DNA from: an uncultured Spirochaetota bacterium
Lineage (GTDB): Bacteria; Spirochaetota; Spirochaetia; SZUA-6; Fen-1364
NCBI GenBank assembly: GCA_963820525.1
Contig: CAWGAA010000001.1
Location: 800,001 to 864,000, forward strand
Length of the DNA: 64,000 nt
Direction of reading: 5' to 3'
The notes under the pieces were generated by a model. The model made no database searches, was not told the origin of the DNA, and saw only the letters and a list, made by a program, of their open reading frames with translations. The translations under genes were made by a program, and so were the position numbers. This document shows, one piece after another, positions 1 through 64,000 of this stretch; the stretch's first letter is position 1, and each line of letters starts with the position of its first letter.

Positions 1-83
1 ATATTCTGGCGGACTAATAGATTAGAAGATTTCTGGTTTGAAGAGAAAGAAAAGAAGGAATTATTGTTAAGAAAAGAGTGTCT

Positions 84-197
84 GCCTAACATGCTGTTGG
101 AGTTGACCGCCCAGGTTCCTGGCCTTTCTATAGATCTATTTTGCTAGGGTTCCTGTGGTTTCTGATTCGGGGCGGCAACTCAACAGCGTCGTTATGT
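84..197 (+). repeat. attC site 1
   Basis: GCCTAAC ATGCTGTTGGAGTTGACCGCC...GGCGGCAACTCAACAGCGTC GTTATGT. Confidence 0.9.
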
Positions 198-679
198 GCT
201 TTTGAGGATCAAAAACAGTGGACTATTTTGAAAGCATAATAAAAACTCTTCTTGAACATGATGGTTATTGGGTGAGATCTTCTTTCAAAGTAAATCTTAC
301 AAAAGCTGAGAAAAGATATATTGGTAAACCTTCAATTCCACGACCAGAAATCGATCTTCTCGCTTATAAGCCATCTGATAATCAATTGCTCGTACTTGAA
401 GCAAAATCCTTCCTTGATTCGCTGGGGGTCCAACTCAAAGATTTGAAAGAATCATTCCCAATTCCTGAAGGAAGATATAAACTATTTACATGTGATAAAT
501 ATAGAGAAACAATAATATCAAGACTAATAAAAGATCTTTTAGAATTGGGAATGATAAAGAGTAACCCAAAGGTTCGTCTAGGATTAGTCGCAGGAAAGAT
601 ACGTCAAAATAAAACGGTAGAATTTCAGAAATATATGGAGAAAAGAGGTTGGTTCTTCTGGTCTCCATCAATTATTAGG

Positions 680-2621
680 CCCATCTTCGACACTTTGACC
701 CATCTTCGACACTTTGAGCGTCTCCAGGAAGCCGTACCCCTCGAATTTGCAGGGAATTTGAAGGTTTTTTTACAACCGGACCACTTTATGTAGTGCCACG
801 GAATTGGCAATTTATGAAGAAAATACTTGCATAGATGCCATCTTCATGGTAGTATCCGTAGAGGGGGGGCAGGCAATGTTCGTCCGCATCAAGAACTCGC
901 ACGGATACAAGTACCTTCAGATCGTTGAAAGCAAGCGTGAGGGCAAAAAGGTCAAACAACGTGTCCTCACCACCCTCGGCCAACTGGATGCACTCACCGC
1001 ATCAGGCAAGATCGATGCCCTCACCCGATCGCTGGCGAAGTTCTCCTCGATTCGAACGATCATCGATGCTCACCGCGAGGGCACCATCCAAGCGCACCGC
1101 ACACTGTCCATCGGTCCCGCCCTTCTCTTCGACCGATTGTGGCAGCAGTTGGGGATCAAAGAGGCGATAAAGGGCCAAGTGGCCGCTCGCCCATGGCGCT
1201 TCTCCTTGGAACGGGCGATCTTCCTCACCGTGCTGCACCGCCTCTTCGATCCGGGAAGCGACCGCGCGGCAGAGCGCTGGAAAGAGGATTTCCAGATCAG
1301 CGGGACAGAGGGAATCGAGCTTCATCACCTCTACCGCGCCATGGGCTGGCTGGGAGAACAGAGCATCCAGCTCGGCCATGATGCGCGAAGCCTGCGATGC
1401 CGAAAGGACCTCATCGAAGAGGAGCTTTTTCGCCGTAACCGCGATCTGTTCAGCGAGTTGGAGCTGGTGTTCTTCGACACCACGAGCCTGTACTTCGAGG
1501 GGCAAGGGGGAGAAAGCCTGGGACAGTACGGGCACAGCAAGGACCACAGACCCGACCTGAAACAGATGGTGGTCGGCGCGGTGCTGGACGGGGCAGGGCG
1601 GCCGATCTGCTGCGAGCTGTGGCCAGGGAACCTCACCGATGTCACCTCCCTTATCCCGGTGGTCGAGCGACTGAAGAGCCGCTTCGCAATCGCTTCGGTA
1701 TGCGTGGTGGCAGACCGCGGGATGATAAGCGCAGAGACGATCGAGAAACTTGAAACTGATGAGCTTGGCATGTCCTACATCCTGGGAGCGCGCATGCGCA
1801 AGGACAAGACGGTACGCGATGAAGTGCTTCCTTCCTCTGAGAAGTTCCAAGTAGTCACAGGAGAGAAGAAGAAGCCTGGGGATCCCTCCCCCCTATCGGT
1901 GCGGGAGCAGTGGGTGGGGGATAGGCGTTACATCGTGTGTTACAACGAGGATCAGGCCCGAAAGGATGCCGCGGACAGAAAGGCCATCGTGGAGTCTTTG
2001 AAAGAGAAGCTCAAAAGCGGGGACAAGAGCCTCGTGGGCAATAAGGGCTACAGGCGATACCTGAAGTCCGCTGGAAAGGAGCACTTCACCGTCGACGAGG
2101 CGAAGCTCGCGAAGGAGCAGCTGTTCGACGGCATGTGGGTGCTGCGCACCAATACCGCGTTTGCCGCCGCGGATGTGGCACTGAAGTACAAGCAGCTGTG
2201 GATGGTGGAATCGATATTCCGTTCGGCCAAGAGTCTTCTGGAGACCCGCCCTATCTATCACAAAGTTGACGACACCATCCGGGGGCACGTGTTCTGTAGT
2301 TTCCTCGCCTTGGTTCTTCGAAAAGAGCTGGAAACCAGACTTGAGAAGCACGGGGACAAGCTGGAGTGGGCGGATATCAATAGGGACCTTCGAGCACTGC
2401 AGGAGGTGGAAGTGGAAATGCATGGCAAAAAGCTGTATCTGCGCACCGACCTTCGCGGGGTATGCCACACGGTATTGCAGGCCGCGGGTGTCGCAGTGCC
2501 GCAGACGGTTCGCGAATAAGAGCTACCACGGAGGAAGTTGATCTGTAGTGCCAACAGAATTTCCGTGTCTTCTAATTCCTTATAGGGTAAACATTTCATT
2601 TTTCAAAGTGTCGAAGATGGG
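680..2621 (+). mobile_element. IS1634-family insertion sequence
   Basis: 19 bp terminal IR CCCATCTTCGACACTTTGA (680-698 / 2603-2621); 5 bp target duplication TTAGG (675-679, 2622-2626). Confidence 0.9.
876..2519 (+). CDS. IS1634-family DDE transposase
   Basis: FFDTTSLYFEG, GHSKDHRPDLKQ, VADRGM, YKQLWMVESIFR motifs. Confidence 0.9.
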   Translation: MFVRIKNSHGYKYLQIVESKREGKKVKQRVLTTLGQLDALTASGKIDALTRSLAKFSSIRTIIDAHREGTIQAHRTLSIGPALLFDRLWQQLGIKEAIKGQVAARPWRFSLERAIFLTVLHRLFDPGSDRAAERWKEDFQISGTEGIELHHLYRAMGWLGEQSIQLGHDARSLRCRKDLIEEELFRRNRDLFSELELVFFDTTSLYFEGQGGESLGQYGHSKDHRPDLKQMVVGAVLDGAGRPICCELWPGNLTDVTSLIPVVERLKSRFAIASVCVVADRGMISAETIEKLETDELGMSYILGARMRKDKTVRDEVLPSSEKFQVVTGEKKKPGDPSPLSVREQWVGDRRYIVCYNEDQARKDAADRKAIVESLKEKLKSGDKSLVGNKGYRRYLKSAGKEHFTVDEAKLAKEQLFDGMWVLRTNTAFAAADVALKYKQLWMVESIFRSAKSLLETRPIYHKVDDTIRGHVFCSFLALVLRKELETRLEKHGDKLEWADINRDLRALQEVEVEMHGKKLYLRTDLRGVCHTVLQAAGVAVPQTVRE

Positions 2622-2736
2622 TTAGGAATAAAGTATTATCTCTTTCTGAAGAAGGATATGAAAATGATCCTTCAATAATTACTGCAAAAATATTGACGAA
2701 AAATCACAGATAAAGATATTAGTAAAAAAAGAAAGC

Positions 2737-2767
2737 ACATAACATGCTGTTGGAGTTGACCGCCTAG
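2737..2767 (+). repeat. attC site 2 (left half only; truncated at IS1380)
   Basis: ACATAAC ATGCTGTTGGAGTTGACCGCCTAG is followed directly by the IS1380 IR; the right half is absent beyond the IS. Confidence 0.85.
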
Positions 2768-4508
2768 CCCACATTTCTCACAAATAGCGTAGCTGAATCT
2801 CAAGAACGCATAGAATGTGCTTCGGTACTATTGGGATGAATCTTCAAAGCTGCGGGAGACTCCGAAACCCACTTTTCAGATGTTTCAAGATCTCCTGCAT
2901 GCCACATTCCGTGAAAAACGTCTTGAACTGTCCACAGAAGTGGACCTCAGGGCATAAGGATCCCGCTGAGCTTATGCCTCGAGTGGGTAGTTCAGCTACC
3001 CTGTCTGAAATACAGCCGTTCTGATTCGATAGATCGCCTGACGGAAGAGCTCTTGGTAGGGATAGCCGCTTGCGAAGCTCACATAGATGCGACGTACGCT
3101 CAGACGGACCTGCGCGCCGATCTTCAACACCTTCAGCCGAATCGTGTCACACTGCGCAGTGGCAAGCTCCGTACCCTTCAAGGCAATCCTTCGCAACGCG
3201 CTCATGATCAGGTATGCCACGGAGGAAAACCACAACCGCAGCTGGTTTGCCCTCATCGTCGCGGAGCTGGTCCGGTCCGCGAAAAGGTAGAGTTGTTGTT
3301 CCTTGATACGGTTTTCCATGTCCCCTCGGGCGCAGTATAGATCCTCATAGAGTGCTTGAGCAGGGAACCGGTCCTGAGGGAGGGAGGTGACGACAAACCG
3401 CGGGTTCTCCCCCTTGAGCAGGTACTCCGCTTTGGCAACAACGCGCCTGCTTTTCGACCAGGTCTTCTTCGTGCGGTACATCAACTCGGCGTATCTTCGC
3501 TGCGGCAGCCCCGTGGATATGCACTGCCGCCTGGATTCGGATAGTTGCCGACGGATCTTGCGCAACAAACGCTGGTTTTTCGCGATTCCGAACAGGAAAT
3601 CCACGTCGTTTCCCTCGCACCAGCTCATGATCGCTTCACGGCAGAACCCGCTGTCTGCCCGTGCAATAATGCGCACATCAGGCCACCGCTCCCGGATCTG
3701 GGCCACGATTCTGGCCAACTCCACCTCGGCGCCCGCGCTGGCATCTATATTCGAAGGGCGCAACTTTGCGCACAAGAGATGGTCGCCGCAGAAGATGTAC
3801 AGCGGCAGGTAGCAGTAGCAATCGTAGTAGCCATGGAAGAACCTGCCTTCCTGCTCCCCATGCACGGGATCGTCGGTGGCATCAAGATCAAGCACGATTT
3901 CCGCGGGGGGCTGCTGGAAGGAGTCCAGAAAGGCATTCACCAGGAACATCTCCACCATAGTATGGTTGACCGTGATTTTCTTGTACCGGTGTGTGAATAG
4001 ACTCGTCCCGCCGCTTGTCTCTAAACGGTTCAGGGTGCTCTTTCCGGCAAGAGCGTTTCCCTTATCCCGGTTCTGCCGTCTGTTTTCCCCGCTCACATCC
4101 AGTTTCCCGCACACGGCGGCAAGAACGGGATCTTTTCTCAGCCGGTCATGATCGTTGAGGTCTTCGTAGCCAAGGCATATGCCGAATACTCTTTGGCTGA
4201 TCAATTCCTCAACCGTGTGTTCGATATAGCCTTTCTCGCGGTAGTCGGTAAAGCAGTCAGCAAACGCCTTTATGAATCCCGTGGCCTGCTCAAGCTCTCT
4301 GAGAATAAGCGCGCCGGCATCTGAGCTGATCGTGCCCCCATCGAAGTTAGCGACGACCTTTTTCTCTCCGAGGTCTTGAAAGCTGAATAAGGATGGAGTA
4401 CAGTCTGTTTGCATCGTTTGGCCTTTCATTCCTTGTATATTCTGTTTGTGGCAAAGCAATTATACCAGAGTGAAAGGCCTTTTTGTATCTATTTGTGAGA
4501 AATGCGGG
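2768..4508 (-). mobile_element. IS1380-family IS, copy 1
   Basis: IRs CCC(A/G)CATTTCTCACAAAT; reverse complement of copy 2; flanks CTAG / CTAA. Confidence 0.92.
2996..4414 (-). CDS. IS1380-family transposase
   Basis: FDGGTISSDAG, LDLDATDDPVHGEQEG, RADSGF, YCARGDMENRIKEQQ. Confidence 0.92.
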   Translation of the reverse strand: MQTDCTPSLFSFQDLGEKKVVANFDGGTISSDAGALILRELEQATGFIKAFADCFTDYREKGYIEHTVEELISQRVFGICLGYEDLNDHDRLRKDPVLAAVCGKLDVSGENRRQNRDKGNALAGKSTLNRLETSGGTSLFTHRYKKITVNHTMVEMFLVNAFLDSFQQPPAEIVLDLDATDDPVHGEQEGRFFHGYYDCYCYLPLYIFCGDHLLCAKLRPSNIDASAGAEVELARIVAQIRERWPDVRIIARADSGFCREAIMSWCEGNDVDFLFGIAKNQRLLRKIRRQLSESRRQCISTGLPQRRYAELMYRTKKTWSKSRRVVAKAEYLLKGENPRFVVTSLPQDRFPAQALYEDLYCARGDMENRIKEQQLYLFADRTSSATMRANQLRLWFSSVAYLIMSALRRIALKGTELATAQCDTIRLKVLKIGAQVRLSVRRIYVSFASGYPYQELFRQAIYRIRTAVFQTG

Positions 4509-4563
4509 CTAAGATATATGCTTTGATCCGAACTGACTTCCATTTCATCAAAGGAGGATAAAT

Positions 4564-5115
4564 ATGCCTTCAAGAGATGATTTCCTTCGAGAATATTTCC
4601 TACAAACCCGACGCGAGATTGACGCGGAAAAGTCTTCTAGAGATCAAATATTAAATTTCGTTATCATATCGCTTGGCGCAATCGGCTTTGCAATTTTTCA
4701 AAGCAGCAATATATTGTCAAATCCACATTCCATAGCAGTTGAATCATCATTGTTAGTTTTTATTACGTCCTTATTTTGGCTACGGCGAAAGAAACTTCAA
4801 CAGATATCAGACAGATGGATTGTTTTGGAGGGGCTGCTACATACAAGAATTAGATTCTTGCCTATAGAAAATAGTCTAGAGACTATTGTTCTTCAAGGCT
4901 TAAAATCTTTCAAATATTCCATTAAAGATTTTATTCTTTGTATTTGCGTTTCTTGTCCTATATATGCTGTTATTGTTTTTTCTTTGACAACCTGGATATC
5001 ACTTCCAACAAATATACTTATTACTGTCGGCATTATTCTTTTTCATGCCTCAATCTTATGGTATATCCTGATTTATCGCCTTTCTTATAAAAGAATCTAT
5101 AATAAATCAAATTGA
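4564..5115 (+). CDS. Hypothetical multi-pass membrane protein (cassette gene)
   Basis: RBS AAGGAGG; about 4 hydrophobic segments; AT-rich; followed by attC. Confidence 0.8.
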   Translation: MPSRDDFLREYFLQTRREIDAEKSSRDQILNFVIISLGAIGFAIFQSSNILSNPHSIAVESSLLVFITSLFWLRRKKLQQISDRWIVLEGLLHTRIRFLPIENSLETIVLQGLKSFKYSIKDFILCICVSCPIYAVIVFSLTTWISLPTNILITVGIILFHASILWYILIYRLSYKRIYNKSN

Positions 5116-5160
5116 TGTTAAGATCCGCCGCATAACATGCTGTTGGAGTTGACCGCCTAG

Positions 5161-6901
5161 CCCGCATTTCTCACAAATAGATACAAAAAGGCCTTTCACT
5201 CTGGTATAATTGCTTTGCCACAAACAGAATATACAAGGAATGAAAGGCCAAACGATGCAAACAGACTGTACTCCATCCTTATTCAGCTTTCAAGACCTCG
5301 GAGAGAAAAAGGTCGTCGCTAACTTCGATGGGGGCACGATCAGCTCAGATGCCGGCGCGCTTATTCTCAGAGAGCTTGAGCAGGCCACGGGATTCATAAA
5401 GGCGTTTGCTGACTGCTTTACCGACTACCGCGAGAAAGGCTATATCGAACACACGGTTGAGGAATTGATCAGCCAAAGAGTATTCGGCATATGCCTTGGC
5501 TACGAAGACCTCAACGATCATGACCGGCTGAGAAAAGATCCCGTTCTTGCCGCCGTGTGCGGGAAACTGGATGTGAGCGGGGAAAACAGACGGCAGAACC
5601 GGGATAAGGGAAACGCTCTTGCCGGAAAGAGCACCCTGAACCGTTTAGAGACAAGCGGCGGGACGAGTCTATTCACACACCGGTACAAGAAAATCACGGT
5701 CAACCATACTATGGTGGAGATGTTCCTGGTGAATGCCTTTCTGGACTCCTTCCAGCAGCCCCCCGCGGAAATCGTGCTTGATCTTGATGCCACCGACGAT
5801 CCCGTGCATGGGGAGCAGGAAGGCAGGTTCTTCCATGGCTACTACGATTGCTACTGCTACCTGCCGCTGTACATCTTCTGCGGCGACCATCTCTTGTGCG
5901 CAAAGTTGCGCCCTTCGAATATAGATGCCAGCGCGGGCGCCGAGGTGGAGTTGGCCAGAATCGTGGCCCAGATCCGGGAGCGGTGGCCTGATGTGCGCAT
6001 TATTGCACGGGCAGACAGCGGGTTCTGCCGTGAAGCGATCATGAGCTGGTGCGAGGGAAACGACGTGGATTTCCTGTTCGGAATCGCGAAAAACCAGCGT
6101 TTGTTGCGCAAGATCCGTCGGCAACTATCCGAATCCAGGCGGCAGTGCATATCCACGGGGCTGCCGCAGCGAAGATACGCCGAGTTGATGTACCGCACGA
6201 AGAAGACCTGGTCGAAAAGCAGGCGCGTTGTTGCCAAAGCGGAGTACCTGCTCAAGGGGGAGAACCCGCGGTTTGTCGTCACCTCCCTCCCTCAGGACCG
6301 GTTCCCTGCTCAAGCACTCTATGAGGATCTATACTGCGCCCGAGGGGACATGGAAAACCGTATCAAGGAACAACAACTCTACCTTTTCGCGGACCGGACC
6401 AGCTCCGCGACGATGAGGGCAAACCAGCTGCGGTTGTGGTTTTCCTCCGTGGCATACCTGATCATGAGCGCGTTGCGAAGGATTGCCTTGAAGGGTACGG
6501 AGCTTGCCACTGCGCAGTGTGACACGATTCGGCTGAAGGTGTTGAAGATCGGCGCGCAGGTCCGTCTGAGCGTACGTCGCATCTATGTGAGCTTCGCAAG
6601 CGGCTATCCCTACCAAGAGCTCTTCCGTCAGGCGATCTATCGAATCAGAACGGCTGTATTTCAGACAGGGTAGCTGAACTACCCACTCGAGGCATAAGCT
6701 CAGCGGGATCCTTATGCCCTGAGGTCCACTTCTGTGGACAGTTCAAGACGTTTTTCACGGAATGTGGCATGCAGGAGATCTTGAAACATCTGAAAAGTGG
6801 GTTTCGGAGTCTCCCGCAGCTTTGAAGATTCATCCCAATAGTACCGAAGCACATTCTATGCGTTCTTGAGATTCAGCTACGCTATTTGTGAGAAATGTGG
6901 G
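5161..6901 (+). mobile_element. IS1380-family IS, copy 2
   Basis: Terminal IRs and 4 bp CTAG duplication (5157-5160, 6902-6905). Confidence 0.92.
5255..6673 (+). CDS. IS1380-family transposase
   Basis: Same protein as 2996-4414. Confidence 0.92.
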   Translation: MQTDCTPSLFSFQDLGEKKVVANFDGGTISSDAGALILRELEQATGFIKAFADCFTDYREKGYIEHTVEELISQRVFGICLGYEDLNDHDRLRKDPVLAAVCGKLDVSGENRRQNRDKGNALAGKSTLNRLETSGGTSLFTHRYKKITVNHTMVEMFLVNAFLDSFQQPPAEIVLDLDATDDPVHGEQEGRFFHGYYDCYCYLPLYIFCGDHLLCAKLRPSNIDASAGAEVELARIVAQIRERWPDVRIIARADSGFCREAIMSWCEGNDVDFLFGIAKNQRLLRKIRRQLSESRRQCISTGLPQRRYAELMYRTKKTWSKSRRVVAKAEYLLKGENPRFVVTSLPQDRFPAQALYEDLYCARGDMENRIKEQQLYLFADRTSSATMRANQLRLWFSSVAYLIMSALRRIALKGTELATAQCDTIRLKVLKIGAQVRLSVRRIYVSFASGYPYQELFRQAIYRIRTAVFQTG

Positions 6902-6984
6902 CTAGGCTACGCGCTGTGACCACTAACTATGCGCGTTGAAGCCTTTGTACTTGGATGATTCGGGGCGGCAACTCAACAGCGTCG

Positions 6985-7275
6985 TTATCTCCATCTAGAT
7001 TTATATTGATTAGCAAATAAGCAACGAATTATCAATTCAAGAATATTTGATAAGACGTTTTTCAATATTTTGCTTTCCCATGATGGCGTTGGCATTGGGC
7101 GGGAAGGATGGCGGTGTTGTACTAGTTTGCCTGCTTGTTTTTAGGTTCAACACACTGCGCGTCACCTTGGCTTATTGTCACCGATTACACTATTGGGCTC
7201 GGATCAAGCTCCTTTAATTGATTCGATTGCTCTTTTTCTGCTTTCCTCAACGCCATCATACCGGATGGAGATAAC
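6985..7275 (+). ncRNA. ORF-less cassette A (candidate structured RNA 7080-7259)
   Basis: Lies between two attC; 12 bp closing stem ATGATGGCGTTG/CAACGCCATCAT plus two inner hairpins; member of a 7-copy family. Confidence 0.55.
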
Positions 7276-7382
7276 ATGTCGTTGCAGCTGACCGCCCAAG
7301 CTACGCGCCGTTATTCGAAACTACGCGCGCTCAGGTATTTCCTCTTTTTGAGGCGGGGCGGCAGCTGAACTCCTTGTTGTGC
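7269..7382 (+). repeat. attC site 4
   Basis: AGATAAC ATGTCGTTGCAGCTGACCGCCC...GGGCGGCAGCTGAACTCCTT GTTGTGC. Confidence 0.9.
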
Positions 7383-7463
7383 GGGCTCTACGGCTCTGTG
7401 GGGGCGGCACCTTTCGTGAATGCTCGAGTGGTCATCGACCGTCCCTTCCCGAGGGAGGTAATC

Positions 7464-7988
7464 ATGATACGTCAGTCGCGGCCTGTTGATTTCGATGCGA
7501 TCTACACGATCATCAACAATGCAGCAATTGCCTACAAAGGTATCATTCCAGACGACAGATGGCACGATCCCTATATGACTCGGGCGGAGCTGCATGAGCA
7601 AATTGACGGCGGCGTAAAGTTCTCCTGCTACTGTGAAGATGATGAGGTTCTTGGCGTAATGGGGATCCAGGACAAGAATGACGTCTTTCTAATACGGCAT
7701 GCATATGTTCTTACAACCAGCCGGAACAAGGGAATTGGAACAAAGCTCCTAAAGGAACTAACACGCAACTCGGAAAAACCTGTTTTGATCGGAACCTGGA
7801 AAGCCGCAACATGGGCAATTGGCTTCTATCTTAAGAATGATTTCAAGCTTGTCACGGAAGAAGAGAAGGGAGTTCTGTTGAGGAAGTACTGGAGTATTCC
7901 GGAAAGGCAAGTTGAAACCTCAGTGGTTCTTGCAGATGGAAAGTATGAAAAGGCAAAAGCCAAGCTCTTATCGCCAGGTTCAGGCTGA
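7464..7988 (+). CDS. GNAT family N-acetyltransferase (cassette gene)
   Basis: RBS GGAGG; acetyl-CoA motif A YVLTTSRNKGIGTKLL; AIGFYLKNDF. Confidence 0.88.
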   Translation: MIRQSRPVDFDAIYTIINNAAIAYKGIIPDDRWHDPYMTRAELHEQIDGGVKFSCYCEDDEVLGVMGIQDKNDVFLIRHAYVLTTSRNKGIGTKLLKELTRNSEKPVLIGTWKAATWAIGFYLKNDFKLVTEEEKGVLLRKYWSIPERQVETSVVLADGKYEKAKAKLLSPGSG

Positions 7989-8063
7989 AATGACCTTAGC
8001 AGGCATGATCGAATAGCCCTATCTATGTGGACATCGCCGTAGGATCAGGGCTTAAGGAGAGCC

Positions 8064-8179
8064 GCACAACAAGTCGTTGAAGCCGACCCCTTGACATCCG
8101 GCTGAAAGTGGGGCAGCGGATTCGTAAAAGCCGTCACGGTTGATCTGATGCGGCGGGGCGGCTTAACTCCATGTTACAC
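8064..8179 (+). repeat. attC site 5 (divergent type)
   Basis: GCACAAC AAGTCGTTGAAGCCGACCCC...GGGGCGGCTTAACTCCAT GTTACAC. Confidence 0.85.
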
Positions 8180-8264
8180 CCACCCAAAGCTCTTCACTTA
8201 TTGATATCTAATTTATTGCAAAGTAGATTCAAATACTTTTCTATCTTAAAGAAGGGGGTTTTAC

Positions 8265-8801
8265 ATGAAACGTACTCTTGCTGGTCTTTGTCTTTTACTC
8301 ACTGTTTTTACTGGATGTGCAACAATGAAAGAGAGAGAAAATTCGAGTTCCTCTTTTATAATTGCATATTTTAAGCCTCCTGAAGGAGATAGATTTGGAG
8401 GTGGTGATATTCGTCCTTTTGGACAAGTTATTGCCGCGCCTTTACAATATAGTTCTTTAGATGAAGGTTATTATTATGCAGCAAATGTCTCTCCAGGAAA
8501 GTATTACATTCAATCCGTAGACATGTTCTCCCTTTTAGGAAGAAAGACAAAGTATTATTTTGGAACAGTACAGATAGGTGGGTATGAGCAATCATCATTT
8601 ACTGTTGGATCTAACGAAGTTAAATTTCTTGGAGCTTTTACTTTTAAAGAAACCGGCAAAGTAGACATTTTCGGTGTACACGAATCAAAGATTGTTATGG
8701 ATAATAATATAACCGCCAAGGACTGCATTAAATATATTCTTAACAAGATAACGGCTGCTACCTGGAAACAAAGACTTACTGAAGAATTGAATAGATTATA
8801 A
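8265..8801 (+). CDS. Hypothetical lipoprotein (cassette gene)
   Basis: Signal peptide with lipobox FTGC. Confidence 0.8.
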   Translation: MKRTLAGLCLLLTVFTGCATMKERENSSSSFIIAYFKPPEGDRFGGGDIRPFGQVIAAPLQYSSLDEGYYYAANVSPGKYYIQSVDMFSLLGRKTKYYFGTVQIGGYEQSSFTVGSNEVKFLGAFTFKETGKVDIFGVHESKIVMDNNITAKDCIKYILNKITAATWKQRLTEELNRL

Positions 8802-8903
8802 AATCCTCATGTACTCTTTTCCTTTAGCTCTATTTCTATATAAATTATGACTCAAACCCCAAGATAATTAGAATTATTGAAAATCTGGTTTTTACTTGGT
8901 GGG

Positions 8904-9989
8904 CCTGAATTCAACCTCGAAGTGCAACGATTCTTATTTTTCATGATACACCTCCTGGGGCGTTCTGTAGCCGTGCCGTTTTCTAGGCCTTGAGTTTAGG
9001 CTAAAGGCAATCTGCTCGCATAGAGCTTGAGTGACATCCCTCATGCAGGTTTTCTTTGGAAGATACTGACGGATCAAACCGTTTAGGTTCTCGTTGCTGC
9101 CTCGCTCCCAGGAATGATAAGGCGTTGCAAAGTAGCATTTCAGTTCGGAATGATCCTCCAGGGTCCTGTAGTCATGGAATTCTGTACCGTTGTCCAAGGT
9201 GAGTGTCTTGAAGTTGGCTACGTTCTCCCTAATAGCCGGCAGTGCTGCCTCTGTTACTGAGGCTGCTGTTCTTGAGCTCATTTTCCTTATGATAGCAAAT
9301 CCCGACTTTCGTTCCACCAGAGTGAGGATGCAGTGATGAAGGTCCCTGCCCATGACGGTGTCGCCCTCCCAATGACCCAATTCTTTACGAGTTTCAACCT
9401 CTGGAGGCCTCGTTGAAATATGGCGTTTTCCTGGGAGAATTCCTCTTGAATCCCTTGAATTGTAACGTTTTCGCCGCAGTTTCGGCATGATTCGAAGGTT
9501 CTTAAATAGCGTTCCTCCATGTTTCTTATCGTTCAGGATGTACTTGTAGATGGTCTCGTGACTGATTGTGAATGATCCATTCTTCTTCTGGTAAGCAGAT
9601 ATCTGTTCAGGGCTCCATTTCTCTTTCAAAAGAACAGTTACTTGCTGCATTTGTTCTGGGCTGAAGCGCGAACCGCGCCTTTCACGTCGCCGTCTTGCAG
9701 TTGAATAGCTTTGGGCAAGCTCAGCTCGGTACCTCAAGTCATGGTTAGTTCGGTTTCGATGAAGTTCCCTGCTGATCGTGCTAGCTGAGCGACCTAGCTC
9801 ACGTGCAATGTCAGCTTTAGATCTTCGGCTTACTAAAAAAGCTGTTATGGTGTATCTTTCTTCTCGAGAGAGTTGGTGATAGTTATTCATGTATGAATCC
9901 CCTTTCTTGGCGGAAAATGGAGGCATACAATAATATCTCAGCTCTCTCATTTTTAATCCATATCGTTGCGCTTACTATTTGAACCTGCG
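8904..9989 (-). mobile_element. IS30-family IS, copy 1
   Basis: 28 bp imperfect IRs ending ..GCAACGAT; 3 bp GGG duplication; inserted in the attC R'' box. Confidence 0.9.
8934..9890 (-). CDS. IS30-family transposase
   Basis: LGHWEGDTV, TLTLDNGTEF, PYHSWERGSNENLNGLIRQYLPK. Confidence 0.95.
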   Translation of the reverse strand: MNNYHQLSREERYTITAFLVSRRSKADIARELGRSASTISRELHRNRTNHDLRYRAELAQSYSTARRRRERRGSRFSPEQMQQVTVLLKEKWSPEQISAYQKKNGSFTISHETIYKYILNDKKHGGTLFKNLRIMPKLRRKRYNSRDSRGILPGKRHISTRPPEVETRKELGHWEGDTVMGRDLHHCILTLVERKSGFAIIRKMSSRTAASVTEAALPAIRENVANFKTLTLDNGTEFHDYRTLEDHSELKCYFATPYHSWERGSNENLNGLIRQYLPKKTCMRDVTQALCEQIAFSLNSRPRKRHGYRTPQEVYHEK

Positions 9990-9991
9990 GG

Positions 9992-10107
9992 GTGTAACAT
10001 GCTGTTGGAGTTGACCGCCTAGGCTACGCTTCGTTACCAATAACTACGCGCGTTGAAGCCTTTGTACTTGTATGATTCGGGGCGGCAACTCAACAGCGTC
10101 GTTATAT
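9992..10107 (+). repeat. attC site 6
   Basis: GTGTAAC...GTTATAT with the family core. Confidence 0.9.
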
Positions 10108-10394
10108 CCAATCTAGATTTATATTGATTATCGAATAGGCAACGAATTAGTAATTCAATAAAAAGAGATAATACGTGTTTCAATAGCTTGTTTAACCATG
10201 ATGGCGTTGGCATTGCTCTGGAAGGATGGCGGTGTTGTACTAATGTTGCTTGCTTGCTCTTAGTTTCAATACACTGCACGTCACCGTGGCTTAATGGTCA
10301 ACGATTTCATTATAGGGCTCGGATCAAGCTCTTTCTCTTGAAACAACAACTCTTTTCTGTTGTCCTCAACGCCATCATACTGGATGGATATAAC
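10102..10394 (+). ncRNA. ORF-less cassette B (candidate structured RNA 10198-10378)
   Basis: Same conserved stems as cassette A. Confidence 0.55.
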
Positions 10395-10502
10395 ATGCTG
10401 TTGGAGTTGTCCGCCTAGGCTACGCGTCGTTACTTATAGCTACGTTTGCTAGGGTTCCTTCGGTTGCTGATTCGGGGCGGCAACTCAACAGCGTCGTTAT
10501 CT
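10388..10502 (+). repeat. attC site 7
   Basis: ATATAAC...GTTATCT. Confidence 0.9.
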
Positions 10503-10787
10503 CCATCTAGATTTATATTGATTAGCAAATAGGCGACAAATTCTTAATTCAAGAATATTGGATAAGACGTTTTTCAATAGCTTGCTTTCCCATGATGGCG
10601 TTGGCATTGAGCGGGAAGGATGGCGGTGTTGTACTAGTTTGCCTGCTTGTTTTTAGGTTCAATACACTGCTCGTCACCTTGGCTTATTGTCACCGATTAC
10701 ACTATAGGGCTCGGATCAAGTTCTTTTAATTGATTCGATTGCTCTTTTTCTGCTTTCCTCAACGCCATCATACTGGATGTAGATAAC
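10497..10787 (+). ncRNA. ORF-less cassette C (candidate structured RNA 10592-10771)
   Basis: Close relative of cassette A. Confidence 0.55.
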
Positions 10788-10893
10788 ATGTCGTTGCAGC
10801 TGACCGCCCAAGCTACGCATCGTCACTTAAAACTACGCGCGCTCAGGTATTTCTTTTTTTGATGCGGGGCGGCAGCTGAACTCCTCGTTATCT
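10781..10893 (+). repeat. attC site 8
   Basis: AGATAAC...GTTATCT, GCAGCTG subtype. Confidence 0.9.
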
Positions 10894-10904
10894 CTCCCTA
10901 AGAC

Positions 10905-10933
10905 TTGACTGTTGTGCATATTTTATGCATCAT
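10905..10933 (+). promoter_or_regulatory. Putative sigma70 promoter of vapBC with palindromic operator
   Basis: TTGACT-17-CATCAT, 7 nt before ATG; TGCATATTTTATGCA palindrome. Confidence 0.55.
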
Positions 10934-10940
10934 TGTGCAT

Positions 10941-11141
10941 ATGAGAACTACTCTTAACATCGACCCTACTCTCCTTAGAGAGGCAACAAGACTAACAGGG
11001 ATATCCGAAAAGACTTCCCTTGTCCGTATGGGCCTTCAGGCCCTGATCTCCAAAGAAAGTTCTAAGCGTTTGGCTGAGCTTGGCGGAACTGAAAAGAGTC
11101 TTCGTTCTATCCCAAGAAGACGACCTAAGAAGACAGCATGA
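10941..11141 (+). CDS. vapB: VapB-type antitoxin (ribbon-helix-helix)
   Basis: MRTTLNIDPTLLREATRLTG; overlaps the PIN toxin start. Confidence 0.85.
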   Translation: MRTTLNIDPTLLREATRLTGISEKTSLVRMGLQALISKESSKRLAELGGTEKSLRSIPRRRPKKTA

Positions 11142-11494
11142 TCCTAGTTGATACTTCTGTTTGGATAGATCATTTTCGAAATGACAATGCAGAGCTGCGC
11201 AAGTTATTAAACAACAATGAAGTTATGACTCACCCTTTTATTATTGGTGAACTTGCTTGCGGACTCATACAAAATAGATCAGAAATACTTAACCTTCTGG
11301 CCGAGTTGCCTGCTGTTATAACGGCAGATCATCAGGAAGTGCTAAAGCTCATCGAATCAAAGAAACTCTATGGTTCTGGAATTGGATTGATTGATGCACA
11401 TTTAATTGCATCAGCGCTAATAACCAAAGTTGGAATCTTCACTCTTGATAAACCTTTGGCAAAAGCAACTTCATATCTTGGAATAAACCAATAA
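11138..11494 (+). CDS. vapC: VapC PIN-domain toxin
   Basis: MILVDTSVWIDH, IGELACG, IDAHLIASA, TLDK. Confidence 0.92.
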   Translation: MILVDTSVWIDHFRNDNAELRKLLNNNEVMTHPFIIGELACGLIQNRSEILNLLAELPAVITADHQEVLKLIESKKLYGSGIGLIDAHLIASALITKVGIFTLDKPLAKATSYLGINQ

Positions 11495-11640
11495 ATTTCA
11501 TAGTTATCATAGGATGTTTCATTCAACTGTTGAGAATCTCTATATTCAGTATCCTCATAGAAGGTTATATTGACCCGTTTGGAATAAGTCATGCTTGGAT
11601 ATCAGTTTTCCAGCACATAAAACGAATTAATGAAAGGGAG

Positions 11641-11756
11641 AGATAACATGCTGTTGGAGTTGACCCCTTAGCCTACGTTTTGAAAGTGTAGCATGTGTTG
11701 CTAAACCGCCACTACCCTGCTTCGGGCGGCGGGGCAACTCAACAGCGTTGTTATCT
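11641..11756 (+). repeat. attC site 9
   Basis: AGATAAC..GAGTTGACCCC...GGGGCAACTCAACAGCGTT GTTATCT. Confidence 0.9.
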
Positions 11757-11939
11757 CCCCCAAGGGAGCATTCAAGTGCGATTGTCAAGACCTCGCACAA
11801 TTAGCGATTTCGGCATCTTGCACCTGTCGACAGGCTGACCAGTCTGCAGATTGGCGATTTTAATTTGCCTATGTTCTTACTGACCCAAATCGATTGAAGT
11901 ACGCTTAGGCATTGCACCTTAGCGTTCAGGGAGAATCCG

Positions 11940-12467
11940 ATGAAGTTTGATCTGACCCTAAACTGGCAGTCCGTGTTGACCCTTGCCGCCTTGCTTTCAT
12001 CATGGACAATTCCCCTTTTGCTCGACTTTCTTCGGAGACGAAGGCAGTCGGATATTGTCCGCAAGAGTATCTCTTTATATCTTGATTCACTCGAGATCAA
12101 AGCTAGGCTTTGGCTGCGCTTCTATTTTGACGGGGACGTAAAACTTCCCAAAGGAAGGAGATCGTTTGAATACACAAACAAGCAAAATCACGACGCGTTG
12201 GAGGACCTGTTCCGTTCAAGTGATCTCGGCAACTTGGAGAAGGAGGAGTTGCTGAAATTCGTCCAGTACTTTAAGGCCTCACAGGAAATGAGGTCCCAGG
12301 AAGACTTCAAAAAATACGTTTCCCGGATAGGTGACGAATCGCTTAGGCAAGTGTTTCCGCAGGGCCCCCACTTTCAGAATATACTAAGGACTACCGCCAA
12401 GGCAATGTCTGCTTCTCATAGGTTGGCCGCTCGACAAGCCGGGGCCACAGTTCCTCGTCGCAGGTAG
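11940..12467 (+). CDS. Hypothetical protein with N-terminal membrane anchor (cassette gene)
   Basis: RBS GGGAG; single ORF between attC 9 and 10. Confidence 0.7.
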   Translation: MKFDLTLNWQSVLTLAALLSSWTIPLLLDFLRRRRQSDIVRKSISLYLDSLEIKARLWLRFYFDGDVKLPKGRRSFEYTNKQNHDALEDLFRSSDLGNLEKEELLKFVQYFKASQEMRSQEDFKKYVSRIGDESLRQVFPQGPHFQNILRTTAKAMSASHRLAARQAGATVPRRR

Positions 12468-12524
12468 CGCATTCATAGATGCCGCGATTCTATCGATCAT
12501 CGTGGGTCAATTACGAAATGCGGG

Positions 12525-12640
12525 AGATAACATGCTGTTGGAGTTGACCGCCTAGGCTATGCTTCGTAACCAATAGCTACGCGCATTAAAGCATTTGTAC
12601 TTGGATGATTCGGGGCGGCAACTCAACAGCGTCGTTATGA
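12525..12640 (+). repeat. attC site 10
   Basis: AGATAAC...GTTATGA. Confidence 0.9.
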
Positions 12641-12796
12641 CGCCTCAAGATTTGGCCGATTGAGGCAAACGGACTGGAATGCCTCGGGGAAGAGGGTCAG
12701 GCGTCCATGCCTGACCCTCTTCCCCTCATTGGTATCATTCGAGACCTCTATCTCCGAACTATAATCAAATATACCGAATCGCCTTGTGAGGGCTCC

Positions 12797-12825
12797 TTGA
12801 CTATACATACCAATAATGGTATGTT
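12797..12825 (+). promoter_or_regulatory. Putative sigma70 promoter with operator of the HigBA-like TA
   Basis: TTGACT-17-TATGTT; palindrome ACATACCA-ATAA-TGGTATGT. Confidence 0.65.
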
Positions 12826-12830
12826 TCGAC

Positions 12831-13163
12831 ATGCAATATGAAGTCGTATTGTTGGAGCCTGCAACGGACTTCCTACGCAACCTCGAGGGGAAGCTGCAAG
12901 CAAAAGCGTTCCGATCAATCGAACTTCTAGGGCATTTTGGAACACAATTGATCATGCCGCACTCCAAAAAGCTCAGCGGATACGATCTGTGGGAATTGCG
13001 GGTTCGACATGCAGGCATGATCTGCCGACTATTCTATTTCCACGATCGGGATAGGATCTTTGTTGTGACTTCTGGATATGTTAAGAAGAGTGACAGGACT
13101 AATCCAAAGGAGATAAAGAGGGCACTCCGGCTTAAGATGGAGCACCTTGGAGGGACCACATAA
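12831..13163 (+). CDS. RelE/ParE (HigB/gp49-like) toxin
   Basis: MPHSKKLSGYDLWELRV, RLFYF, GYVKKSDRTNPKEI. Confidence 0.85.
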   Translation: MQYEVVLLEPATDFLRNLEGKLQAKAFRSIELLGHFGTQLIMPHSKKLSGYDLWELRVRHAGMICRLFYFHDRDRIFVVTSGYVKKSDRTNPKEIKRALRLKMEHLGGTT

Positions 13164-13456
13164 TGAAGCAGACTCGATATGAGGATTTGCTCAACCGTCA
13201 ATTGAAGAACCCTCAGTTCCGGAAAGAATATGAAGCGTTAGAGGGTGAGTTCACCCTGGCAAAAGAAATAATCGCACTTCGTATCAAGAATAGACTTACG
13301 CAGAAACAACTCGCACAGCAAATCGGAACCTCCCAGCCCGCCATTGCTCGGATTGAATCTGGTAGCTACCGGAATGTCTCGCTCTCATTTCTTAGGCGGA
13401 TCGCAGATGCACTTGGAGCCGTGCCGGAAATACATCTGAAAAAGAAAGGTGCATGA
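13163..13456 (+). CDS. Xre-HTH antitoxin (HigA-like)
   Basis: LTQKQLAQQIGTSQPAIARIESG. Confidence 0.88.
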   Translation: MKQTRYEDLLNRQLKNPQFRKEYEALEGEFTLAKEIIALRIKNRLTQKQLAQQIGTSQPAIARIESGSYRNVSLSFLRRIADALGAVPEIHLKKKGA

Positions 13457-13642
13457 GCGCTATTACAACCGTGAGCTGAATAGCTTTCCACGCCCTCGCC
13501 ATCCCTGGCTCGGGCGCATGTCCTGATAGATAGCGGAAGCGCTGACAATTTGTAGACGATCCATATTGGAGTCGTCATAACATGCTGTTGGAGTTGACCG
13601 CCTAGGCTATGCGTCGCTTAGCTACAGCTTGTCGGGTAATTG

Positions 13643-14029
13643 TTAGCTCTCCGGAGCCCGCTTACCGTGGATACGCGGGGTTGGCGTCTTTCTCGCGGGG
13701 GACGGTAGCTTTTTAAGAAGGCGATCGGTGACGCGCAACGACATCCTCTCCATTTGAGCGATGATTCTGTCCAGTTCGCGGCCGGTGGCAACCCAGACGG
13801 CGAGAAGGTCGGCCTGTTCGCGCGTCAGGCGGACTGTGACGGTTTTTCCATCCACCTTGCGGGTCCACTGGTAGTAGGGACCGTGAAGGCGGGGCGGAGA
13901 AGCTTGGCAGGCGCAGCCGGGCTTGCCGCAGGCCATGAAGCGTTTCAGCAAGGTGCCACGGCGGAAATAGCCGACTCGGCTGAGGGCGCGCTGGAGCTGC
14001 TGGTAGTTTTGCGGAAGATCGGTTTTCAT
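13643..14029 (-). CDS. DUF6788-like Cys/His protein carried by the IS
   Basis: RGTL..RFMACGKPGCAC....HGPYYQWTRKVDGKTVT. Confidence 0.7.
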   Translation of the reverse strand: MKTDLPQNYQQLQRALSRVGYFRRGTLLKRFMACGKPGCACQASPPRLHGPYYQWTRKVDGKTVTVRLTREQADLLAVWVATGRELDRIIAQMERMSLRVTDRLLKKLPSPARKTPTPRIHGKRAPES

Positions 14030-14236
14030 AGAAATATATCTTGACAGAAAACTGTCTACAGTTATAATACTGTTAGATATGTTGCCCGTCAAGCTTCCCC
14101 GGCGTTGGTTTTTCTCCCGGATCCTCGCTTCGATGTGCGTGTGCGTCTTTCTCGGCCTGGGCATCTTGATCTTCTCCAGCGCCCCCTCCATGGCAGCCGC
14201 CGATAGAGCAATCGTTCCCCAGGAGGTCCCTCGTCC

Positions 14237-15628
14237 ATGCAAACCACTTCTGCCAGTGCCAAGCGCCAACCCGCTCTGATTCCCAGGTCTATGCGCCCGA
14301 CCATCTCCATCGCGGAGGACCACAGGCTGGTCCAAATGACCGACACCCTGGACTGGACAGAAATGGAGGAGCAAGCCCAGCAGATACGATCCGCCAAGCT
14401 CAAGAACGCCGCTGGGCGGCCGCCGCACCTGCGCGCCTTGCTGGGAGCTATGCTGCTGATGGCCACCCGAAAGCTGACATACCGGGAGGCCGAGGACTTG
14501 ATCTGCTACTACGCCCCAGCGCGCTACTTGTGCGGGCTGACCGAAACGGAGTGGACCCCGGACTTCACCACCATCCAGGACTTCACCGAACTGATGGGCG
14601 AGCAGGGGATCAAGCTCATCAATCAATGCGTGGTGCAAATGGCGGTGAAACAAAAGTTGGCAGATCCCAAGACACTGGTGGCCGACACCACAGCGCAGGA
14701 AGCGGCGATCCCCTATCCCAACGAGATGGGGCTCATGGCCGGCTTTCTGACCTCGGTGGCTGCCGCAACCCGAAAAGTTGGCCGAGCGCTGAAGGGATTC
14801 GTGCAGGAGACGGTGAGTCAATTCGAGGCGGCCAAGAAGAAGGGGCGAGAGTACCGCCTGTTCGCCAAGACCAAGGAGAGCAAGGATCGGGTGATGGGGC
14901 AGATGATCGCCATCGTCAAGAAGCTCAACGAGCATCTGAGCAAGGCGCTGGGCGCCCCTGCCGCACAGTGGGAAAAGCTACGCAAGCATGCAATTGTGGC
15001 CAAAAGCAAGCTGGTTCAGTTGCAGGAAACGATGAGCAAACTGATCCCGCAGATCCGCTACTGGATTCGCACGGGCTGCGTGGCCAGCGGCAAGATCATC
15101 AGCCTGCATATCCCGCAGCTCTACAGCATCGTACGCGGCAAAGTGGGCAAATCGGTGGAGTTTGGGCTGAGCTGGGGCATCAGGCGACTGGCGGGGGGGT
15201 ACCTGCTGGCCACGCTGGCCCCGAATCGCCGCGAGTTACAGGACACGAAGTTCGCGGTGCGAGCGGTCAAAGACCACATCGCGCTCTTTGGCAAGGCGCC
15301 GCTGGCTTATGCCTACGACCGTGGTGGATACAGCGCGGAGAATGTCTCCACCTTGAAGAAGTTGGGGGTCAAGGATGTGGGACTGGCCCCCCGTGGACGT
15401 ACGCAGTGGTCGGTAAGCGGGCCGGTGCGCGACCGGCTGGTCAGAGAGAGGGCAATGGTGGAGGCGGGAATCGGCACCATCAAGAGCCCGAGATACGGGT
15501 TCAATCGTCCAGCTGCTCGTTCGGAGGCCATGATGGGAGCGTGTGGGCAGCGCGCTGTGTTGGGATTCAACACCAACAAGCTGATCCGCGAACTTGCCGG
15601 GCGAAAGGGGATGACGCTGAACGGCTAA
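14237..15628 (+). CDS. DDE transposase (IS5-like)
   Basis: RBS AGGAGG; VADTTAQEAAIPYP, GKVGKSVEFG, AYDRGG, RAMVEAGIGTIK. Confidence 0.85.
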   Translation: MQTTSASAKRQPALIPRSMRPTISIAEDHRLVQMTDTLDWTEMEEQAQQIRSAKLKNAAGRPPHLRALLGAMLLMATRKLTYREAEDLICYYAPARYLCGLTETEWTPDFTTIQDFTELMGEQGIKLINQCVVQMAVKQKLADPKTLVADTTAQEAAIPYPNEMGLMAGFLTSVAAATRKVGRALKGFVQETVSQFEAAKKKGREYRLFAKTKESKDRVMGQMIAIVKKLNEHLSKALGAPAAQWEKLRKHAIVAKSKLVQLQETMSKLIPQIRYWIRTGCVASGKIISLHIPQLYSIVRGKVGKSVEFGLSWGIRRLAGGYLLATLAPNRRELQDTKFAVRAVKDHIALFGKAPLAYAYDRGGYSAENVSTLKKLGVKDVGLAPRGRTQWSVSGPVRDRLVRERAMVEAGIGTIKSPRYGFNRPAARSEAMMGACGQRAVLGFNTNKLIRELAGRKGMTLNG

Positions 15629-15933
15629 CGGAATACGGGACGCCTGGTCACGAGACTGACAGTGCACCAGCGGGGTACGCACACAAGACACACAGCGCAC
15701 CGGAAGGCGCGACATAGGTCCGCGGCCCGTCGAACACCGAGCCAACGGGCGCCTGAATTACCCGACAAACTGTAGCTATAGCTACGCTCATTGAAGCCTT
15801 TGTACTTGGATGATTCGGGGCGGCAACTCAACAGCGTCGTTATCTTGCCATAGTAAATACCCAGTTGTGCATTTTTCATGCCATTGCATTTGTTTTAAGA
15901 ATTCATCACAACATTAAGCATGATTACCATATG

Positions 15934-15962
15934 TTGACACTGTGCGCACAATGGGGTATATT
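15934..15962 (+). promoter_or_regulatory. Putative sigma70 promoter with operator of the BrnT-like TA
   Basis: TTGACA-17-TATATT; TGTGCGCACA palindrome in the spacer. Confidence 0.7.
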
Positions 15963-15970
15963 CCTTATTG

Positions 15971-16249
15971 ATGCAGTTCGCCTTTGACAAGGAGAAGAAT
16001 GACCTTCTTTATAAACGGCGTGGGGTAACTTTTCCCATGGTAATTGAGGCGATTGCAGATAAGGGAATTCTATTGAATTTTGATCACCCAAATCAATTGA
16101 AATATCCAAACCAAAAGGTACTTGTTGTTGATTTGGAAGGATATGCATACTGCGTACCTTATATTATTCAAGGAACTACTTGGTTCTTGAAAACGATCTA
16201 TCCAAGCAGACGTTTCAAGTACCTAATCGAAGGAGAAACCAATGGATAG
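15971..16249 (+). CDS. BrnT-like toxin
   Basis: FAFDKEKNDLLYKRRGVTF, FLKTIYPSRR. Confidence 0.8.
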   Translation: MQFAFDKEKNDLLYKRRGVTFPMVIEAIADKGILLNFDHPNQLKYPNQKVLVVDLEGYAYCVPYIIQGTTWFLKTIYPSRRFKYLIEGETNG

Positions 16250-16544
16250 ATATAATCCGAAATACATTGACCGTGAAGAGAAAGATCTCATGCAAGACAT
16301 TGACAAAATAGATCTCCGTAAGGTTAGAAAGCCGACCCAAAAGGTACAAGGACAACTCAGGAGAGCTGCAAAGAGGCACCTAGAAAAAGAATTGAAAATG
16401 AATATTAGAATTGACCCCTATGAATTATCAAAGATTAAAGAAAAGGCAGAAATGGAAGGATTAAAATACCAAAGCCTCGTAAAGAGCGTACTACACAAAT
16501 ACATTACTGGCCAATTGATTGAAAAAGGGAAAAAAGCTGTATAG
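16242..16544 (+). CDS. BrnA/CopG-like antitoxin
   Basis: MNIRID..LSKIKEKAEMEGLKYQSLVKSVLHKY. Confidence 0.8.
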   Translation: MDRYNPKYIDREEKDLMQDIDKIDLRKVRKPTQKVQGQLRRAAKRHLEKELKMNIRIDPYELSKIKEKAEMEGLKYQSLVKSVLHKYITGQLIEKGKKAV

Positions 16545-16586
16545 GAATTATGGCTAAAATCTTATTATTAAAATAGATAAATGGCA

Positions 16587-16700
16587 AGATAACATGCGGT
16601 TGGAGTTGTCCGCCTAGGCTACGTTCATCAACAGTAAGCTAAGTTTGCTAGGGTCCTTCGGTTGCTGATTCGGGGCGGCAACTCAACCGCGTCGTTATCT
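16587..16700 (+). repeat. attC site 12
   Basis: AGATAAC ATGCGGTTGG...CAACCGCGTC GTTATCT (compensatory change in the stem). Confidence 0.9.
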
Positions 16701-16984
16701 CCATCTAGATTTATATTGATTAGCAATGAAGTTAAGAATTATTAATTAAATAATCTTGGATAAGACGCTTTTCAATTTCATGTTTGCCCATGATGGCGTT
16801 GGCCTTTCTCTGGAAGGATGGCGGTGTTGTACTAGGTTGCACGCTTGTTTTTAGTTTCAATGCATGGCACGTCACCTTGGCTTATTATCACCGATTACAT
16901 TCAACGGCTCTAATCAAGCTCTTTCAATTGATTCGCTAGATCTTTTCTGCTTTCCTCAACGCCATCATACTGGATGGAGATAAC
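16695..16984 (+). ncRNA. ORF-less cassette D (candidate structured RNA 16790-16968)
   Basis: Family stems conserved. Confidence 0.55.
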
Positions 16985-17091
16985 ATGTCGTTGCAGCTGA
17001 CCGCCCAAGCTACGCGTCGTCACTTGAAACTATGCGTGCTCAGCTATTTCCTTTTTTTGAGGCGGGGCGGCAGCTGAACTCCTTGTTATAT
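16978..17091 (+). repeat. attC site 13
   Basis: AGATAAC...GTTATAT, GCAGCTG subtype. Confidence 0.9.
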
Positions 17092-17374
17092 CCATCTAGA
17101 TTTATATTGATTAGCGAATAGACAACGAATTATTAATTCAATAATAGAAGATAAGACGCTTTTCAATAGCTTTTTGCCCATGATGGCGTTGACATTGCTC
17201 CGTAAGGATGGCGGTGTTGTACTACATTGCTTGCTTTTCTTTAGTTTCAATACATGGCACGTCACCTCGTCTTGCCAACACCGATTGCATTCAACGGCTC
17301 GGATCAAGCTCCTTCAATTGATTCGATAGACCTTTTCTGCTTTCCTCAACGCCATCATACTGGATGGATATAAC
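17086..17374 (+). ncRNA. ORF-less cassette E (candidate structured RNA 17180-17358)
   Basis: Family stems conserved. Confidence 0.55.
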
Positions 17375-17482
17375 ATGCTGTTGGAGTTGTCCGCCTAGGC
17401 TACGCGTCGTTACTTATAGCTACGTTTCCTAGGGTTCCTTCGGTTGCTGATTCGGGGCGGCAACTCAACAGCGTCGTTATAT
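17368..17482 (+). repeat. attC site 14
   Basis: ATATAAC...GTTATAT. Confidence 0.9.
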
Positions 17483-17769
17483 CCAATCTAGATTTATATT
17501 GATTATCGAATAGGCAACGAATTAGTAATTCAATAAAAAGAGATAATACGTGTTTCAATAGCTTGTTTAACCATGATGGCGTTGGCATTGCTCTGGAAGG
17601 ATGGCGGTGTTGTACTAATGTTGCTTGCTTGCTCTTAGTTTCAATACACTGCACGTCACCGTGGCTTAATGGTCAACGATTTCATTATAGGGCTCGGATC
17701 AAGCTCTTTCTCTTGAAACAACAACTCTTTTCTGTTGTCCTCAACGCCATCATACTGGATGGATATAAC
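17477..17769 (+). ncRNA. ORF-less cassette F (apparent copy of B; candidate RNA 17573-17753)
   Basis: Sequence matches 10102-10394. Confidence 0.55.
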
Positions 17770-17877
17770 ATGCTGTTGGAGTTGTCCGCCTAGGCTACGC
17801 GTCGTTACTTATAGCTACGTTTGCTAGGGTTCCTTCGGTTGCTGATTCGGGGCGGCAACTCAACAGCGTCGTTATCT
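17763..17877 (+). repeat. attC site 15
   Basis: ATATAAC...GTTATCT, matches attC 7. Confidence 0.9.
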
Positions 17878-18155
17878 CCATCTAGATTTATATTGATTAG
17901 CAATGAAGTTAAGAATTATTAATTAAATAATCTTGGATAAGACGCTTTTCAATTTCATGTTTGCCCATGATGGCGTTGGCCTTTCTCTGGAAGGATGGCG
18001 GTGTTGTACTAGGTTGCACGCTTGTTTTTAGTTTCAATGCATGGCACGTCACCTTGGCTTATTATCACCGATTACATTCAACGGCTCGAATCAAGCTCTT
18101 TCAATTGATTCGCTAGATCTTTTCTGCTTTCCTCAACGCCATCATACTGGATGGA
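17872..18155 (+). ncRNA. ORF-less cassette G (near copy of D; candidate RNA 17967-18145), ended by IS30
   Basis: Differs from D at GGCTCGAATC vs GGCTCTAATC. Confidence 0.55.
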
Positions 18156-19241
18156 CCTGAATTCAACCTCGAAGTGCAACGATTCTTATTTTTCATGATA
18201 CACCTCCTGGGGCGTTCTGTAGCCGTGCCGTTTTCTAGGCCTTGAGTTTAGGCTAAAGGCAATCTGCTCGCATAGAGCTTGAGTGACATCCCTCATGCAG
18301 GTTTTCTTTGGAAGATACTGACGGATCAAACCGTTTAGGTTCTCGTTGCTGCCTCGCTCCCAGGAATGATAAGGCGTTGCAAAGTAGCATTTCAGTTCGG
18401 AATGATCCTCCAGGGTCCTGTAGTCATGGAATTCTGTACCGTTGTCCAAGGTGAGTGTCTTGAAGTTGGCTACGTTCTCCCTAATAGCCGGCAGTGCTGC
18501 CTCTGTTACTGAGGCTGCTGTTCTTGAGCTCATTTTCCTTATGATAGCAAATCCCGACTTTCGTTCCACCAGAGTGAGGATGCAGTGATGAAGGTCCCTG
18601 CCCATGACGGTGTCGCCCTCCCAATGACCCAATTCTTTACGAGTTTCAACCTCTGGAGGCCTCGTTGAAATATGGCGTTTTCCTGGGAGAATTCCTCTTG
18701 AATCCCTTGAATTGTAACGTTTTCGCCGCAGTTTCGGCATGATTCGAAGGTTCTTAAATAGCGTTCCTCCATGTTTCTTATCGTTCAGGATGTACTTGTA
18801 GATGGTCTCGTGACTGATTGTGAATGATCCATTCTTCTTCTGGTAAGCAGATATCTGTTCAGGGCTCCATTTCTCTTTCAAAAGAACAGTTACTTGCTGC
18901 ATTTGTTCTGGGCTGAAGCGCGAACCGCGCCTTTCACGTCGCCGTCTTGCAGTTGAATAGCTTTGGGCAAGCTCAGCTCGGTACCTCAAGTCATGGTTAG
19001 TTCGGTTTCGATGAAGTTCCCTGCTGATCGTGCTAGCTGAGCGACCTAGCTCACGTGCAATGTCAGCTTTAGATCTTCGGCTTACTAAAAAAGCTGTTAT
19101 GGTGTATCTTTCTTCTCGAGAGAGTTGGTGATAGTTATTCATGTATGAATCCCCTTTCTTGGCGGAAAATGGAGGCATACAATAATATCTCAGCTCTCTC
19201 ATTTTTAATCCATATCGTTGCGCTTACTATTTGAACCTGCG
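18156..19241 (-). mobile_element. IS30-family IS, copy 2
   Basis: Matches copy 1; inserted at an R'' box. Confidence 0.9.
18186..19142 (-). CDS. IS30-family transposase
   Basis: Same protein as copy 1. Confidence 0.95.
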   Translation of the reverse strand: MNNYHQLSREERYTITAFLVSRRSKADIARELGRSASTISRELHRNRTNHDLRYRAELAQSYSTARRRRERRGSRFSPEQMQQVTVLLKEKWSPEQISAYQKKNGSFTISHETIYKYILNDKKHGGTLFKNLRIMPKLRRKRYNSRDSRGILPGKRHISTRPPEVETRKELGHWEGDTVMGRDLHHCILTLVERKSGFAIIRKMSSRTAASVTEAALPAIRENVANFKTLTLDNGTEFHDYRTLEDHSELKCYFATPYHSWERGSNENLNGLIRQYLPKKTCMRDVTQALCEQIAFSLNSRPRKRHGYRTPQEVYHEK

Positions 19242-19243
19242 GA

Positions 19244-19359
19244 GTCTAACATGCTGTTGGAGTTGACCGCCTAGGCTACGCTTCGCTACATATAGCTACG
19301 CGCGTTGAAGTCTTTGTACTTGGATGATTCGGGGCGGCAACTCAACAGCGTCGTTATAC
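19244..19359 (+). repeat. attC site 16
   Basis: GTCTAAC...GTTATAC. Confidence 0.9.
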
Positions 19360-19457
19360 GGGTCTATTCTTTGGGGCAAGGCTTATTCTGATTAGGGAAC
19401 TTCTGGTTTCATTTGTGATCAAAGCCTGATCTACCTGCTTACATTAAAATGATCCAA

Positions 19458-19487
19458 TTGACAATCTTGAAAACACTCCACTATTAT
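19458..19487 (+). promoter_or_regulatory. Putative sigma70 promoter of the DUF4160/DUF2442 pair
   Basis: TTGACA-18-TATTAT, 5 nt before ATG. Confidence 0.6.
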
Positions 19488-19492
19488 ATGCT

Positions 19493-19753
19493 ATGCCTAC
19501 AATATGTCGTTTTTATGGCATCCTCATCCAGATGTATTTTGATGATCATAGTCCACCCCATTTTCATGTAGTATATAACGAATTCAAAGCCGTCATAGGC
19601 ATCAATGATTTTAGTATATTAGAAGGGGACCTACCGCCGAAAGCTCTTGGCTTAGTTATGGAATGGGCTAGAATACATAAGATTGAATTGCTGAAGGATT
19701 GGGAACTTGCTAAGAAGAAGCAATCCCTATTACCTATTGTTCCTTTAGAATAG
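19493..19753 (+). CDS. DUF4160 family protein (putative TA toxin)
   Basis: MPTICRFYGILIQMYFDDHSPPHFHV, LVMEWARIH. Confidence 0.88.
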   Translation: MPTICRFYGILIQMYFDDHSPPHFHVVYNEFKAVIGINDFSILEGDLPPKALGLVMEWARIHKIELLKDWELAKKKQSLLPIVPLE

Positions 19754-19762
19754 GAGTCTGTC

Positions 19763-20041
19763 ATGTATTTCGACATCGTTGATGCTGAATATATTAGAGA
19801 TTATGAAATCAAACTAAAATTCGCAGACGCTTCGGAAGGAACCGTTGATTTGTCATCCTATATAGATAAGGATACAGTTTTTAGAGCATTTCAAGATCTT
19901 GGCTATTTCAGAAACTTTCAAATAGAATATGGAACATTAGTCTGGGGACAAGGAGAGCTCGACCTTGCACCAGAGACTCTTTATACAATAGCAACTGGAA
20001 AACCGGTTAAGTTTCTTTCACAAAACAGGGCTATTTCATAA
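19763..20041 (+). CDS. DUF2442 family protein (putative TA antitoxin)
   Basis: IKLKFADASEGTVDL, GTLVW...LDLAPETLY. Confidence 0.88.
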   Translation: MYFDIVDAEYIRDYEIKLKFADASEGTVDLSSYIDKDTVFRAFQDLGYFRNFQIEYGTLVWGQGELDLAPETLYTIATGKPVKFLSQNRAIS

Positions 20042-20097
20042 ACTTATTTATTCAAGCTGCCTATTCTATCTGAACGAAATATCTGTTAAAGAGACCC

Positions 20098-20214
20098 GTA
20101 TAACATGCTGTTGTAGCAGACCGCTTGGACTACGCATCGTTACTGATAGCTACGCGTGTTAAAACCAATTGTACCTGGATGATGCGGCGCGGCTGCTCAA
20201 CCGCGTCGTTAGGC
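20098..20214 (+). repeat. attC site 17
   Basis: GTATAAC..AGCAGACCGC...GCGGCTGCTCAACCGCGTC GTTAGGC. Confidence 0.88.
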
Positions 20215-20261
20215 TCCTAATTCATTACTGCTTCAGCCTTCATATAAAAGGAGGTCAGGCT

Positions 20262-21383
20262 ATGTTAAATAAGATTATCAAAACAATGTTGTTGCTCTCA
20301 GTGGTTTCGTTTAATGGGTGCATTTCAGATACGAAAGCAATTATTTCAGAGGAAACCAATCCAAGTTTAAATGTAAGCCTCCATGGCTTTAACTTTGGTG
20401 CTTGGGAAAAGAGAGGTTGGGATTCATCATTACCCGTGGACGAGGGATTGCAGTTCGCGGTTGATGAAGGGGCTAATTTCCTTGCACTGGATTGGCCTGT
20501 TTGCTTTGAAGATAATGGTCATATTGTCCCAGATGGAGGAGATTTGCACCCACCATTCACTGACATTGAATCAGTGATTGAAAAAGCAAAAGCTTTGCGA
20601 CTCTATGTCATGTTGAAACCACACGTGACCATGACCGATATCGCACAAAATAGAAACTATTATAATACAGATATAAAAGTATTCCTGCCCGCCAATTTTT
20701 TCCCTGACTGGAAAGATTACTTGGTAGCGCTTGCGGACACGGCGCAGATAATGAACGTTGACGCGATATGCATTGGTACTGAAATAAACTGCCTCGATTG
20801 GATGTATCGGACAGAATGGCTAGATATAATTTCTACACTCAGGCTCTCTTATTCAGGGGACTTGACATATGATGCTGTGTTTACAGTTTGGTACGAGGTA
20901 AAGGGCATCAACAATGTTGTTTTTTGGGACGCATTAGATTTTATTGGCTGTTCTCTCTATGTTCCGATAACTCGAGACGACAACGCTAGCGTTACAGATA
21001 TAATGAAGGGCTGGACTAACAATCAGGTTGGCACAATAAAGAATATAGTGAAATACTTACAAGACATTTCGAAGCGTTATAATAAACAGATCATGGCATT
21101 AGAGGGAGGATATCAGAGCGTTTCCGGAGGACTTTTTAATGTAAATGACCCACCTAATGAAAACAGGGTCGCCAATAATGACCTTCAATTTCGTGGCCTT
21201 TCTGCATATCTTGAAGTATTGTATAAGAACAAGGGTACTTGGCTAAAAGGCATTAGCTTGTGGCAGATTTCTCCGGTTACAATGACTCCAATCGAGCTAA
21301 CTAAGATGTGGTATACACAAGAATTCACAGTGTATAAAAAGCCTGCTGCTGATGTCGTTAAACAGTATTACACAATGCAATGA
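20262..21383 (+). CDS. Putative GH113-like TIM-barrel glycoside hydrolase lipoprotein (cassette gene)
   Basis: RBS AGGAGG; lipobox-like FNGC; VMLKPHV, CIGTE, LTYDA, FWDALDFIG, EGGYQS, KPAADVV. Confidence 0.7.
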   Translation: MLNKIIKTMLLLSVVSFNGCISDTKAIISEETNPSLNVSLHGFNFGAWEKRGWDSSLPVDEGLQFAVDEGANFLALDWPVCFEDNGHIVPDGGDLHPPFTDIESVIEKAKALRLYVMLKPHVTMTDIAQNRNYYNTDIKVFLPANFFPDWKDYLVALADTAQIMNVDAICIGTEINCLDWMYRTEWLDIISTLRLSYSGDLTYDAVFTVWYEVKGINNVVFWDALDFIGCSLYVPITRDDNASVTDIMKGWTNNQVGTIKNIVKYLQDISKRYNKQIMALEGGYQSVSGGLFNVNDPPNENRVANNDLQFRGLSAYLEVLYKNKGTWLKGISLWQISPVTMTPIELTKMWYTQEFTVYKKPAADVVKQYYTMQ

Positions 21384-21457
21384 TGTTTTAAAGACCGCCA
21401 TATCACAAAGCATTAATGATTATTGATGTCCGAATACAAACAAAACTCAATTAGGAG

Positions 21458-22543
21458 CCTGAATTCAACCTCGAAGTGCAACGATTCTTATTTTTCATGA
21501 TACACCTCCTGGGGCGTTCTGTAGCCGTGCCGTTTTCTAGGCCTTGAGTTTAGGCTAAAGGCAATCTGCTCGCATAGAGCTTGAGTGACATCCCTCATGC
21601 AGGTTTTCTTTGGAAGATACTGACGGATCAAACCGTTTAGGTTCTCGTTGCTGCCTCGCTCCCAGGAATGATAAGGCGTTGCAAAGTAGCATTTCAGTTC
21701 GGAATGATCCTCCAGGGTCCTGTAGTCATGGAATTCTGTACCGTTGTCCAAGGTGAGTGTCTTGAAGTTGGCTACGTTCTCCCTAATAGCCGGCAGTGCT
21801 GCCTCTGTTACTGAGGCTGCTGTTCTTGAGCTCATTTTCCTTATGATAGCAAATCCCGACTTTCGTTCCACCAGAGTGAGGATGCAGTGATGAAGGTCCC
21901 TGCCCATGACGGTGTCGCCCTCCCAATGACCCAATTCTTTACGAGTTTCAACCTCTGGAGGCCTCGTTGAAATATGGCGTTTTCCTGGGAGAATTCCTCT
22001 TGAATCCCTTGAATTGTAACGTTTTCGCCGCAGTTTCGGCATGATTCGAAGGTTCTTAAATAGCGTTCCTCCATGTTTCTTATCGTTCAGGATGTACTTG
22101 TAGATGGTCTCGTGACTGATTGTGAATGATCCATTCTTCTTCTGGTAAGCAGATATCTGTTCAGGGCTCCATTTCTCTTTCAAAAGAACAGTTACTTGCT
22201 GCATTTGTTCTGGGCTGAAGCGCGAACCGCGCCTTTCACGTCGCCGTCTTGCAGTTGAATAGCTTTGGGCAAGCTCAGCTCGGTACCTCAAGTCATGGTT
22301 AGTTCGGTTTCGATGAAGTTCCCTGCTGATCGTGCTAGCTGAGCGACCTAGCTCACGTGCAATGTCAGCTTTAGATCTTCGGCTTACTAAAAAAGCTGTT
22401 ATGGTGTATCTTTCTTCTCGAGAGAGTTGGTGATAGTTATTCATGTATGAATCCCCTTTCTTGGCGGAAAATGGAGGCATACAATAATATCTCAGCTCTC
22501 TCATTTTTAATCCATATCGTTGCGCTTACTATTTGAACCTGCG
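21458..22543 (-). mobile_element. IS30-family IS, copy 3
   Basis: Matches copy 1; inserted at an R'' box. Confidence 0.9.
21488..22444 (-). CDS. IS30-family transposase
   Basis: Same protein as copy 1. Confidence 0.95.
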   Translation of the reverse strand: MNNYHQLSREERYTITAFLVSRRSKADIARELGRSASTISRELHRNRTNHDLRYRAELAQSYSTARRRRERRGSRFSPEQMQQVTVLLKEKWSPEQISAYQKKNGSFTISHETIYKYILNDKKHGGTLFKNLRIMPKLRRKRYNSRDSRGILPGKRHISTRPPEVETRKELGHWEGDTVMGRDLHHCILTLVERKSGFAIIRKMSSRTAASVTEAALPAIRENVANFKTLTLDNGTEFHDYRTLEDHSELKCYFATPYHSWERGSNENLNGLIRQYLPKKTCMRDVTQALCEQIAFSLNSRPRKRHGYRTPQEVYHEK

Positions 22544-22545
22544 AA

Positions 22546-22661
22546 GCCTAACATGCTGTTGGAGCAGACCGCTGGGACTACGCATCGTTACTGATTCTTG
22601 CGCGTGTTAAAGCAAATGTACCTATATGATTCGGCGCGGCTGCTCAACCGCGTCGTTATAT
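22546..22661 (+). repeat. attC site 18
   Basis: GCCTAAC...GTTATAT, same subtype as attC 17. Confidence 0.88.
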
Positions 22662-22729
22662 CTTCATATATTAATGTCTGATCTCGTAGAAGTAATTTTT
22701 ACTAATCCAATAATGAACAGAGGTATCAT

Positions 22730-23371
22730 ATGTTTGGTACCAATATAATGAAGACTCTACTCAAAGCTATTCTTAGTAAGGATACCCATACTGTTGAAAA
22801 GCTACTTACAAAAGCGTTATCGCGCTCAACATTCAATATTAATGATTCAGATGAATCGAAGGGACTTACTCCTTTGGTAGCGGCAGCTAGACTTAGTACT
22901 TATGAGATTTCCAAATTGTTAGTAGAAAATGGAGCAGATATTAATAAAGCTGGAAATGACGGGACTTTGCCTCTTGAATCAGCCTTTTTAAATGATAATC
23001 TTGATACTGCAAAGTTTCTATTAGAAAAAGGCGCTGATATCCATAAGACTAGAAAGGAATTCTGTCTACTCTCAACTGCTATAATGAGAAATCGAATAGA
23101 TATTCTAAAGCTCCTAACAAGAATTGGTCTTGATCCAAATGGCTCAGATACAAATTCACTTACACCGTTAATGTTATCTGCAAGAGATGGAAATATTGAA
23201 GCATTTCAAGTATTACTTGAAGCTGGAGCCGATATCCTTATTATTAGATCAGATTATGATGGAAATCAGCTAAATCTTTTAGATATTTTAGACCTTAATA
23301 TTTCAGGTACAAATGACAATGCCTTAAAGGACCGCTATTTTCAAATTAAGAAATTGATTATAAATCATTAG
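22730..23371 (+). CDS. Ankyrin repeat protein (cassette gene)
   Basis: GLTPLVAAA, LVENGADIN, GTLPLESA, LTPLMLSARDG, LLEAGAD. Confidence 0.9.
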   Translation: MFGTNIMKTLLKAILSKDTHTVEKLLTKALSRSTFNINDSDESKGLTPLVAAARLSTYEISKLLVENGADINKAGNDGTLPLESAFLNDNLDTAKFLLEKGADIHKTRKEFCLLSTAIMRNRIDILKLLTRIGLDPNGSDTNSLTPLMLSARDGNIEAFQVLLEAGADILIIRSDYDGNQLNLLDILDLNISGTNDNALKDRYFQIKKLIINH

Positions 23372-23444
23372 ATCTACACTGCATTCTAACTGAACTTTAT
23401 TTATAAGAGGTCAAATTTTGAATATAAATATTGAAATCCTGAAG

Positions 23445-23561
23445 ATATAACATGCGGTTGGAGTTGACCGCCTAGGCTACGCTCCGTGACTCATAACTAC
23501 GCGCGGTAAAGCCTATTGTACTTGGATGAATCGGGGCGGCAACTCAACAGCGTCGTTAGGC
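23445..23561 (+). repeat. attC site 19
   Basis: ATATAAC...GTTAGGC. Confidence 0.9.
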
Positions 23562-23609
23562 AGCCCCAAATTAGCAGAAATAGCCTTTTCCTAGCAGTGC
23601 TCTTTGTTC

Positions 23610-23638
23610 TTGACAGAGAATCAATTTATGGTTACATT
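23610..23638 (+). promoter_or_regulatory. Putative sigma70 promoter of the toxin-HTH pair
   Basis: TTGACA-17-TACATT, 5 nt before ATG. Confidence 0.65.
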
Positions 23639-23643
23639 AAGAT

Positions 23644-23897
23644 ATGTACAGAGTTCTGATGTCCAATCGAATTCTGAAGCAGATCGGGCGGATACCAGAA
23701 TACGTGCAGGTGAGTTTGGCCATCTTGATAGAACAATTACAAGAAAAAGGGCCTTTACAATACAAATGGGCAAGCTTGGCCCGAATAGGTATCACTGCCA
23801 CCTATCCCGAAACTGGGTGGCATGCTGGTACTGGCAAAAGGGAACCGTGGAGATAGAGGTTTACTATGTTGGCAGTCGTCAAAACGCCCCTTACTAA
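23644..23897 (+). pseudogene. Frameshifted RelE-like toxin
   Basis: N-half MYRVLMSNRILKQIGRIPE..KGPLQYKW; C-half KLGPNRYHCHL..EVYYVGSRQNAPY in another frame; shift near 23770. Confidence 0.7.
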
Positions 23898-24237
23898 TAT
23901 CAGAATTAAGGGTCGGATCTCTAACAAACTTATTGATGTTCTTATTCAAGAATATGGGAAAAGCGTCCATATTACTCATGATCCTGAAGATGAGAAGTTT
24001 GATGTATTTCAAACTGATTGGTATAAAAGAATAAAGCAGAAACTGACTCCAGGAACATATATTAAGGTCTTTCGTCAAAATAAAAATATGACTCAAGCTG
24101 ATTTAGGAAAAGCTTTAGGCGGACTTCCAAGACAGCATGTTTCAAATATGGAAAATGGTTCACGTCCTATAAGCAAAAAGATTGCACTTAAGCTTGCTAA
24201 GCTTTTCGATGTGTCCGTTGAAAAGTTCATTTCATAG
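23866..24237 (+). CDS. Xre-HTH antitoxin
   Basis: MTQADLGKALGGLPRQHVSNMENGSRPISKKIALKLA. Confidence 0.85.
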   Translation: MLAVVKTPLTNIRIKGRISNKLIDVLIQEYGKSVHITHDPEDEKFDVFQTDWYKRIKQKLTPGTYIKVFRQNKNMTQADLGKALGGLPRQHVSNMENGSRPISKKIALKLAKLFDVSVEKFIS

Positions 24238-24260
24238 AAACTATATGTGCTTTCGTGTCT

Positions 24261-24376
24261 GCCCAACATGCTGTTGGAGTTGACCCCTTAGCTTACGTTT
24301 GGAAAGTACAGCATACATTGCTAAACTGCCACTACCCTGCTTCGGGCGGCGGGGCAACTAAACAGCGTCGTTATCT
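24261..24376 (+). repeat. attC site 20 (last visible)
   Basis: GCCCAAC...GTTATCT, same subtype as attC 9. Confidence 0.88.
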
Positions 24377-24991
24377 GGCTATAAGCGGTTATATGATTTG
24401 GAATACGCGATATTCCATACTACCGACCGTGGACAAGAAAGACTTCCTCTGTCCTTCTTGCAGCCCATGAGCATTGCGGGCAAGCTGATCCTGGTTTCTC
24501 TCTTACAGGAAAAAATACGGCACGGTAGCTTTTCCTAATAGAGTCCATGCGAACAATCAGTGACAAATAGCTGCAATCGCTCAATCCCCCATAACCGCAT
24601 GGCCAGTCATCATCCCACAATCCTTTGGTATCGAGACGCTTCGTTCATGCTCCCCGACAATGCAGCACGTTTCGGATCCATTAGCCTCAGTGCATGGAGA
24701 ACCCAGTGTCGTACTGCTAGCTCTGAGACTTGCATGGCGTACCGTATTGGCATAACATTCAGAGCAGAACAATATATTAAAGGATAGTAAATGAATTATA
24801 ATCCAAATGTGTCACCTAATTTCGCTCTTTGGCTGGAACTTGATGAAGCAGAGCGCATAACGACTGTAATTGCGTATCACGAACGCAACAGAGAAAAACT
24901 TCCCAATCAAAGGCTGCATGCCACCATCCACGTAATAATAGAGAACCAGCTAGCCGAGCAGATCCCGGCGGTCACTGACGCGCTGACAAGG

Positions 24992-25556
24992 CTAAACCAC
25001 CCCCGACTTAAGTCGGGGGGTTTGCGCTTGTCGGCTAAAGCCGACTGGGGCCGACATCACGGTTCTACTTTGAAGTCGGCATCTTGGTCCCGCTCTGTGT
25101 CCTGCTGATTCTCGATGTAGCGGGCGATCATCTCTTCGGTCACGTTCCCTGTGCTCGCCACGAAATACCCGCGGGCCCAAAGATGCCTGCCCCAGAATGT
25201 TTTGTTCAACCCTTTGTTTTCCATGAGCAGCTTCCGTGATGTCAGCCCCTTCATGCGCTGCACGAGCCTGGATACCGATAGAGTCGGCGGCACGCTCAGC
25301 AGCAGATGCACGTGATCGCGGCTGATGTTCCCTTTCACGATCTCTACGTCCAGGCTCGCGCAAATCATTCGTATCAGATCTCTTACGCGGGTTCCTATCT
25401 CTTTCCCCAACACTGGCTTGCGGTACTTGGTGATCCACACTATATGATACTTCAAATCATAGACGCAGTGCGACGCTTTTCGATACTGCTTCATCGTACC
25501 GCAAGCCTACTAAAGTCTTCGTCTAAAGACGAGGGGGTTTCTCCCCGTAGGAGACT
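24992..25556 (-). mobile_element. IS200/IS605-family element (tnpA only)
   Basis: Subterminal hairpins CCCCCGACTTAAGTCGGGGG and TCGTCTAAAGACGA; CTAA at both junctions. Confidence 0.85.
25057..25494 (-). CDS. tnpA: IS200-type Y1 HUH transposase
   Basis: YHIVWITKYRK, DHVHLL, LWARGYF, YIENQ. Confidence 0.95.
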   Translation of the reverse strand: MKQYRKASHCVYDLKYHIVWITKYRKPVLGKEIGTRVRDLIRMICASLDVEIVKGNISRDHVHLLLSVPPTLSVSRLVQRMKGLTSRKLLMENKGLNKTFWGRHLWARGYFVASTGNVTEEMIARYIENQQDTERDQDADFKVEP

Positions 25557-26740
25557 CTAATGGCTGACGGCCTAGATCGTCATGAGGCAGTTCATGCAAT
25601 TGAGGCCGTCCCGTAACCTCTTCTGGAAGTAGCCAAACGGGAATTCAACAGGGGATCAGGTTTTCATTGAATGGATGCGTCCCTCATGTTATCATTTGGC
25701 CGGGAGGGGACGATGCCCGTCTTCAAAGACTACGACCAAGGCCAGGGAGTATTCCGATCCATCAAACCCAGCGAGCTTCTAGAGCCCGACCATCCGGCCC
25801 GTGTAATCGACAAAGTCGTGGAGATGCTGGATCTCAGTGAGATCTACGCCGATTACTCTGAAGAGGGAAATCCGGCTTACCACCCTCAGATGATGCTCAA
25901 GGTGCTTTTCTATGCGTACTACTGCGGCCTGATGAGCAGTCGAAAGATCTGGGAAGGCATGAAAGGCCGGGCCGACTTCATATTCCTCTCAGGGGATCAA
26001 GTGCCTGACTTCCGTACGATCAACGGCTTCCGGACCCGGCACATGAAGGCATTGCCGAAGCTTTTCTCGCAGATCGTGATGATCTGCGTGCGACTGGACA
26101 TGGTGGACTTTCAGCACTTGGCTATCGACGGGCAGAAGATCCAGGCGAACGCGAACTACAGACGCAGCAAGAACAGGAAGCGGACGAAGAAATCCTACCA
26201 GAAAGTGAAGGAAGCGATCGCGCGAGTGCTGCAGAAAGAGGTGAACGAGGATTTCACCGAGGAGAAGAAGGCTGAACGGCTGGAGAAGCTTCAGGGGCAG
26301 AAGGAAAACCTTCTTGCGCTGAAGAAGATGCTGGAAGGCATGGAGGACGAAGAGGCCACGGTGAACATGACCGACCCGGATGCCCAGGTAATGAAGCATA
26401 AAGATGGAAGAAGCCTGCCGAGCTACAATAACCAAAGTGCAGTGGATGGCAAGCTTGGTGTAGCATGCGCGGTTGCGACCCAGGATGAGTCTGACAAGCC
26501 CGAAGACCTCTTCTCCCTAGTTGACCAAGCAAAGGCAAACGCAGGACAGGGGCACGAGAAGGTACTGGCGGATCCTGCCTTCTGCGACTATGAGACTTTG
26601 CAGCAGGCGGAGTGCAAGCGCCAGGAGGAGTACTTCCTGCCGGACAAGCGGTTTGAGGTAACGGAAGGCGGCACGACGAGTCGGGGGAAATACGACAGCA
26701 ATAACTTCGAGAAGAAAGACGGGAATGTGGTCTGCCCTAA

Positions 26741-28482
26741 CCCGCATTTCTCACAAATGGATATGAAAAAGCCTTTCGCTCTGGTATAATTGCTTTGCAA
26801 CAAACAAAATAAACCAGAACAGAAAGGCTATACGATGCAAACAGACTGTACACCATCCCTGTTTAGCTTTCAAGACCTTGGCAAGAAAAAGGTAGTCGGA
26901 AACTTCGACGGAGGCGCGATCAGTTCCGATGCCGGCGCTCTCATTCTTCGAGAGGTTGAACGCGCCACAGGCATCATCAAAGCATTCGCGGGCTGTTTCA
27001 CAGACTATCGAGAGAAAGGCTATATCGAGCATTCCATCGAGCAATTGATAAGCCAAAGGGTATTCGGCATTTGCCTGGGATACGAAGACCTCAACGATCA
27101 CGACCAGCTGCGCAAAGATCCCGTTCTGGCTGCCGTTTGCGGGAAACTCGATGTCAACGGGGAAACGAGGAGGCAGAAACGGGACAGAGGCAAAGCCCTT
27201 GCCGGAAAAAGCACGCTGAATCGGCTTGAGACCGCCGGCGGGGCAAGCCTCTCTACGCATCGATACAAGAAAATCACGGTGAACGAAACAATGGTTGGGA
27301 TGTTCCTGGTGAACACATTCCTGGCCAGTTATGAGCAAGCTCCTGAAGAAATCGTGTTGGATCTGGATGCAACCGACGACCCTCTGCACGGCAATCAAGA
27401 GGGCAGGTTCTTTCATGGCTATTATGATTGTTATTGCTACCTGCCGTTGTACATCTTCTGCGGGGATCATCTTTTATGTGCGAAGCTACGTCCCTCCAAT
27501 ATAGACGCATGTTCGGGTGCCGAGAAGGAGTTGGCGAGGATCGTTGCGCAGATCCGTGAGCGATGGCCGCAGGTACGTATTGTTGTGCGGGCCGACAGCG
27601 GGTTCTGCCGGGAAGCGATCATGGTGTGGTGCGAGTCCAACGACGTGGATTTCCTGTTCGGAATCGCGAAAAACGCACGCCTCTTACGCAAGATCCGCAA
27701 GGAGCTTTCAGAAGCCCGTAGGCAGTATCTGTCCACTGGTGAGCCGTCGCGAAAGTACGCGGAGCTGATCTATCGGACGAAAAAGACATGGTCGAAAAGC
27801 AGACGTGTTGTCGCCAAGGCGGAGTATCTGCGCAAGGGAGAGAACCCTCGGTTTGTGGTGACTTCACTTATGCAGGACCGCTTCCCTGGCCAGCAGCTGT
27901 ACGAGCAGCTCTATTGTGCTCGCGGAGACATGGAGAATCGTATCAAAGAACAGCAGCTTTACCTTTTTGCAGATCGAACCAGTTCCGCCACGATGAGGGC
28001 GAATCAGCTTCGGTTGTGGTTCTCCTCTGCGGCCTACGTAATCATGAGTGCCCTCAGAAGGACCGCTTTGAAGGGGACAGAGCTGGCCTCGGCACAGTGC
28101 GACACGATTCGTTTGAAGCTATTGAAGATTGGCGCACAGGTGCGCGTCAGTGTGCGCCGGATCTATGTGAGCTTCGCAAGCGGTTATCCATATCAAGAGC
28201 TTTTCCGTCAGGTGATTCTGAGTATTCACGAACTCTCCCTTCAATCGGGTTAGCGTGTATTGAGCCTTGTCTTGAGTAGTTTATTGGGAGAAGACTGTCC
28301 TGAAGTCGCCGAATCTTCCCTTATGAGCTGTAAAGTGCGCTCAATCGGGCGATTGGACTGACTCGGGTCACGAAATCGATCTACGTGTAGGGGCTGACAG
28401 CAAGGAATAGACCGTTTTTCAAAGTTGAGCCCCGCCTCATGATGATCAGACTGCGCAGAGTGCCGTTTGTGAGAAATGCGGG
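26741..28482 (+). mobile_element. IS1380-family IS, divergent copy 3
   Basis: IR CCCGCATTTCTCACAAA; CTAA duplication. Confidence 0.92.
26835..28253 (+). CDS. IS1380-family transposase (paralogue of copies 1/2)
   Basis: Same motifs with many substitutions. Confidence 0.92.
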   Translation: MQTDCTPSLFSFQDLGKKKVVGNFDGGAISSDAGALILREVERATGIIKAFAGCFTDYREKGYIEHSIEQLISQRVFGICLGYEDLNDHDQLRKDPVLAAVCGKLDVNGETRRQKRDRGKALAGKSTLNRLETAGGASLSTHRYKKITVNETMVGMFLVNTFLASYEQAPEEIVLDLDATDDPLHGNQEGRFFHGYYDCYCYLPLYIFCGDHLLCAKLRPSNIDACSGAEKELARIVAQIRERWPQVRIVVRADSGFCREAIMVWCESNDVDFLFGIAKNARLLRKIRKELSEARRQYLSTGEPSRKYAELIYRTKKTWSKSRRVVAKAEYLRKGENPRFVVTSLMQDRFPGQQLYEQLYCARGDMENRIKEQQLYLFADRTSSATMRANQLRLWFSSAAYVIMSALRRTALKGTELASAQCDTIRLKLLKIGAQVRVSVRRIYVSFASGYPYQELFRQVILSIHELSLQSG

Positions 28483-29189
28483 CTAAGGGAAAGAGAATGG
28501 AGCTTAAAGCCGTGGTGAGCCATGATGACGGCCATACGGTGAGCACCTACGAAGGGCAGGAGTGTGAGAGCTGCCCTGAGCGCGAGAAGTGCACCAAAGG
28601 GAAGAAGAGAACGATTGCTGTCGACAGTCGTGAGCCATTTCGAGAGAAGATGAGAGAGAAGCTGCGCAGCGATCGCGGGCGGGAAACGTACATGAAGCGC
28701 CAAGGGATCGTCGAACCGGTGCACGGGGACGATCAGCAGAACAAGGGATGGAGACAACACCACCTGCGAGGCGAAGCGAAAGCGGCGCTTGAGTTCATGC
28801 TGGTACGAATCGCAACGAACCTGGGAAAGATCGCGAGATATCGGGCGATGCGGTTGATGGCGATCCCAATATGAAGGGCAACTGAGGGAACGATAGGGAA
28901 AAACATGATCGAATAAGGTTAATGGGCCGCGATAGCTCGCGGGCAGCGAAAGCTGGATAATGGCTCGATGCGAATTAAGGGAGGCCGGGAAAACCTGGAT
29001 AGGTTCTCAGACAGCCTCAATTACTTAATAGTCCGTTAGAATAGATTATTGTAACTTTCATAGAGAAGAATGGTGAATCAATAGAATTGATGCAAGAATT
29101 ACCTATTATTGATTATGGCAATTGAGAGACGAGATCCGCGTTTGAATAATATGTATTTCTCGATTGCGATGAACCTAAAGGAGGAAACA

Positions 29190-29477
29190 ATGGCAGACTA
29201 TACCTTTGATGGAAAGAGCTTAAGGAATCGCTCTGGACAAAAGATGGGAGAAATTGATCGAAACTCCATTAGAGCTTGGAACAGCGCCAGACTTGGCGAA
29301 ATTGATCGTAAAAACATTAGGGATGCTCATGGGAAGAAAGTCGTTGAATTTGATGGAAAAAACGTCAAAGATGATATGGGCAACAAAATTACAACCATTC
29401 AGGAAATACAAAAGACTATCGAAGGTGAGGGCGGAATCTCCTTAGTCGCGATGTGGTACTTTTTTGTAAAGAAATAA
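29190..29477 (+). CDS. Small hypothetical protein with internal repeats (beta-flower-like)
   Basis: RBS AGGAGG; repeated motifs GEIDRNSIR / GEIDRKNIR / EFDGKNVK. Confidence 0.7.
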   Translation: MADYTFDGKSLRNRSGQKMGEIDRNSIRAWNSARLGEIDRKNIRDAHGKKVVEFDGKNVKDDMGNKITTIQEIQKTIEGEGGISLVAMWYFFVKK

Positions 29478-29479
29478 AT

Positions 29480-30074
29480 TGTGATAGTTCAGATTTGATC
29501 TGACACTCTCTTTCTGGTTCCTATACTACGCTGTCCGTCGGATGGTATCCAATCATCTTCTCCTTCGCAACGTGAAACGTTTCCTGAAACGTCTGCATCG
29601 GGGTTTTGCCGTAGCAGTATTTCCCTGAATGGGGTCGTTGCTCGTTGTACTCCTTGATCCACACATCAACGTCAACTTGAAGCTCTTCAATTGATGTATA
29701 GATCTTTTTTCGGAACGCAACCTGGTAGAACTCATTGAGGACCGTCTTCTGGAACCTCTCGCAAATGCCATTGCTCTGGGGTGACTTCACTCTGGTCTTG
29801 GAGTTATCGATGTTCTCTACGGCCAGGTACAATTGATACTCATGATTCTCCCGATTGCCGCAGTATTCGATTCCTCGAGGATCCCATGCGTATCGAAGAA
29901 GGGAATGACCCGGTCGTTTCCCAGCTCCTGGGCCAATGTTGGCAATCCTACCTTGTTCTTAATGATCTTCTCTTCGGTTGTCATCTGACACCTCCTGGCG
30001 TGCGCGTTTGGGCATGGCTGCATGAATCTGGGCGCCGATGGCCTCTGGAATCCATTTGCGAACGACTCTGGACA
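29480..30074 (-). mobile_element. Internally deleted IS481-family remnant
   Basis: TGT..ACA ends; N-terminus MTTEEKIIKNKVGL..LAQELGN joined to integrase-core fragment SPQSNGICERFQKT..YNEQRPHSG. Confidence 0.75.
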
Positions 30075-30182
30075 TGATCGTATCTAATTACCCTGCTCTA
30101 CAAACGACGCATAAAAGACTCCTGCTCATACGCCACTTCTTCTCCTCACTAATTCTTCTCCTTTCAGTCATATGCAATTATT

Positions 30183-31460
30183 TTAGACCCAGAAATCCTT
30201 GTTTATCTTGGTTGAGCTTGATAACAAGCCATCATGGCCTTCATTTGGAATGCTGCGGGCCAAACATTTATCATCCTTGCAGATTTCATTAAGTCTCCTG
30301 TAGACCACTCGAACAATAGCGCGCGCCACCCTTTTTCTCGCCTCCATGGGACGCATCCCGCCATCAACATGGTTTCTGTGATAGCAGGCGATACGAGATT
30401 CAGGGTTATAAAACACGACAGCCCCGGCTGCGGTCATGAATGCATCTTTCAGCCGGTGATTAAATGACTGAGTATGCACCATTCTGACGGCACCTCCCGT
30501 TGAATGTTCTTTCATTCCAAGACCGCCATAACTAGCGAGACTATCCTCCTTTGAAAATCTCCTAATATCTATGATCTCAGCAACCATTGTCGATGCAGTA
30601 ATAAGCCCAATTCCTCTGAGTTGTCGCAGAGACTGTATTGGTAGGCTTTTTCTGCTGATTGAATTCAGCATTTTAATAAGTTCGATCTGCTCGCGTTTAT
30701 AGTGCTCGATTTTCGAAGCACTGGCTCTGATCATAAAGGCTATCGTGGGCGAGAGTGAGGGGATGCATTGCATGACGCTCTCTAGTCCTCGAATGAATTC
30801 GTTTCGCCCCTTGTAATTTCCAGCCCCCATTGCCTCGAGCAGTTGACGATCAGAGAGGTGCTTCCACTCACCTACGTCCGGAATTGAGATCAGAAGCGTG
30901 AGGATTCCCCTGTTCTTCAGCACATTTCCGCCGCATCCCGCATCGGAGAGCTTTCCGCCTAGAAATAGATATAAATCAGGGGAGGCATGCCGTAGTATTT
31001 TCCAGAGACGATTCACTTCCGCTGTGATCTCCCGACTGAGGCTTTTATGCTCACGTGTGAGCAATTGAAGCTCAGAGTCTGCGAACCAAAGTCGTCGGTG
31101 CTGCTGCAGCTTTCCCTGCGATTCCAAGGCAAGTGCGTATCGCGCCACGGACTCCGCATCCCGCTCGTTGTTCTTGTTTTGCCCTAGAACCGCTTTCCTG
31201 AACTTCTCAACGTCAGCCGGCTTGAACGAATAGAACTCGACACGAGCATTTCGCAGCGCTTCTTCTATTGGCCTGCTCTGGCCATGGCTTCCTTCTATTG
31301 CTACAATCAGCCCCTCCTCCGCCCCCGCCCATTGATTAAATTCACTGAGACTCTTCGCCGTTACCAGAAATCTCTTCGTCACCACTCTATCATTTTTACC
31401 ACGTACCAGAGCGCAGACAAACCCCGTTGAGTCAGGATCGATGCCAAGCGCGCTATTCAC
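30183..31460 (-). CDS. IS110-family recombinase/transposase
   Basis: LGID, IAIEGSHG, KNNERDA, LRGIGLITA, RRFSKEDSLASYGGL. Confidence 0.85.
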   Translation of the reverse strand: MNSALGIDPDSTGFVCALVRGKNDRVVTKRFLVTAKSLSEFNQWAGAEEGLIVAIEGSHGQSRPIEEALRNARVEFYSFKPADVEKFRKAVLGQNKNNERDAESVARYALALESQGKLQQHRRLWFADSELQLLTREHKSLSREITAEVNRLWKILRHASPDLYLFLGGKLSDAGCGGNVLKNRGILTLLISIPDVGEWKHLSDRQLLEAMGAGNYKGRNEFIRGLESVMQCIPSLSPTIAFMIRASASKIEHYKREQIELIKMLNSISRKSLPIQSLRQLRGIGLITASTMVAEIIDIRRFSKEDSLASYGGLGMKEHSTGGAVRMVHTQSFNHRLKDAFMTAAGAVVFYNPESRIACYHRNHVDGGMRPMEARKRVARAIVRVVYRRLNEICKDDKCLARSIPNEGHDGLLSSSTKINKDFWV

Positions 31461-31923
31461 TACCGCACCTCCCGCATCTTCATATCAGATACGCCAATCA
31501 CCCGCTTCCGTTGGGAGTTCATTCGTTTTCTGCAGATATGCCCCATCAGGGAGAGCAAAAGCGGTCCCCTGTGGCGTTGGCAATCTCCAACAAGTCGCTT
31601 CTATCGACATCTGACACAAAAGCATCAACGCCACAAGGGGTCCTCTGCACACGATATGCTATTTTTCGGCATATATTTCACACGAGCATCAAACTATGCT
31701 ATATATCGGGCAGCATATGTCCTAGAATTAGAAATCATTATTATGCCGCCCAAAGACAACATCAACTCCCACCGCGCTTGGTTTTCGTCCTTACTCATAC
31801 GGCGCAACGACGATTCTCCTGCTCTTTCGGGCGCTCGCGAGTCAGGACGCGGCTGCGGCAGGAGGCAGAGAGCAAAAGCAGGATGAGCGCGGACGAATAC
31901 GACAGCTTTCGCGATAGTGGCAG

Positions 31924-32838
31924 TCAGCGTGCCTTCACCAACTCCGAGGCGATCAAGCAGCCAAGCCGGACATTCTCGTGAAAGAGAGCAACGTTTGTTG
32001 TGAGTGATCTGCCGCCGGAAAGCTCCACGATGCGGGAGAGGAGAAAGGGCGTGACACCCTTTCCCCGAATTCCCTTCTGCTGGAGCTCTCCCATTGCTTG
32101 CTCCACATAGCTTTCAATCTGACTATGAGGGATTTCCCATTCGCCGGGCACGGGATTGGCCACCAGAATTCCCTGATGAAAGCCGAGGAGTCTCTGCGCC
32201 TTGAGCATCTGCGCGATCTCCGCAGGAGAATCCACCCGCGACCCCACGGGAAAGCCGCTCGTGCGCGAATAGAAGGCGGGAAACTCCGAGGTGCGGAAGC
32301 CGACAACCGGCACCCCGAGCGATTCCAGCACCTCAAGGGTCTTGGAGATATCGAGGATGGCCTTGGCTCCCGCGCAGACCACGCACAGCGATGTCCTGGC
32401 CAGCTCCGATAGGTCGGCAGAAATATCGAAGCTCTCCCCAGCTCCACGATGGACCCCGCCGATCCCGCCCGTCGCAAAAACATCGATGCCGGCCATTCGC
32501 GCGCCGAGCATCGTGGCCGACACCGTTGTGGCTCCGGTGATGCGCCGCACAAGCGCATAGGACAGGTCCCTACGGGAAACTTTCAACACATCCTTCTGAG
32601 CTCCAAGGCGTTCCAGCGCCTTGCCGTCGAGACCGACTCTGATCTTTCCGTCCATGACAGCCACCGTGGCAGGAACCGCACCGGCCAGCCTGGCAATTCT
32701 CTCAGCCTCCATAGCCGTCTCGACGTTGAGCGGGTATGGCATTCCGTGACTGATGATCGTGGATTCGAGCGCTACCACGGGAACCGCCGAGCGAAACGCC
32801 GTGGCGACCTCCTCGGAGATCCATAGGTAATCGTTCAT
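31924..32838 (-). CDS. psuG: Pseudouridine-5'-phosphate glycosidase
   Basis: VALESTIISHGMPYP, FATGGIGGVHRG, DISADL. Confidence 0.95.
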   Translation of the reverse strand: MNDYLWISEEVATAFRSAVPVVALESTIISHGMPYPLNVETAMEAERIARLAGAVPATVAVMDGKIRVGLDGKALERLGAQKDVLKVSRRDLSYALVRRITGATTVSATMLGARMAGIDVFATGGIGGVHRGAGESFDISADLSELARTSLCVVCAGAKAILDISKTLEVLESLGVPVVGFRTSEFPAFYSRTSGFPVGSRVDSPAEIAQMLKAQRLLGFHQGILVANPVPGEWEIPHSQIESYVEQAMGELQQKGIRGKGVTPFLLSRIVELSGGRSLTTNVALFHENVRLGCLIASELVKAR

Positions 32839-33689
32839 AACACTCCCGTCTGGAGGGCGCGTTCCACCTCGTTCATCGCCCTCCTGACACAATCCGCCAC
32901 ATCAAACCCCTTCCTCACTTCATTCAGCACGAGGGCAAGGAGCAGGTCACCGGCCCCAGTGGTATCTCTTGCCGTAACTACCGTGCCGGCAGGGAAGTCG
33001 AGCCTCCTCCCGTGCCAGTAGAGGCTGACACCGCGAGTTCCTCTCTTGAGCACGATGCAGCCAAGAGACATCCGATCGATCAAGCCGAAAAGATCGGCGT
33101 CAGCAAGGGAACGATCCGCTTGCGCATGCCCGTAAGCGAGCGCGGCGGCCTCTAGTTCCGTGGGGGTTACAAGCCAGCAGCCCGAAATCGATCCTGCATG
33201 GCGCGCCGCTTTTTCAACGGAAACAGGCTCGAAAATCACTCGAGCGGCGGCACCATAGCGCTCGAGAAGGCCATGCGTGAGTGTGGAGGAGAGATTCCCG
33301 TCCAACACGAGCATGTCCGCTTGAGAAACACGGCCGATCCGCGAGACCACCCAGTCAAGCTCCAGGCCATTCTCCACGGCTCGCATGTCCGAAGCAGCCA
33401 CCTTCAGCCTCCCGCCTTGCATGAGCGCCAAATAGAGGGAGGGACCCGCATCCTGAATCTTTCTGAGAACAACCCCGGGATCAGCGGCAAGGGCATTTTC
33501 AGCGGATGACGAGATGAGATCCGTTCCTATCGCGGAGATGAACAGCTTGGGAGGCTCGAGGGCCCTGTAGATGTTGTAGCCGACGCCTCCAAGGCGGATG
33601 CTGATCTCGCATGGGTTGGACGTTCCATCGCGAAACGCCTCACGAGCGGCAACCATGTCCACGCTCACGGCACCGACGACCCAGATCAT
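32835..33689 (-). CDS. PfkB-family kinase, probable pseudouridine kinase
   Basis: GGVGYNI, DTTGAGD; coupled to psuG. Confidence 0.8.
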   Translation of the reverse strand: MIWVVGAVSVDMVAAREAFRDGTSNPCEISIRLGGVGYNIYRALEPPKLFISAIGTDLISSSAENALAADPGVVLRKIQDAGPSLYLALMQGGRLKVAASDMRAVENGLELDWVVSRIGRVSQADMLVLDGNLSSTLTHGLLERYGAAARVIFEPVSVEKAARHAGSISGCWLVTPTELEAAALAYGHAQADRSLADADLFGLIDRMSLGCIVLKRGTRGVSLYWHGRRLDFPAGTVVTARDTTGAGDLLLALVLNEVRKGFDVADCVRRAMNEVERALQTGVL

Positions 33690-33953
33690 ACCGCATCCCA
33701 CCATGCGCAATGCAGTTCGCGATGTCAACCACCGCGCCTCGTCCCGGTTGATCATCGATCTCTGGTCATTTAGATTAGTCTGTGGGCACAGGAACGAACA
33801 GGTGCGCGGCGGGTATGTCTTCGCGGTTTGGCGAGTGGGCTGACGTAATGGCCTGCCAGGCGGAGACGATTTCACGGACGGGCGACCGCAGATGCCTTTT
33901 CAGTCCTGCGAGCGGGGATTCTATGGCTGCCTAAAGTCTGGCAAGGAGGCGCG

Positions 33954-35312
33954 GTGAGCCCGGACCAGGGAAGCGGACCGTCAATCAGCGAAAGCGCGCT
34001 CATCGAGAGAATCGGCTGGCTCATCAACCTGCGCTGGCTTGCGGCCGGGGCACTTTTTATTGCCATTGCGGCAGCACGCCTGCTTCTCGGCCAGGACGTC
34101 CCCTTCCTCCCCCTGCTGACGGGAAACCTCCTGCTTGCCGCTTCCAACTTCGGCTATCTTTTCCTCTTCAGAAGGCTTGAACCAGGCAGGACGAGTGCGC
34201 CGGCTCTTGCCAATGCCCAGATCACGCTTGATCTTCTCATCCTGACCTACCTCGTGCACCTCTCGGGCGGAATCGAAAACCCCTTCGTCCTTTTCTTCAT
34301 CTTTCACATGGTCATCGCCAGTATCCTTCTTTCCAATCGCGACGCGTATCTCCAGGCCGGATTCGCCACCCTCGCCACGGCGCTCGCCACGGTGGGCGAA
34401 CAGTCGGGAATCATCCGCCATCACACAATCGAGGGCCTGCTGCTTCCGTCCGGCGGCCCAAGCGGCTGGGCCTGGCTGGCGCGATGGAGCGTCCTCTCCT
34501 CCACGCTGTTCATAACCGTGTATCTCAGCACCACCATCGTGAACAGACTCCGCAGTAAGGAGAGAGAGTTGGAGGAGCTGAATCGACGGCTCCTGGAAAA
34601 CGACCGCGTAAAGTCGAGATACGTCATGACCGTGTCCCATGATATCCGCGGCTCGCTCTCCGCGATCCAGTCGAGCCTGCGGGTCGTTCTGGACGGCTAT
34701 ACGGAACCGATTCCGCAAAAGGCACGCGAAATGATCGAGCGCGCCGAGCTTCGAAGCGAGCAGCTCCAGCGCTTCGTGAAGGATCTCCTGGACCTCTCCC
34801 GGATGCGCGCGGCCGGCCAGATGACCAGGGAGATGATCGACGTGACCGAGCTGTTGGCAGAGGCAGTTGCTCGATCACAGTCTCTCCTGGAAGAGAAGAG
34901 TCTCTCGGCCTCAGTGGAGGATCGGGCCGAAGACTCGACGTTGTGCGCCAATCGCGAGGCTCTCGATCATCTGCTCGAAAACCTCCTGGGCAATGCCATC
35001 CGCTATACGCCGCGGGGGGGAAGGATCTCTCTGGAGCTGGAGGATGCGGCAGCCCCGGGGTGGCTCCAGCTCCACGTGCGCGATACGGGCATCGGAATTC
35101 CCGAGGAGGAGCTTCCCCACATTTTCGAGGATTTCTATCGGGCGAAAAATGCACGGCAGTATGTGCAGGAGAGCACGGGTCTGGGCCTCTCCATCGTCAA
35201 ACAGATCGTGGAAGCCCATGGAGGCGGCGTTCGCGCGAAGAGCGAGCCTGGCGGAGGGACGACCATCACGGTCAGCCTGCCCGGGAAGAGCCTCTCCTGC
35301 GGCGAGCGGTGA
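33954..35312 (+). CDS. Membrane sensor histidine kinase
   Basis: Multiple TM helices; SHDIRGSL H-box; NAIRYT, DTGIGI, GLGLSIV. Confidence 0.92.
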   Translation: MSPDQGSGPSISESALIERIGWLINLRWLAAGALFIAIAAARLLLGQDVPFLPLLTGNLLLAASNFGYLFLFRRLEPGRTSAPALANAQITLDLLILTYLVHLSGGIENPFVLFFIFHMVIASILLSNRDAYLQAGFATLATALATVGEQSGIIRHHTIEGLLLPSGGPSGWAWLARWSVLSSTLFITVYLSTTIVNRLRSKERELEELNRRLLENDRVKSRYVMTVSHDIRGSLSAIQSSLRVVLDGYTEPIPQKAREMIERAELRSEQLQRFVKDLLDLSRMRAAGQMTREMIDVTELLAEAVARSQSLLEEKSLSASVEDRAEDSTLCANREALDHLLENLLGNAIRYTPRGGRISLELEDAAAPGWLQLHVRDTGIGIPEEELPHIFEDFYRAKNARQYVQESTGLGLSIVKQIVEAHGGGVRAKSEPGGGTTITVSLPGKSLSCGER

Positions 35313-35363
35313 AGAGGCGCGGCCCATCTGCCTGCAGCGGGCATTAATCGGAGCGATGGAGCT

Positions 35364-36287
35364 TCAGTCGGATTTCAGCAGTGAGCGCAAGGTAGCAACG
35401 AGGATGCCGGCGTCGACGGGCTTCTGGAATATCCCCGCAAGCCCGAGCTCCCGAGTGCCGATGTTGTAGCGTACGGCGTCCCCCGCGGCGCTCAAGAGGT
35501 AGATGGGGCAGGTGAAGCCGGCCTCCTTCAGGCGCGAGGAGACCTTGCTCCCTGCATCAACCGTCTCCATCATCAGGTCCAGGAGGATCGCATCCGGCTT
35601 CACCGCGTGAGCGATCTTCAACCCCGATTCTCCATCGGCCGCCTCTCCAACGGCGAAACCCGCTGATTCCAACACGATGCGCAGCGCGGCACGCACGTCG
35701 GGGTCGTCGTCGACGATCAGAATGGTCTTGGTCCGTGCCTCAGTCTCCGCCATAAATGCCTCTCTCCCCTTGCGCAGAAGAACATCGAGGAAGGCGACGC
35801 TCAAGGCAGCGTTTCGCCGCGCCCCCCCGCTCAAGCCCTCTCCCACCCCAAAATGATACCCGCGAACCCCGAAAAGCCATGCGGGCGGCCGCGCGCCGAA
35901 GCTCGCTTCGCAGACGGCCAGAAGATCCCGCGGGCCGAAGAGATGCGTGGTGAATGACGTCACGGCTCGTTGATGGCCGCCCGCGCTCACGTTTTCCCGC
36001 CGAATGGGCGTCATGCTGAACGGCGCGGGTCCCTTCCGCGCCGCATCGATGAAGAGCGCGGCCCGCGTAGCGGCAAGCTCAGCACATTGCTCCAGCGCCG
36101 GCTGAAAGGCCGTCTCAACGATGACGAGCCCCGGATGGAGCCTCTCCAGCTCCTCGGCAACGGCAGGCCCGAGACCGTCATCGCGCCGTCCCGGGTTGCC
36201 GTAGCCTAGAATCAAGAGTGGCGGGCCGCCATTACCGTCATGCCGGGAGGCGCCATGAACGCGGATCCACCCATCTCCCTCACTCAT
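35364..36287 (-). CDS. hoxW: Hydrogenase maturation protease (HoxW-like) fused in frame to a receiver domain
   Basis: LGYGNPGRRDDGLG, FIDAA, TTHLFGP, then ILIVDDD..ILLDLMM..FQKPV; starts in an ATGA overlap with hoxH. Confidence 0.8.
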   Translation of the reverse strand: MSEGDGWIRVHGASRHDGNGGPPLLILGYGNPGRRDDGLGPAVAEELERLHPGLVIVETAFQPALEQCAELAATRAALFIDAARKGPAPFSMTPIRRENVSAGGHQRAVTSFTTHLFGPRDLLAVCEASFGARPPAWLFGVRGYHFGVGEGLSGGARRNAALSVAFLDVLLRKGREAFMAETEARTKTILIVDDDPDVRAALRIVLESAGFAVGEAADGESGLKIAHAVKPDAILLDLMMETVDAGSKVSSRLKEAGFTCPIYLLSAAGDAVRYNIGTRELGLAGIFQKPVDAGILVATLRSLLKSD

Positions 36288-37711
36288 TCCTGCCCGCGGA
36301 CCTTCCTGTCCAGGACACGGCCGCCCGCGTCCACGATCTCCGCTTCGAGCCCCATGCTGCCGAGCGCATGTGTGGCGCAGCTCAGGCATGGATCGAATGC
36401 GCGGATGGCCACCTCCACCTTGTTCAGCAGCCCCTCCGTGATCTTTTTTCCCGAGAGCTCATCCCGCGCCACGGCCTGCACTGCCCTGTTCATCGCTTCG
36501 TTGTTGCTCGTCGTGGAAACGATGAGATTCGCCATCTCCACCGTGTCGTCCGGGCGGACCCGGTAGTGGTGGAAGAGCGTGCCGCGAGGCGCCTCGATCC
36601 AGGAGGCTCCCTCGGATCTCCGCGTTCCGGTGACGATGAGGTCCGCTCCCTGAAGATCGGCATCGTTCAGGAGCTCCGTGATCTTCTCCGCCGCGTGGAG
36701 CGCCTCGATGAGCCTGGCCCAATGGTAGGCAAGGGTCATGTGCACGGGCCTTCCGCCTCCCAGGGAGATGAACTCGCCCCGCTCTTTCTCCGCCAGCGGG
36801 GTGTCGATGAAGTCGCAGGTATTGAGGCGTGCCAGGGGGCCGACACGGTACCAGCCCTTCTCCTTTCCCAATGAGAGGATGAAGGGGAACTTCATGTAGC
36901 TCCACGGCCGCGCTTCCTCGCGGATCACGGTGAGGTACTCGCTGGGGGGCACCTTGTCCAGGATGATCTTTCCCTCAGCATCCTTGGCCCGCAAGAGGCC
37001 GTCGTAGAAGTCCAGAGCGCCGTCCCGGCGAACGATGCTCAAGAAGTTGCCCTCGAACCCCGCGAAGGCGCGGAAGTAGGGCTCGTTCTGGCGGAAAAGC
37101 CTCTTGAACAGGTCGAGGGCCTCCTGCGCCCAGGCGATCATGTTCTGCGTCTGAGGGAGAAGCTCGTCGCGCTCCTTCAGGGAGAGGTTCTTGTTGATCC
37201 CGCCCGGCACAGCGCCCGTGCCATGGATCCTCTTTCCCGCGGTGGCGCGGATGACCTCCTGACCGAATTTCCGCATCAGCACGGCCTTTCGGACGAGCTC
37301 GGGATTCGCGAGCGCCAGCCCCACGACGTTTCGCGTGGAGGGCGCGCTCTCGAATCCGAGGAGAAGGTCCGGCGCGGCGAGGTAGAAGAAATGCAGGGCG
37401 TGGGACTGGAAGACCTGGCCGTAATGCATGAGGCGGCGCATCTTTTCAGCCGTTGGGGTAAGGCGATCCGCGCCCACGACCACATCCATCGCCTTGGCGG
37501 CGGCCAGCAGGTGGCTGATGGGGCAGATCCCGCACAGCCGCTGCACCATGACGGGAACCTCCCAGTAGAGCCGCCCCTGGACGAAGCGCTCGAACCCTCG
37601 AAACTCCACGATGTGGAAGCGCGCGCGCGTCACCTTGCCCGCGTTGTCGAGCTGGATCGTGACCTTGCCGTGGCCTTCCACGCGCGTGACGGGATTGATA
37701 ACGACCTTCAT
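36284..37711 (-). CDS. hoxH: NAD-reducing [NiFe] hydrogenase large subunit
   Basis: RVEGHG, RLCGICPISH, DPCLSCATH plus C-terminal extension. Confidence 0.95.
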   Translation of the reverse strand: MKVVINPVTRVEGHGKVTIQLDNAGKVTRARFHIVEFRGFERFVQGRLYWEVPVMVQRLCGICPISHLLAAAKAMDVVVGADRLTPTAEKMRRLMHYGQVFQSHALHFFYLAAPDLLLGFESAPSTRNVVGLALANPELVRKAVLMRKFGQEVIRATAGKRIHGTGAVPGGINKNLSLKERDELLPQTQNMIAWAQEALDLFKRLFRQNEPYFRAFAGFEGNFLSIVRRDGALDFYDGLLRAKDAEGKIILDKVPPSEYLTVIREEARPWSYMKFPFILSLGKEKGWYRVGPLARLNTCDFIDTPLAEKERGEFISLGGGRPVHMTLAYHWARLIEALHAAEKITELLNDADLQGADLIVTGTRRSEGASWIEAPRGTLFHHYRVRPDDTVEMANLIVSTTSNNEAMNRAVQAVARDELSGKKITEGLLNKVEVAIRAFDPCLSCATHALGSMGLEAEIVDAGGRVLDRKVRGQE

Positions 37712-37736
37712 TCCACGGCCTCCCATGCTCCAGCCC

Positions 37737-38276
37737 TCAGTCGTACTTGATCATCCGGTAGGCCAGATCGATTTTCGCCCCGGAGAGAAGCGCGGTGAGG
37801 AAGTCCCAGAGTGTGTCCCCCGAGGGCGGACAACCAGGAAGAAAATAGTCGATCTTCACGACTTCATGGCTGGGATACACCCGGTCGAGGAGGATGGGGA
37901 TATCGGGGTCATTGGGCAGGACCCCATCCGCCACCGACGGGCCCTTCAGGTACGCCTCCTCCAGGCATTCGGAGAGCGGCACCATGTTGCGCATGGCCGG
38001 CACGCCACCCGTGAGGGCGCATTCGCCGACCGATACGAGGATGCGGCAATGCTCGCGAAAGGCGCGAAGCACGTGAACGTTCTCGTCGCTGGAGCACCCT
38101 CCCTCGATGAGCCCCACGTCGCAGGGACCGCTGAACTCCTTGATGTCGTCGAGGGGAGACTTGTCGAGGTCCACGAGCTCGATGAGGGAGAGAAGCCGCT
38201 CGTCGATGTCGAGCAGGGACATGTGACAGCCAAAGCAGCCCGTCAGATGGGCCGTCGCGATCCGCGCCTTACCCAT
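37737..38276 (-). CDS. hoxY: [NiFe] hydrogenase small subunit
   Basis: GCFGCHMS, GECALTGG, PGCPP. Confidence 0.92.
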   Translation of the reverse strand: MGKARIATAHLTGCFGCHMSLLDIDERLLSLIELVDLDKSPLDDIKEFSGPCDVGLIEGGCSSDENVHVLRAFREHCRILVSVGECALTGGVPAMRNMVPLSECLEEAYLKGPSVADGVLPNDPDIPILLDRVYPSHEVVKIDYFLPGCPPSGDTLWDFLTALLSGAKIDLAYRMIKYD

Positions 38277-38988
38277 TGGTCTTCCTCTTTCTCTCGATGT
38301 CGGAGCCGATGGGCTCGTTGTCGTAGCGCCTTCTTCCGTACGGGATGCGGTAGCCGAGCCTCTTCACCATGAGGCACCCCGTGGGACAGATGCGCGCCGC
38401 GCGGTCTATTGCGGACATCACCGTGTCCGAGAGACCCGCTTCGGAGTCCACGGCGAGCTCGGTATGAATTCCCCTGCCGACAAAGGCGAACACGCCCTTT
38501 CCGTCAAGGTCGCGCGAGGCGAGCACGCACCTGCCGCACAGGATGCAGCGGTTCCTGTCGACGAAGACGTCGGGATGAGATCCATCGACGGGGCGCCGGG
38601 GATAGAAATAGGGATCCGTCGGGGCGGTCATCCCGAGGCGGTATCCCATGGCCTGAAGCTCGCAGGAGCCGCTCGCTTCGCAGAAGGGGCAGAAGTGGTT
38701 GCCCTCGACGAACATCATCTCCACGATCCGCCGCCTCTCGGCGTTCATCCCCGGCGTATCGTTTTCAACCACCATCCCTTCTCCCGCCGTCATGGTGCAC
38801 GAGCTTGCCGGCCTGCCGTTCACCAGCACGGTGCAGATGCGACAGTGTCCTCCGGGGGCGAGGTCGGGGTGATAGCAGAGCCGGGGGATATAGACGCCGG
38901 CCGCATCCGCGGCCTGGAGAATCGTCTGGCCCTGCTCCGCCTCGATCTTTACCCCATCGATGATGAAGTGAACCCTCTGCTCGCTCAC
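38269..38988 (-). CDS. hoxU: Diaphorase Fe-S subunit
   Basis: IPRLC, CRICTV, HFCPFCEASGSC, RCILCGRC. Confidence 0.92.
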   Translation of the reverse strand: MSEQRVHFIIDGVKIEAEQGQTILQAADAAGVYIPRLCYHPDLAPGGHCRICTVLVNGRPASSCTMTAGEGMVVENDTPGMNAERRRIVEMMFVEGNHFCPFCEASGSCELQAMGYRLGMTAPTDPYFYPRRPVDGSHPDVFVDRNRCILCGRCVLASRDLDGKGVFAFVGRGIHTELAVDSEAGLSDTVMSAIDRAARICPTGCLMVKRLGYRIPYGRRRYDNEPIGSDIERKRKTNG

Positions 38989-40760
38989 TCTGTGCCCCCC
39001 TTTGCCGGAGGTTTCCGCCCGGTGAAGAGGATAGCGGGTTGGAGAGCCTTGTCCAGGTCGAGCTCGGGTCCGAACTCTCCGGGCTGGACGAGCAGATCAT
39101 AGAGGTGGGGGAAGTTTCGAAGGCTCGTGAGGATGGGATTGGCTGAAGTCTGCCCCAGGCCGCAGCGACTCATCCTCTCCACGGTCTGTCCCAGCTTTTC
39201 CAGCTCCGCGAGGTCGGCCCGCACCGCCTTTCCTGCCAGGATCTTGTCCAGCTTCTTCAGCAGCAGGGAGGTGCCGATTCGGCAGGGATCACACCAGCCG
39301 CAGGACTCCTCCACGAAGAAAGCCGTGAAGGCGCGCACAATGCGAAGCACGTCGCGGCTCTCGTCGAACATCATCACGGCGCCGCCCGTCGGCACGTCCT
39401 CGAAGCATATCCGCCTTCCCAGGTCCTTCGCGGCCAGACATTGGCCCGACGGACCTCCCACCTGAACCGCCTGCACCCTTCGCGCCCCCACCGTCTCCAG
39501 CAGCCTGTCGATCACGATCCCGAACTCAAGCTCGTACACCCCCGGACGATCGCAATCCCCCGATACGCTCAGGAGCTTCGTCCCCGTCGAATCCTTGGTG
39601 CCCATCGCGGCGAACCACTCGGCGCCCCGCTCCATGACCCGCGCGGCTGCGCACAGGGTCTCGGCGTTGTTCACGGCTGTGGGCTGATTCTTGAATCCCT
39701 GCTGAACGGGATACGGAGGCCTGTCCCTGGGAGCGCCGCGCTTGCCTTCCAGAGACTCGATGAGGGAGGACTCCTCCCCGCACACGTACGCTCCGGCCCC
39801 GAGCTGGACGCGGATATCGTAATCAAAGCCTTCGCGCCCGCAGACCGAGGAGCCCAAGAGCCCAAGCCTCCGTCTGCGCTCAAGCGCCTGCTCGAGTGAA
39901 TCACGGAGGTACGCGTACTCGCCGCGGAGATACAGGATGCCCTCCCTCGCCCCGAGGGCGTATCCCGCCACCGTCATCCCCTCGAAAAGGAGATCAGGGG
40001 CTTCGGCGAGGATGACCCGGTCCTTGAAGGTGCCCGGCTCCCCCTCGTCGCAGTTGCAGAGCAGATAATGGGCTTCTCCCGGCGCTTTGCGGCAGAGGCT
40101 CCACTTCATCGCCGTCGGAAAGCCCGCCCCACCTCTTCCCCGAAGCCGGGATTTGCCGATCTGCTCGATCACTCCTTCGGGGCTCATGTTCAGGGCGGCC
40201 CTGATGGCGGCGCCCCGTTCCATGGGCGAAAAGATCACCGGGCCAGCTTGGCGGATATTGCTTTCCACCCGTGTTGCGTGAAAGGGGGAGCCCGGGGCCG
40301 CGCGGAGGGCTTTCACGATTTTCTTCGCGTCCTTGGGCGCGATGTTTGTGAGCACGTCGCTGCCTATCAGCGCCGCCGGAGACTGGTCGCACATCCCGAT
40401 GCAGGAGGTGTGGGCGAGGGAGATCTCGTTATCCGATCCGGCCTGCCCGAAACGCGTCCCCGTTTCCTTCTCCAGCGCCCGTTCCACCTCTTCGGCGCCC
40501 CGCAGCGCGCCCGCCACGCAGGTGCTGAGACGGATCGTCGCCTTTCCCTCGGGCTCAAGCGAGATGAAGGAGTAGAAGCTCAAGCAGTCCCTCACCTCCA
40601 CGGGCCTCAGGCCCAGAGCCTGGGCGATTTCGCTCACGGACTGCCGGCCGACGAAGCCGAACCGAGCCTGCACTTCACGTGCAACGTCGAGCAGCCGCGT
40701 ACTGTCATTGCCGAATCGCTTTGCGATTTCCCCCACGATTGAAGAGGTGTCATCAGGCAT
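38985..40760 (-). CDS. hoxF: Diaphorase flavoprotein subunit (NuoE/NuoF-like)
   Basis: LRGRGGAGF, CNCDEGEPGTFKDR, GAGAYVCGEE, ESCGWCDPCRIG. Confidence 0.92.
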   Translation of the reverse strand: MPDDTSSIVGEIAKRFGNDSTRLLDVAREVQARFGFVGRQSVSEIAQALGLRPVEVRDCLSFYSFISLEPEGKATIRLSTCVAGALRGAEEVERALEKETGTRFGQAGSDNEISLAHTSCIGMCDQSPAALIGSDVLTNIAPKDAKKIVKALRAAPGSPFHATRVESNIRQAGPVIFSPMERGAAIRAALNMSPEGVIEQIGKSRLRGRGGAGFPTAMKWSLCRKAPGEAHYLLCNCDEGEPGTFKDRVILAEAPDLLFEGMTVAGYALGAREGILYLRGEYAYLRDSLEQALERRRRLGLLGSSVCGREGFDYDIRVQLGAGAYVCGEESSLIESLEGKRGAPRDRPPYPVQQGFKNQPTAVNNAETLCAAARVMERGAEWFAAMGTKDSTGTKLLSVSGDCDRPGVYELEFGIVIDRLLETVGARRVQAVQVGGPSGQCLAAKDLGRRICFEDVPTGGAVMMFDESRDVLRIVRAFTAFFVEESCGWCDPCRIGTSLLLKKLDKILAGKAVRADLAELEKLGQTVERMSRCGLGQTSANPILTSLRNFPHLYDLLVQPGEFGPELDLDKALQPAILFTGRKPPAKGGTE

Positions 40761-40976
40761 GTCCGCCTCCTTCCCCGGAAGGCCAGTCAACGGCTCGCCT
40801 CGAGGGCGGCCACCATGGAGAAAGCGGTCTCGCAACAGCCGGCCGAGGCGGCCGGCGAGCAGATTTCTATTCAGCCATTGAACAGGGGAAGCGGAGCGTT
40901 GTCAAGGTTCGGCCGCCGCTGTGTCAAGGCCGCAGCTGCCGCCGTCCGGAGCCGGACGGCCGCGCGGGTGAGCGGA

Positions 40977-42092
40977 TCATTTCCCGAAAGCCGCGATCCC
41001 CGTCTCAAGCTCCCCGCGACCCGCCGGGTTGTCCGGCAGCGCGCCTGCGGATTGCACGGCCGCGATGACATAATCCCGGACCAGGCTCTCCGGAATCCTC
41101 ATCATCGCGGGGTAATCCAGGTCCGCGGTGAGGACCACCACCAGATCGTAGACGGGAAGAACGAATATCCGCTGGCCCCCGTATCCATCGGCGTCGTATC
41201 CGCCAAACGGCGTCACCCACCAGTGCAGGGCGTACCCCTGCCCTTCCAGCGCATCCATCCGCCGCGCCGTGGACTCCCGAACCCAGGAGGCGGGAACGAT
41301 CTCGATCGCCATCCATCGTCCCTCCCGCAGGTAGAGGTAACCGAAGCGGGCCATGTCCCGGCTGGTCATTCTGACTGCGTACCCGCCGAACGAAGTGCCG
41401 TCGGAGGCGGTAGGCCAGATGGCGCTCGTAATGCCGAGAGGACCGAGGAGGTTCTCCCGGGCGAAGTCAGCCTCCTTCTTCCCGGTGACCTTCTGGAGTA
41501 TCGCGGAAATCACCTCGGAGCCGCCGGTGTTGTAGTTCCAGCGGCTCCCCGGCACGGCTTCAAGCGGGCGGCTCAATACGAAGCCCACCCTATCGGGCTC
41601 CTTCTCCATCTTGAGAAGACTGTCGGATGCATTCGGAGACTCCCATTCATCCCATGCCAGACCACTGGTCATGCCCAGGAGCTGGGCGATAGTGATCGAT
41701 GCCTTGCGGGGATCATCAGCCCCATCTGCAGGGAAGAAGTCGATAACCTTCTGCTCGATACTCTGGAGCAGTCCCTTCCGCAGGGCAATGCCGATGAGAG
41801 CCGACGTCAGACTCTTGGTGCAGGAGTTGATGGGCTGCGGCGCTTCCGCGGAAAAGCCTCTCGCGTAGGCTTCCAGCGCTACTTTGCCATGCCGAACCAC
41901 CAGCACGGAATGAAGCGCGATCCGGCTGCTGATCACATACCGGAGCATCTTTGCCAGGACGGAGGAGCTCATCCCGACGTTTTCCGGCGAAGCGTATCTC
42001 CAGGCGGCGCCGGGCCATTGGCCCGTTTGCGTCCAGGCGAGCGCGGAAACAAGGAGAAGAAGCGCCGAAAGGAAAGCATCCCGCGCTCTCAA
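40977..42092 (-). CDS. Secreted serine hydrolase, beta-lactamase class C-like family
   Basis: SCTK (SxxK), YNT, signal peptide. Confidence 0.88.
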   Translation of the reverse strand: MRARDAFLSALLLLVSALAWTQTGQWPGAAWRYASPENVGMSSSVLAKMLRYVISSRIALHSVLVVRHGKVALEAYARGFSAEAPQPINSCTKSLTSALIGIALRKGLLQSIEQKVIDFFPADGADDPRKASITIAQLLGMTSGLAWDEWESPNASDSLLKMEKEPDRVGFVLSRPLEAVPGSRWNYNTGGSEVISAILQKVTGKKEADFARENLLGPLGITSAIWPTASDGTSFGGYAVRMTSRDMARFGYLYLREGRWMAIEIVPASWVRESTARRMDALEGQGYALHWWVTPFGGYDADGYGGQRIFVLPVYDLVVVLTADLDYPAMMRIPESLVRDYVIAAVQSAGALPDNPAGRGELETGIAAFGK

Positions 42093-42095
42093 GCT

Positions 42096-42761
42096 TCAGC
42101 GCCTGGCCACTAAGAGCGGGTACTCCCTGCTCAACGCCGCGACCTTGGGGCGGTCCCACATCAGGATATATGGGTAATCCGGGTTTTTGTCCATGAAATG
42201 CTGGTGATAGTCCTCCGCTGGATAGAACGCTTCGAAGGGCACCAGTTGCGTCACAAGAGGATCCGAGAAGACGCCCGCGCGCCCGATGTCGCGGATATAA
42301 TCCTGCGCCACCCGCTTCTGCGCGTCGTTCATATAGAAGATCGCGGAGCGGTACTGAGTCCCATGGTCGGGACCCTGAAAGTTGAGCTCCGTCGGGTCGT
42401 GCGCGACGGAGAAGAATACCTGGAGGATCGTTCCAAAGGAGATGACGGACGGATTGTAGGTGATCTGGATCGATTCGGCATGGCCCGTGGATCCCGAGCT
42501 CACCATCTCATAATGGGCCGTTTCCTTGTCCCCGCCGGAATACCCGGAGACGACATCAGAAACGCCCTTGAGCCGCTCGAATACGCCTTCCATGCCCCAG
42601 AAGCAGCCCCCCGCCAGCACAACGACCTGAGTCCCCTTGGTCAGGGCGGGGTCGTCAGCCGGAGGATCCGGGAAGCTTGCCTCGGCGCGAGCCGCGCCGC
42701 TGAGAAAGAGGGTCGCAAACGCCAGAAAGGCGGCCAGAGGAAGCGTGAGAAATGCTTTCAT
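42096..42761 (-). CDS. msrA: Peptide methionine sulfoxide reductase A, exported
   Basis: GGCFWG, GHAE, HDPT, QYRSAIF, AEDYHQ; signal peptide. Confidence 0.93.
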   Translation of the reverse strand: MKAFLTLPLAAFLAFATLFLSGAARAEASFPDPPADDPALTKGTQVVVLAGGCFWGMEGVFERLKGVSDVVSGYSGGDKETAHYEMVSSGSTGHAESIQITYNPSVISFGTILQVFFSVAHDPTELNFQGPDHGTQYRSAIFYMNDAQKRVAQDYIRDIGRAGVFSDPLVTQLVPFEAFYPAEDYHQHFMDKNPDYPYILMWDRPKVAALSREYPLLVARR

Positions 42762-42929
42762 GAAAGTACTCCTGATCAAATATTTGCACTGCTGGGAGGA
42801 GAGTCAAGGCATTTAGGAAGCGATGGGGGCGGATCGGCCTCCCAAGGCGGCCGAAAAGGGCAAACCGGCCGTTCGGGGGGACCCGCCCCGCGGCACCGGA
42901 ATTTGACAGGAGCCGAAGCGAAACTATAA

Positions 42930-44456
42930 TTGAGAGGAGGTAGAGGGAGGGTCAGAGCCGCGGAGGGCTACGAGGCCGTCTACAGGAAAATTCGGGAAGC
43001 GCAAAGGCCGCCGTCGCTCTCCGCGAGGACCGTCGTAACTACGCCACGCTTCCTCTCCTATTACTTCCGCGAGATGCCGCGGATAGCCTCCTGGGCGAGG
43101 AGCTCCGCGCTCATCGACTTCTCGTTCCTGAAGCTCCGTCCCCTCCTTGCCTCCGATTTCAAGAAACGTCTCGACGAGCTTTTCCTCACCAATGTGCTTC
43201 CCGTCTATCCGCTTGTGGCGGAGATACTGAACGAGGGGTGGCGGTGGTGGCAGATCCTTTCGATCAGGGAATACAACACCGTCGTGCTCCTGGCCGACTT
43301 CAGCAAGAAAATGCTCGCCATCGAGCAATCGAAGAGACTGGCGTCAAACGATTTCATCAAGATGGTGGAGGCATATCTGCGGATCGCCAACCGCGCCGAA
43401 TACCCGGCCGCCCTCGTTTCCATTTTTACGCGGATCACGCAGGCAATCCCCCACGGCAGGGACGTCGTGGAGTCCCGGAGGATCGTCGAGAACCTGAAAT
43501 GCTTCTTCGATCCCGCCTGCCTCAGCCCTTCCTTCAACGACATGATCCTCGCCTACACGATGGTGGCATGCCGGCGCTTCGTCGAATGGGCCGACATCGT
43601 TCGGCCGAACCTCCCTCCCTTCGTCCAGGAGCTGTATTACGACTGCTCGCGGGAGGTTTTCGCGCGAATTCTCGAGTATCTCAGGCACCTCGAGCGCGAA
43701 ATCGACTCCCTGCAGAAGCAGAAAACCACGCTGGAATGGATCCAGGGTGCCGTAGATGAGGATGTTTCCGAAATGGTCACATCCTTCTACGCCGAGCTGG
43801 GCCGTACCTGGCATCTGGACAACGGCGACGCACATCTCCTGCTCATCTCGCTTTTGAGGGGCATCTCGCGGGCGCTGGAGGGACTTCTGGGCGATGGCTG
43901 GCAGGTCATGACGGGAAGAGAGAAGCTCTTGCGCATGAAAATCGTCTCCGATGCCGAGCTCAGCGCGTCGGTGGAGAAGCTCACATCGCTTGTCGATTCC
44001 GCCGGCGCGCGCTACAAGGCCTCGTCACCGCAGGGGATCCCCCTCGCCCGGTACCTGAGCACGGGATACCGCGCATCCCTCTTTCCGGGAGAGAACATCC
44101 ACGCCGTTGAGACCGCCCTCTCCGCCGCCCTCGACACGCTCTTCGAGATATCCCTTCTCATGAGAGACATCGCCGGCGGCTCGCGCGGTGATTACGCCGG
44201 CGAGTTCTACACCACACACATGGTGGACAGCCCGATCCGGTGGCGCGGAAAATCCGTCTCCGACGTGCTCGTCTTTCACATCGAGCTCGCCCTTCACGCG
44301 TGCTCCCTTTTCAAGGCCCGCGCCCTTTCGCGCGAGCTCGGCAGAATCCAGCTCGTGAACCAAAACCTTGACAAACTCTGCAGAGAAAAGAAGAATCTGG
44401 ATTCTTCGGGGACCCTCGGGGAATACGTGAAAGCAATGGAGAGCGCGCAGGCATAA
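42930..44456 (+). CDS. Hypothetical protein (start uncertain)
   Basis: Long ORF with core codon usage; stop 2 nt before the next start. Confidence 0.75.
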   Translation: MRGGRGRVRAAEGYEAVYRKIREAQRPPSLSARTVVTTPRFLSYYFREMPRIASWARSSALIDFSFLKLRPLLASDFKKRLDELFLTNVLPVYPLVAEILNEGWRWWQILSIREYNTVVLLADFSKKMLAIEQSKRLASNDFIKMVEAYLRIANRAEYPAALVSIFTRITQAIPHGRDVVESRRIVENLKCFFDPACLSPSFNDMILAYTMVACRRFVEWADIVRPNLPPFVQELYYDCSREVFARILEYLRHLEREIDSLQKQKTTLEWIQGAVDEDVSEMVTSFYAELGRTWHLDNGDAHLLLISLLRGISRALEGLLGDGWQVMTGREKLLRMKIVSDAELSASVEKLTSLVDSAGARYKASSPQGIPLARYLSTGYRASLFPGENIHAVETALSAALDTLFEISLLMRDIAGGSRGDYAGEFYTTHMVDSPIRWRGKSVSDVLVFHIELALHACSLFKARALSRELGRIQLVNQNLDKLCREKKNLDSSGTLGEYVKAMESAQA

Positions 44457-44458
44457 GC

Positions 44459-44863
44459 ATGGATCAGTCCGGTCCTTCCCCCGAGACGCCCGCCATCCCC
44501 GCGTTCAAGAAGATCCTCGTAGTCGACGACATCGTGTATGTCGTAAAATCCATCACCAAGATCCTCAGGGATGAAGGGTACTTCATCCTCACCGCAACGA
44601 CAGGGAAGGAAGCCCTGGACAAGTACAGAAAGTATTCCCCCGAGCTCATGACGATCGACCAGAAGCTGCCCGACATGACGGGCCTCCAGCTCGTCGACGC
44701 GATACTCTCCCTCAAGTCGGATCCCCCTCCCAAGGTCATCTTCATCTCATCCGTGTACGACCGAAAGGAGATCGAGCGAATCATGAAGCACAAGATCGAC
44801 GATTATCTCCTGAAGCCGTTCCAAAAGAGCAAGCTCATCGAAGCCGTAAAGAGGCTGATATGA
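44459..44863 (+). CDS. Single-domain response regulator
   Basis: ILVVDD, IDQKLPDMTG, LKPF. Confidence 0.9.
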   Translation: MDQSGPSPETPAIPAFKKILVVDDIVYVVKSITKILRDEGYFILTATTGKEALDKYRKYSPELMTIDQKLPDMTGLQLVDAILSLKSDPPPKVIFISSVYDRKEIERIMKHKIDDYLLKPFQKSKLIEAVKRLI

Positions 44864-44900
44864 GGGCCGCCCGCCGGTGCATCGGATAGAGGCGGCGTGC

Positions 44901-47282
44901 ATGTCAGAAGACGTGACGACGCGATTCGATCCCGCACACGAGAAACAGGAGTTGAGCTGCCTCCACATCAGCTCGCTCCTCCGATACCTGGACGGCAGGC
45001 TCGGCCCCGAGCGGGTGGCCCAGGCGGTCGAGCCCCTGGGGCTTCCCCTCGCGTACCTGCGCAACACCGGCAATTGGGTATCCTTCGAGTTCACAAACTC
45101 CCTGATGGCAAAGCTGGTGGAAGCGACGGAAGACGAACAGGCCCCCTACAAGGCCGCTTTCAGCGTCAGGCCCCGGGAGCTGCGCGACTCCATGCTTTTC
45201 GCCGCGGGGGCGGCGATCCTGTCGGGATCTCCCAAGGCCGCCTATCGGATCAGCCTGGGATCCGACTCCTACAAACGCTGGATGAGGATCGGGGAGTTTT
45301 CCATCCTCGAATCATCCCCGACGTCCATGCGAGTGTCTCTGACCCTGAAAGAGGGGTATCGACAGACCCGCGCCTTCTGCCTCGCCGTTCAGGGGATGCT
45401 GGCAAGCGTGCCCCTGGCGATCGGGCTTCCGAAGGCCTCCATCCAGGAGATCCAATGCGCCGCGGAAGGAGCAGCCGGCTGCATGTACCTGGTGAAGTGG
45501 AAGAACAGGTCGAACAGGCCCCTCCTCTACGGCCTTCCTCTGTTGGCGGTCCTGCTCGCGGTGGAAGCCGTGTTCACCCCGTCGCTCTTTCACGTCCATG
45601 ACATCGCGATCACGTTTCTTTCGATTTCCACCCTGATGCTCCTGGCGCGCACCTTCCAATTCCGTAAATCGCTCCGCCAGGAGGAGAGCCTTTCGCAGGA
45701 ACGGGACGAGCTTCTCGTGAAGGCTCTGAAAAAGATCGAAAAAGACTACAGGCAGCTCTTCGAAATCCAGAGCCGTCTCGAGGAACGGACCCAGTTCCTT
45801 TCCATTGTCAATGAGGTGGCGGCAAGCATCTCGAGGGAGGCAAGCCTTCCCTCCCTCGTGGCCAATGTCGCAGCCTTGCTGCGGCAGCGCCTCGGTTTCT
45901 TCAAGGGAGAGTTCTTCCAGTATGACGAGCCCAACCGCCGGTACCTCTCCTTTATCAAGAAGGGCGCCATTCTCCCGGAAAGCGAATACCTCTCGCTTGA
46001 GACGAGACGCTTCAGCGTGCCCGCCTCCAACGTGAGCGCCGAGGCGTTTCCCACCATCCATGCCTGGCGCCGGACATCGAGCGCAGACCTGTACATCATG
46101 CCGGTCTTCGCCCCCGAGGCGTTCTCCGGCTTCTACTGCTTTCTCTCGGAATCGTCGCGCTCAAGCTCCCTCTCGCTCGTCGAGCCGCTTTTCGAGAGCA
46201 TCGCAAGTCAGTTGAAGGTGGCATTCCTGAAGATCGCCTCGAAAAACGTGATCGACACGATCCTGGCGAGCATCCCCGCGTACGTGCTCATCTTCAACCG
46301 CGATACCCTGATCGTGCGCTACGTGAACAAGCATTTCATGCAGTCCTTCACGAAGAGCGAAGCCGCGGCGGTGGGCTCCCCCCTCTTCTCGCTTTTTCCC
46401 TTCGCACCCGAGGCCCTCGGAAACATCGAATCGATCGCGCGCGGCATCGAGATGAGCGGGCGTTCCGCCGTCTTCGAGGCGGCCATCGGACCAAGCGTCT
46501 ACGAGTACAGCGTGTTCGCCATCCCGCAGGCGAGCGAGGGGGAGCGGCTCGCCGGGATCATCATCTCCGACATCAGCGAGGCGAAGTACTTCCAGAAGAA
46601 CCTCCTCATCAATGAAAAGCTTCTCGCCCTCGGGCGGGTTGCGAGCGGGATCGCCCACGAGATCAACAACCCGCTGTACGCGGTGCTCGCGAACGCGGAG
46701 GAGATCGTCGATGACCAAACGGTGAGCGGGGACTCCCGCGCCCTCGCCCAGGAGATCATCGAGCACGTGATGAACGTCTCCAACGTGATCAGGGACCTTT
46801 CCAACTATTCCAAGAGCCTGCGAAAGGAGGAGCGGACGGACATCGACGTGAACTCCGTGATCGAGGAGTCCCTGGTGCTCGTGAGGTACGGCTCCAACAT
46901 CATGGAAATCGACGTCGAAAAGGATCTCCGCCCGCTGCCTGCCCTCCGCGCCACCAAGGGGGAGATGCAGCAGGTCTTCATCAACATCTTCACGAACGCC
47001 ATCCATGCTATGGAGGGCAAAGGCACCCTTTCCATCCGTTCCCGCTGCGAGCAGGACGGCATCGAGGTGGCAATTTCAGACACCGGCACGGGAATCAGGG
47101 AGAGCGACCTTCCCTACATCTTCGATTTGTTCTTCACCACGAAGAAAACGGGCGAGGGCACGGGACAGGGCCTGTACATCGTCAAGAAGATCATGGCGAG
47201 CTACGGGGGAAGCATAGCCGTGCGAAGCGAGGAGGGGCGCGGGACGACGTTCACCCTCCGTTTCGATTCCAGGAGAAGCTGA
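44901..47282 (+). CDS. Histidine kinase with N-terminal V4R/HNOB-like region, TM helices and GAF/PAS-like regions
   Basis: AHEINNPL, NAIHAM, DTGTGI, GTGQGL; N-terminal FCLAVQG..EIQC..GCMY. Confidence 0.88.
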   Translation: MSEDVTTRFDPAHEKQELSCLHISSLLRYLDGRLGPERVAQAVEPLGLPLAYLRNTGNWVSFEFTNSLMAKLVEATEDEQAPYKAAFSVRPRELRDSMLFAAGAAILSGSPKAAYRISLGSDSYKRWMRIGEFSILESSPTSMRVSLTLKEGYRQTRAFCLAVQGMLASVPLAIGLPKASIQEIQCAAEGAAGCMYLVKWKNRSNRPLLYGLPLLAVLLAVEAVFTPSLFHVHDIAITFLSISTLMLLARTFQFRKSLRQEESLSQERDELLVKALKKIEKDYRQLFEIQSRLEERTQFLSIVNEVAASISREASLPSLVANVAALLRQRLGFFKGEFFQYDEPNRRYLSFIKKGAILPESEYLSLETRRFSVPASNVSAEAFPTIHAWRRTSSADLYIMPVFAPEAFSGFYCFLSESSRSSSLSLVEPLFESIASQLKVAFLKIASKNVIDTILASIPAYVLIFNRDTLIVRYVNKHFMQSFTKSEAAAVGSPLFSLFPFAPEALGNIESIARGIEMSGRSAVFEAAIGPSVYEYSVFAIPQASEGERLAGIIISDISEAKYFQKNLLINEKLLALGRVASGIAHEINNPLYAVLANAEEIVDDQTVSGDSRALAQEIIEHVMNVSNVIRDLSNYSKSLRKEERTDIDVNSVIEESLVLVRYGSNIMEIDVEKDLRPLPALRATKGEMQQVFINIFTNAIHAMEGKGTLSIRSRCEQDGIEVAISDTGTGIRESDLPYIFDLFFTTKKTGEGTGQGLYIVKKIMASYGGSIAVRSEEGRGTTFTLRFDSRRS

Positions 47283-47283
47283 C

Positions 47284-47700
47284 ATGGGCGGCGACGTGAA
47301 ATCACAGGCGAAAAGGCTCCTCGTCATCGATGACGACATCTCCATTCAGAGGAGCATCCGCCGGCAGTTGAAGGCCTCGAGCGCGCTCGACATCGATTTC
47401 GAGGAGAATCCCCTCATGGGGCTTCGCAAGCTCGGCCAAACCCCCTACGACCTCGTGCTCTGCGATATCAAGATGAAACCGGTAAGCGGGCTGGAGCTGC
47501 TGGCGAAGATCAAGAAGCGCCACCCTGCGCTTCCCGTGATCATCCTGACGGGCCTCGTGGACGACCAGATCATCGAGGTTGCCCGCAGGATAGGCTCGAG
47601 CGCGTTTCTCTTCAAGCCGATCAGAAAGAACGAGCTGATCGAATCGATCTACAAGATCCTCAAGCTCCCCTTGACCGCGGCGGGGGGAAGCGAAGAATAG
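47284..47700 (+). CDS. Single-domain response regulator
   Basis: LLVIDDD, LCDIKMKP, FKPI. Confidence 0.9.
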   Translation: MGGDVKSQAKRLLVIDDDISIQRSIRRQLKASSALDIDFEENPLMGLRKLGQTPYDLVLCDIKMKPVSGLELLAKIKKRHPALPVIILTGLVDDQIIEVARRIGSSAFLFKPIRKNELIESIYKILKLPLTAAGGSEE

Positions 47701-47879
47701 GAGCCAGGGGCCCCAACGTGAAGCATGTTTGCAGCTCGAAAGGAAAGCACGATGGCGCGGCGAAGCCGTCATACCGGCGCGGGAAGCCCCCTACCCTCAG
47801 CCGCTCTGCCGCGAAGACGACCGACCGGCCTCGCGGCTTCTCCGAGCTTGCCCTTCGCGACAGAAGGCTCACCCTCGAG

Positions 47880-49838
47880 ATGCATGTCTACCCCTCGCCC
47901 ACGGGGCTTTCCGTGTACGCCCGCGACATCACGGAGCGCATGCGAATCGAGCGGATGCTCGACGATTCGGTGGACCAGATGGCCTCCATCCTGTCCATCA
48001 TCAGCGACGGGTTTTTCGCCGTCGATGAGCGGTGGATCGTGAGGTACTTCAATACCGCGGCAGGAAAGCTCCTCGGAGTCAAGCCCGAGTCTATCGTGGG
48101 AAAGCATCTGATCCAGGAGGCTTTCCCCGAGGCACGGGGCTCGATATTCGAGGAGAATTACGCGAAGGCCCTTTCGGAAAGGAAGCCTGTCGCTTTCGAA
48201 GCGTATTTCGGCATTGCCCCCTACCGGAACTGGTACGACGTGCGCATCTACCCGTTCCGCGGCGGGATCTCCGTGTACTTCCGCGTCACCACCGAGCGCA
48301 GGGAAGCCGAGGAAAGGATGCGCCTCCTGGAGACCGGCTTCGAGAACGTCTCCGACTCGATCGTCATCATGAAGGCGGTGGAACCCGATTCGCCGCGGAT
48401 CGTATACGCAAACCCGGCGTTCTACCGGATGTTCGGCTATGTCCCCTCCGAGGCGGCGGGGGATGCCGAATGGACAAACCCGCTTCACTGGCTCTCCGAT
48501 GAGATGATCCGCCAGATCGGGGATGAATCGCGGGGCAGGGCGCCCCTGCACACGGAGATCCCGGCGACTCGCAAGGACGGGAGCACGTTCCCCATGGAAA
48601 CACGAATCTCTCCGATCCACGGCACCGATGGGGCCTACTCCCACTACATCGCCATCATGCGCGATATCGCGGACAGGAAGCGAATCGAGGAGCAGCTGGC
48701 GCAGTCCCAGAAGATGGAGGCGATCGGCAAGCTGGCCGGGGGAGTCGCCCACGACTTCAACAACCTGCTTACCGTCATCAGCGGCTACTGCGATATCGCT
48801 CTGGACAGCGTGCCCAAGGGACACCCCATCGAGAGCGAGCTGGCCGAGATCAAGCGAGCAGCCCAGCGGGCTACGGGACTCACCTCGCAGCTGCTCGCCT
48901 TCAGCCGCAAACAAATCATGCAGCCGACGGTCTTCAACGTGAACAACCTGATCACGGGCATGGAGCAGATGCTGCGCAGGCTGATCCGGGAGGATATCGA
49001 GCTCGTCATATCCGGCCACCCGGAGCTGTGGAAGATAAGGGCGGACCCGGGACAGATCGAGCAGGTGATCATGAACCTCGTGGTCAACGCGCGCGACGCC
49101 ATGTCCAGCGGCGGCAGGCTCTCCGTAGAGACGGCGAACCAGTCGCTCGACGAGACCTACCGGTGGGAGCATCCGGAGGTCAGACCGGGAGAGTACGTGA
49201 TGGTGGCGGTGAGCGACACGGGGGCCGGAATGGACAAGGGAACCCTTTCTCGGATCTTCGAGCCGTTCTTCACGACAAAGGAGAAAGGAAGGGGAACCGG
49301 CCTTGGACTGCCGACCGCCTACGGCATCATCAAGCAGAGCGACGGCTACATCTTCTGCTACAGCGAGCTCGGCAAGGGAACCACCTTCAAGATCTACCTT
49401 CCCCGCGCCTCTACTGAGGTGGATGGAGAGCTCACCTCCGCGGCCGCGGGCCTCGACTTGAGGGGAAAGGCGACGATCCTCCTTGTGGAGGACGAGGAGG
49501 CGGTGCGCAGCCTCGCCTGCACGGTTCTCACGGCTCAAGGGTATACGGTGATCGAGGCACGCGACGGCGAGGAGGCGCTCTCCCTGATGGGCAAAGGGGG
49601 GCTCGGCGTGGAGCTCCTTCTCACGGACGTCGTGATGCCCCGGATGAACGGCAAAGAGCTGGCGCGCAGGATCTCCGCAATGCTCCCCGGGGTCAGGGTG
49701 CTCTCCATGTCGGGATACACGGAGAACGTGGTGGCCCGGGAGGACATCCTGGGGCCGGGCACCGACTTCATCCAGAAACCGTTCGATACGAAGGCGCTCC
49801 TTCGAAAGATCAAGGAAAACCTCTCGGGCAAGGGATAG
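47880..49838 (+). CDS. PAS-PAS hybrid histidine kinase with receiver (5' end uncertain, possibly truncated)
   Basis: [37 protein letters not shown]. Confidence 0.85.
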
Positions 49839-49897
49839 GGCAGCGCCCAGGACAAGGTGCTTTGCTTTCCGATCGCGGTGGGATAAGATGCCGGGCG

Positions 49898-51325
49898 ATG
49901 CAGTACATCTCTGCCGCGGTCTCCTTCATCTTCAGCTTCAAGGCCTATGTCATGCTGCCCCTCATCATCCTGGTGGTGGGTCTGGCAATCAGGATGAAGA
50001 CGGGCCAGGCGCTTCTTTCGGCGCTCAGACTCGGCGTGGGATTCGCCGGAATCTTCATCGTATTCGATTTCTTCGTCTCTCAGATCGCCCCCGCCGTCTC
50101 GACCCTGGTGAAAGCCCGAGGGCTGGATTTCCCCGTGCTCGACGTGGGATGGCCTCCGCTGGCGGGCATCACATGGGCGTCCCAGATCGCCCCGCTCACC
50201 ATTCCCCTCGTCCTGGCGCTCAACCTGGCCATGCTCGCCCTCAACCTCACCCGCACCGTGAACATCGACATCTGGAACTACTGGCACTTCGCCCTCATCG
50301 GGGTCCTCATCCAGAGGACCTCCGGAAGCATTCTGCTGGGCCTTGCCGCAGTGGCTCTCATCGCCGCGTACTCGATCAAGCTCGCGGACTGGAACGCACC
50401 CCTGGTAGAGAAGGAGTGCGGCCTGAAGGGAATCAGCATCACGACCCTCTCCGTCAATGGGCTCCTTCCCTTCGGCATCGCCGCCGACCGTCTCATGGAC
50501 CGGATCCCCGGGATACGGCGGATCTCCCTCTCGCCCCGGCAGGCGGGCCGGCTCGGCATCCTCATGGAGCCGATGCTCATCGGCGTCGCCCTGGGGGTTT
50601 TCTTCGGAGCCCTGGCCGGCTACGACGCGAAGAAAATTCTCGAGCTCGCCGTGAACATCGCGGCGGTCATGTTCATCCTCCCCCAATGCGGCGGGCTGAT
50701 CGGCAAGGGCATGGAGCCCGTCTCGCTGCGGCTGAAATCGCTTATCCAGGGAAGGTTCCCGAAGAAGGATGTCCTCTACATGGGCATGGACGCCGGGGTG
50801 CTCATGCAGAACGGCGCCGTGATCGTGACCGGTCTCCTGCTCATGCCGATCAGCGTCGGCATCGCCTTCATCCTGCCGGGCAACAAGACCCTGCCCCTCG
50901 GGGACCTTGCAAACCTCATCGCCGTGATGTCGGTCATCGTGCTGGCCACCCGGGGAAACGTATTCCGCGCGGTGCTCATCGGAATACCGATCGTCGCGGC
51001 CTACCTCCTCATTTCCACGCATCTGGCCCCCCTGTTCACAAGCCTCTCCGCTCAGGTCGGGGCCGGATTCACCAACAGCTATTCAGGGCCGATCACCGCG
51101 TTCACCGACGGCGGCAACCCCGTACGCTTCTGGGTTCTCACCCTGTTTCAGGGGAACATCATCGCGTTCGCCGTGATCCCGGTCGCACTCGGCCTGATGT
51201 ACCTGTCATGGCGGAACTACAGAAAGCTCCTCGCCGAGGCGAAGACGGCGCCGGAGGGGCGGGCCGTTTACCACGCGGCCGAGACCGCGGATGCCGACAA
51301 AACTGGAAGCAGCCCTAAAGGGTGA
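49898..51325 (+). CDS. PTS galactitol-family IIC component (GatC-like)
   Basis: LDVGWP, NIDIWNYWH, GMDAGV, LPGNKTLPLGDL. Confidence 0.88.
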   Translation: MQYISAAVSFIFSFKAYVMLPLIILVVGLAIRMKTGQALLSALRLGVGFAGIFIVFDFFVSQIAPAVSTLVKARGLDFPVLDVGWPPLAGITWASQIAPLTIPLVLALNLAMLALNLTRTVNIDIWNYWHFALIGVLIQRTSGSILLGLAAVALIAAYSIKLADWNAPLVEKECGLKGISITTLSVNGLLPFGIAADRLMDRIPGIRRISLSPRQAGRLGILMEPMLIGVALGVFFGALAGYDAKKILELAVNIAAVMFILPQCGGLIGKGMEPVSLRLKSLIQGRFPKKDVLYMGMDAGVLMQNGAVIVTGLLLMPISVGIAFILPGNKTLPLGDLANLIAVMSVIVLATRGNVFRAVLIGIPIVAAYLLISTHLAPLFTSLSAQVGAGFTNSYSGPITAFTDGGNPVRFWVLTLFQGNIIAFAVIPVALGLMYLSWRNYRKLLAEAKTAPEGRAVYHAAETADADKTGSSPKG

Positions 51326-51336
51326 AAGTCGGGCGC

Positions 51337-54300
51337 TCACTCTCTCTGCCCGAGAGGCTCGGCGGCGGGCTTGCTTCGAGCTACCTTGCGCCGGCGCTTG
51401 GCACCGCCGTCCACGGCGCCCTGCTCCAGGGCGGCCAGACGCCCCTCCTCGGCAACCTGCCGTTCCAGCTTGCCCACGCGCGTGCGCTCGAAGAGAAAGA
51501 ACGCCGCCGGCACCACGAAGAACGTGAGCGCGGCTGAGAAGACAATCCCTCCCAGCATGACCACGCCCATCTTCTGTCCGAACTCGGAGCCCTGGCCGCG
51601 GCCGAAGATCAGCGGGAAGCTGATGACGAGGACCGTGAGGGTGGTCATGACGATGGGGCGGAAGCGAAGCCGCGCCGCGTCGATCAGCGCGTCCTTGAAG
51701 GGCATGCGCCCGATGCGTTCAACCACGAAGTCCAGGTACAGGATGGCGTTCTTTGCCGACAGCCCGATGAGCATCAGCATCCCCATGAAGCCGAAGATAT
51801 CCAGCCCTCCGCCGAGGATGAACACCAGCCACAGTGCGCCGATGAGGGCGAGCGGAACGGGAAGGAGGAGGTAGAGGGGGTACCGCCACGAGTTGAACTG
51901 GGCCGCCATGACGAGATAGGCGAGAAAGAGCGCAAGGAGGAAGACGAGCGGTCCGGTTTTTAAAAGCTGGCCGGCCAGGGCCGCCATTCCGAACTGGCTG
52001 GAGGCGAGGCCCACGCCGTTGCCCAGAAGCCCCTGCGCCGTGAGCTCCTTGGTGATCTCCTGCTGCATGGTGAGGGCCGGAGGCGCGTTGGGCTGAGTAT
52101 CTATCGTAAGCTCCCCCGTATAGAGGCGGTTGTAGCGACTGATGGTGACGGGAGCCTGAGTCAGGACGAAGCTGCCGAGCTGGCCGATCTGCAGGTTGGT
52201 CTGGAGCGTGGGGGAATAGATGGGCAGGTTGAGGAGCGCCTGTCCGCCATAGAGGTAGATGGGGTTGATCTGGACCTGGATGGGGTAGCTCAGGCCTCCG
52301 GCAATGACGTTTGACGCCTGGGTGCCCGTGGTGTAGGTCTGCAAGGCCTGGGCGATCATCCCGGGTGTGATCCCGGTGCCCTTCAGCCGGGCCGGATCGG
52401 GGACGAAGTCGTTCTCCAACGAGGTATCCGAAAGGCTCGAGTTGATATCCGCAACGTAGGGGTCGTTCTGCAAGGCCTGGATGATCTGGGCGTTGCGCTG
52501 GAGGAGGGTGTTGAGATCCGCCGAGGTGAGGTTGAGCTGCAGCGCCGAGCCGCCGCCCCGGAATCCGCCGCCGGCCGAAACCGAAAACCGCGCCGATGGC
52601 TGATCCCGCAGAATGCCCGTCATGGTCCTTCTATACGTGGGGATCAGGGCGAATATGTTCGGCCGCGTATTCACGGGACTGAGCTGGACCGTGAACCTGT
52701 CGAAGCTTCCGACGACGGTCTGCACGATGCTCACCTCGGGCCGTGAGAGCAGGAACGCCTCTATCTTGCCTGCCTCGTCGTTCATCACGTTGACGGGGGT
52801 TCCCGGGGGAAGGCGCAGGCCGATGTTCATCGAGCCCGCGTCCGTCTGCGGGACGAAATTGAACGGCAGGGCGGGAACGATGACGAACGCCGACAGCGCG
52901 AGGAACGCCCCGGCTCCCACCAGGACCCACAAGCCGTATTTGAGGACCTTGTTGAGGGAGCGGGCATAAATGTCGCGGACCCACTCCAGGCCGGCCTCGG
53001 TCCACCCATGAAGAAGGTTGGTAAGCGGCGAGAAGAACGAGAGCAGGATGCGGCCGAAGTAGAAGACCACGCCGAGCGTCAGCGGATAGAGGGGGACGAC
53101 GAGCAGGATGAAGGGGAATTTCCTGAAGTATGCAAGGGCCGCTACGGCAGCGAGCCCCAGGACAACCCACAGGCCATTCTTCCAGTTTTTCCATCCCCAG
53201 GCGAGGGCCTGCGGGACAGCGGCGATGCTGCGGGGCAGGTCCGCCCATGTCAGCTCCTTCATATCCGGCGTATAGGCAAGCCGCACCGTGAGGAAAAGCA
53301 CGGCCTCCAGCAGCGAGAAGGCGACGGCAGCGGCCAGTCCCAGGGAGAACTGCTGGAGGTAGCTTCCGATGAAGCCGCCCATGAAGCTTACGGGGAGGAG
53401 CACGGAGAGAAGCGACAGCGTTGCGGCCACGACTGCGCTGAAGACCTCACTGGCTCCCTTGAGAACCGATTCCTTGAGGCTGAAGCCCATTGCGCGGTAG
53501 CGCTCCACGTTCTCCGAAACGACGATCGAGTCGTCGACCACGATCCCGATGGCGATGATGATGGCCAGGAGGGAGACGAGGTTGAGGGAAAAGCCGGCGA
53601 GCTTGTAGAGCACGGGAGACGCCGAGAGGGCGATGGGGATGGCGAGGATCACCGAGAGGGCCGTGTTGAGCTTTCCCAGGAAGAGAAGCACGATGATGGC
53701 GACCACGAGGGCCGTCAGGAAGAGCTCGCGGTAGGTCGCATCCACCGAGGCCTGGATGGGGCCCGTCGTGTCGTTGCTGATCGTGATGGCATAGCCGGAG
53801 GGAAGCCTCGTTCTGCCAAGAAGGTTCCGCACGCCGGAGGCCACGGCGACGGCGTTGGAGTCCGTGGTGCGCAGGAGCGATACCAGGACGACCGGCTCTC
53901 CGTTGATCCGGGCGTAATCGCTTATAGCGGGCGACTCGCGAACCGTGCCAAGGTCTCTCACGCTGATGCCCTTTGAGGAGTCCACGAGGATCTGGGAGAT
54001 CTGGCCCAGGTCCGAGGGGACGTTCTGCGTGGCGAACTGCAGGGCGTTATTGTTCGTCACAATGGTTCCGATGGGCTGGTTCACCGCCGACGCCGTGATG
54101 GCGTTCACGACCATCTGGGGAGTGATATTGTAGTAGCGCAGCCTGTCGGGATTGAGCAGGACGTCGAACTCGCGGGTCGGGCTTCCATTCACCTGGATAT
54201 TGGCCACGCCGTCCACCCGCTCCAGGAGCGGGGTCAGGGTGTTCTGCACGTAGTCCGCCACGTCCGTGAGGCTGGCCCCCTGCCCGGAAATGCCGAACTG

Positions 54301-54762
54301 GATCACGGGCTGGGAGTTCGGGTCGAAGGTCGAAACGGTGGGGGTCTGGATCCCGGTGGGCAGATTGCGCACGGAGGCGCCGACGAGCGAAGAGACCTGG
54401 CTCATTGCCGCGTTCTTGTCCACGGATGGATCGAAGCTCATGAATACCCGGCTGAATCCGATCGAGCTATCGGAGTTCAGATCCACGATCCCGCTCAGGG
54501 TGGACACCACGTTCTCGATGACCTGCGTCACCTGCTGATCCACGACGCTGGGAGTGGCGCCGGGGAAAGAGGTATTCACGACGACTACGGGGATGGTCAC
54601 CGACGGCAGAAGGTCCACGCCCAGCCCGAAGAACGAGATGAGGCCGAAGGTCACGATGGCCAGGAAGATCCCGACGGCAAGGACGTAACGGGTCACCGAG
54701 AATTTAACGGCGGGGTTGATTCTGTTGAAGATTTTCGTCTCGAAGTCTCGAAGCGTATCCAT
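51337..54762 (-). CDS. RND efflux transporter (AcrB family)
   Basis: GIVVDDSIVVSEN, GLSAKNAIL, RFRPIVMTT. Confidence 0.93.
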   Translation of the reverse strand: MDTLRDFETKIFNRINPAVKFSVTRYVLAVGIFLAIVTFGLISFFGLGVDLLPSVTIPVVVVNTSFPGATPSVVDQQVTQVIENVVSTLSGIVDLNSDSSIGFSRVFMSFDPSVDKNAAMSQVSSLVGASVRNLPTGIQTPTVSTFDPNSQPVIQFGISGQGASLTDVADYVQNTLTPLLERVDGVANIQVNGSPTREFDVLLNPDRLRYYNITPQMVVNAITASAVNQPIGTIVTNNNALQFATQNVPSDLGQISQILVDSSKGISVRDLGTVRESPAISDYARINGEPVVLVSLLRTTDSNAVAVASGVRNLLGRTRLPSGYAITISNDTTGPIQASVDATYRELFLTALVVAIIVLLFLGKLNTALSVILAIPIALSASPVLYKLAGFSLNLVSLLAIIIAIGIVVDDSIVVSENVERYRAMGFSLKESVLKGASEVFSAVVAATLSLLSVLLPVSFMGGFIGSYLQQFSLGLAAAVAFSLLEAVLFLTVRLAYTPDMKELTWADLPRSIAAVPQALAWGWKNWKNGLWVVLGLAAVAALAYFRKFPFILLVVPLYPLTLGVVFYFGRILLSFFSPLTNLLHGWTEAGLEWVRDIYARSLNKVLKYGLWVLVGAGAFLALSAFVIVPALPFNFVPQTDAGSMNIGLRLPPGTPVNVMNDEAGKIEAFLLSRPEVSIVQTVVGSFDRFTVQLSPVNTRPNIFALIPTYRRTMTGILRDQPSARFSVSAGGGFRGGGSALQLNLTSADLNTLLQRNAQIIQALQNDPYVADINSSLSDTSLENDFVPDPARLKGTGITPGMIAQALQTYTTGTQASNVIAGGLSYPIQVQINPIYLYGGQALLNLPIYSPTLQTNLQIGQLGSFVLTQAPVTISRYNRLYTGELTIDTQPNAPPALTMQQEITKELTAQGLLGNGVGLASSQFGMAALAGQLLKTGPLVFLLALFLAYLVMAAQFNSWRYPLYLLLPVPLALIGALWLVFILGGGLDIFGFMGMLMLIGLSAKNAILYLDFVVERIGRMPFKDALIDAARLRFRPIVMTTLTVLVISFPLIFGRGQGSEFGQKMGVVMLGGIVFSAALTFFVVPAAFFLFERTRVGKLERQVAEEGRLAALEQGAVDGGAKRRRKVARSKPAAEPLGQRE

Positions 54763-56135
54763 TACCTGCCTCCGGCCCCGCGCTGGCCCGATCCCTGTGC
54801 CTGCGGTGAGCCCGGCGGCTGCGAGCCCTGGGCTGCGGCGCCACCGACGGGCTGGACCGCCGATCCCGAAAGAAGCCCGGGCGGAGGGCTTACGATCACC
54901 TGTGTGCCCGCAGAAATCCCGGCCACGGCGGCCGTGATCCCCGTCTCCGCAATGACAGTGATGGGCTGTATGACGGCCTTGCCTCCCACGATTGTGAAAA
55001 CGTAATCCTGGTTCTCGTTGGTCTGGAGAGAGGAAACGGGAATCAGCGCCCCCCGGGCCAGGCCGAGGGAGTACGTCACCGTGCCGACGGCCCCGAAGGG
55101 AAAAGCGGAGCCGGCGGGGATTGTCGCCACCATGGGCACCACCCCGCCAATGGGCGCGGACGGCGCCTGGAGGATCCGAACGGGACTGTTCCTGCCCTCC
55201 AGGATGAACTGTACTACCATGCCCACCTTGAGGGCCGGAGCATCGGAGGGAGGAACATTGAAGTCGATCTGCCGATCCGCGCTCACCAGGACGAAGACGG
55301 GCGTGTTCGGGCTCACGTACGAGCCGGGGGTCACGTTGACAGCCGCTATCTGCCCCGCGAAGGGGGCCTTGATGGAGGCGTTCTGGAGGTTGAGCTCGGC
55401 CTGCGCGAGCTGATTGGAAGCCTGGTCCACCGCCAGCCTGAGTTGGGCGATGGATTGCGTGTCGGCCTGCTTGTTCTGCTCAAGGGCCGTCTTGGCGTTT
55501 TGCACGTTTGCCTGCGCCTGAGAGAGCTGGCTCTTGGCCGCATCGAGCGCAGAAGCGGAGACGCCGCCCTGGTCGAAGAGCGCCTTCTGGGAATTGTAGT
55601 TCTTCTGGGCGGAGTCAAGGGCCGCCTCGGCGGCTTGAAGCTGGGCTTGCAGGGTGGGAGTGGAGAGGCTCGTGTTCTGCTCTCCCACGGTCAGGTTTAT
55701 CTTTGCGTTCTGAAGGGCGAGCTGGGCGCTCTGCACGTTCAGCTTCAGCTGGGTGTCGTCGAGCTGAACGACAATTTGTCCCGCCTTGACCCAATCTCCC
55801 GCCATAAGAAGCGTGCGGGATACGATCCCACCCACCTGGGTGGCCACGGGGCTCTGTGTCACCGGCACGACGGAACCGGCCGTATCGTGCTGCGCGGAGA
55901 GCACGCCCTCATTGATGACCACGGCCTGGACAGGGATGGCACTGAACCTCCGTACGCCTTGATTCTGGCTTCCCGGCCCACGAGCCTGTCCTGCCGCGGG
56001 GAGCGTGCCCGATGCCTGTCCCTGACCCGGCGATGGGTCGGTGGCGGGTTTCCGCCCGCAGCCGATGAGCACGACGATCGCCACCGCGGCCCCCGCGATG
56101 AGAATCAATCTCAGTTTTTCAACCCTGATTTTCAT
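54762..56135 (-). CDS. RND periplasmic adaptor (membrane fusion protein)
   Basis: VGGIV..GDWVKAGQIVVQLD, coiled coil, IKAPFAGQI. Confidence 0.9.
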   Translation of the reverse strand: MKIRVEKLRLILIAGAAVAIVVLIGCGRKPATDPSPGQGQASGTLPAAGQARGPGSQNQGVRRFSAIPVQAVVINEGVLSAQHDTAGSVVPVTQSPVATQVGGIVSRTLLMAGDWVKAGQIVVQLDDTQLKLNVQSAQLALQNAKINLTVGEQNTSLSTPTLQAQLQAAEAALDSAQKNYNSQKALFDQGGVSASALDAAKSQLSQAQANVQNAKTALEQNKQADTQSIAQLRLAVDQASNQLAQAELNLQNASIKAPFAGQIAAVNVTPGSYVSPNTPVFVLVSADRQIDFNVPPSDAPALKVGMVVQFILEGRNSPVRILQAPSAPIGGVVPMVATIPAGSAFPFGAVGTVTYSLGLARGALIPVSSLQTNENQDYVFTIVGGKAVIQPITVIAETGITAAVAGISAGTQVIVSPPPGLLSGSAVQPVGGAAAQGSQPPGSPQAQGSGQRGAGGR

Positions 56136-56215
56136 AGGGGAATTATACGGAGAACCCGCGTTCCGGTGCCATTGATCCGCGATAAAAACATGATAATTTT
56201 TTGTTATCAGATGAC

Positions 56216-57001
56216 TCATGACGAAGCCCCCGAATAGTGCCTGACCCCGGCTCGCCAGAACAGGCGCGCGGAAGTGAAGAGGGCTGCAGCGAAAGCCCAG
56301 GCGCCAAGGAGGGCCTGCCACGAGAGCCGCCCGGCCAGCGCCTGTGCGGGAACGGTGGTCGCGAAAGCGATGGGGATCAGAAAGGTCAGGGCGAACCGCA
56401 GCCAACCCGGATAGATGCTCACGGGCCACCGGCCGGCGTCGTAGACGCTCTGAAAGATCACCAGGATGTTCTCCACCCGCACGAGCCAGAACGCGGTTGT
56501 CGCGAGAATGAGCCAGAAGCTGTAAACGATGAACGCGCCCGCAAGGAGCGCAAGGGCAAAGGCCGCGGCCTGCCAGAGCCCCACCTTCTCTCCCAGCCGG
56601 GCGAGCGCAACGCCAAGCACGGCGAAGCCGAGCGCGATGTCCATGGTTTTCCAGATCTCCACGCGCCAGACGCTGACCAGAAGCTGGGAATCCTCAGGCT
56701 TTGTGAGGGTGAAATCGAGGGACCCCTCGCGCACCGCCTCGGTGAGCTGCTCCATGCTGGGCTGGATCACAAGCCCAATCATGCCTCCTACAAGAAAATA
56801 CACGCCGACCAATGCCACAAGCTCGTCCGGGCCCCACCCGCCCAGGGTAGCAGTATGGGAGAAGATGATTGCAAGCCCCGCGAGCGCCGCTGCAAGCTCC
56901 AGCGCCGATTGCGCAAGATGGGCAAAGAAGTTGGCGCGGTAGGCTACCTCCGCCATCACGCCAACGCGGAAAAAAATCCAGAAAAGCCTCAAAAGCCTCA
57001 T
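56216..57001 (-). CDS. ABC-2 type permease
   Basis: EVAYRANFF, VREGSLDFTLTKP, GRWPVSIYP, PIAFATTVPA. Confidence 0.85.
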   Translation of the reverse strand: MRLLRLFWIFFRVGVMAEVAYRANFFAHLAQSALELAAALAGLAIIFSHTATLGGWGPDELVALVGVYFLVGGMIGLVIQPSMEQLTEAVREGSLDFTLTKPEDSQLLVSVWRVEIWKTMDIALGFAVLGVALARLGEKVGLWQAAAFALALLAGAFIVYSFWLILATTAFWLVRVENILVIFQSVYDAGRWPVSIYPGWLRFALTFLIPIAFATTVPAQALAGRLSWQALLGAWAFAAALFTSARLFWRAGVRHYSGASS

Positions 57002-57802
57002 GCCCCGACCGCCGAATAATTGCGAACGCTTGCGCGCCAGACAAGCCTGAGAAGCGCGAAGCCGGCCAGGAGCCACGCACCCTGCGCCGCCAGCCCTGTC
57101 AACGCCTCGACCGGGGAGAGCCGCCCGAGGAGGAGCTCCACGGGAAAGCCGACGGTCCAGCGAAAGGGCAGAATCGCGGCTACCGTGCGGATGGGAAGGG
57201 GCATGAGGGCAAGCGGGGCGATCTGGCCGGAAAGGAAAAGGGAGGCGATGAAGTAAAGCTGGTTTATCGCATCCACCCTCGTGGTCCAAAACGCAGCCAG
57301 CGCCAGGGTCCACTCGACGAGGAAGCGTACCGAGGAACGCGAGGACAAGGGCGGGCAGAAAGAGGGCAGCCGCCCAGACGGTCGTGGCGAGGGTTGGGCG
57401 GAAGATCACGGCCAGAACGACCGCGGCGAAGAGCATGACCGGGAGGCTCACCATCTTCGACGAGATGTTATCGGCGATATCGGCGTGGATGGGGTGCACG
57501 GGCTTGAGAAGGGCAAAGGAGAACGAGCCCTGGCGGATGCGGTAATCGAACTCGTACATGATCCACGTGTAGGTGACCTGGTTGACGAGCATGAGCACGA
57601 TGTAGTAGGCGGCGAAATTGCCCGCCGTGAATCCTCCGACGCTCCCGCCGCCGGCAGCCGCGACCGTAGACCAAACCACAAGGTAGACAAGCGGCTCGAG
57701 AACCCTTCCGATGAGCCAGATGAAAAGCGAGGCTCGGTACTGCACCATCGAAGCGATGCTTGTCTTCAGTTGTTGAGCGTACAGCTCGAAGAACCCCCTC
57801 AT
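56998..57802 (-). pseudogene. ABC-2 type permease with a +1 frameshift near 57330
   Basis: IRQGSFSFALLKP in one frame and FLSGQIAPL..LPFRW..FPVE in another; span 805 nt = 3n+1. Confidence 0.75.
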
Positions 57803-58827
57803 GCCGGCCCTCCGGCAAAGACCTGCTCAATCACCTCCTCGATCGGGGGATCCTCCACGGTGAGGTCCGTCACGGGCAGGTCCGCAAGGAGCCTACCGGT
57901 GACGCGGGCCGTCTCCGCCTTGGGAACCCTCAGGGTCACGCGGCCGTCCTGCTCCGAGACCACCTCTCCATAGGATGCGAGATCAGCCGCCCGGTCGAGC
58001 TGAACCACGATGGTCTTGTGGGCGGTATAGCGCCGCACGAGGCTCGCCAGCTCGCCGTCGAAAAGCAGCCTGCCGCGGTGGATCACGATGACACGGCGGC
58101 AGAGCGCCTCGACGTCGGCCATGTAATGGCTGGTGAGAAGGACCGTGGCTCCCGTACGGCGGTTGTACTCCGCGATGAAGGAGCGGATGCGCCGCTGCAT
58201 CGTGACGTCGAGGCCGATGGTCGGCTCGTCGAGAAATACAACCTGTGGGCTATGAAGGAGGGCTGCCGCAATCTCGCACTTCATCCTCTCGCCCAGGGAG
58301 AGATTGCGAACGGGCTTGGCAAGGAGCTCGCCGAGCTCCAAAAGCGCTGTGAGCTCTTCGAGCGTGCGGCGGTAGTCGGCAAGCGGGATCCGGTAGATCG
58401 CCCTGTTGAGCTCGAACGAGTCGGATGCGGGGATGTCCCAGACCAGTTGATTGCGCTGTCCCATCACCAGCGTGATCTGCCGCAGAAAAGCCCTCTCCCT
58501 TTTCCACGGCGTATGGCCCAGCACGGAAAGGCCCCCCGAGGTGGGATGCAGGAGCCCTGAGAGCATCTTGAGCGTCGTCGTTTTTCCGGCGCCGTTGGGG
58601 CCCAGAAACCCGACGATCTCCCCGGGAGCGAGATCAAAGGAAATCCCATCGACGGCGTGGACATCCTGGGTCCGCCGGTGAAACACGCCGGCGAGGGCTG
58701 CGCGGATTCCAGCCTCGCGTAGGCTGACAACGTAGGTTTTCGCGAGATCCCGGACCTGGATGGCGGACAGCCCGGCTTCGTTCGAGCGCCTGACGTCTCC
58801 GTCCCTACCAGCCTCCCTTTCCACCAC
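57799..58827 (-). CDS. ABC transporter ATP-binding protein
   Basis: GPNGAGKTT, LSLGERMK, FLDEPT, TSHYM; start approximate. Confidence 0.92.
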   Translation of the reverse strand: MVEREAGRDGDVRRSNEAGLSAIQVRDLAKTYVVSLREAGIRAALAGVFHRRTQDVHAVDGISFDLAPGEIVGFLGPNGAGKTTTLKMLSGLLHPTSGGLSVLGHTPWKRERAFLRQITLVMGQRNQLVWDIPASDSFELNRAIYRIPLADYRRTLEELTALLELGELLAKPVRNLSLGERMKCEIAAALLHSPQVVFLDEPTIGLDVTMQRRIRSFIAEYNRRTGATVLLTSHYMADVEALCRRVIVIHRGRLLFDGELASLVRRYTAHKTIVVQLDRAADLASYGEVVSEQDGRVTLRVPKAETARVTGRLLADLPVTDLTVEDPPIEEVIEQVFAGGPA

Positions 58828-58993
58828 ACTAGTATATGGCGGGACCGGCGGCCGGGCAAGGCAGCGCGAAAGCCGGCTGTCGCGGCCCAGACGAGCGCCC
58901 GGTCCACTTGGGGAGAAGTTAAGGAAATTTAACCCTTCCATAACCCGAACTGAACGCACCCCTTTGTACATTTCTACCCGGAGGTTGAAACAT

Positions 58994-60477
58994 ATGAGAA
59001 AACGAATGGTACTTATCGCGGTCATTGCGGCCGTGATCTTCGGAGCCGCAACGACAACCGCTCTCCTGGCGCGGGGCCGCGCGGAGCTGGCCGCCGCTCC
59101 CGTGGCCGACCAGGCGCCGGCCCCGCAGCTCGTGGCGGAGACGCAGTCGCTTCAATCGATGCAATCATCGTTCAGGGAGGTGGCCAAGAAGGTCCTTCCC
59201 GTCGTGGTTGAGATCAACGTCACCGCTGTGGTCAAGCAGCCGGCGGCGCCCAAGTTCCCCTTCAACTGGTTCTTCAACCAGCCCGGCCCCAACGGCCAGC
59301 CCAGGAGTTTCCGCGAGTCCGCCCTCGGCTCGGGGATCATCGTTCGGCACGCGGGAGACCGCTACTACGTGCTCACCAACAATCACGTGGTATCAAACGC
59401 CACAGAGGTGAGCGTCCGGCTCAACGACCAGAGGGTCTTCAAGGCGAGCGTGGTCGGAACCGATCCCCGGAAGGATATCGCCATGGTCTCCTTCGACAGC
59501 CGGGACACCATCCCGGTGGCGGATCTGGGCGACTCCGGCTCCCTGCAGGTTGGCGACATCGTCCTGGCAGTCGGCAACCCCTTCGGGTTCGAATCGACGC
59601 TCACCATGGGCATCGTGAGCGCGCTGGGCAGGCGCAGCACCCAGGGTGACGTATCAAGCTACACCGACTACATCCAGACCGACGCCGCGATCAACCAGGG
59701 CAACTCCGGCGGCGCGCTGGTCAACGTCCAGGGACAGGTTGTCGGGATCAACACCTGGATCGCCGCCCCCACGGGCGGGAACATCGGCCTCGGCTTCGCC
59801 ATCCCCATCAACAACGCCAGGACGGACATCGACTCCTTCCTTACGACGGGAAAGGTCACCTATGGATGGCTCGGAGTACAGATCGCCGACGTCCAGGATG
59901 CAAACACCTATCCCGGGTTCGCCCGAGACTTGAAGGTGGAGGGAGTGCCCGGAGCGATGGCGCTGAACGTCTACAAGGGATCCCCCGCGGACAAGGCGGG
60001 CATCCTTCCCGGGGACTACGTGACCCGGGTCGACACGACGAACATCCAGGGCAGCGACCAGCTCACGCAGGTGGTGGGCGGCCTTGCGGCCGGAAAGACC
60101 TACCCGTTCTCCATCATCCGCGGTGGAGCAAAAATGAACCTGCCCGTGACGATCGGGGTGCGGGACCCAATGATAACGTGGCCCAGTACAAGAACCTGTG
60201 GCCCGGGATGACCGTGGTGAATCTCACCGACCAGGTCCGCCAGGAAGCCAACATCCCCAAGGCCGTTCAGGGAGTCGTGGTTGGCTACCTTCCCGACCAG
60301 GACACTCCCGCATCAATCGCGGGATTCAAGGTGGGCGACGTGATTAGCGGCATAAACGGACAATCCGTCAGGAACGTGCTGGATTTCTACAAGGCCCTCA
60401 ACGACCGCTCGAAGAACCAGCTCTCCTTCCGCGTCGAACGGGAAGGGACCGAGATCGTGATCGGCATCACCCGGTAG
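58994..60477 (+). pseudogene. htrA: HtrA/DegP serine protease with a -1 frameshift near 60167
   Basis: LTNNHVV, KDIA, GNSGG; the second PDZ domain is in another frame; span 1484 nt = 3n-1. Confidence 0.85.
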
Positions 60478-60503
60478 AGAGCTTCCGCTTTCTACCGTTC
60501 ATG

Positions 60504-60542
60504 GACCGGCTGCGGGAGAAACCCCCGCGCCGGTCTTTTTTT
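60504..60542 (+). terminator. Rho-independent terminator after htrA
   Basis: GACCGGC..GCGGG / CCCGC GCCGGTC stem followed by T7. Confidence 0.75.
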
Positions 60543-60607
60543 GGTGAAAAGCGCTCAAGTCCCGCGCTGCATCGATACGATAGTACGAGTGAGAAAGGAG
60601 TCCCTCC

Positions 60608-61114
60608 ATGTCCAGCGTCCTGCCCCTTCGCAAACGCCCTCTCGACATCGTCATTCTCCTCTATTTCCTGTTCAACCTGGTTTTCATCAGCTACTTCTTC
60701 GACCTGGAACAGGTCGTCATCCCCGATGCATCGAACTTCAGCTACCCGGTCTGGCCTCCGAGGTTCATCGTGGACCTCTCCCACTGGTGGGGACGAACCG
60801 TCGACCCCCTTCTCTTCGCGCGGCCGGTATGGTGGCGCGCGACGATCTGGATTGACGTTCTTCTGTTCGGCCCGTACTATGTGCTGGCTATCTATGCTTT
60901 CACCAAGGGGAGGAACTGGATCCGGGTCCCCAGCCTCGTTTATGCCTCCGTGATGCTCACCAATGTGACCATCATCCTGAGCGAGGAAATCTGGGGTCCC
61001 CACGCGACGAGCAATCTCCCGGCGGTGGTCGGAGCGAACGCCTCATGGGTGATTATTCCCCTTGCCGTCATTTGGAGGATGCGAAAAGAGCCTTTCCCGC
61101 GCACCATGGAATGA
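60608..61114 (+). CDS. EXPERA/emopamil-binding-protein family membrane protein
   Basis: RBS AAGGAG; WGRTVDPLLFARPVWW..IDVLLFGP; 4 TM helices. Confidence 0.7.
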   Translation: MSSVLPLRKRPLDIVILLYFLFNLVFISYFFDLEQVVIPDASNFSYPVWPPRFIVDLSHWWGRTVDPLLFARPVWWRATIWIDVLLFGPYYVLAIYAFTKGRNWIRVPSLVYASVMLTNVTIILSEEIWGPHATSNLPAVVGANASWVIIPLAVIWRMRKEPFPRTME

Positions 61115-61127
61115 GGAGGAAAAGAGC

Positions 61128-62018
61128 ATGAGCCGGAGCACCACGCGGGCGCGCTCCTTCATCTCCTGCACAGCGGTCTATATCATAGCGGCAGCCGCCG
61201 CCTGCCTGTTCGCCGCCAGGCTCGACCTGCCCACTCCCATCTTCAAGGCCGCGGCCGCCGACATTGCGGCGACAGTGCTCGTCTTCGCAGGAAGCCTGCT
61301 GTTCAACAACTCCAGCATCTATGACCCGTACTGGAGCGCGGCTCCGGTTCCCATTGCCATTTTCTGGGCGATGAACGGCTCCGCGGACGGAAACCCGGCA
61401 AGCCTGCGCGCGATTCTCGTGATGATCCTCTTGTGCGTATGGGCGATCCGGCTCACCGCCAATTGGGCGCGCCGCTGGCTCGGTCTGGGGCACGAGGACT
61501 GGCGCTACAGCGACTTCAGACGTTTCGGGGCCCCGGCCTATTGGATCGTCAGCTTCCTCGGGTTTCACTTCTTTCCGACCGTGCTCGTATTCCTGGGGTG
61601 CCTTTCCCTCTACCCCGTGCTCGCCGCCCCCCTCCTCCATTTCCGCCTTCTGGACCTCGCGGCCGCGGCGATCACGGTTCTGGCCATCTGGATCGAGGCC
61701 CGCTCTGACCGGGAGCTTCGCGAATTCCTGAAAACCAGCCATGAGCCTCGGGAGATATTGCAGAGGGGACTGTGGGCATGGTCCAGGCACCCGAACTATT
61801 TCGGCGAAGTTCTCTTCTGGTGGGGGCTCTATCTCTTCGCTCTCGCGGCGAACCCCGCCTTCTGGTGGGCCGCAGTGGGTCCCCTTTCGATTACATTGCT
61901 CTTCATGCTGGTGAGCGTACCGATGATGGAGAGGCACATGTCCGCCGGCCACCTTGGATATGCCGAACGTCAGAGATCGCGCTCCCCGTTGGTTCCCTGG
62001 TTCCATCGCAACACGTGA
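61128..62018 (+). CDS. DUF1295 (steroid 5-alpha reductase-like) membrane protein
   Basis: NSSIYDPYWS, HEDWRY, GLWAWSRHPNYFGE. Confidence 0.88.
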   Translation: MSRSTTRARSFISCTAVYIIAAAAACLFAARLDLPTPIFKAAAADIAATVLVFAGSLLFNNSSIYDPYWSAAPVPIAIFWAMNGSADGNPASLRAILVMILLCVWAIRLTANWARRWLGLGHEDWRYSDFRRFGAPAYWIVSFLGFHFFPTVLVFLGCLSLYPVLAAPLLHFRLLDLAAAAITVLAIWIEARSDRELREFLKTSHEPREILQRGLWAWSRHPNYFGEVLFWWGLYLFALAANPAFWWAAVGPLSITLLFMLVSVPMMERHMSAGHLGYAERQRSRSPLVPWFHRNT

Positions 62019-62191
62019 GCACGCGGAAAACTGGGAAGCCTCAAAAAATGACTTGACTTCATCCGCGGCTGGAGTACAATCAAAAAAGAGATAGCAGCCG
62101 TTATATATCCTAAAGACATTATCCCCAGCCCAATTTGGATCAGGCCTTGACGCGAGCTGCCGATTCATTGAGGTTTATTGAGGAAGTAGAA

Positions 62192-63118
62192 ATGCAAAAG
62201 GATAAAACGCCTCAACTCTCTCAGCTTCTTGATTTTTCAGATGAAAGCGTGGTGCTCCGCGAGGTTGAAAAAACCTTCCGATACGGCTATCACGCTTCGG
62301 GGTTCCGCGCCATCAGCCATGTCTACGCCTTGATCTGCCGCCTCTTCGCCGGAAAGTATCCCGGCTATCGAAAGTGCAATACGGAGTACCACGATCTCAC
62401 TCATACTCTGGAGGTCCTCGTGGCGACGGCCAGGCTCGCCGACGGCCACAACCTCCAGGGAGATCCGCTCCCGCTGGAGATGGCGACAAACCTGTATCTG
62501 GCGGCTCTTCTCCACGATACGGGGTATATTCAGCAGGAGGACGATACCGAAGGCACGGGAGCCAAGCACACCAGGAATCACGAGGAGCGAAGCGTTTCGT
62601 TCACGATGAAGAACGCCTCTCACCTCCACATTCCGCCCGGCGACGTCGAGGTGGTGTCACGACTCATCACGGGAACAGATCTGAACAACGGCTTTCCTCA
62701 GGCCGCCTTCCATGACGAGGGCGAAAGGAAGGCGGGAATTCTCCTGGCCACTGCGGACCTCCTCGGGCAGATGGCGGACCGCGCCTACCTGGAAAAGCTC
62801 ATCTTCCTGTACAGAGAGCTGCGCGAAGCAGGCATTGGAGACTACAAGACGGAGTTCGACATTCTTCGCACCACCCTCGGTTTCTATAAGATCATCCGGG
62901 AGCGCCTCGACGGGCCGCTCATGGGCGCGTACCGCGAAGTACAGATGCACTTCAAGCTGCGATTCGGCGTGGACCGAAACCTCTATATGGAAGCGATCGA
63001 GCGGCAGATGCAGTACCTCGAGGGGATCATCGCGGACGATACTGCCAACTTCAGAAAGAAGCTCAAGCGAATGGACCTGGAAGCGCTTCAGCCCGGAAAG
63101 TCCGAGAGGTCCGCGTAA
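62192..63118 (+). CDS. HD-domain protein
   Basis: YHDLTHT, LLHDTGY, HEERS, TADLLGQM. Confidence 0.85.
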   Translation: MQKDKTPQLSQLLDFSDESVVLREVEKTFRYGYHASGFRAISHVYALICRLFAGKYPGYRKCNTEYHDLTHTLEVLVATARLADGHNLQGDPLPLEMATNLYLAALLHDTGYIQQEDDTEGTGAKHTRNHEERSVSFTMKNASHLHIPPGDVEVVSRLITGTDLNNGFPQAAFHDEGERKAGILLATADLLGQMADRAYLEKLIFLYRELREAGIGDYKTEFDILRTTLGFYKIIRERLDGPLMGAYREVQMHFKLRFGVDRNLYMEAIERQMQYLEGIIADDTANFRKKLKRMDLEALQPGKSERSA

Positions 63119-63134
63119 GGCAGAGGAGGAAGGT

Positions 63135-63566
63135 ATGCTCAAAGGAATTCCCCATGTCATTTCGCCCGAGCTCTTGAAGATTCTCGATGAAATGGGACAC
63201 GCGGACGAGCTGGTGATCGGGGACTCGAACTTCCCGGCAGCCTCCAATGCCCGGCGGCTGGTCCGGGCCGATGGGGTAGACCTCATCTCGATGCTCGACG
63301 CCGTTTTGAAGCTCTACCCTCTCGACGCCTATGTACCCCGCCCCGTCGGCATCATGCACGTGGTGAAAGGGGACACCATCATCCCCACGATTCATGAGCG
63401 GATAAAGGAAACCATTGCGCGCTACGACGAACGCGGAGTCAAGGCCATCGAAATGGTTGAGCGCTTCGCCTTCTACGAGAGGGCGCGCGGGGCATACGCC
63501 ATTGTTGCAACCACGGAGCAGCAGCCCTACGCCTGCGTGATATTGAAAAAAGGGGTGGTGCGGTAG
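63135..63566 (+). CDS. fucU: FucU/RbsD family sugar mutarotase
   Basis: MLKGIP..SPELL..L.EMGHADELVIGDSNFP, ERFAFYER, ILKKGVV. Confidence 0.88.
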   Translation: MLKGIPHVISPELLKILDEMGHADELVIGDSNFPAASNARRLVRADGVDLISMLDAVLKLYPLDAYVPRPVGIMHVVKGDTIIPTIHERIKETIARYDERGVKAIEMVERFAFYERARGAYAIVATTEQQPYACVILKKGVVR

Positions 63567-63574
63567 AGCCCTAG

Positions 63575-64000
63575 GAGCCTGTCGCGAAACCCTCTTCCGG
63601 GAAGCCATTGAATTGAGGTCCCGGCCATTGATAGAGTGGCCGCATGGGAGAGGGAACTTTTCGATCCTATCAGCCTGATCAGCCGTACCTCCTTCCACCC
63701 CGAGTGGATGAATGGCTGCCCGACGGCCACTTGGTGTACTTCATGCGCGACGTGGTGGAAACGCTGGACCTCGAGGCGATTTATTCAAGCTATCAATTGA
63801 GCGAAGGCGGACGTCCGCCGTACGAGCCGCGGATGATGCTGGCCTTGGTTCTGTATGCCTACAGCGTCGGGGTATACAGTTCGCGAAAGATCGAGCAGGC
63901 CTGCTGGGAGTCGGTGGCCTTTCGGGTACTCAGTGCGGATCAACATCCCGACCATGCGACGATCGCCAGCTTCCGCAAGCGGCATTTGAAGGAGTTGGGG
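63575..64000 (+). mobile_element. IS1182-family IS, left part (transposase from 63644, runs off the window)
   Basis: IR-like GAGCCTGTCGCGAAACC after CTAG; EWLPDGHL, GRPPYEPRMMLALVLYAY, PDHATIASFR. Confidence 0.85.

Follow-up and report, generated by a model that had tools for sequence, protein, structure and literature searches.

A highly paralogous family of gene-less cassettes with a conserved 12-bp inverted repeat in a giant chromosomal integron of a Spirochaetota bacterium

Large chromosomal integrons are usually called gene stockpiles, yet in some arrays a large share of the cassettes are gene-less paralogues, the role of which has been in question since at least 2006. The locus described here raises the same question: what is carried, and what is conserved, in seven homologous cassettes within a window of 64,000 nt (the whole stretch of DNA analysed), which an earlier note had read as the source of a structured RNA?

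The cassette family and its integron

The seven homologous cassettes were confirmed, with starts at window positions 6985, 10102, 10497, 16695, 17086, 17477, and 17872, all on the + strand. The family cassette comprises a body of ~292 bp and an attC of ~100 bp. In copy 1 (6985..7376), which is identical to three copies elsewhere in the array, the body occupies 6985-7276 and is followed by its own attC up to the G of GTT at 7376. A body with its own attC was likewise found in copy 2 (10102..10496), identical to copy 6 and three others in the array, copy 3 (10497..10887), which shows 95% identity to copy 1, copy 4 (16695..17085), copy 5 (17086..17476), and copy 6 (17477..17871). Copy 7 (17872..18155) is interrupted just 5' of its own attC by an IS30-like element starting at 18156.

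Each window copy starts with the AT-rich leader of ~95 nt described earlier, which has a G+C content of 27% and, in copy 1 (6985..7079, + strand), holds the palindrome GAATTAT(T/C)AATTC. The first 11-12 bases of the leader are complementary to the last bases of the cassette, as the extended R'/R'' pairing of attC, and the alignment showed covariation between the two ends of the cassette (TTATATCC with GGATATAA, and TTATCTCC with GGAGATAA), the exception being the GGACATAA copies. Next to the leader lies a unit of 178-182 nt in the window copies, bounded, as previously noted, by the invariant arms ATGATGGCGTTG and CAACGCCATCAT of a 12-bp inverted repeat. In copy 1 the 5' arm is at 7080..7091 and the 3' arm at 7248..7259, and the exact arm pairs start at 7080/7248, 10198/10367, 10592/10760, 16790/16957, 17180/17347, 17573/17742, and 17967/18134. 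A third strongly conserved block, GGATGGCGGTGTTGTA (7104..7119 in copy 1, + strand), contains a second, direct copy of GATGGCG, and its alignment columns 131-138 are without shared variants; judged by its bases, this block could serve as an alternative pairing partner of the 3' arm.

The family comprises 66 copies with 47 distinct sequences, all on the + strand, and accounts for 37% of the 179 cassettes in a single 141-kb chromosomal integron of a genome with 60% G+C. The copies span C1 683,478-818,155 in contig coordinates, and none was found outside the cassettes of this one array. The integrase gene (C1:682092-683030, - strand), identified by its match to TIGR02249 (410.7 bits, cut-off 265), adjoins the first family copy on its left, and cassette 1 after the attI junction is itself a family member (start 683478). 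The attC profile detected 179 attC sites, one match per cassette and all on the + strand. The distal end of the array occupies window positions 1..24375 (+ strand), where the last attC ends at 24375, and the array start lies beyond the window at G000:C1:683478. The copies have what defines an integron cassette, namely an own attC, a place in an array beside intI/attI, and a body and attC that move as a unit. Tandem runs of up to six family copies occur, and the distance of the distal copies from the integrase end reaches 135 kb. Repeat order and context are as given by the assembly, so that the array order presupposes that the assembly is correct; the assemblies of relatives are mostly fragmented.

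The same array contains 36 copies of a second gene-less family (family 2), in which no homology to the first was detectable (nhmmer E = 9). Together, the two unrelated families make up 102 of the 179 cassettes (57% of the array). No other genome searched contained a homologue of the first family; variants of the cassette are present on short contigs from four metagenome studies, two of which contigs include the joint between tandem copies.

Coding potential, RNA structure, and promoters

The absence of a conserved ORF, as stated earlier, held in that no ORF was conserved and no coding signature was detected; however, a + strand ORF that begins at ATGATG in the 5' arm is often open, with at least 45 codons in 29 of the 47 distinct copies (45-49 codons in 28 and 65 in one) and 21-40 codons in 18. 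Open frames of 51-96 aa, which begin at an upstream TTG or are counted from stop to stop, occur in some copies, and none of these longer frames is conserved. The working cut-off of Boucher et al. (2006) for a non-coding cassette is no ORF of >150 bp; with regard to the other features used in that study, the copies have no protein match, are conserved over their full length, and show no synonymous-site pattern among homologues. The variability was flat across codon positions (0.091/0.086/0.072), and pN/pS was 0.89 in frame compared with 0.79 and 0.83 off frame, and 1.41 for the - strand ORF. The Pfam search at E up to 1 gave nothing but two chance-level matches, and the 76-aa ORF had no homologue at E <=0.001 among candidate proteins of 41-133 residues. 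These family copies are not protein-coding.

A small protein or its decayed remnant, e.g., a type I toxin with its start codon hidden in the 12-bp stem, is accordingly a very improbable reading. The frequently open ORF from ATGATG would give a hydrophobic product with a basic tail, and a 36-codon ORF on the - strand extends over the leader in about half of the copies. However, frameshifts or stops shorten the + strand ORF in 18 of the 47 copies and yet the sequence downstream is equally conserved, the codon statistics and protein searches are as given above, and there is no Shine-Dalgarno sequence of the kind present at neighbouring cassette genes. A type I toxin-antitoxin system was rejected because no conserved small hydrophobic ORF under purifying selection was found.

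The proposal of a structured RNA transcribed in the array direction was not supported by covariation, interior folding, promoter matches, or base composition. The covariation check, the sample of which consists of little-diverged paralogues of one genome and hence has low power, gave 1 pair changed on both sides versus 2.4 in shuffles and a score of 0.043 versus 0.045. The internal structure drawn in the earlier note paired in 94.8% of cells compared with a shuffled mean of 94.9% (43 distinct sequences), and the RNAalifold consensus retained neither of its two hairpins, with a covariation term of -0.09. The substitutions thought to preserve pairing through G-U did so in the helix GTGTTG/CAAYRY only (69 G-U-type versus 2 A-C-type cells), but not in the whole structure, for which, without three constitutive G-U sites, 48 G-U cells stood against 32 A-C and 67 other mismatches. 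The mean fold z of the interior between the arms was -0.63 (+) and -0.40 (-) in 24 of the 47 distinct copies, no better than shuffled on either strand, whereas that of the whole unit was -2.0 (+) versus -3.8 (-) because of the closing stem. The view that this is not a named RNA family was borne out by Rfam, with 0 matches at the gathering score in the window and, at E up to 5, two chance-level matches only (E 2.8 and 4.2). The + strand is pyrimidine-rich, with a T>A skew of +0.29 in the core, in contrast to -0.065 in the coding cassettes.

It is unlikely, then, that each cassette gives rise to a ~180-nt + strand structured RNA which is closed by the 12-bp stem and functions in regulation, as a decoy, or in defence. 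Such an RNA would agree with the invariance of both arms of the closing stem, the mainly G-U-preserving variation of GTGTTG/CAAYRY on the + strand, the orientation of every copy in the array direction, the same closed layout in the independent family 2, and the precedent of integron-borne sRNAs such as sRNA-Xcc1 (PMC8876359). In addition to the covariation, Rfam, and composition results, it is opposed by the better fold of the whole unit on the - strand, the position of the distal copies far from the integrase end, and the rarity of + strand promoters.

Sigma-70-like matches were found on the + strand in 2 of the 47 distinct copies, both of them 5'-truncated, and on the - strand in 29; 32% (+) and 35% (-) of shuffles gave such a match, and the family copies are not independent. 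The bias towards the - strand, which is also the purine-rich strand, could indicate regulatory cassettes, whose promoters antisense to the array would activate or silence the cassettes next to them, or intI in the case of a cassette in first position. A recurrent - strand site in 22 copies has 9-10/12 matches and a 17-bp spacer (TTGAAA/TTAAAA ... TAGAAT/TATAAT), 19 copies have another one that overlaps the 3' arm, and ORF-less cassettes with promoter activity have precedent (PMC6557892; PMC8876359). However, the sites are missing in 18 of the 47 distinct copies, including the first cassette at attI and a five-copy variant, and a large subfamily has lost the A2 position of the -10 element (TTGAAT). 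In family 2 no site recurs consistently (5 + and 4 - matches in 27 copies), and tandem runs of up to six would make no sense for a promoter module. Such promoters also leave the invariant inverted repeat unexplained, and both predicted starts omit all or most of the 3' arm. We regard a regulatory function as no more probable than the structured RNA.

Copying of cassettes and the conserved inverted repeat

The description of the cassettes as mobile, amplified, and diversified was supported. Identical copies form 13 groups with 29 pairs, in 26 of which the own attC is 100% identical, whereas the identity of the upstream attC in the same 29 pairs is just 0.61-0.92. The neighbouring bodies align at random level (0.52-0.61), except where the neighbour is a family member. 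Since identical copies have a common own attC but unrelated neighbours, single cassettes were apparently copied by the integrase. The copying is cassette by cassette, with breakpoints exactly at the cassette borders, as the integron integrase does. Duplicated cassettes, including coding ones, join attI-proximal and distal blocks in reversed order with the orientation kept (30 of 36 pairs inverted, tau -0.67, the blocks having been picked after the data were seen), which fits serial insertion at one site rather than the duplication of blocks. Family density is higher near attI, with 29 copies among the first 60 cassettes versus 18 among the last 59 (one-sided p 0.009), and neighbours otherwise follow one another in random order (28 adjacent pairs of family members versus 24 expected, p 0.13).

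The 12-bp closing inverted repeat proved to be real and to be the most constrained part of the family cassette. Variants shared by at least two distinct copies were found in 0 of the 24 arm columns versus 130 of the 241 columns elsewhere (Fisher p 4e-8); distinct copies diverge by up to about 20%, and the arms are without any shared variant. Runs of at least 8 columns without a shared variant are confined to the two arms and GTGTTGTA, so the two arms of the G+C-rich 12-bp repeat and one nearby block are the only strongly constrained internal features. A perfect long-range inverted repeat of 12-14 bp is present in 54 of 62 family cassettes, compared with a longest such repeat of 8-9 bp in 47 of the coding cassettes (n = 56), which are two to three times longer. 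Two identical copies represent a variant in which the 3' arm is mismatched (CAACTCC), indicating that a perfect stem is not strictly required for copying, and an arm is likewise mismatched in the first cassette at attI. Family 2 has the same layout, an AT-rich leader followed by an invariant 9-11-bp G+C-rich inverted repeat that closes ~165 nt, with pairing positions at the cassette start and end of CG 18 / UA 7 and CG 12 / UA 9.

Two explanations of this pattern appear improbable, somewhat more so than an RNA or promoter function. In the first, the family is a recently amplified, functionless cassette, uniform through youth and gene conversion, in which the inverted repeat is a chance feature passed on by descent. 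The many identical or nearly identical copies, the mosaic appearance of the alignment, and the lack of homologues outside the lineage agree with this, but the strongly uneven variation, with arms free of shared variants, does not, nor do the length of the repeat, far above the coding-cassette background, and the same feature in the unrelated family 2. In the second, the conserved blocks are double-stranded sites bound by IntI, a nucleoid protein, or another recombinase. GATGGCG(K)TG occurs in two direct copies and one inverted copy. Conservation is highest in three blocks, namely the 5' arm, the repeat of its core in direct orientation 24 nt downstream, and the inverted 3' arm; in family 2, too, a GCGCG core is present in three copies. 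The integron core site has the consensus GTTRRRY, which the GTTG in each family-1 block partly resembles. Conversely, the motif was not found in the attI region, the family-2 motif is unrelated and lacks GTT, the attC profile misses the blocks (one match per cassette), and no candidate binding protein was found.

The best explanation, with a probability of roughly 0.4, is that the family is a passenger-less, non-autonomous, self-propagating cassette with a cis-acting clamp, and not a trans-acting structured RNA. A cassette without a passenger gene would be mobilised in trans by IntI and spread by repeated excision and re-insertion at attI, and the parts conserved across copies would be those needed in cis for being copied. 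The recombinogenic strand of attC is the bottom strand, which, when folded as DNA, formed both attC hairpins, the end-to-end stem, and the 12-bp stem. The inverted repeat may act on the single-stranded form used in attC recombination, where, by clamping the AT-rich body as a closed domain, it would keep this body from competing with the folding of attC and would bring the two flanking attC hairpins close together. Host-level selection on any single one of 66 redundant copies would be weak, and selection for copying appears to fit the uniform conservation better.

Some observations run counter to a clamp. The mismatched arms of the two-copy variant and of the first cassette at attI are of this kind, as is the helix GTGTTG/CAAYRY, in which G-U is kept on the + strand and A-C mismatches arise on the bottom strand. 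Conservation among paralogues can also stem from recent origin and gene conversion.

Relation to known elements and significance

MITEs and REP/ERIC-type repeats are short, AT-rich, gene-less elements with terminal or subterminal inverted repeats and conserved cis sites, which reach tens of copies by means of an enzyme acting in trans. The family resembles them in being short, AT-rich, gene-less, and amplified and in having an inverted repeat, but its mobilising sites are attC and its enzyme is IntI; the element would stand in the same relation to the integron as a MITE does to a transposase. A MITE itself was rejected, as the flanks of the 12-bp repeat (..GCCC / ACTG..) show no target-site duplication and 66/66 copies lie in cassettes of one array. 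The msr-msd RNA of retrons, 150-250 nt in length and closed by a ~12-bp inverted repeat, is similar in size and layout to the unit described here. A retron was rejected because a reverse-transcriptase domain was found in 0 of the 111 array ORFs (E <=1e-5) and Rfam gave no match.

The closest likeness, drawn from published description only, is to the paralogous non-coding cassettes of Vibrio chromosomal integrons, which are gene-less, have a normal attC, and show no codon-like substitution pattern (Boucher et al. 2006, PMC1382264). The copy number of one such family is 45 in V. vulnificus CMCP6 and 34 in YJ016, non-coding cassettes reach up to 49% of Vibrio arrays, and their close homologues occur within the lineage only (PMC1382264). 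The present family is likewise gene-less, highly paralogous, and lineage-bound, but differs in its host (60% G+C) and its higher copy number (66, plus 36 of family 2). The ORF-less cassettes of oral Treponema carry promoters (Tansirichaiya et al. 2019, PMC6557892), and about half of the copies here have antisense sigma-70-like motifs; however, these predicted motifs are not family-wide, and high copy number and an inverted repeat do not appear in the Treponema abstract. The sRNA-Xcc1 of Xanthomonas is the non-coding product of an integron cassette (Chen et al. 2011, via review PMC8876359), to which the present family is comparable as a non-coding cassette, but no Rfam family matched here (gathering score, E up to 5).

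In summary, the family is a clear case of an already known, unexplained kind of repeat, the large paralogous non-coding cassette families known from Vibrio, for which selfish or regulatory/RNA explanations have been offered (Boucher et al. 2006, PMC1382264). It is an unusually clean case, with two unrelated gene-less families, breakpoints exactly at the cassette borders, and last-in-first-out duplicates. The sharply conserved inverted repeat offers a concrete target for mutation, and standard integron recombination assays could test directly whether the cassette is selfish or serves as a useful RNA or promoter. A broader and more doubtful idea is that the gene-less cassettes are integron parasites, and that a cis-acting G+C-rich clamp arose independently in the two unrelated families and raises their own integrase-mediated excision and re-insertion. 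If they are parasites, over half of the 141-kb array would consist of self-copying units and not of stockpiled genes. If the clamp promotes copying, the cassette content of such arrays would reflect cassette fitness as well as host fitness.

Anatomy and setting of the family 1 cassettes

The seven window repeats reported in the earlier note proved to be real homologous cassettes, each beginning at the TT of a GTT core site. As had been described, each copy consists of an AT-rich leader of ~95 nt (measured at 27% G+C), followed by a unit of 178-182 nt flanked by ATGATGGCGTTG and CAACGCCATCAT; its own attC, ~100 nt in length, begins ~13 nt past the unit. The seventh copy is interrupted at window 18155 by an IS30-like element. 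The window spans G000:C1:800001-864000. Genome-wide, this family (family 1) comprises 66 copies representing 47 distinct sequences; every copy lies on the + strand of contig C1, in the interval 683,478-818,155, and none was found elsewhere in the genome.

An integron integrase gene was located at C1 682,092-683,030 on the - strand (TIGR02249, 410.7 bits; cut-off, 265 bits), and the first cassette, joined to attI, is a family 1 member. A profile made from the family 1 attC sites detected 179 attC sites, all on the + strand, the last ending at window 24,375. Accordingly, the locus is a sedentary chromosomal integron of 141 kb with 179 cassettes, of which family 1 makes up 37%. The G+C content was 60% for the genome, 44% for the array, and 38% for family 1. 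The remaining cassettes carry cargo typical of integrons, namely GNAT acetyltransferases, VapBC, MazE-PIN, HigB-like/HTH pairs, hydrolases, and many IS elements; no reverse-transcriptase domain was found among 111 scanned array ORFs.

The IS30-like element (338-aa ORF with HTH_38 and rve domains) occurs in nine array copies, at window 8904-9989, 18156-19241, and about 21,450-22,540, with six more in the outside stretches L035 and L036. The two insertions inspected lie at the same place, immediately 5' of the attC R'' core, which suggests that the element may target attC edges. A second IS, with a 487-aa DDE_Tnp_1_4 transposase, is present inside the array as two inverted copies within ~750 bp (window 2996-4459, - strand; 5210-6673, + strand), and ORFs at window 26790-28253 and 49862-51325 resemble its ORF by length alone.

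The family 1 cassette is not a gene, in agreement with the earlier note, as judged by tests of ORF truncation, codon-position variability, pN/pS, and homology. A small protein is extremely unlikely: the + strand ORF starting from the ATGATG of the 5' arm has at least 45 codons in 29 of the 47 distinct copies, whereas in the other 18 single-base indels or stops shorten it to 21-40 codons, with undiminished conservation 3' of the truncations. The variability at codon positions 1, 2, and 3 of this ORF was 0.091, 0.086, and 0.072, respectively, and its pN/pS was 0.89 in frame, compared with 0.79 and 0.83 out of frame. A - strand ORF of 36 codons across the leader gave a pN/pS of 1.41. A Shine-Dalgarno sequence is absent from the family 1 ORF, whereas neighbouring cassette genes carry one. 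Five family 1 ORF translations gave no meaningful Pfam match, and a 76-aa ORF had no homologue among the 41-133-residue proteins of a large protein collection.

The inverted repeat and the proposed RNA structure

The 12-bp stem said to close the unit was confirmed as a real and constrained inverted repeat. Nine of its 12 pairs are invariant, and only five departing cells were found in 43 distinct sequences. Variants common to at least two distinct copies occurred in none of the 24 arm columns and in 130 of the 241 columns elsewhere (Fisher p 4e-8), and the only runs of at least 8 columns without a common variant were the two arms and GTGTTGTA. A perfect long-range repeat of 12-14 bp was present in 54 of 62 family 1 cassettes; the longest repeat was 8-9 bp in 47 of 56 coding cassettes, which are themselves two- to threefold longer. 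GATGGCG, the core of the 5' arm, recurs directly 24 nt downstream within the conserved block GGATGGCGGTGTTGTA (arm and block at window 7080-7119, and at the equivalent place in all copies), so that the 3' arm has two possible pairing partners. That the cassette serves as a protein-binding site is rather improbable.

Separate from this repeat is an outer complementarity of TTAT(C/A)TCCATC with GATGGA(G/T)ATAA, which is the attC R'/R'' pairing, usually 7 bp, extended to ~12 bp in this integron; the R'/R'' positions covary as expected. By eye, two coding cassettes also seem to have such complementarity, of ~10-14 bp, between cassette start and end (window 7377-7392 with 8062-8076, and 8176-8190 with 9990-9999). 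The 180-nt unit itself was rejected as an attC-like element, given that the attC profile matches once per cassette and the GTT/AAC order is reversed relative to attC.

A second gene-less family (family 2) comprises 36 cassettes outside the window, each 418-440 bp in length, with 27 distinct sequences that fall into four subfamilies; they lie at 8977-9316 and 12317-12639 of stretch L031, with 34 more within G000:C1:688,981-795,905. No homology to family 1 was detectable (nhmmer E = 9) and no conserved ORF was found in it, but its layout matches that of family 1, with an AT-rich leader followed by an invariant inverted repeat closing ~165 nt. This repeat is G+C-rich, 9-11 bp long, and reads (T)GCGCGGGCC(A) plus its complement; its GCGCG core occurs a third time within the unit, which makes an alternative pairing possible. 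Together, the two families account for 102 of the 179 cassettes.

The earlier note had interpreted the unit as a structured + strand RNA, which the tests did not support, although their power is limited because all sequences are paralogues from one genome. In the proposed internal helices, 94.8% of cells were paired, compared with 94.9% after shuffling of the 3' partners; changes on both sides were seen in one pair, compared with 2.4 in shuffles, and the covariation score was 0.043 versus 0.045. With RNAalifold, the consensus of the core retained the closing stem; its other elements were a 4-bp hairpin and one long-range helix unlike those proposed, and the covariation term was -0.09. Against dinucleotide shuffles, the interior between the arms showed no excess stability, the mean z across 24 of the 47 distinct copies being -0.63 for the + strand and -0.40 for the - strand; the fold z of one whole unit was -3.8 on the - strand and -2.0 on the + strand. 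The claim that substitutions preserve G-U pairing on the + strand held for helix GTGTTG/CAAYRY (69 G-U-type versus 2 A-C-type cells) and failed overall, as the whole structure minus three constitutive G-U sites showed 48 G-U, 32 A-C, and 67 other mismatched cells. The Rfam search gave no match, consistent with the absence of a named family. Only two distinct copies out of 47, each of them truncated, had a sigma-70-like + strand promoter, compared with ~32% of shuffles. On balance, a + strand RNA is unlikely.

A promoter directed antisense to the array is likewise doubtful, although 29 of the 47 distinct copies carry sigma-70-like sites on the - strand, around cassette positions 233-205 and 298-270; one of these sites, present in 22 copies, matches at 9-10 of 12 positions. 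The sites are missing from 18 distinct family 1 copies and from family 2, and they leave the inverted repeat unexplained. A sigma-54 motif at TGGCAC was rejected on visual inspection, since its elements are wrongly spaced and it lacks conservation. The (T-A)/(T+A) skew of the + strand was +0.29 for the core, +0.24 for family 2, and -0.065 for coding cassettes; the + strand is thus T-rich in both gene-less families and the opposite in coding cassettes.

Copying of cassettes within the array

The contexts of identical family 1 bodies were compared in 13 groups (32 copies, 29 pairs). The own attC was 100% identical in 26 of the 29 pairs, whereas the attC upstream showed an identity of 0.61-0.92, and the neighbouring cassette bodies aligned at the random level of 0.52-0.61 except where the neighbour was a family 1 member. 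The single exception among the pairs was a duplicated two-cassette block. Judged from these alignments, the copying unit is exactly the body plus its own attC, the signature of integrase movement and not of segmental duplication.

In whole-cassette comparison, nine cassettes, both coding and non-coding, were 99.7-100% identical between an attI-proximal block (cassettes 26-37; G000:C1:699-708 kb, in stretches L031/L032) and a distal block (cassettes 162-172; window 7,000-18,000). The order was reversed with orientation kept, 30 of 36 pairs being inverted (Kendall tau -0.67, p 0.013, for blocks picked after the data were seen). The reversed order looks like last-in-first-out stacking at attI, since serial insertion at one site would stack cassettes in this way and block duplication would not. 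A smaller set is likewise reversed (cassettes 13, 15, 18, and 21 versus 115, 110, 109, and 108). Family 1 is denser at the attI end (29 of the first 60 cassettes versus 18 of the last 59; one-sided p 0.009); its placement is otherwise random, with 28 adjacent pairs versus 24 expected (p 0.13).

Array order and copy context were taken from the assembly as given, and the evidence for copying depends on its correctness. Cassette variants are present in short contigs from four metagenome studies, and two contigs span a tandem-copy joint; those over window 6700-8100 cover the cassette, not its left flank. None of the best-supported 40 of 150 metagenome differences fell within either arm. With a stricter arm pattern, an independent 1011-bp metagenome contig was found to contain a near-identical family 1 copy, flanked by a PIN-domain cassette on one side and a different cassette on the other.

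Distribution and interpretation

No match to a family 1 copy was obtained by blastn in 40 relatives or in plasmids, nor with the stricter arm pattern in viral contigs. When 92 genomes from the order were scanned with the covariance model of the core, the genome studied here matched and the 91 others did not; the scan scored no more than 29 candidates in each genome, under stricter filters. Among 400 sampled genomes of the phylum, blastn gave only AT-rich matches of 28-54 nt (E about 2e-4) in five genomes, which are taken as chance. A pattern of both 10-nt arm cores separated by a gap of variable length matched at least 110 loci in genome contigs; none of the 110 listed showed blastn similarity to family 1, and they were likewise dismissed as chance. 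Because the pattern was too loose, this collection speaks neither for nor against the presence of family 1. Integron integrases are common in the taxonomic family (17 of 24 relatives), with arrays of the same attC type. The assembled array-side DNA of the IntI-bearing relatives contains cassettes of ~580-7,000 bp and no gene-less family in the parts seen; absence from relatives cannot be claimed, because most of their assemblies break at or near the array, many right after intI. A second integron in the genome (IntI 448.6 bits, G000:C1:1954228-1955157, also in stretch L170) has six attC sites of the same type within 9 kb to the right of IntI, with neither gene-less family represented.

In summary, family 1 is a non-coding cassette family amplified cassette by cassette, with a sharply conserved inverted repeat. 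Host selection on each of the 66 copies should be weak because they are redundant. The arms would stay uniform if only arm-keeping copies get copied, which would explain their conservation more easily than host selection; this same copy-dependent logic keeps terminal repeats conserved in non-autonomous transposons. attC recombination acts on folded single strands, and the bottom strand, folded as single-stranded DNA, forms both attC hairpins, an end-to-end stem, and the 12-bp stem. On these grounds we tentatively favour, with a probability of about 0.4, the reading that family 1 is a self-propagating passenger-less cassette whose repeat may act in cis as a clamp. Against this reading, a single copying event has involved a variant with an arm mismatch, the cassette joined to attI carries a mismatch in one arm, and in one helix the substitutions suit the top rather than the bottom strand. 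Constraint on the arms could also be imitated by recent origin and gene conversion; a neutral repeat is quite unlikely.

Comparable cassettes are described in earlier reports. In Vibrio arrays, 6-49% of cassettes are non-coding, and a paralogous non-coding family restricted to vibrios numbers 45 copies in one V. vulnificus strain and 34 in another; the authors suggested that such cassettes are either selfish or have a promoter or RNA function (Boucher et al. 2006, PMC1382264). ORF-less cassettes of oral Treponema showed promoter activity (PMC6557892), and an integron-borne sRNA is reported from Xanthomonas (review, PMC8876359). No closer case was found in full-text literature, mostly outside subscription journals. 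Family 1 thus belongs to a known, still unexplained kind of cassette, and stands out through its copy number, the clean evidence of its copying, and a conserved repeat whose design two unrelated families have in common.

Follow-up and report, generated by a model that had tools for sequence, protein, structure and literature searches.

An IS30-family insertion sequence found in fixed register and orientation at the outer edge of integron attC sites

Introduction

Integrons spread antibiotic resistance and, in marine bacteria, store genes by the hundred; attC sites are their currency. The elements usually named as homing to attC are, to our knowledge, of only two kinds; one of these, the group IIC-attC introns, consists of mobile elements that home to the sites in a fixed orientation, near the R'' box. 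The locus described here raises the question of whether an insertion sequence (IS) of another type can single out the same site. The window analyzed, a stretch of 64,000 nucleotides from an uncultured Spirochaetota bacterium, contains three copies of an IS (starting at 8904, 18156 and 21458). An earlier note on this DNA had remarked that all three lie in one orientation and one register relative to the R'' box of the adjacent attC, and the flank sequences are as it gave them.

The element and its family

The features of the window on which the analysis draws are the following.

8904..9989, minus strand: IS copy A, 1086 bp; IRR at 8904 (CCTGAATTCAAC...), IRL at 9989 (...TTTGAACCTGCG)
8934..9950, minus strand: transposase gene of copy A, 338 aa, IS30 family by profile match
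8901..8903, no strand: left 3-bp target duplication of copy A, GGG, from flank comparison
9990..9992, no strand: right target duplication of copy A, GGG, ending on base 1 of R''
9992..10107, plus strand: intact attC of the cassette invaded by copy A, R'' GTGTAAC to R' GTTATAT
18156..19241, minus strand: IS copy B, flanks chimeric (GGA/IS/GAG); transposase gene 18186-19202
19244..19359, plus strand: attC adjoining copy B, R'' GTCTAAC
21458..22543, minus strand: IS copy C, duplication GAG/AAG; transposase gene 21488-22504
22546..22661, plus strand: attC adjoining copy C, R'' GCCTAAC
1..24375, plus strand: distal end of the cassette array, last attC at 24261-24375

The three window copies, each 1086 bp long and mutually identical, end in imperfect terminal repeats (identity at 17/28 positions) with TTCAA and GCAACGAT blocks common to both ends. 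A single ORF encodes a DDE transposase with HTH_38 (residues 24-66), HTH_32 (85-137) and rve (189-280) domains, and neither a reverse transcriptase nor an intron is present. The NF033563 (IS30) profile matches the protein with 294.3 bits (cut-off 80), the runner-up model, IS481, scoring 53 bits, below its threshold of 224. Judged by these profile and domain matches, the element is a member of the IS30 family, as the earlier note had assigned it. Comparison of the transposase sequence with the Protein Data Bank gave no match. In one public sequencing run (X1), a 1086-nt unitig corresponds exactly to positions 8904-9989, at a depth of 27.8 versus 3.2 in the left flank. Among the assembled contigs of public runs, the form in which these were searched, neither a joint across the IS, as an empty site would give, nor an end-to-end joint, as a circle or dimer intermediate with joined ends would give, was listed, which says nothing either way.

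The element shares with the IS30 family (IS30, IS1655 and, as nearest named members by RefSeq product names, ISVa6 and ISVvu6) a single DDE transposase with N-terminal HTH and rve domains, a length of about 1.1 kb, imperfect terminal repeats of about 26-28 bp with a TTCAA...GCAAC pattern, and a 3-bp duplication. It differs in its target, the R'' edge of attC, which is asymmetric, hence the fixed orientation. The family is known for marked target preference, IS30 using hot spots as well as its own ends and IS1655 a consensus. Mimicry of its own ends by the target, in the manner of IS30, was considered for the present element and is not supported: when the target flank was compared site by site with IRL and IRR at shifts of -3 to +6, identity was at most 0.39, a control flank giving about 0.25.

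The target array

The window copies lie in the distal part of a 141-kb chromosomal integron that comprises intI plus about 178 attC. The integrase gene (C1:682092-683030, minus strand) matches TIGR02249 with 410 bits (cut-off 265), and the array (C1:683764-824375) contains 178 attC profile matches, all in one orientation, the first of them 734 bp from intI. Each attC beside a window copy is 116 nt long, from R'' (RYYYAAC) to R' (GTTATAY). The IS-adjoining attC form long hairpins when folded (z-scores of -3.9 and -4.2), the bottom-strand hairpin showing two bulged bases on its R''-L'' arm, and the cassette starts are each complementary to their own R'' region. The array is a true integron and the target sites are attC. 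It is also rich in amplified cassette families.

Position and orientation of the copies

A whole-genome count gave nine copies of the IS, each of 1086 bp, eight of them identical and one with two mismatches. All nine lie inside the integron, on the plus strand of C1 between 762077 and 822543, in identical orientation. In all nine the order is IRL (the transposase-proximal end), 3-bp duplication, last six bases of R''. Thus, in the window, the right flanks read GGG TGTAAC, GAG TCTAAC and AAG CCTAAC, with ATGCTGTTGGAG coming next in every case, and the left flanks are unrelated to one another. The earlier note had placed the left junction after the first base of the R'' heptamer. The register stands, but the joint is better described as a 3-bp target duplication that ends on base 1 of R'' and that, among the three window copies, is perfect only in copy A. 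The attC is left intact, as the note had also claimed, R'' to R' being present beside the copies.

Perfect duplications flank seven of the nine copies (CTG, AAA, CCG, CAA, CCA, AGA and GGG). All seven differ and lie in different cassettes, which indicates independent insertions. The two mismatched cases are copy B (GGA/GAG) and copy C (GAG/AAG, one mismatch). The left flank of copy B (...ACTGGATGGA/GATAAC, the slash marking the joint) belongs to a small-cassette family and its right flank to another attC; this copy is a chimera, probably produced by recombination between two ISs. For copy C, the cassette start GTTAGGCTCC leads to the predicted empty site GGAGCCTAAC. Empty sites are found in uninterrupted paralogous cassettes in three cases: ...gtgtCTG/CCTAAC (one cassette, 98.3%), ...cgtAAA/TATAAC (five cassettes, 100%) and ...tttgCCG/TCTAAC (one cassette, 100%). 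Insertion therefore contributed only the IS plus the duplication.

By our own arithmetic, counting one position and orientation at each of about 183 attC over 2 x 5.05 million positions, the chance of such a placement is about 2e-5 per insertion. Placement could nonetheless be uniform for reasons other than targeting. A few insertions might have been multiplied through cassette duplication or through integrase shuffling of IS-bearing cassettes; amplified cassette families do fill the array and, in Vibrio vulnificus, two copies of a related element have both flanks in common. The nine copies here, however, lie in different cassettes, with different attC sequences and the seven different perfect duplications, IS-free paralogous cassettes exist, and the register recurs beside unrelated cassettes in many genomes (see below), so that this account is highly improbable. 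We give as little credit to the idea that the IS inserts at random and survives only at harmless sites such as a silent, gene-poor array. This idea would accommodate the location of all copies in the distal part of the array, where expression is presumably poor, as well as the accumulation of other IS families there. Yet selection cannot yield single-nucleotide precision and one orientation in 9/9 copies across about 140 kb of equally harmless DNA, and the other IS families of the array occupy other positions in it and are found elsewhere in the genome, two of them serving as an internal control with copies beyond the array.

The IS occupies nine of the 174 attC 5' ends in the array. One L'' type is enriched at occupied sites (8/9 versus 70/165; Fisher p = 0.011), and occupied sites are also enriched in the distal half of the array. 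These biases, which the model developed below leaves unexplained, may stem from local hopping or from additional determinants.

Relatives of the element

Another Spirochaetota genome, from a different genus of the same family, carries two related ISs with 67% and 74% amino acid identity. The register is exact in four of their five copies and offset by one base in the other; the duplication is perfect in three of the five. More widely, ends were called by end patterns, which left out 16 loci of the same clade and 14 of the sister clade as undefinable. Among the clade loci with definable ends, GTT stands at positions -9 to -7 from IRL in 22/42, the expectation by chance being 1 in 64, and at the opposite IS end, taken as a control, in 2/42. 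In the sister clade, GTT is in register at 0/7 loci. Setting aside the metagenome-assembled genome (MAG) of an Endobugula endosymbiont raises the clade figure to 18 of 27 loci, from 17 assemblies; the elements of this set are about 50% identical and come from marine Gammaproteobacteria and Verrucomicrobiota. Folding of the sequences beside the relatives' insertions gives attC hairpins 56-129 nt long. In an automated count of hairpin arms (n = 26), which is noisy and includes some wrong boundaries, the proximal arm is longer in 18, the distal arm in 6, and the two are equal in 2.

Elements resembling ISVa6 and ISVvu6 are in register in 10/14 copies of a Vibrio campbellii record, 7/7 of a V. vulnificus record and 3/5 plasmid loci; in the pJM1 copy (L112) the IRL is truncated, and a further locus (L148) yielded no ends. 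The Vibrio flank fits the 5'-end attC consensus TAACAAACG... as it appears in the accessible text of a published study (PMC4572688). The V. vulnificus record contains duplicated segments that reach past single cassettes and show single-base indels typical of assembly error, so its seven copies represent fewer independent events. In the V. campbellii record, a matching duplication is missing in 10/14 copies.

In the transposase tree all 19 attC-adjacent rows fall within one 34-row clade (SH-aLRT 100). The same clade includes insertions away from attC: 15 copies in the Endobugula MAG, 14 of them with perfect duplications and 4 of the 15 with GTT in register, plus loci L033, L070, L073, L076, L080, L081 and L144/L145 and 4/14 copies of V. 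campbellii. Hence attC specificity across the clade is strong, not absolute. Mapping of the genomic copies and homologues has left the earlier note's proposal of attC-edge specificity standing for the element itself: instead of being remote from attC or scattered over different positions in it, 9/9 copies here are at the edge, and this placement recurs among relatives in Spirochaetota, Verrucomicrobiota and Gammaproteobacteria.

Target recognition

What does the transposase recognize? At the 19 gammaproteobacterial and verrucomicrobial sites, strong conservation is confined to TAACAAG. As R'' is conserved in attC anyway, conservation next to attC cannot by itself separate recognition of sequence from recognition of structure. 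The 15 Endobugula sites away from attC retain, at an identical offset, a weak TAAYA motif (t-a-A-c-A), suggesting that the transposase reads the duplex core of R''.

One alternative is that the transposase binds an attC hairpin, extruded or single-stranded, or else the R''/R' stem at its base. The attC of the three phyla share little beyond R''/R', yet all fold as hairpins; the R''-R' stem has its base exactly where the cut falls; and other elements that target attC probably act on the folded site. Against this, a simple insertion flanked by a 3-bp duplication requires that ordinary duplex DNA be cut with a stagger, whereas cutting across the hairpin stem would leave the IS with R'' at one end and R' at the other, an arrangement that is not seen. 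Moreover, the 15 Endobugula sites show clean duplications and TAAYA without an attC hairpin, and all insertions are at R'' and none at the mirror-image R' end, where a different base follows AAC. Recognition of structure thus appears unlikely, if less so than the other alternatives weighed here. It is very improbable, too, that the integron integrase, as a protein occupying R'' beforehand, guides the insertion in place of DNA readout by the transposase. The joint does coincide with the outer border of the box bound by IntI, and most hosts with attC-adjacent copies have cassette arrays; the motif is nevertheless kept at insertions away from attC, and three plasmid-borne attC were hit, counted regardless of host intI.

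We consider it very probable that this is an active IS30-family element that targets attC by readout of duplex R'', in fixed register and orientation, the sequence-readout model having been built on small samples (9, 19 and 15 sites). According to this model, the DDE transposase would select its target by reading the inverse core (R'') of double-stranded attC, through an N-terminal helix-turn-helix. The chief determinant would be TAAC-A, which occupies +6 to +10 counted from the joint, and a second contact may lie near +24 to +26 (GAC); the A that follows AAC would distinguish R'' from the mirror-image R' end. A 3-bp staggered cut would span the two bases upstream of R'' plus base 1 of R'', and IRL, the transposase-proximal end, would always be joined to the attC side. 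The product reads, in order, cassette ORF, IS (with its transposase gene antisense to the cassettes), 3-bp duplication and intact attC. The IS copies could afterwards provide homology for rearrangements of the array.

Discussion

The two kinds of attC-homing element cited to date differ from the IS described here in their machinery. Group IIC-attC introns are retroelements, combining a ribozyme with a reverse transcriptase and acting on a single-stranded or folded site; the only ORF here is that of a DDE transposase. IS1111-attC elements insert inside attC and produce no duplication, whereas this IS lies at the outer edge, leaves attC whole and is flanked by a 3-bp duplication. As far as the accessible account of the IS1111-attC group goes, its members are ISs that target the attC of integron cassettes specifically and in one orientation. 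The present element behaves alike in its orientation-specific insertion at attC (9/9) and is not a member: the transposase of that group is of the IS110 type, and the one found here is an IS30-type DDE enzyme that matches no IS110 model.

The earlier note had added that attC targeting was not established for IS30 elements. A search of the open literature, with ISfinder and paywalled papers outside its scope, indeed returned no description of attC-edge targeting for any IS30-family member. The paper naming ISVa6 (PMC4572688) is, in its accessible text, silent on the targets of that element. Elements whose IS30-type transposase targets attC thus seem to form a class of integron-targeting element that had not been described before. 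If the model is true, this would be a mechanistically distinct further class beside the IS1111-attC elements and the group IIC-attC introns.

On balance, we lean toward a broader reading, in which an old IS30 clade, spread over Spirochaetota, Verrucomicrobiota and Gammaproteobacteria and including the ISVa6/ISVvu6 relatives of Vibrio superintegrons, would be a dedicated integron parasite that reads duplex R'' (TAAC-A) and docks outside attC. The cassette would remain recombination-competent and carry the IS between integrons and hosts, and the accumulated copies would drive deletions and rearrangements of the arrays. Travel of the IS within the cassette is plausible because attC stays intact; mobile integrons could in this way pick up IS-bearing cassettes. 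The targeting would explain in a simple way why superintegrons contain series of identical, like-oriented IS copies. Such copies would be a ready source of homology for array rearrangement, to which the mismatched duplications (2/9 here, 10/14 in V. campbellii) may bear witness. The IS end also marks the R'' of a cassette to the base, which makes it useful for annotation. The element would also be a tractable example of DDE transposition that is directed by sequence and fixed in orientation, the guide being a short asymmetric motif set at a constant distance from the joint, and a widespread DDE transposon that uses another route to attC would alter the view of how cassette arrays are colonized.

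The element and its insertions

Three repeats with 100% identity begin at positions 8904, 18156 and 21458 of the window (copies A, B and C). Alignment of the three copies with their flanks gives a block of identity of 1086 bp, from CCTGAATTCAAC... to ...TTTGAACCTGCG, beyond which the left flanks diverge immediately. Each copy contains one ORF, on the minus strand, specifying a 338-amino-acid protein with HTH_38, HTH_32 and rve domains. The score of this ORF against the NCBIfam IS30 model (294 bits; cut-off 80) upholds the assignment made in the earlier note, and the element is genuinely a member of the IS30 family. Its ends, the transposase-proximal IRL and the opposite IRR, are imperfect inverted repeats identical at 17 of 28 positions. 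In public run X1, a separate 1086-nt unitig corresponds exactly to window positions 8904-9989 and has a depth of 27.8, as opposed to 3.2 in the unique left flank, which fits the element boundaries and a number of about nine copies. Because the run may be the very sample behind the genome, it lends no independent support.

The genome contains nine copies, all lying in a single orientation between positions 762077 and 822543 of the window's contig, C1. Eight are identical and the ninth has two mismatches. In every copy, three bases separate IRL from the final six bases of R'', one of the two outer boxes of attC. Thus, the common orientation and register that had been noticed in the three window copies extend to all nine, each mapping to the R'' edge. 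A perfect 3-bp duplication flanks seven of them, and all seven are distinct (CTG, AAA, CCG, CAA, CCA, AGA and GGG). Since the duplications, the attC sites and the cassette contents all differ, the copies must result from separate insertion events.

Paralogues of the left flank exist elsewhere in the cassette array for four copies and are lacking for the other five. Uninterrupted paralogous cassettes were found with the junctions ...gtgtCTG/CCTAAC (one paralogue, 98.3% identity), ...cgtAAA/TATAAC (five paralogues, 100%) and ...tttgCCG/TCTAAC (one paralogue, 100%). All three correspond exactly to the site predicted once the IS and one of its two flanking duplicates are taken away. The left flank of copy B is 100% identical to a cassette family reading ...ACTGGATGGA/GATAAC-ATGTCG..., while its right flank reads GAG-TCTAAC-ATGCTG...; the flanks come from different cassettes and copy B is therefore chimeric, most simply through a deletion that would have arisen by recombination between two IS copies. 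Copy C is flanked by GAG and AAG. As the cassette start at this location (GTTAGGCTCC) predicts the empty site GGAGCCTAAC, copy C is an ordinary insertion whose right duplicate later acquired one mismatch. The cassette ORFs beside it (window 20169-21383 and 22730-23371) code for a GH113-like glycoside hydrolase and a protein with ankyrin repeats.

The host integron

An attC profile made from the nine IS-adjacent sites was searched against the whole genome. It yielded 189 matches, 183 of them on the plus strand of C1 and 178 in a single chromosomal integron array (C1:683764-824375) that ends at window position 24375. An integrase gene lies next to it:

C1:682092-683030, strand opposite to the attC array, just ahead of the first attC: integron integrase gene (TIGR02249, 410.7 bits; cut-off 265)

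The attC sites have the ends RYYYAAC and GTTRRRY and fold into long hairpins (z -3.9 and -4.2) with two bulged bases on the bottom strand, in the arm formed by R'' and the inner box L''. Following GTT, each cassette start is the reverse complement of the approximately 12 nt ending in its own R''. Amplified families of gene-less cassettes are present in the array. A second intact integrase with five attC sites (C1:1954228-1963776) and a split integrase remnant with two attC-like matches (contig C3:825829-831145) are both free of the IS30 element.

Within the array, the element occupies 9 of 174 attC 5' ends. By our own arithmetic (one position, one orientation, about 183 sites, a 5.05-Mb genome), the chance of such a location is about 2e-5 per insertion. 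Conceivably, the array could merely be a sink for insertion sequences. Two other IS families are present in the window:

Window 2793-4511 and 5181-6901 (opposite orientation to each other), and C1:697204-698951: 1.75-kb IS with a 487-amino-acid DDE_Tnp_1_4 transposase, three near-identical copies
Window ~13638-15750: 2.1-kb insertion; ORFs on the two strands overlap and have DUF6788 (minus) and DUF772 transposase-like (plus) domains

Unlike the IS30 element, these families are also present at other places on C1, and at least one of them is found on C2 and C3 as well, so that a sink alone does not account for the pattern. The DDE_Tnp_1_4 element, also listed at window 2996-4459 and 5210-6673, has copies of about 79% identity inside and outside the array; beside each window copy lies an attC that is truncated, the 5' halves being at 2737-2792 and 5130-5180 and a 3' half at 6902-6989. 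The 2.1-kb insertion interrupts an attC (5' part 13576-13637, 3' part 15751-15844) and has near-identical copies outside the array on C1, C2 and C3.

The IS30 copies favor attC sites with a ATGCTGTTGGAG arm (8/9 versus 70/165; Fisher p = 0.011). Measured from the start of the array, which is 140.6 kb long, all of them are found at 78-138 kb, with none in the intI-proximal first 78 kb. Site preference, local hopping or cassette age may be responsible for these biases.

Relatives in other genomes

Among 61 kindred genomes, matches at E <= 1e-60 were confined to the source genome and to G014, labelled as an uncultured Spirochaetota MAG, which carries two related elements (67% and 74% amino acid identity). 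Three copies of the first adjoin ATG-CCTAAC, GGT-CATAAC and AGC-CATAAC, the ATG and AGC duplications being perfect. The second is represented by one copy with a CCA duplication ahead of TGTAAC and by another that is off register by one base and has no duplication.

A search of genome contigs gave 79 loci, the nearest relatives beyond G014 being about 50% identical. In the same clade, end patterns allowed ends and flanks to be defined at 42 loci and not at 16. A GTT triplet lies at -9 to -7 from IRL in 22 of the 42 (chance, 1 in 64), as opposed to 2 of 42 when the same test is applied to the other end; 3-bp duplications are perfect at 26 of these 42 loci. A single Candidatus Endobugula MAG accounts for 15 of these loci, with the triplet in four. 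Without it, 18 of 27 loci, from 17 assemblies, are in register; hosts include Alcanivorax, Halioglobus, Microbulbifer, Simiduia, Reinekea, Colwellia, Saccharospirillum and Rubritalea. The adjoining DNA forms attC-type hairpins of 56-129 nt; by a noisy measure, 18 of 26 have their longer arm on the IS side, as the R''-L'' arm would be. The sister clade has the triplet in none of seven definable loci (14 more were not definable). In Endobugula (L040, L043-L053, L058, L077 and L078), this type of IS has spread to no fewer than 15 scattered non-attC sites, where the duplications are clean; the expansion is a burst with relaxed targeting in the genome of an endosymbiont.

In a quick maximum-likelihood tree of 53 transposases (L059, L065, L072, L080 and L104, under 270 amino acids, were omitted), all 19 attC-adjacent rows fall within one 34-row clade (SH-aLRT 100): 3 spirochaete, 3 verrucomicrobial and 13 gammaproteobacterial, counting L027 (one base off) and L069 (variant R''). 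The clade also holds eight non-attC and seven unscored rows.

A protein search of a plasmid collection returned 1340 records, each below 60% identity. The best matches (51-52%) are annotated as "IS30-like element ISVa6 family" or "ISVvu6 family" transposases. Filed as a plasmid, a Vibrio campbellii record of 2.06 Mb has 14 copies, 10 of them with IRL 3 bp from GTTAxx, and the same holds for 7 of 7 in a 40.8-kb V. vulnificus record; the latter represent fewer than seven events because segments are duplicated, with single-base indels. The Vibrio IS flank agrees with the consensus given in PMC4572688 for the 5' end of Vibrio attC sites, TAACAAACG.... Only 4 of the 14 V. campbellii copies (loci L113-L139) retain a matching duplication, and some right flanks are the left flanks of other copies, which points to frequent recombination between IS copies. 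These copies form two clusters in opposite orientation, and the overall pattern suggests repeated IS-IS recombination and one inversion inside the superintegron. Ends were definable in five of six plasmid loci sampled: three are at attC and two are one identical non-attC insertion with a GCT duplication.

Probable mode of target recognition

The clean 3-bp duplications and the empty sites show that this is ordinary DDE transposition into duplex DNA. In 19 gammaproteobacterial and verrucomicrobial attC sites, strong conservation is limited to TAACAAG (positions +6 to +12 relative to the joint), and a GAC around +24 to +26 is conserved less strongly; the spirochaete sites combine GAC at +24 to +26 with either TAACATG or TAACAAG. 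The 15 Endobugula sites form no attC hairpins (duplications are perfect in 14) and retain t-a-A-c-A at the attC-site offset and a C-rich position at +26. The mirror-image R' end reads TAAC-G, as opposed to TAAC-A at R'', and none of the nine genomic copies or of the relatives' aligned sites has an insertion there. We infer that the transposase recognizes TAAC-A in duplex DNA, always equally far from the cleavage position, and this asymmetric motif would set both the side and the orientation of insertion. In IS30, the first helix-turn-helix has a role in hot-spot choice. Mimicry of the element's own ends was also considered; on comparison, the target flank does not resemble them.

With base 1 of R'' restored by the duplication, attC is left intact, as the earlier note had stated. 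Judging from this arrangement, an invaded cassette should still be an integrase substrate.

Targeting of attC is documented for group IIC-attC introns. The IS1111-attC group is likewise documented to target attC, as cited in PMC3971601. Full-text searches of literature with few subscription journals yielded no description of it for an IS30-family element, in line with the earlier view that it was not established; the target rule thus appears to be undescribed so far. The observation made in the window is confirmed, and its interpretation as attC targeting is supported by the nine genomic copies and by the relatives in the clade. The rule is common to a clade found in three phyla, the named Vibrio elements included.
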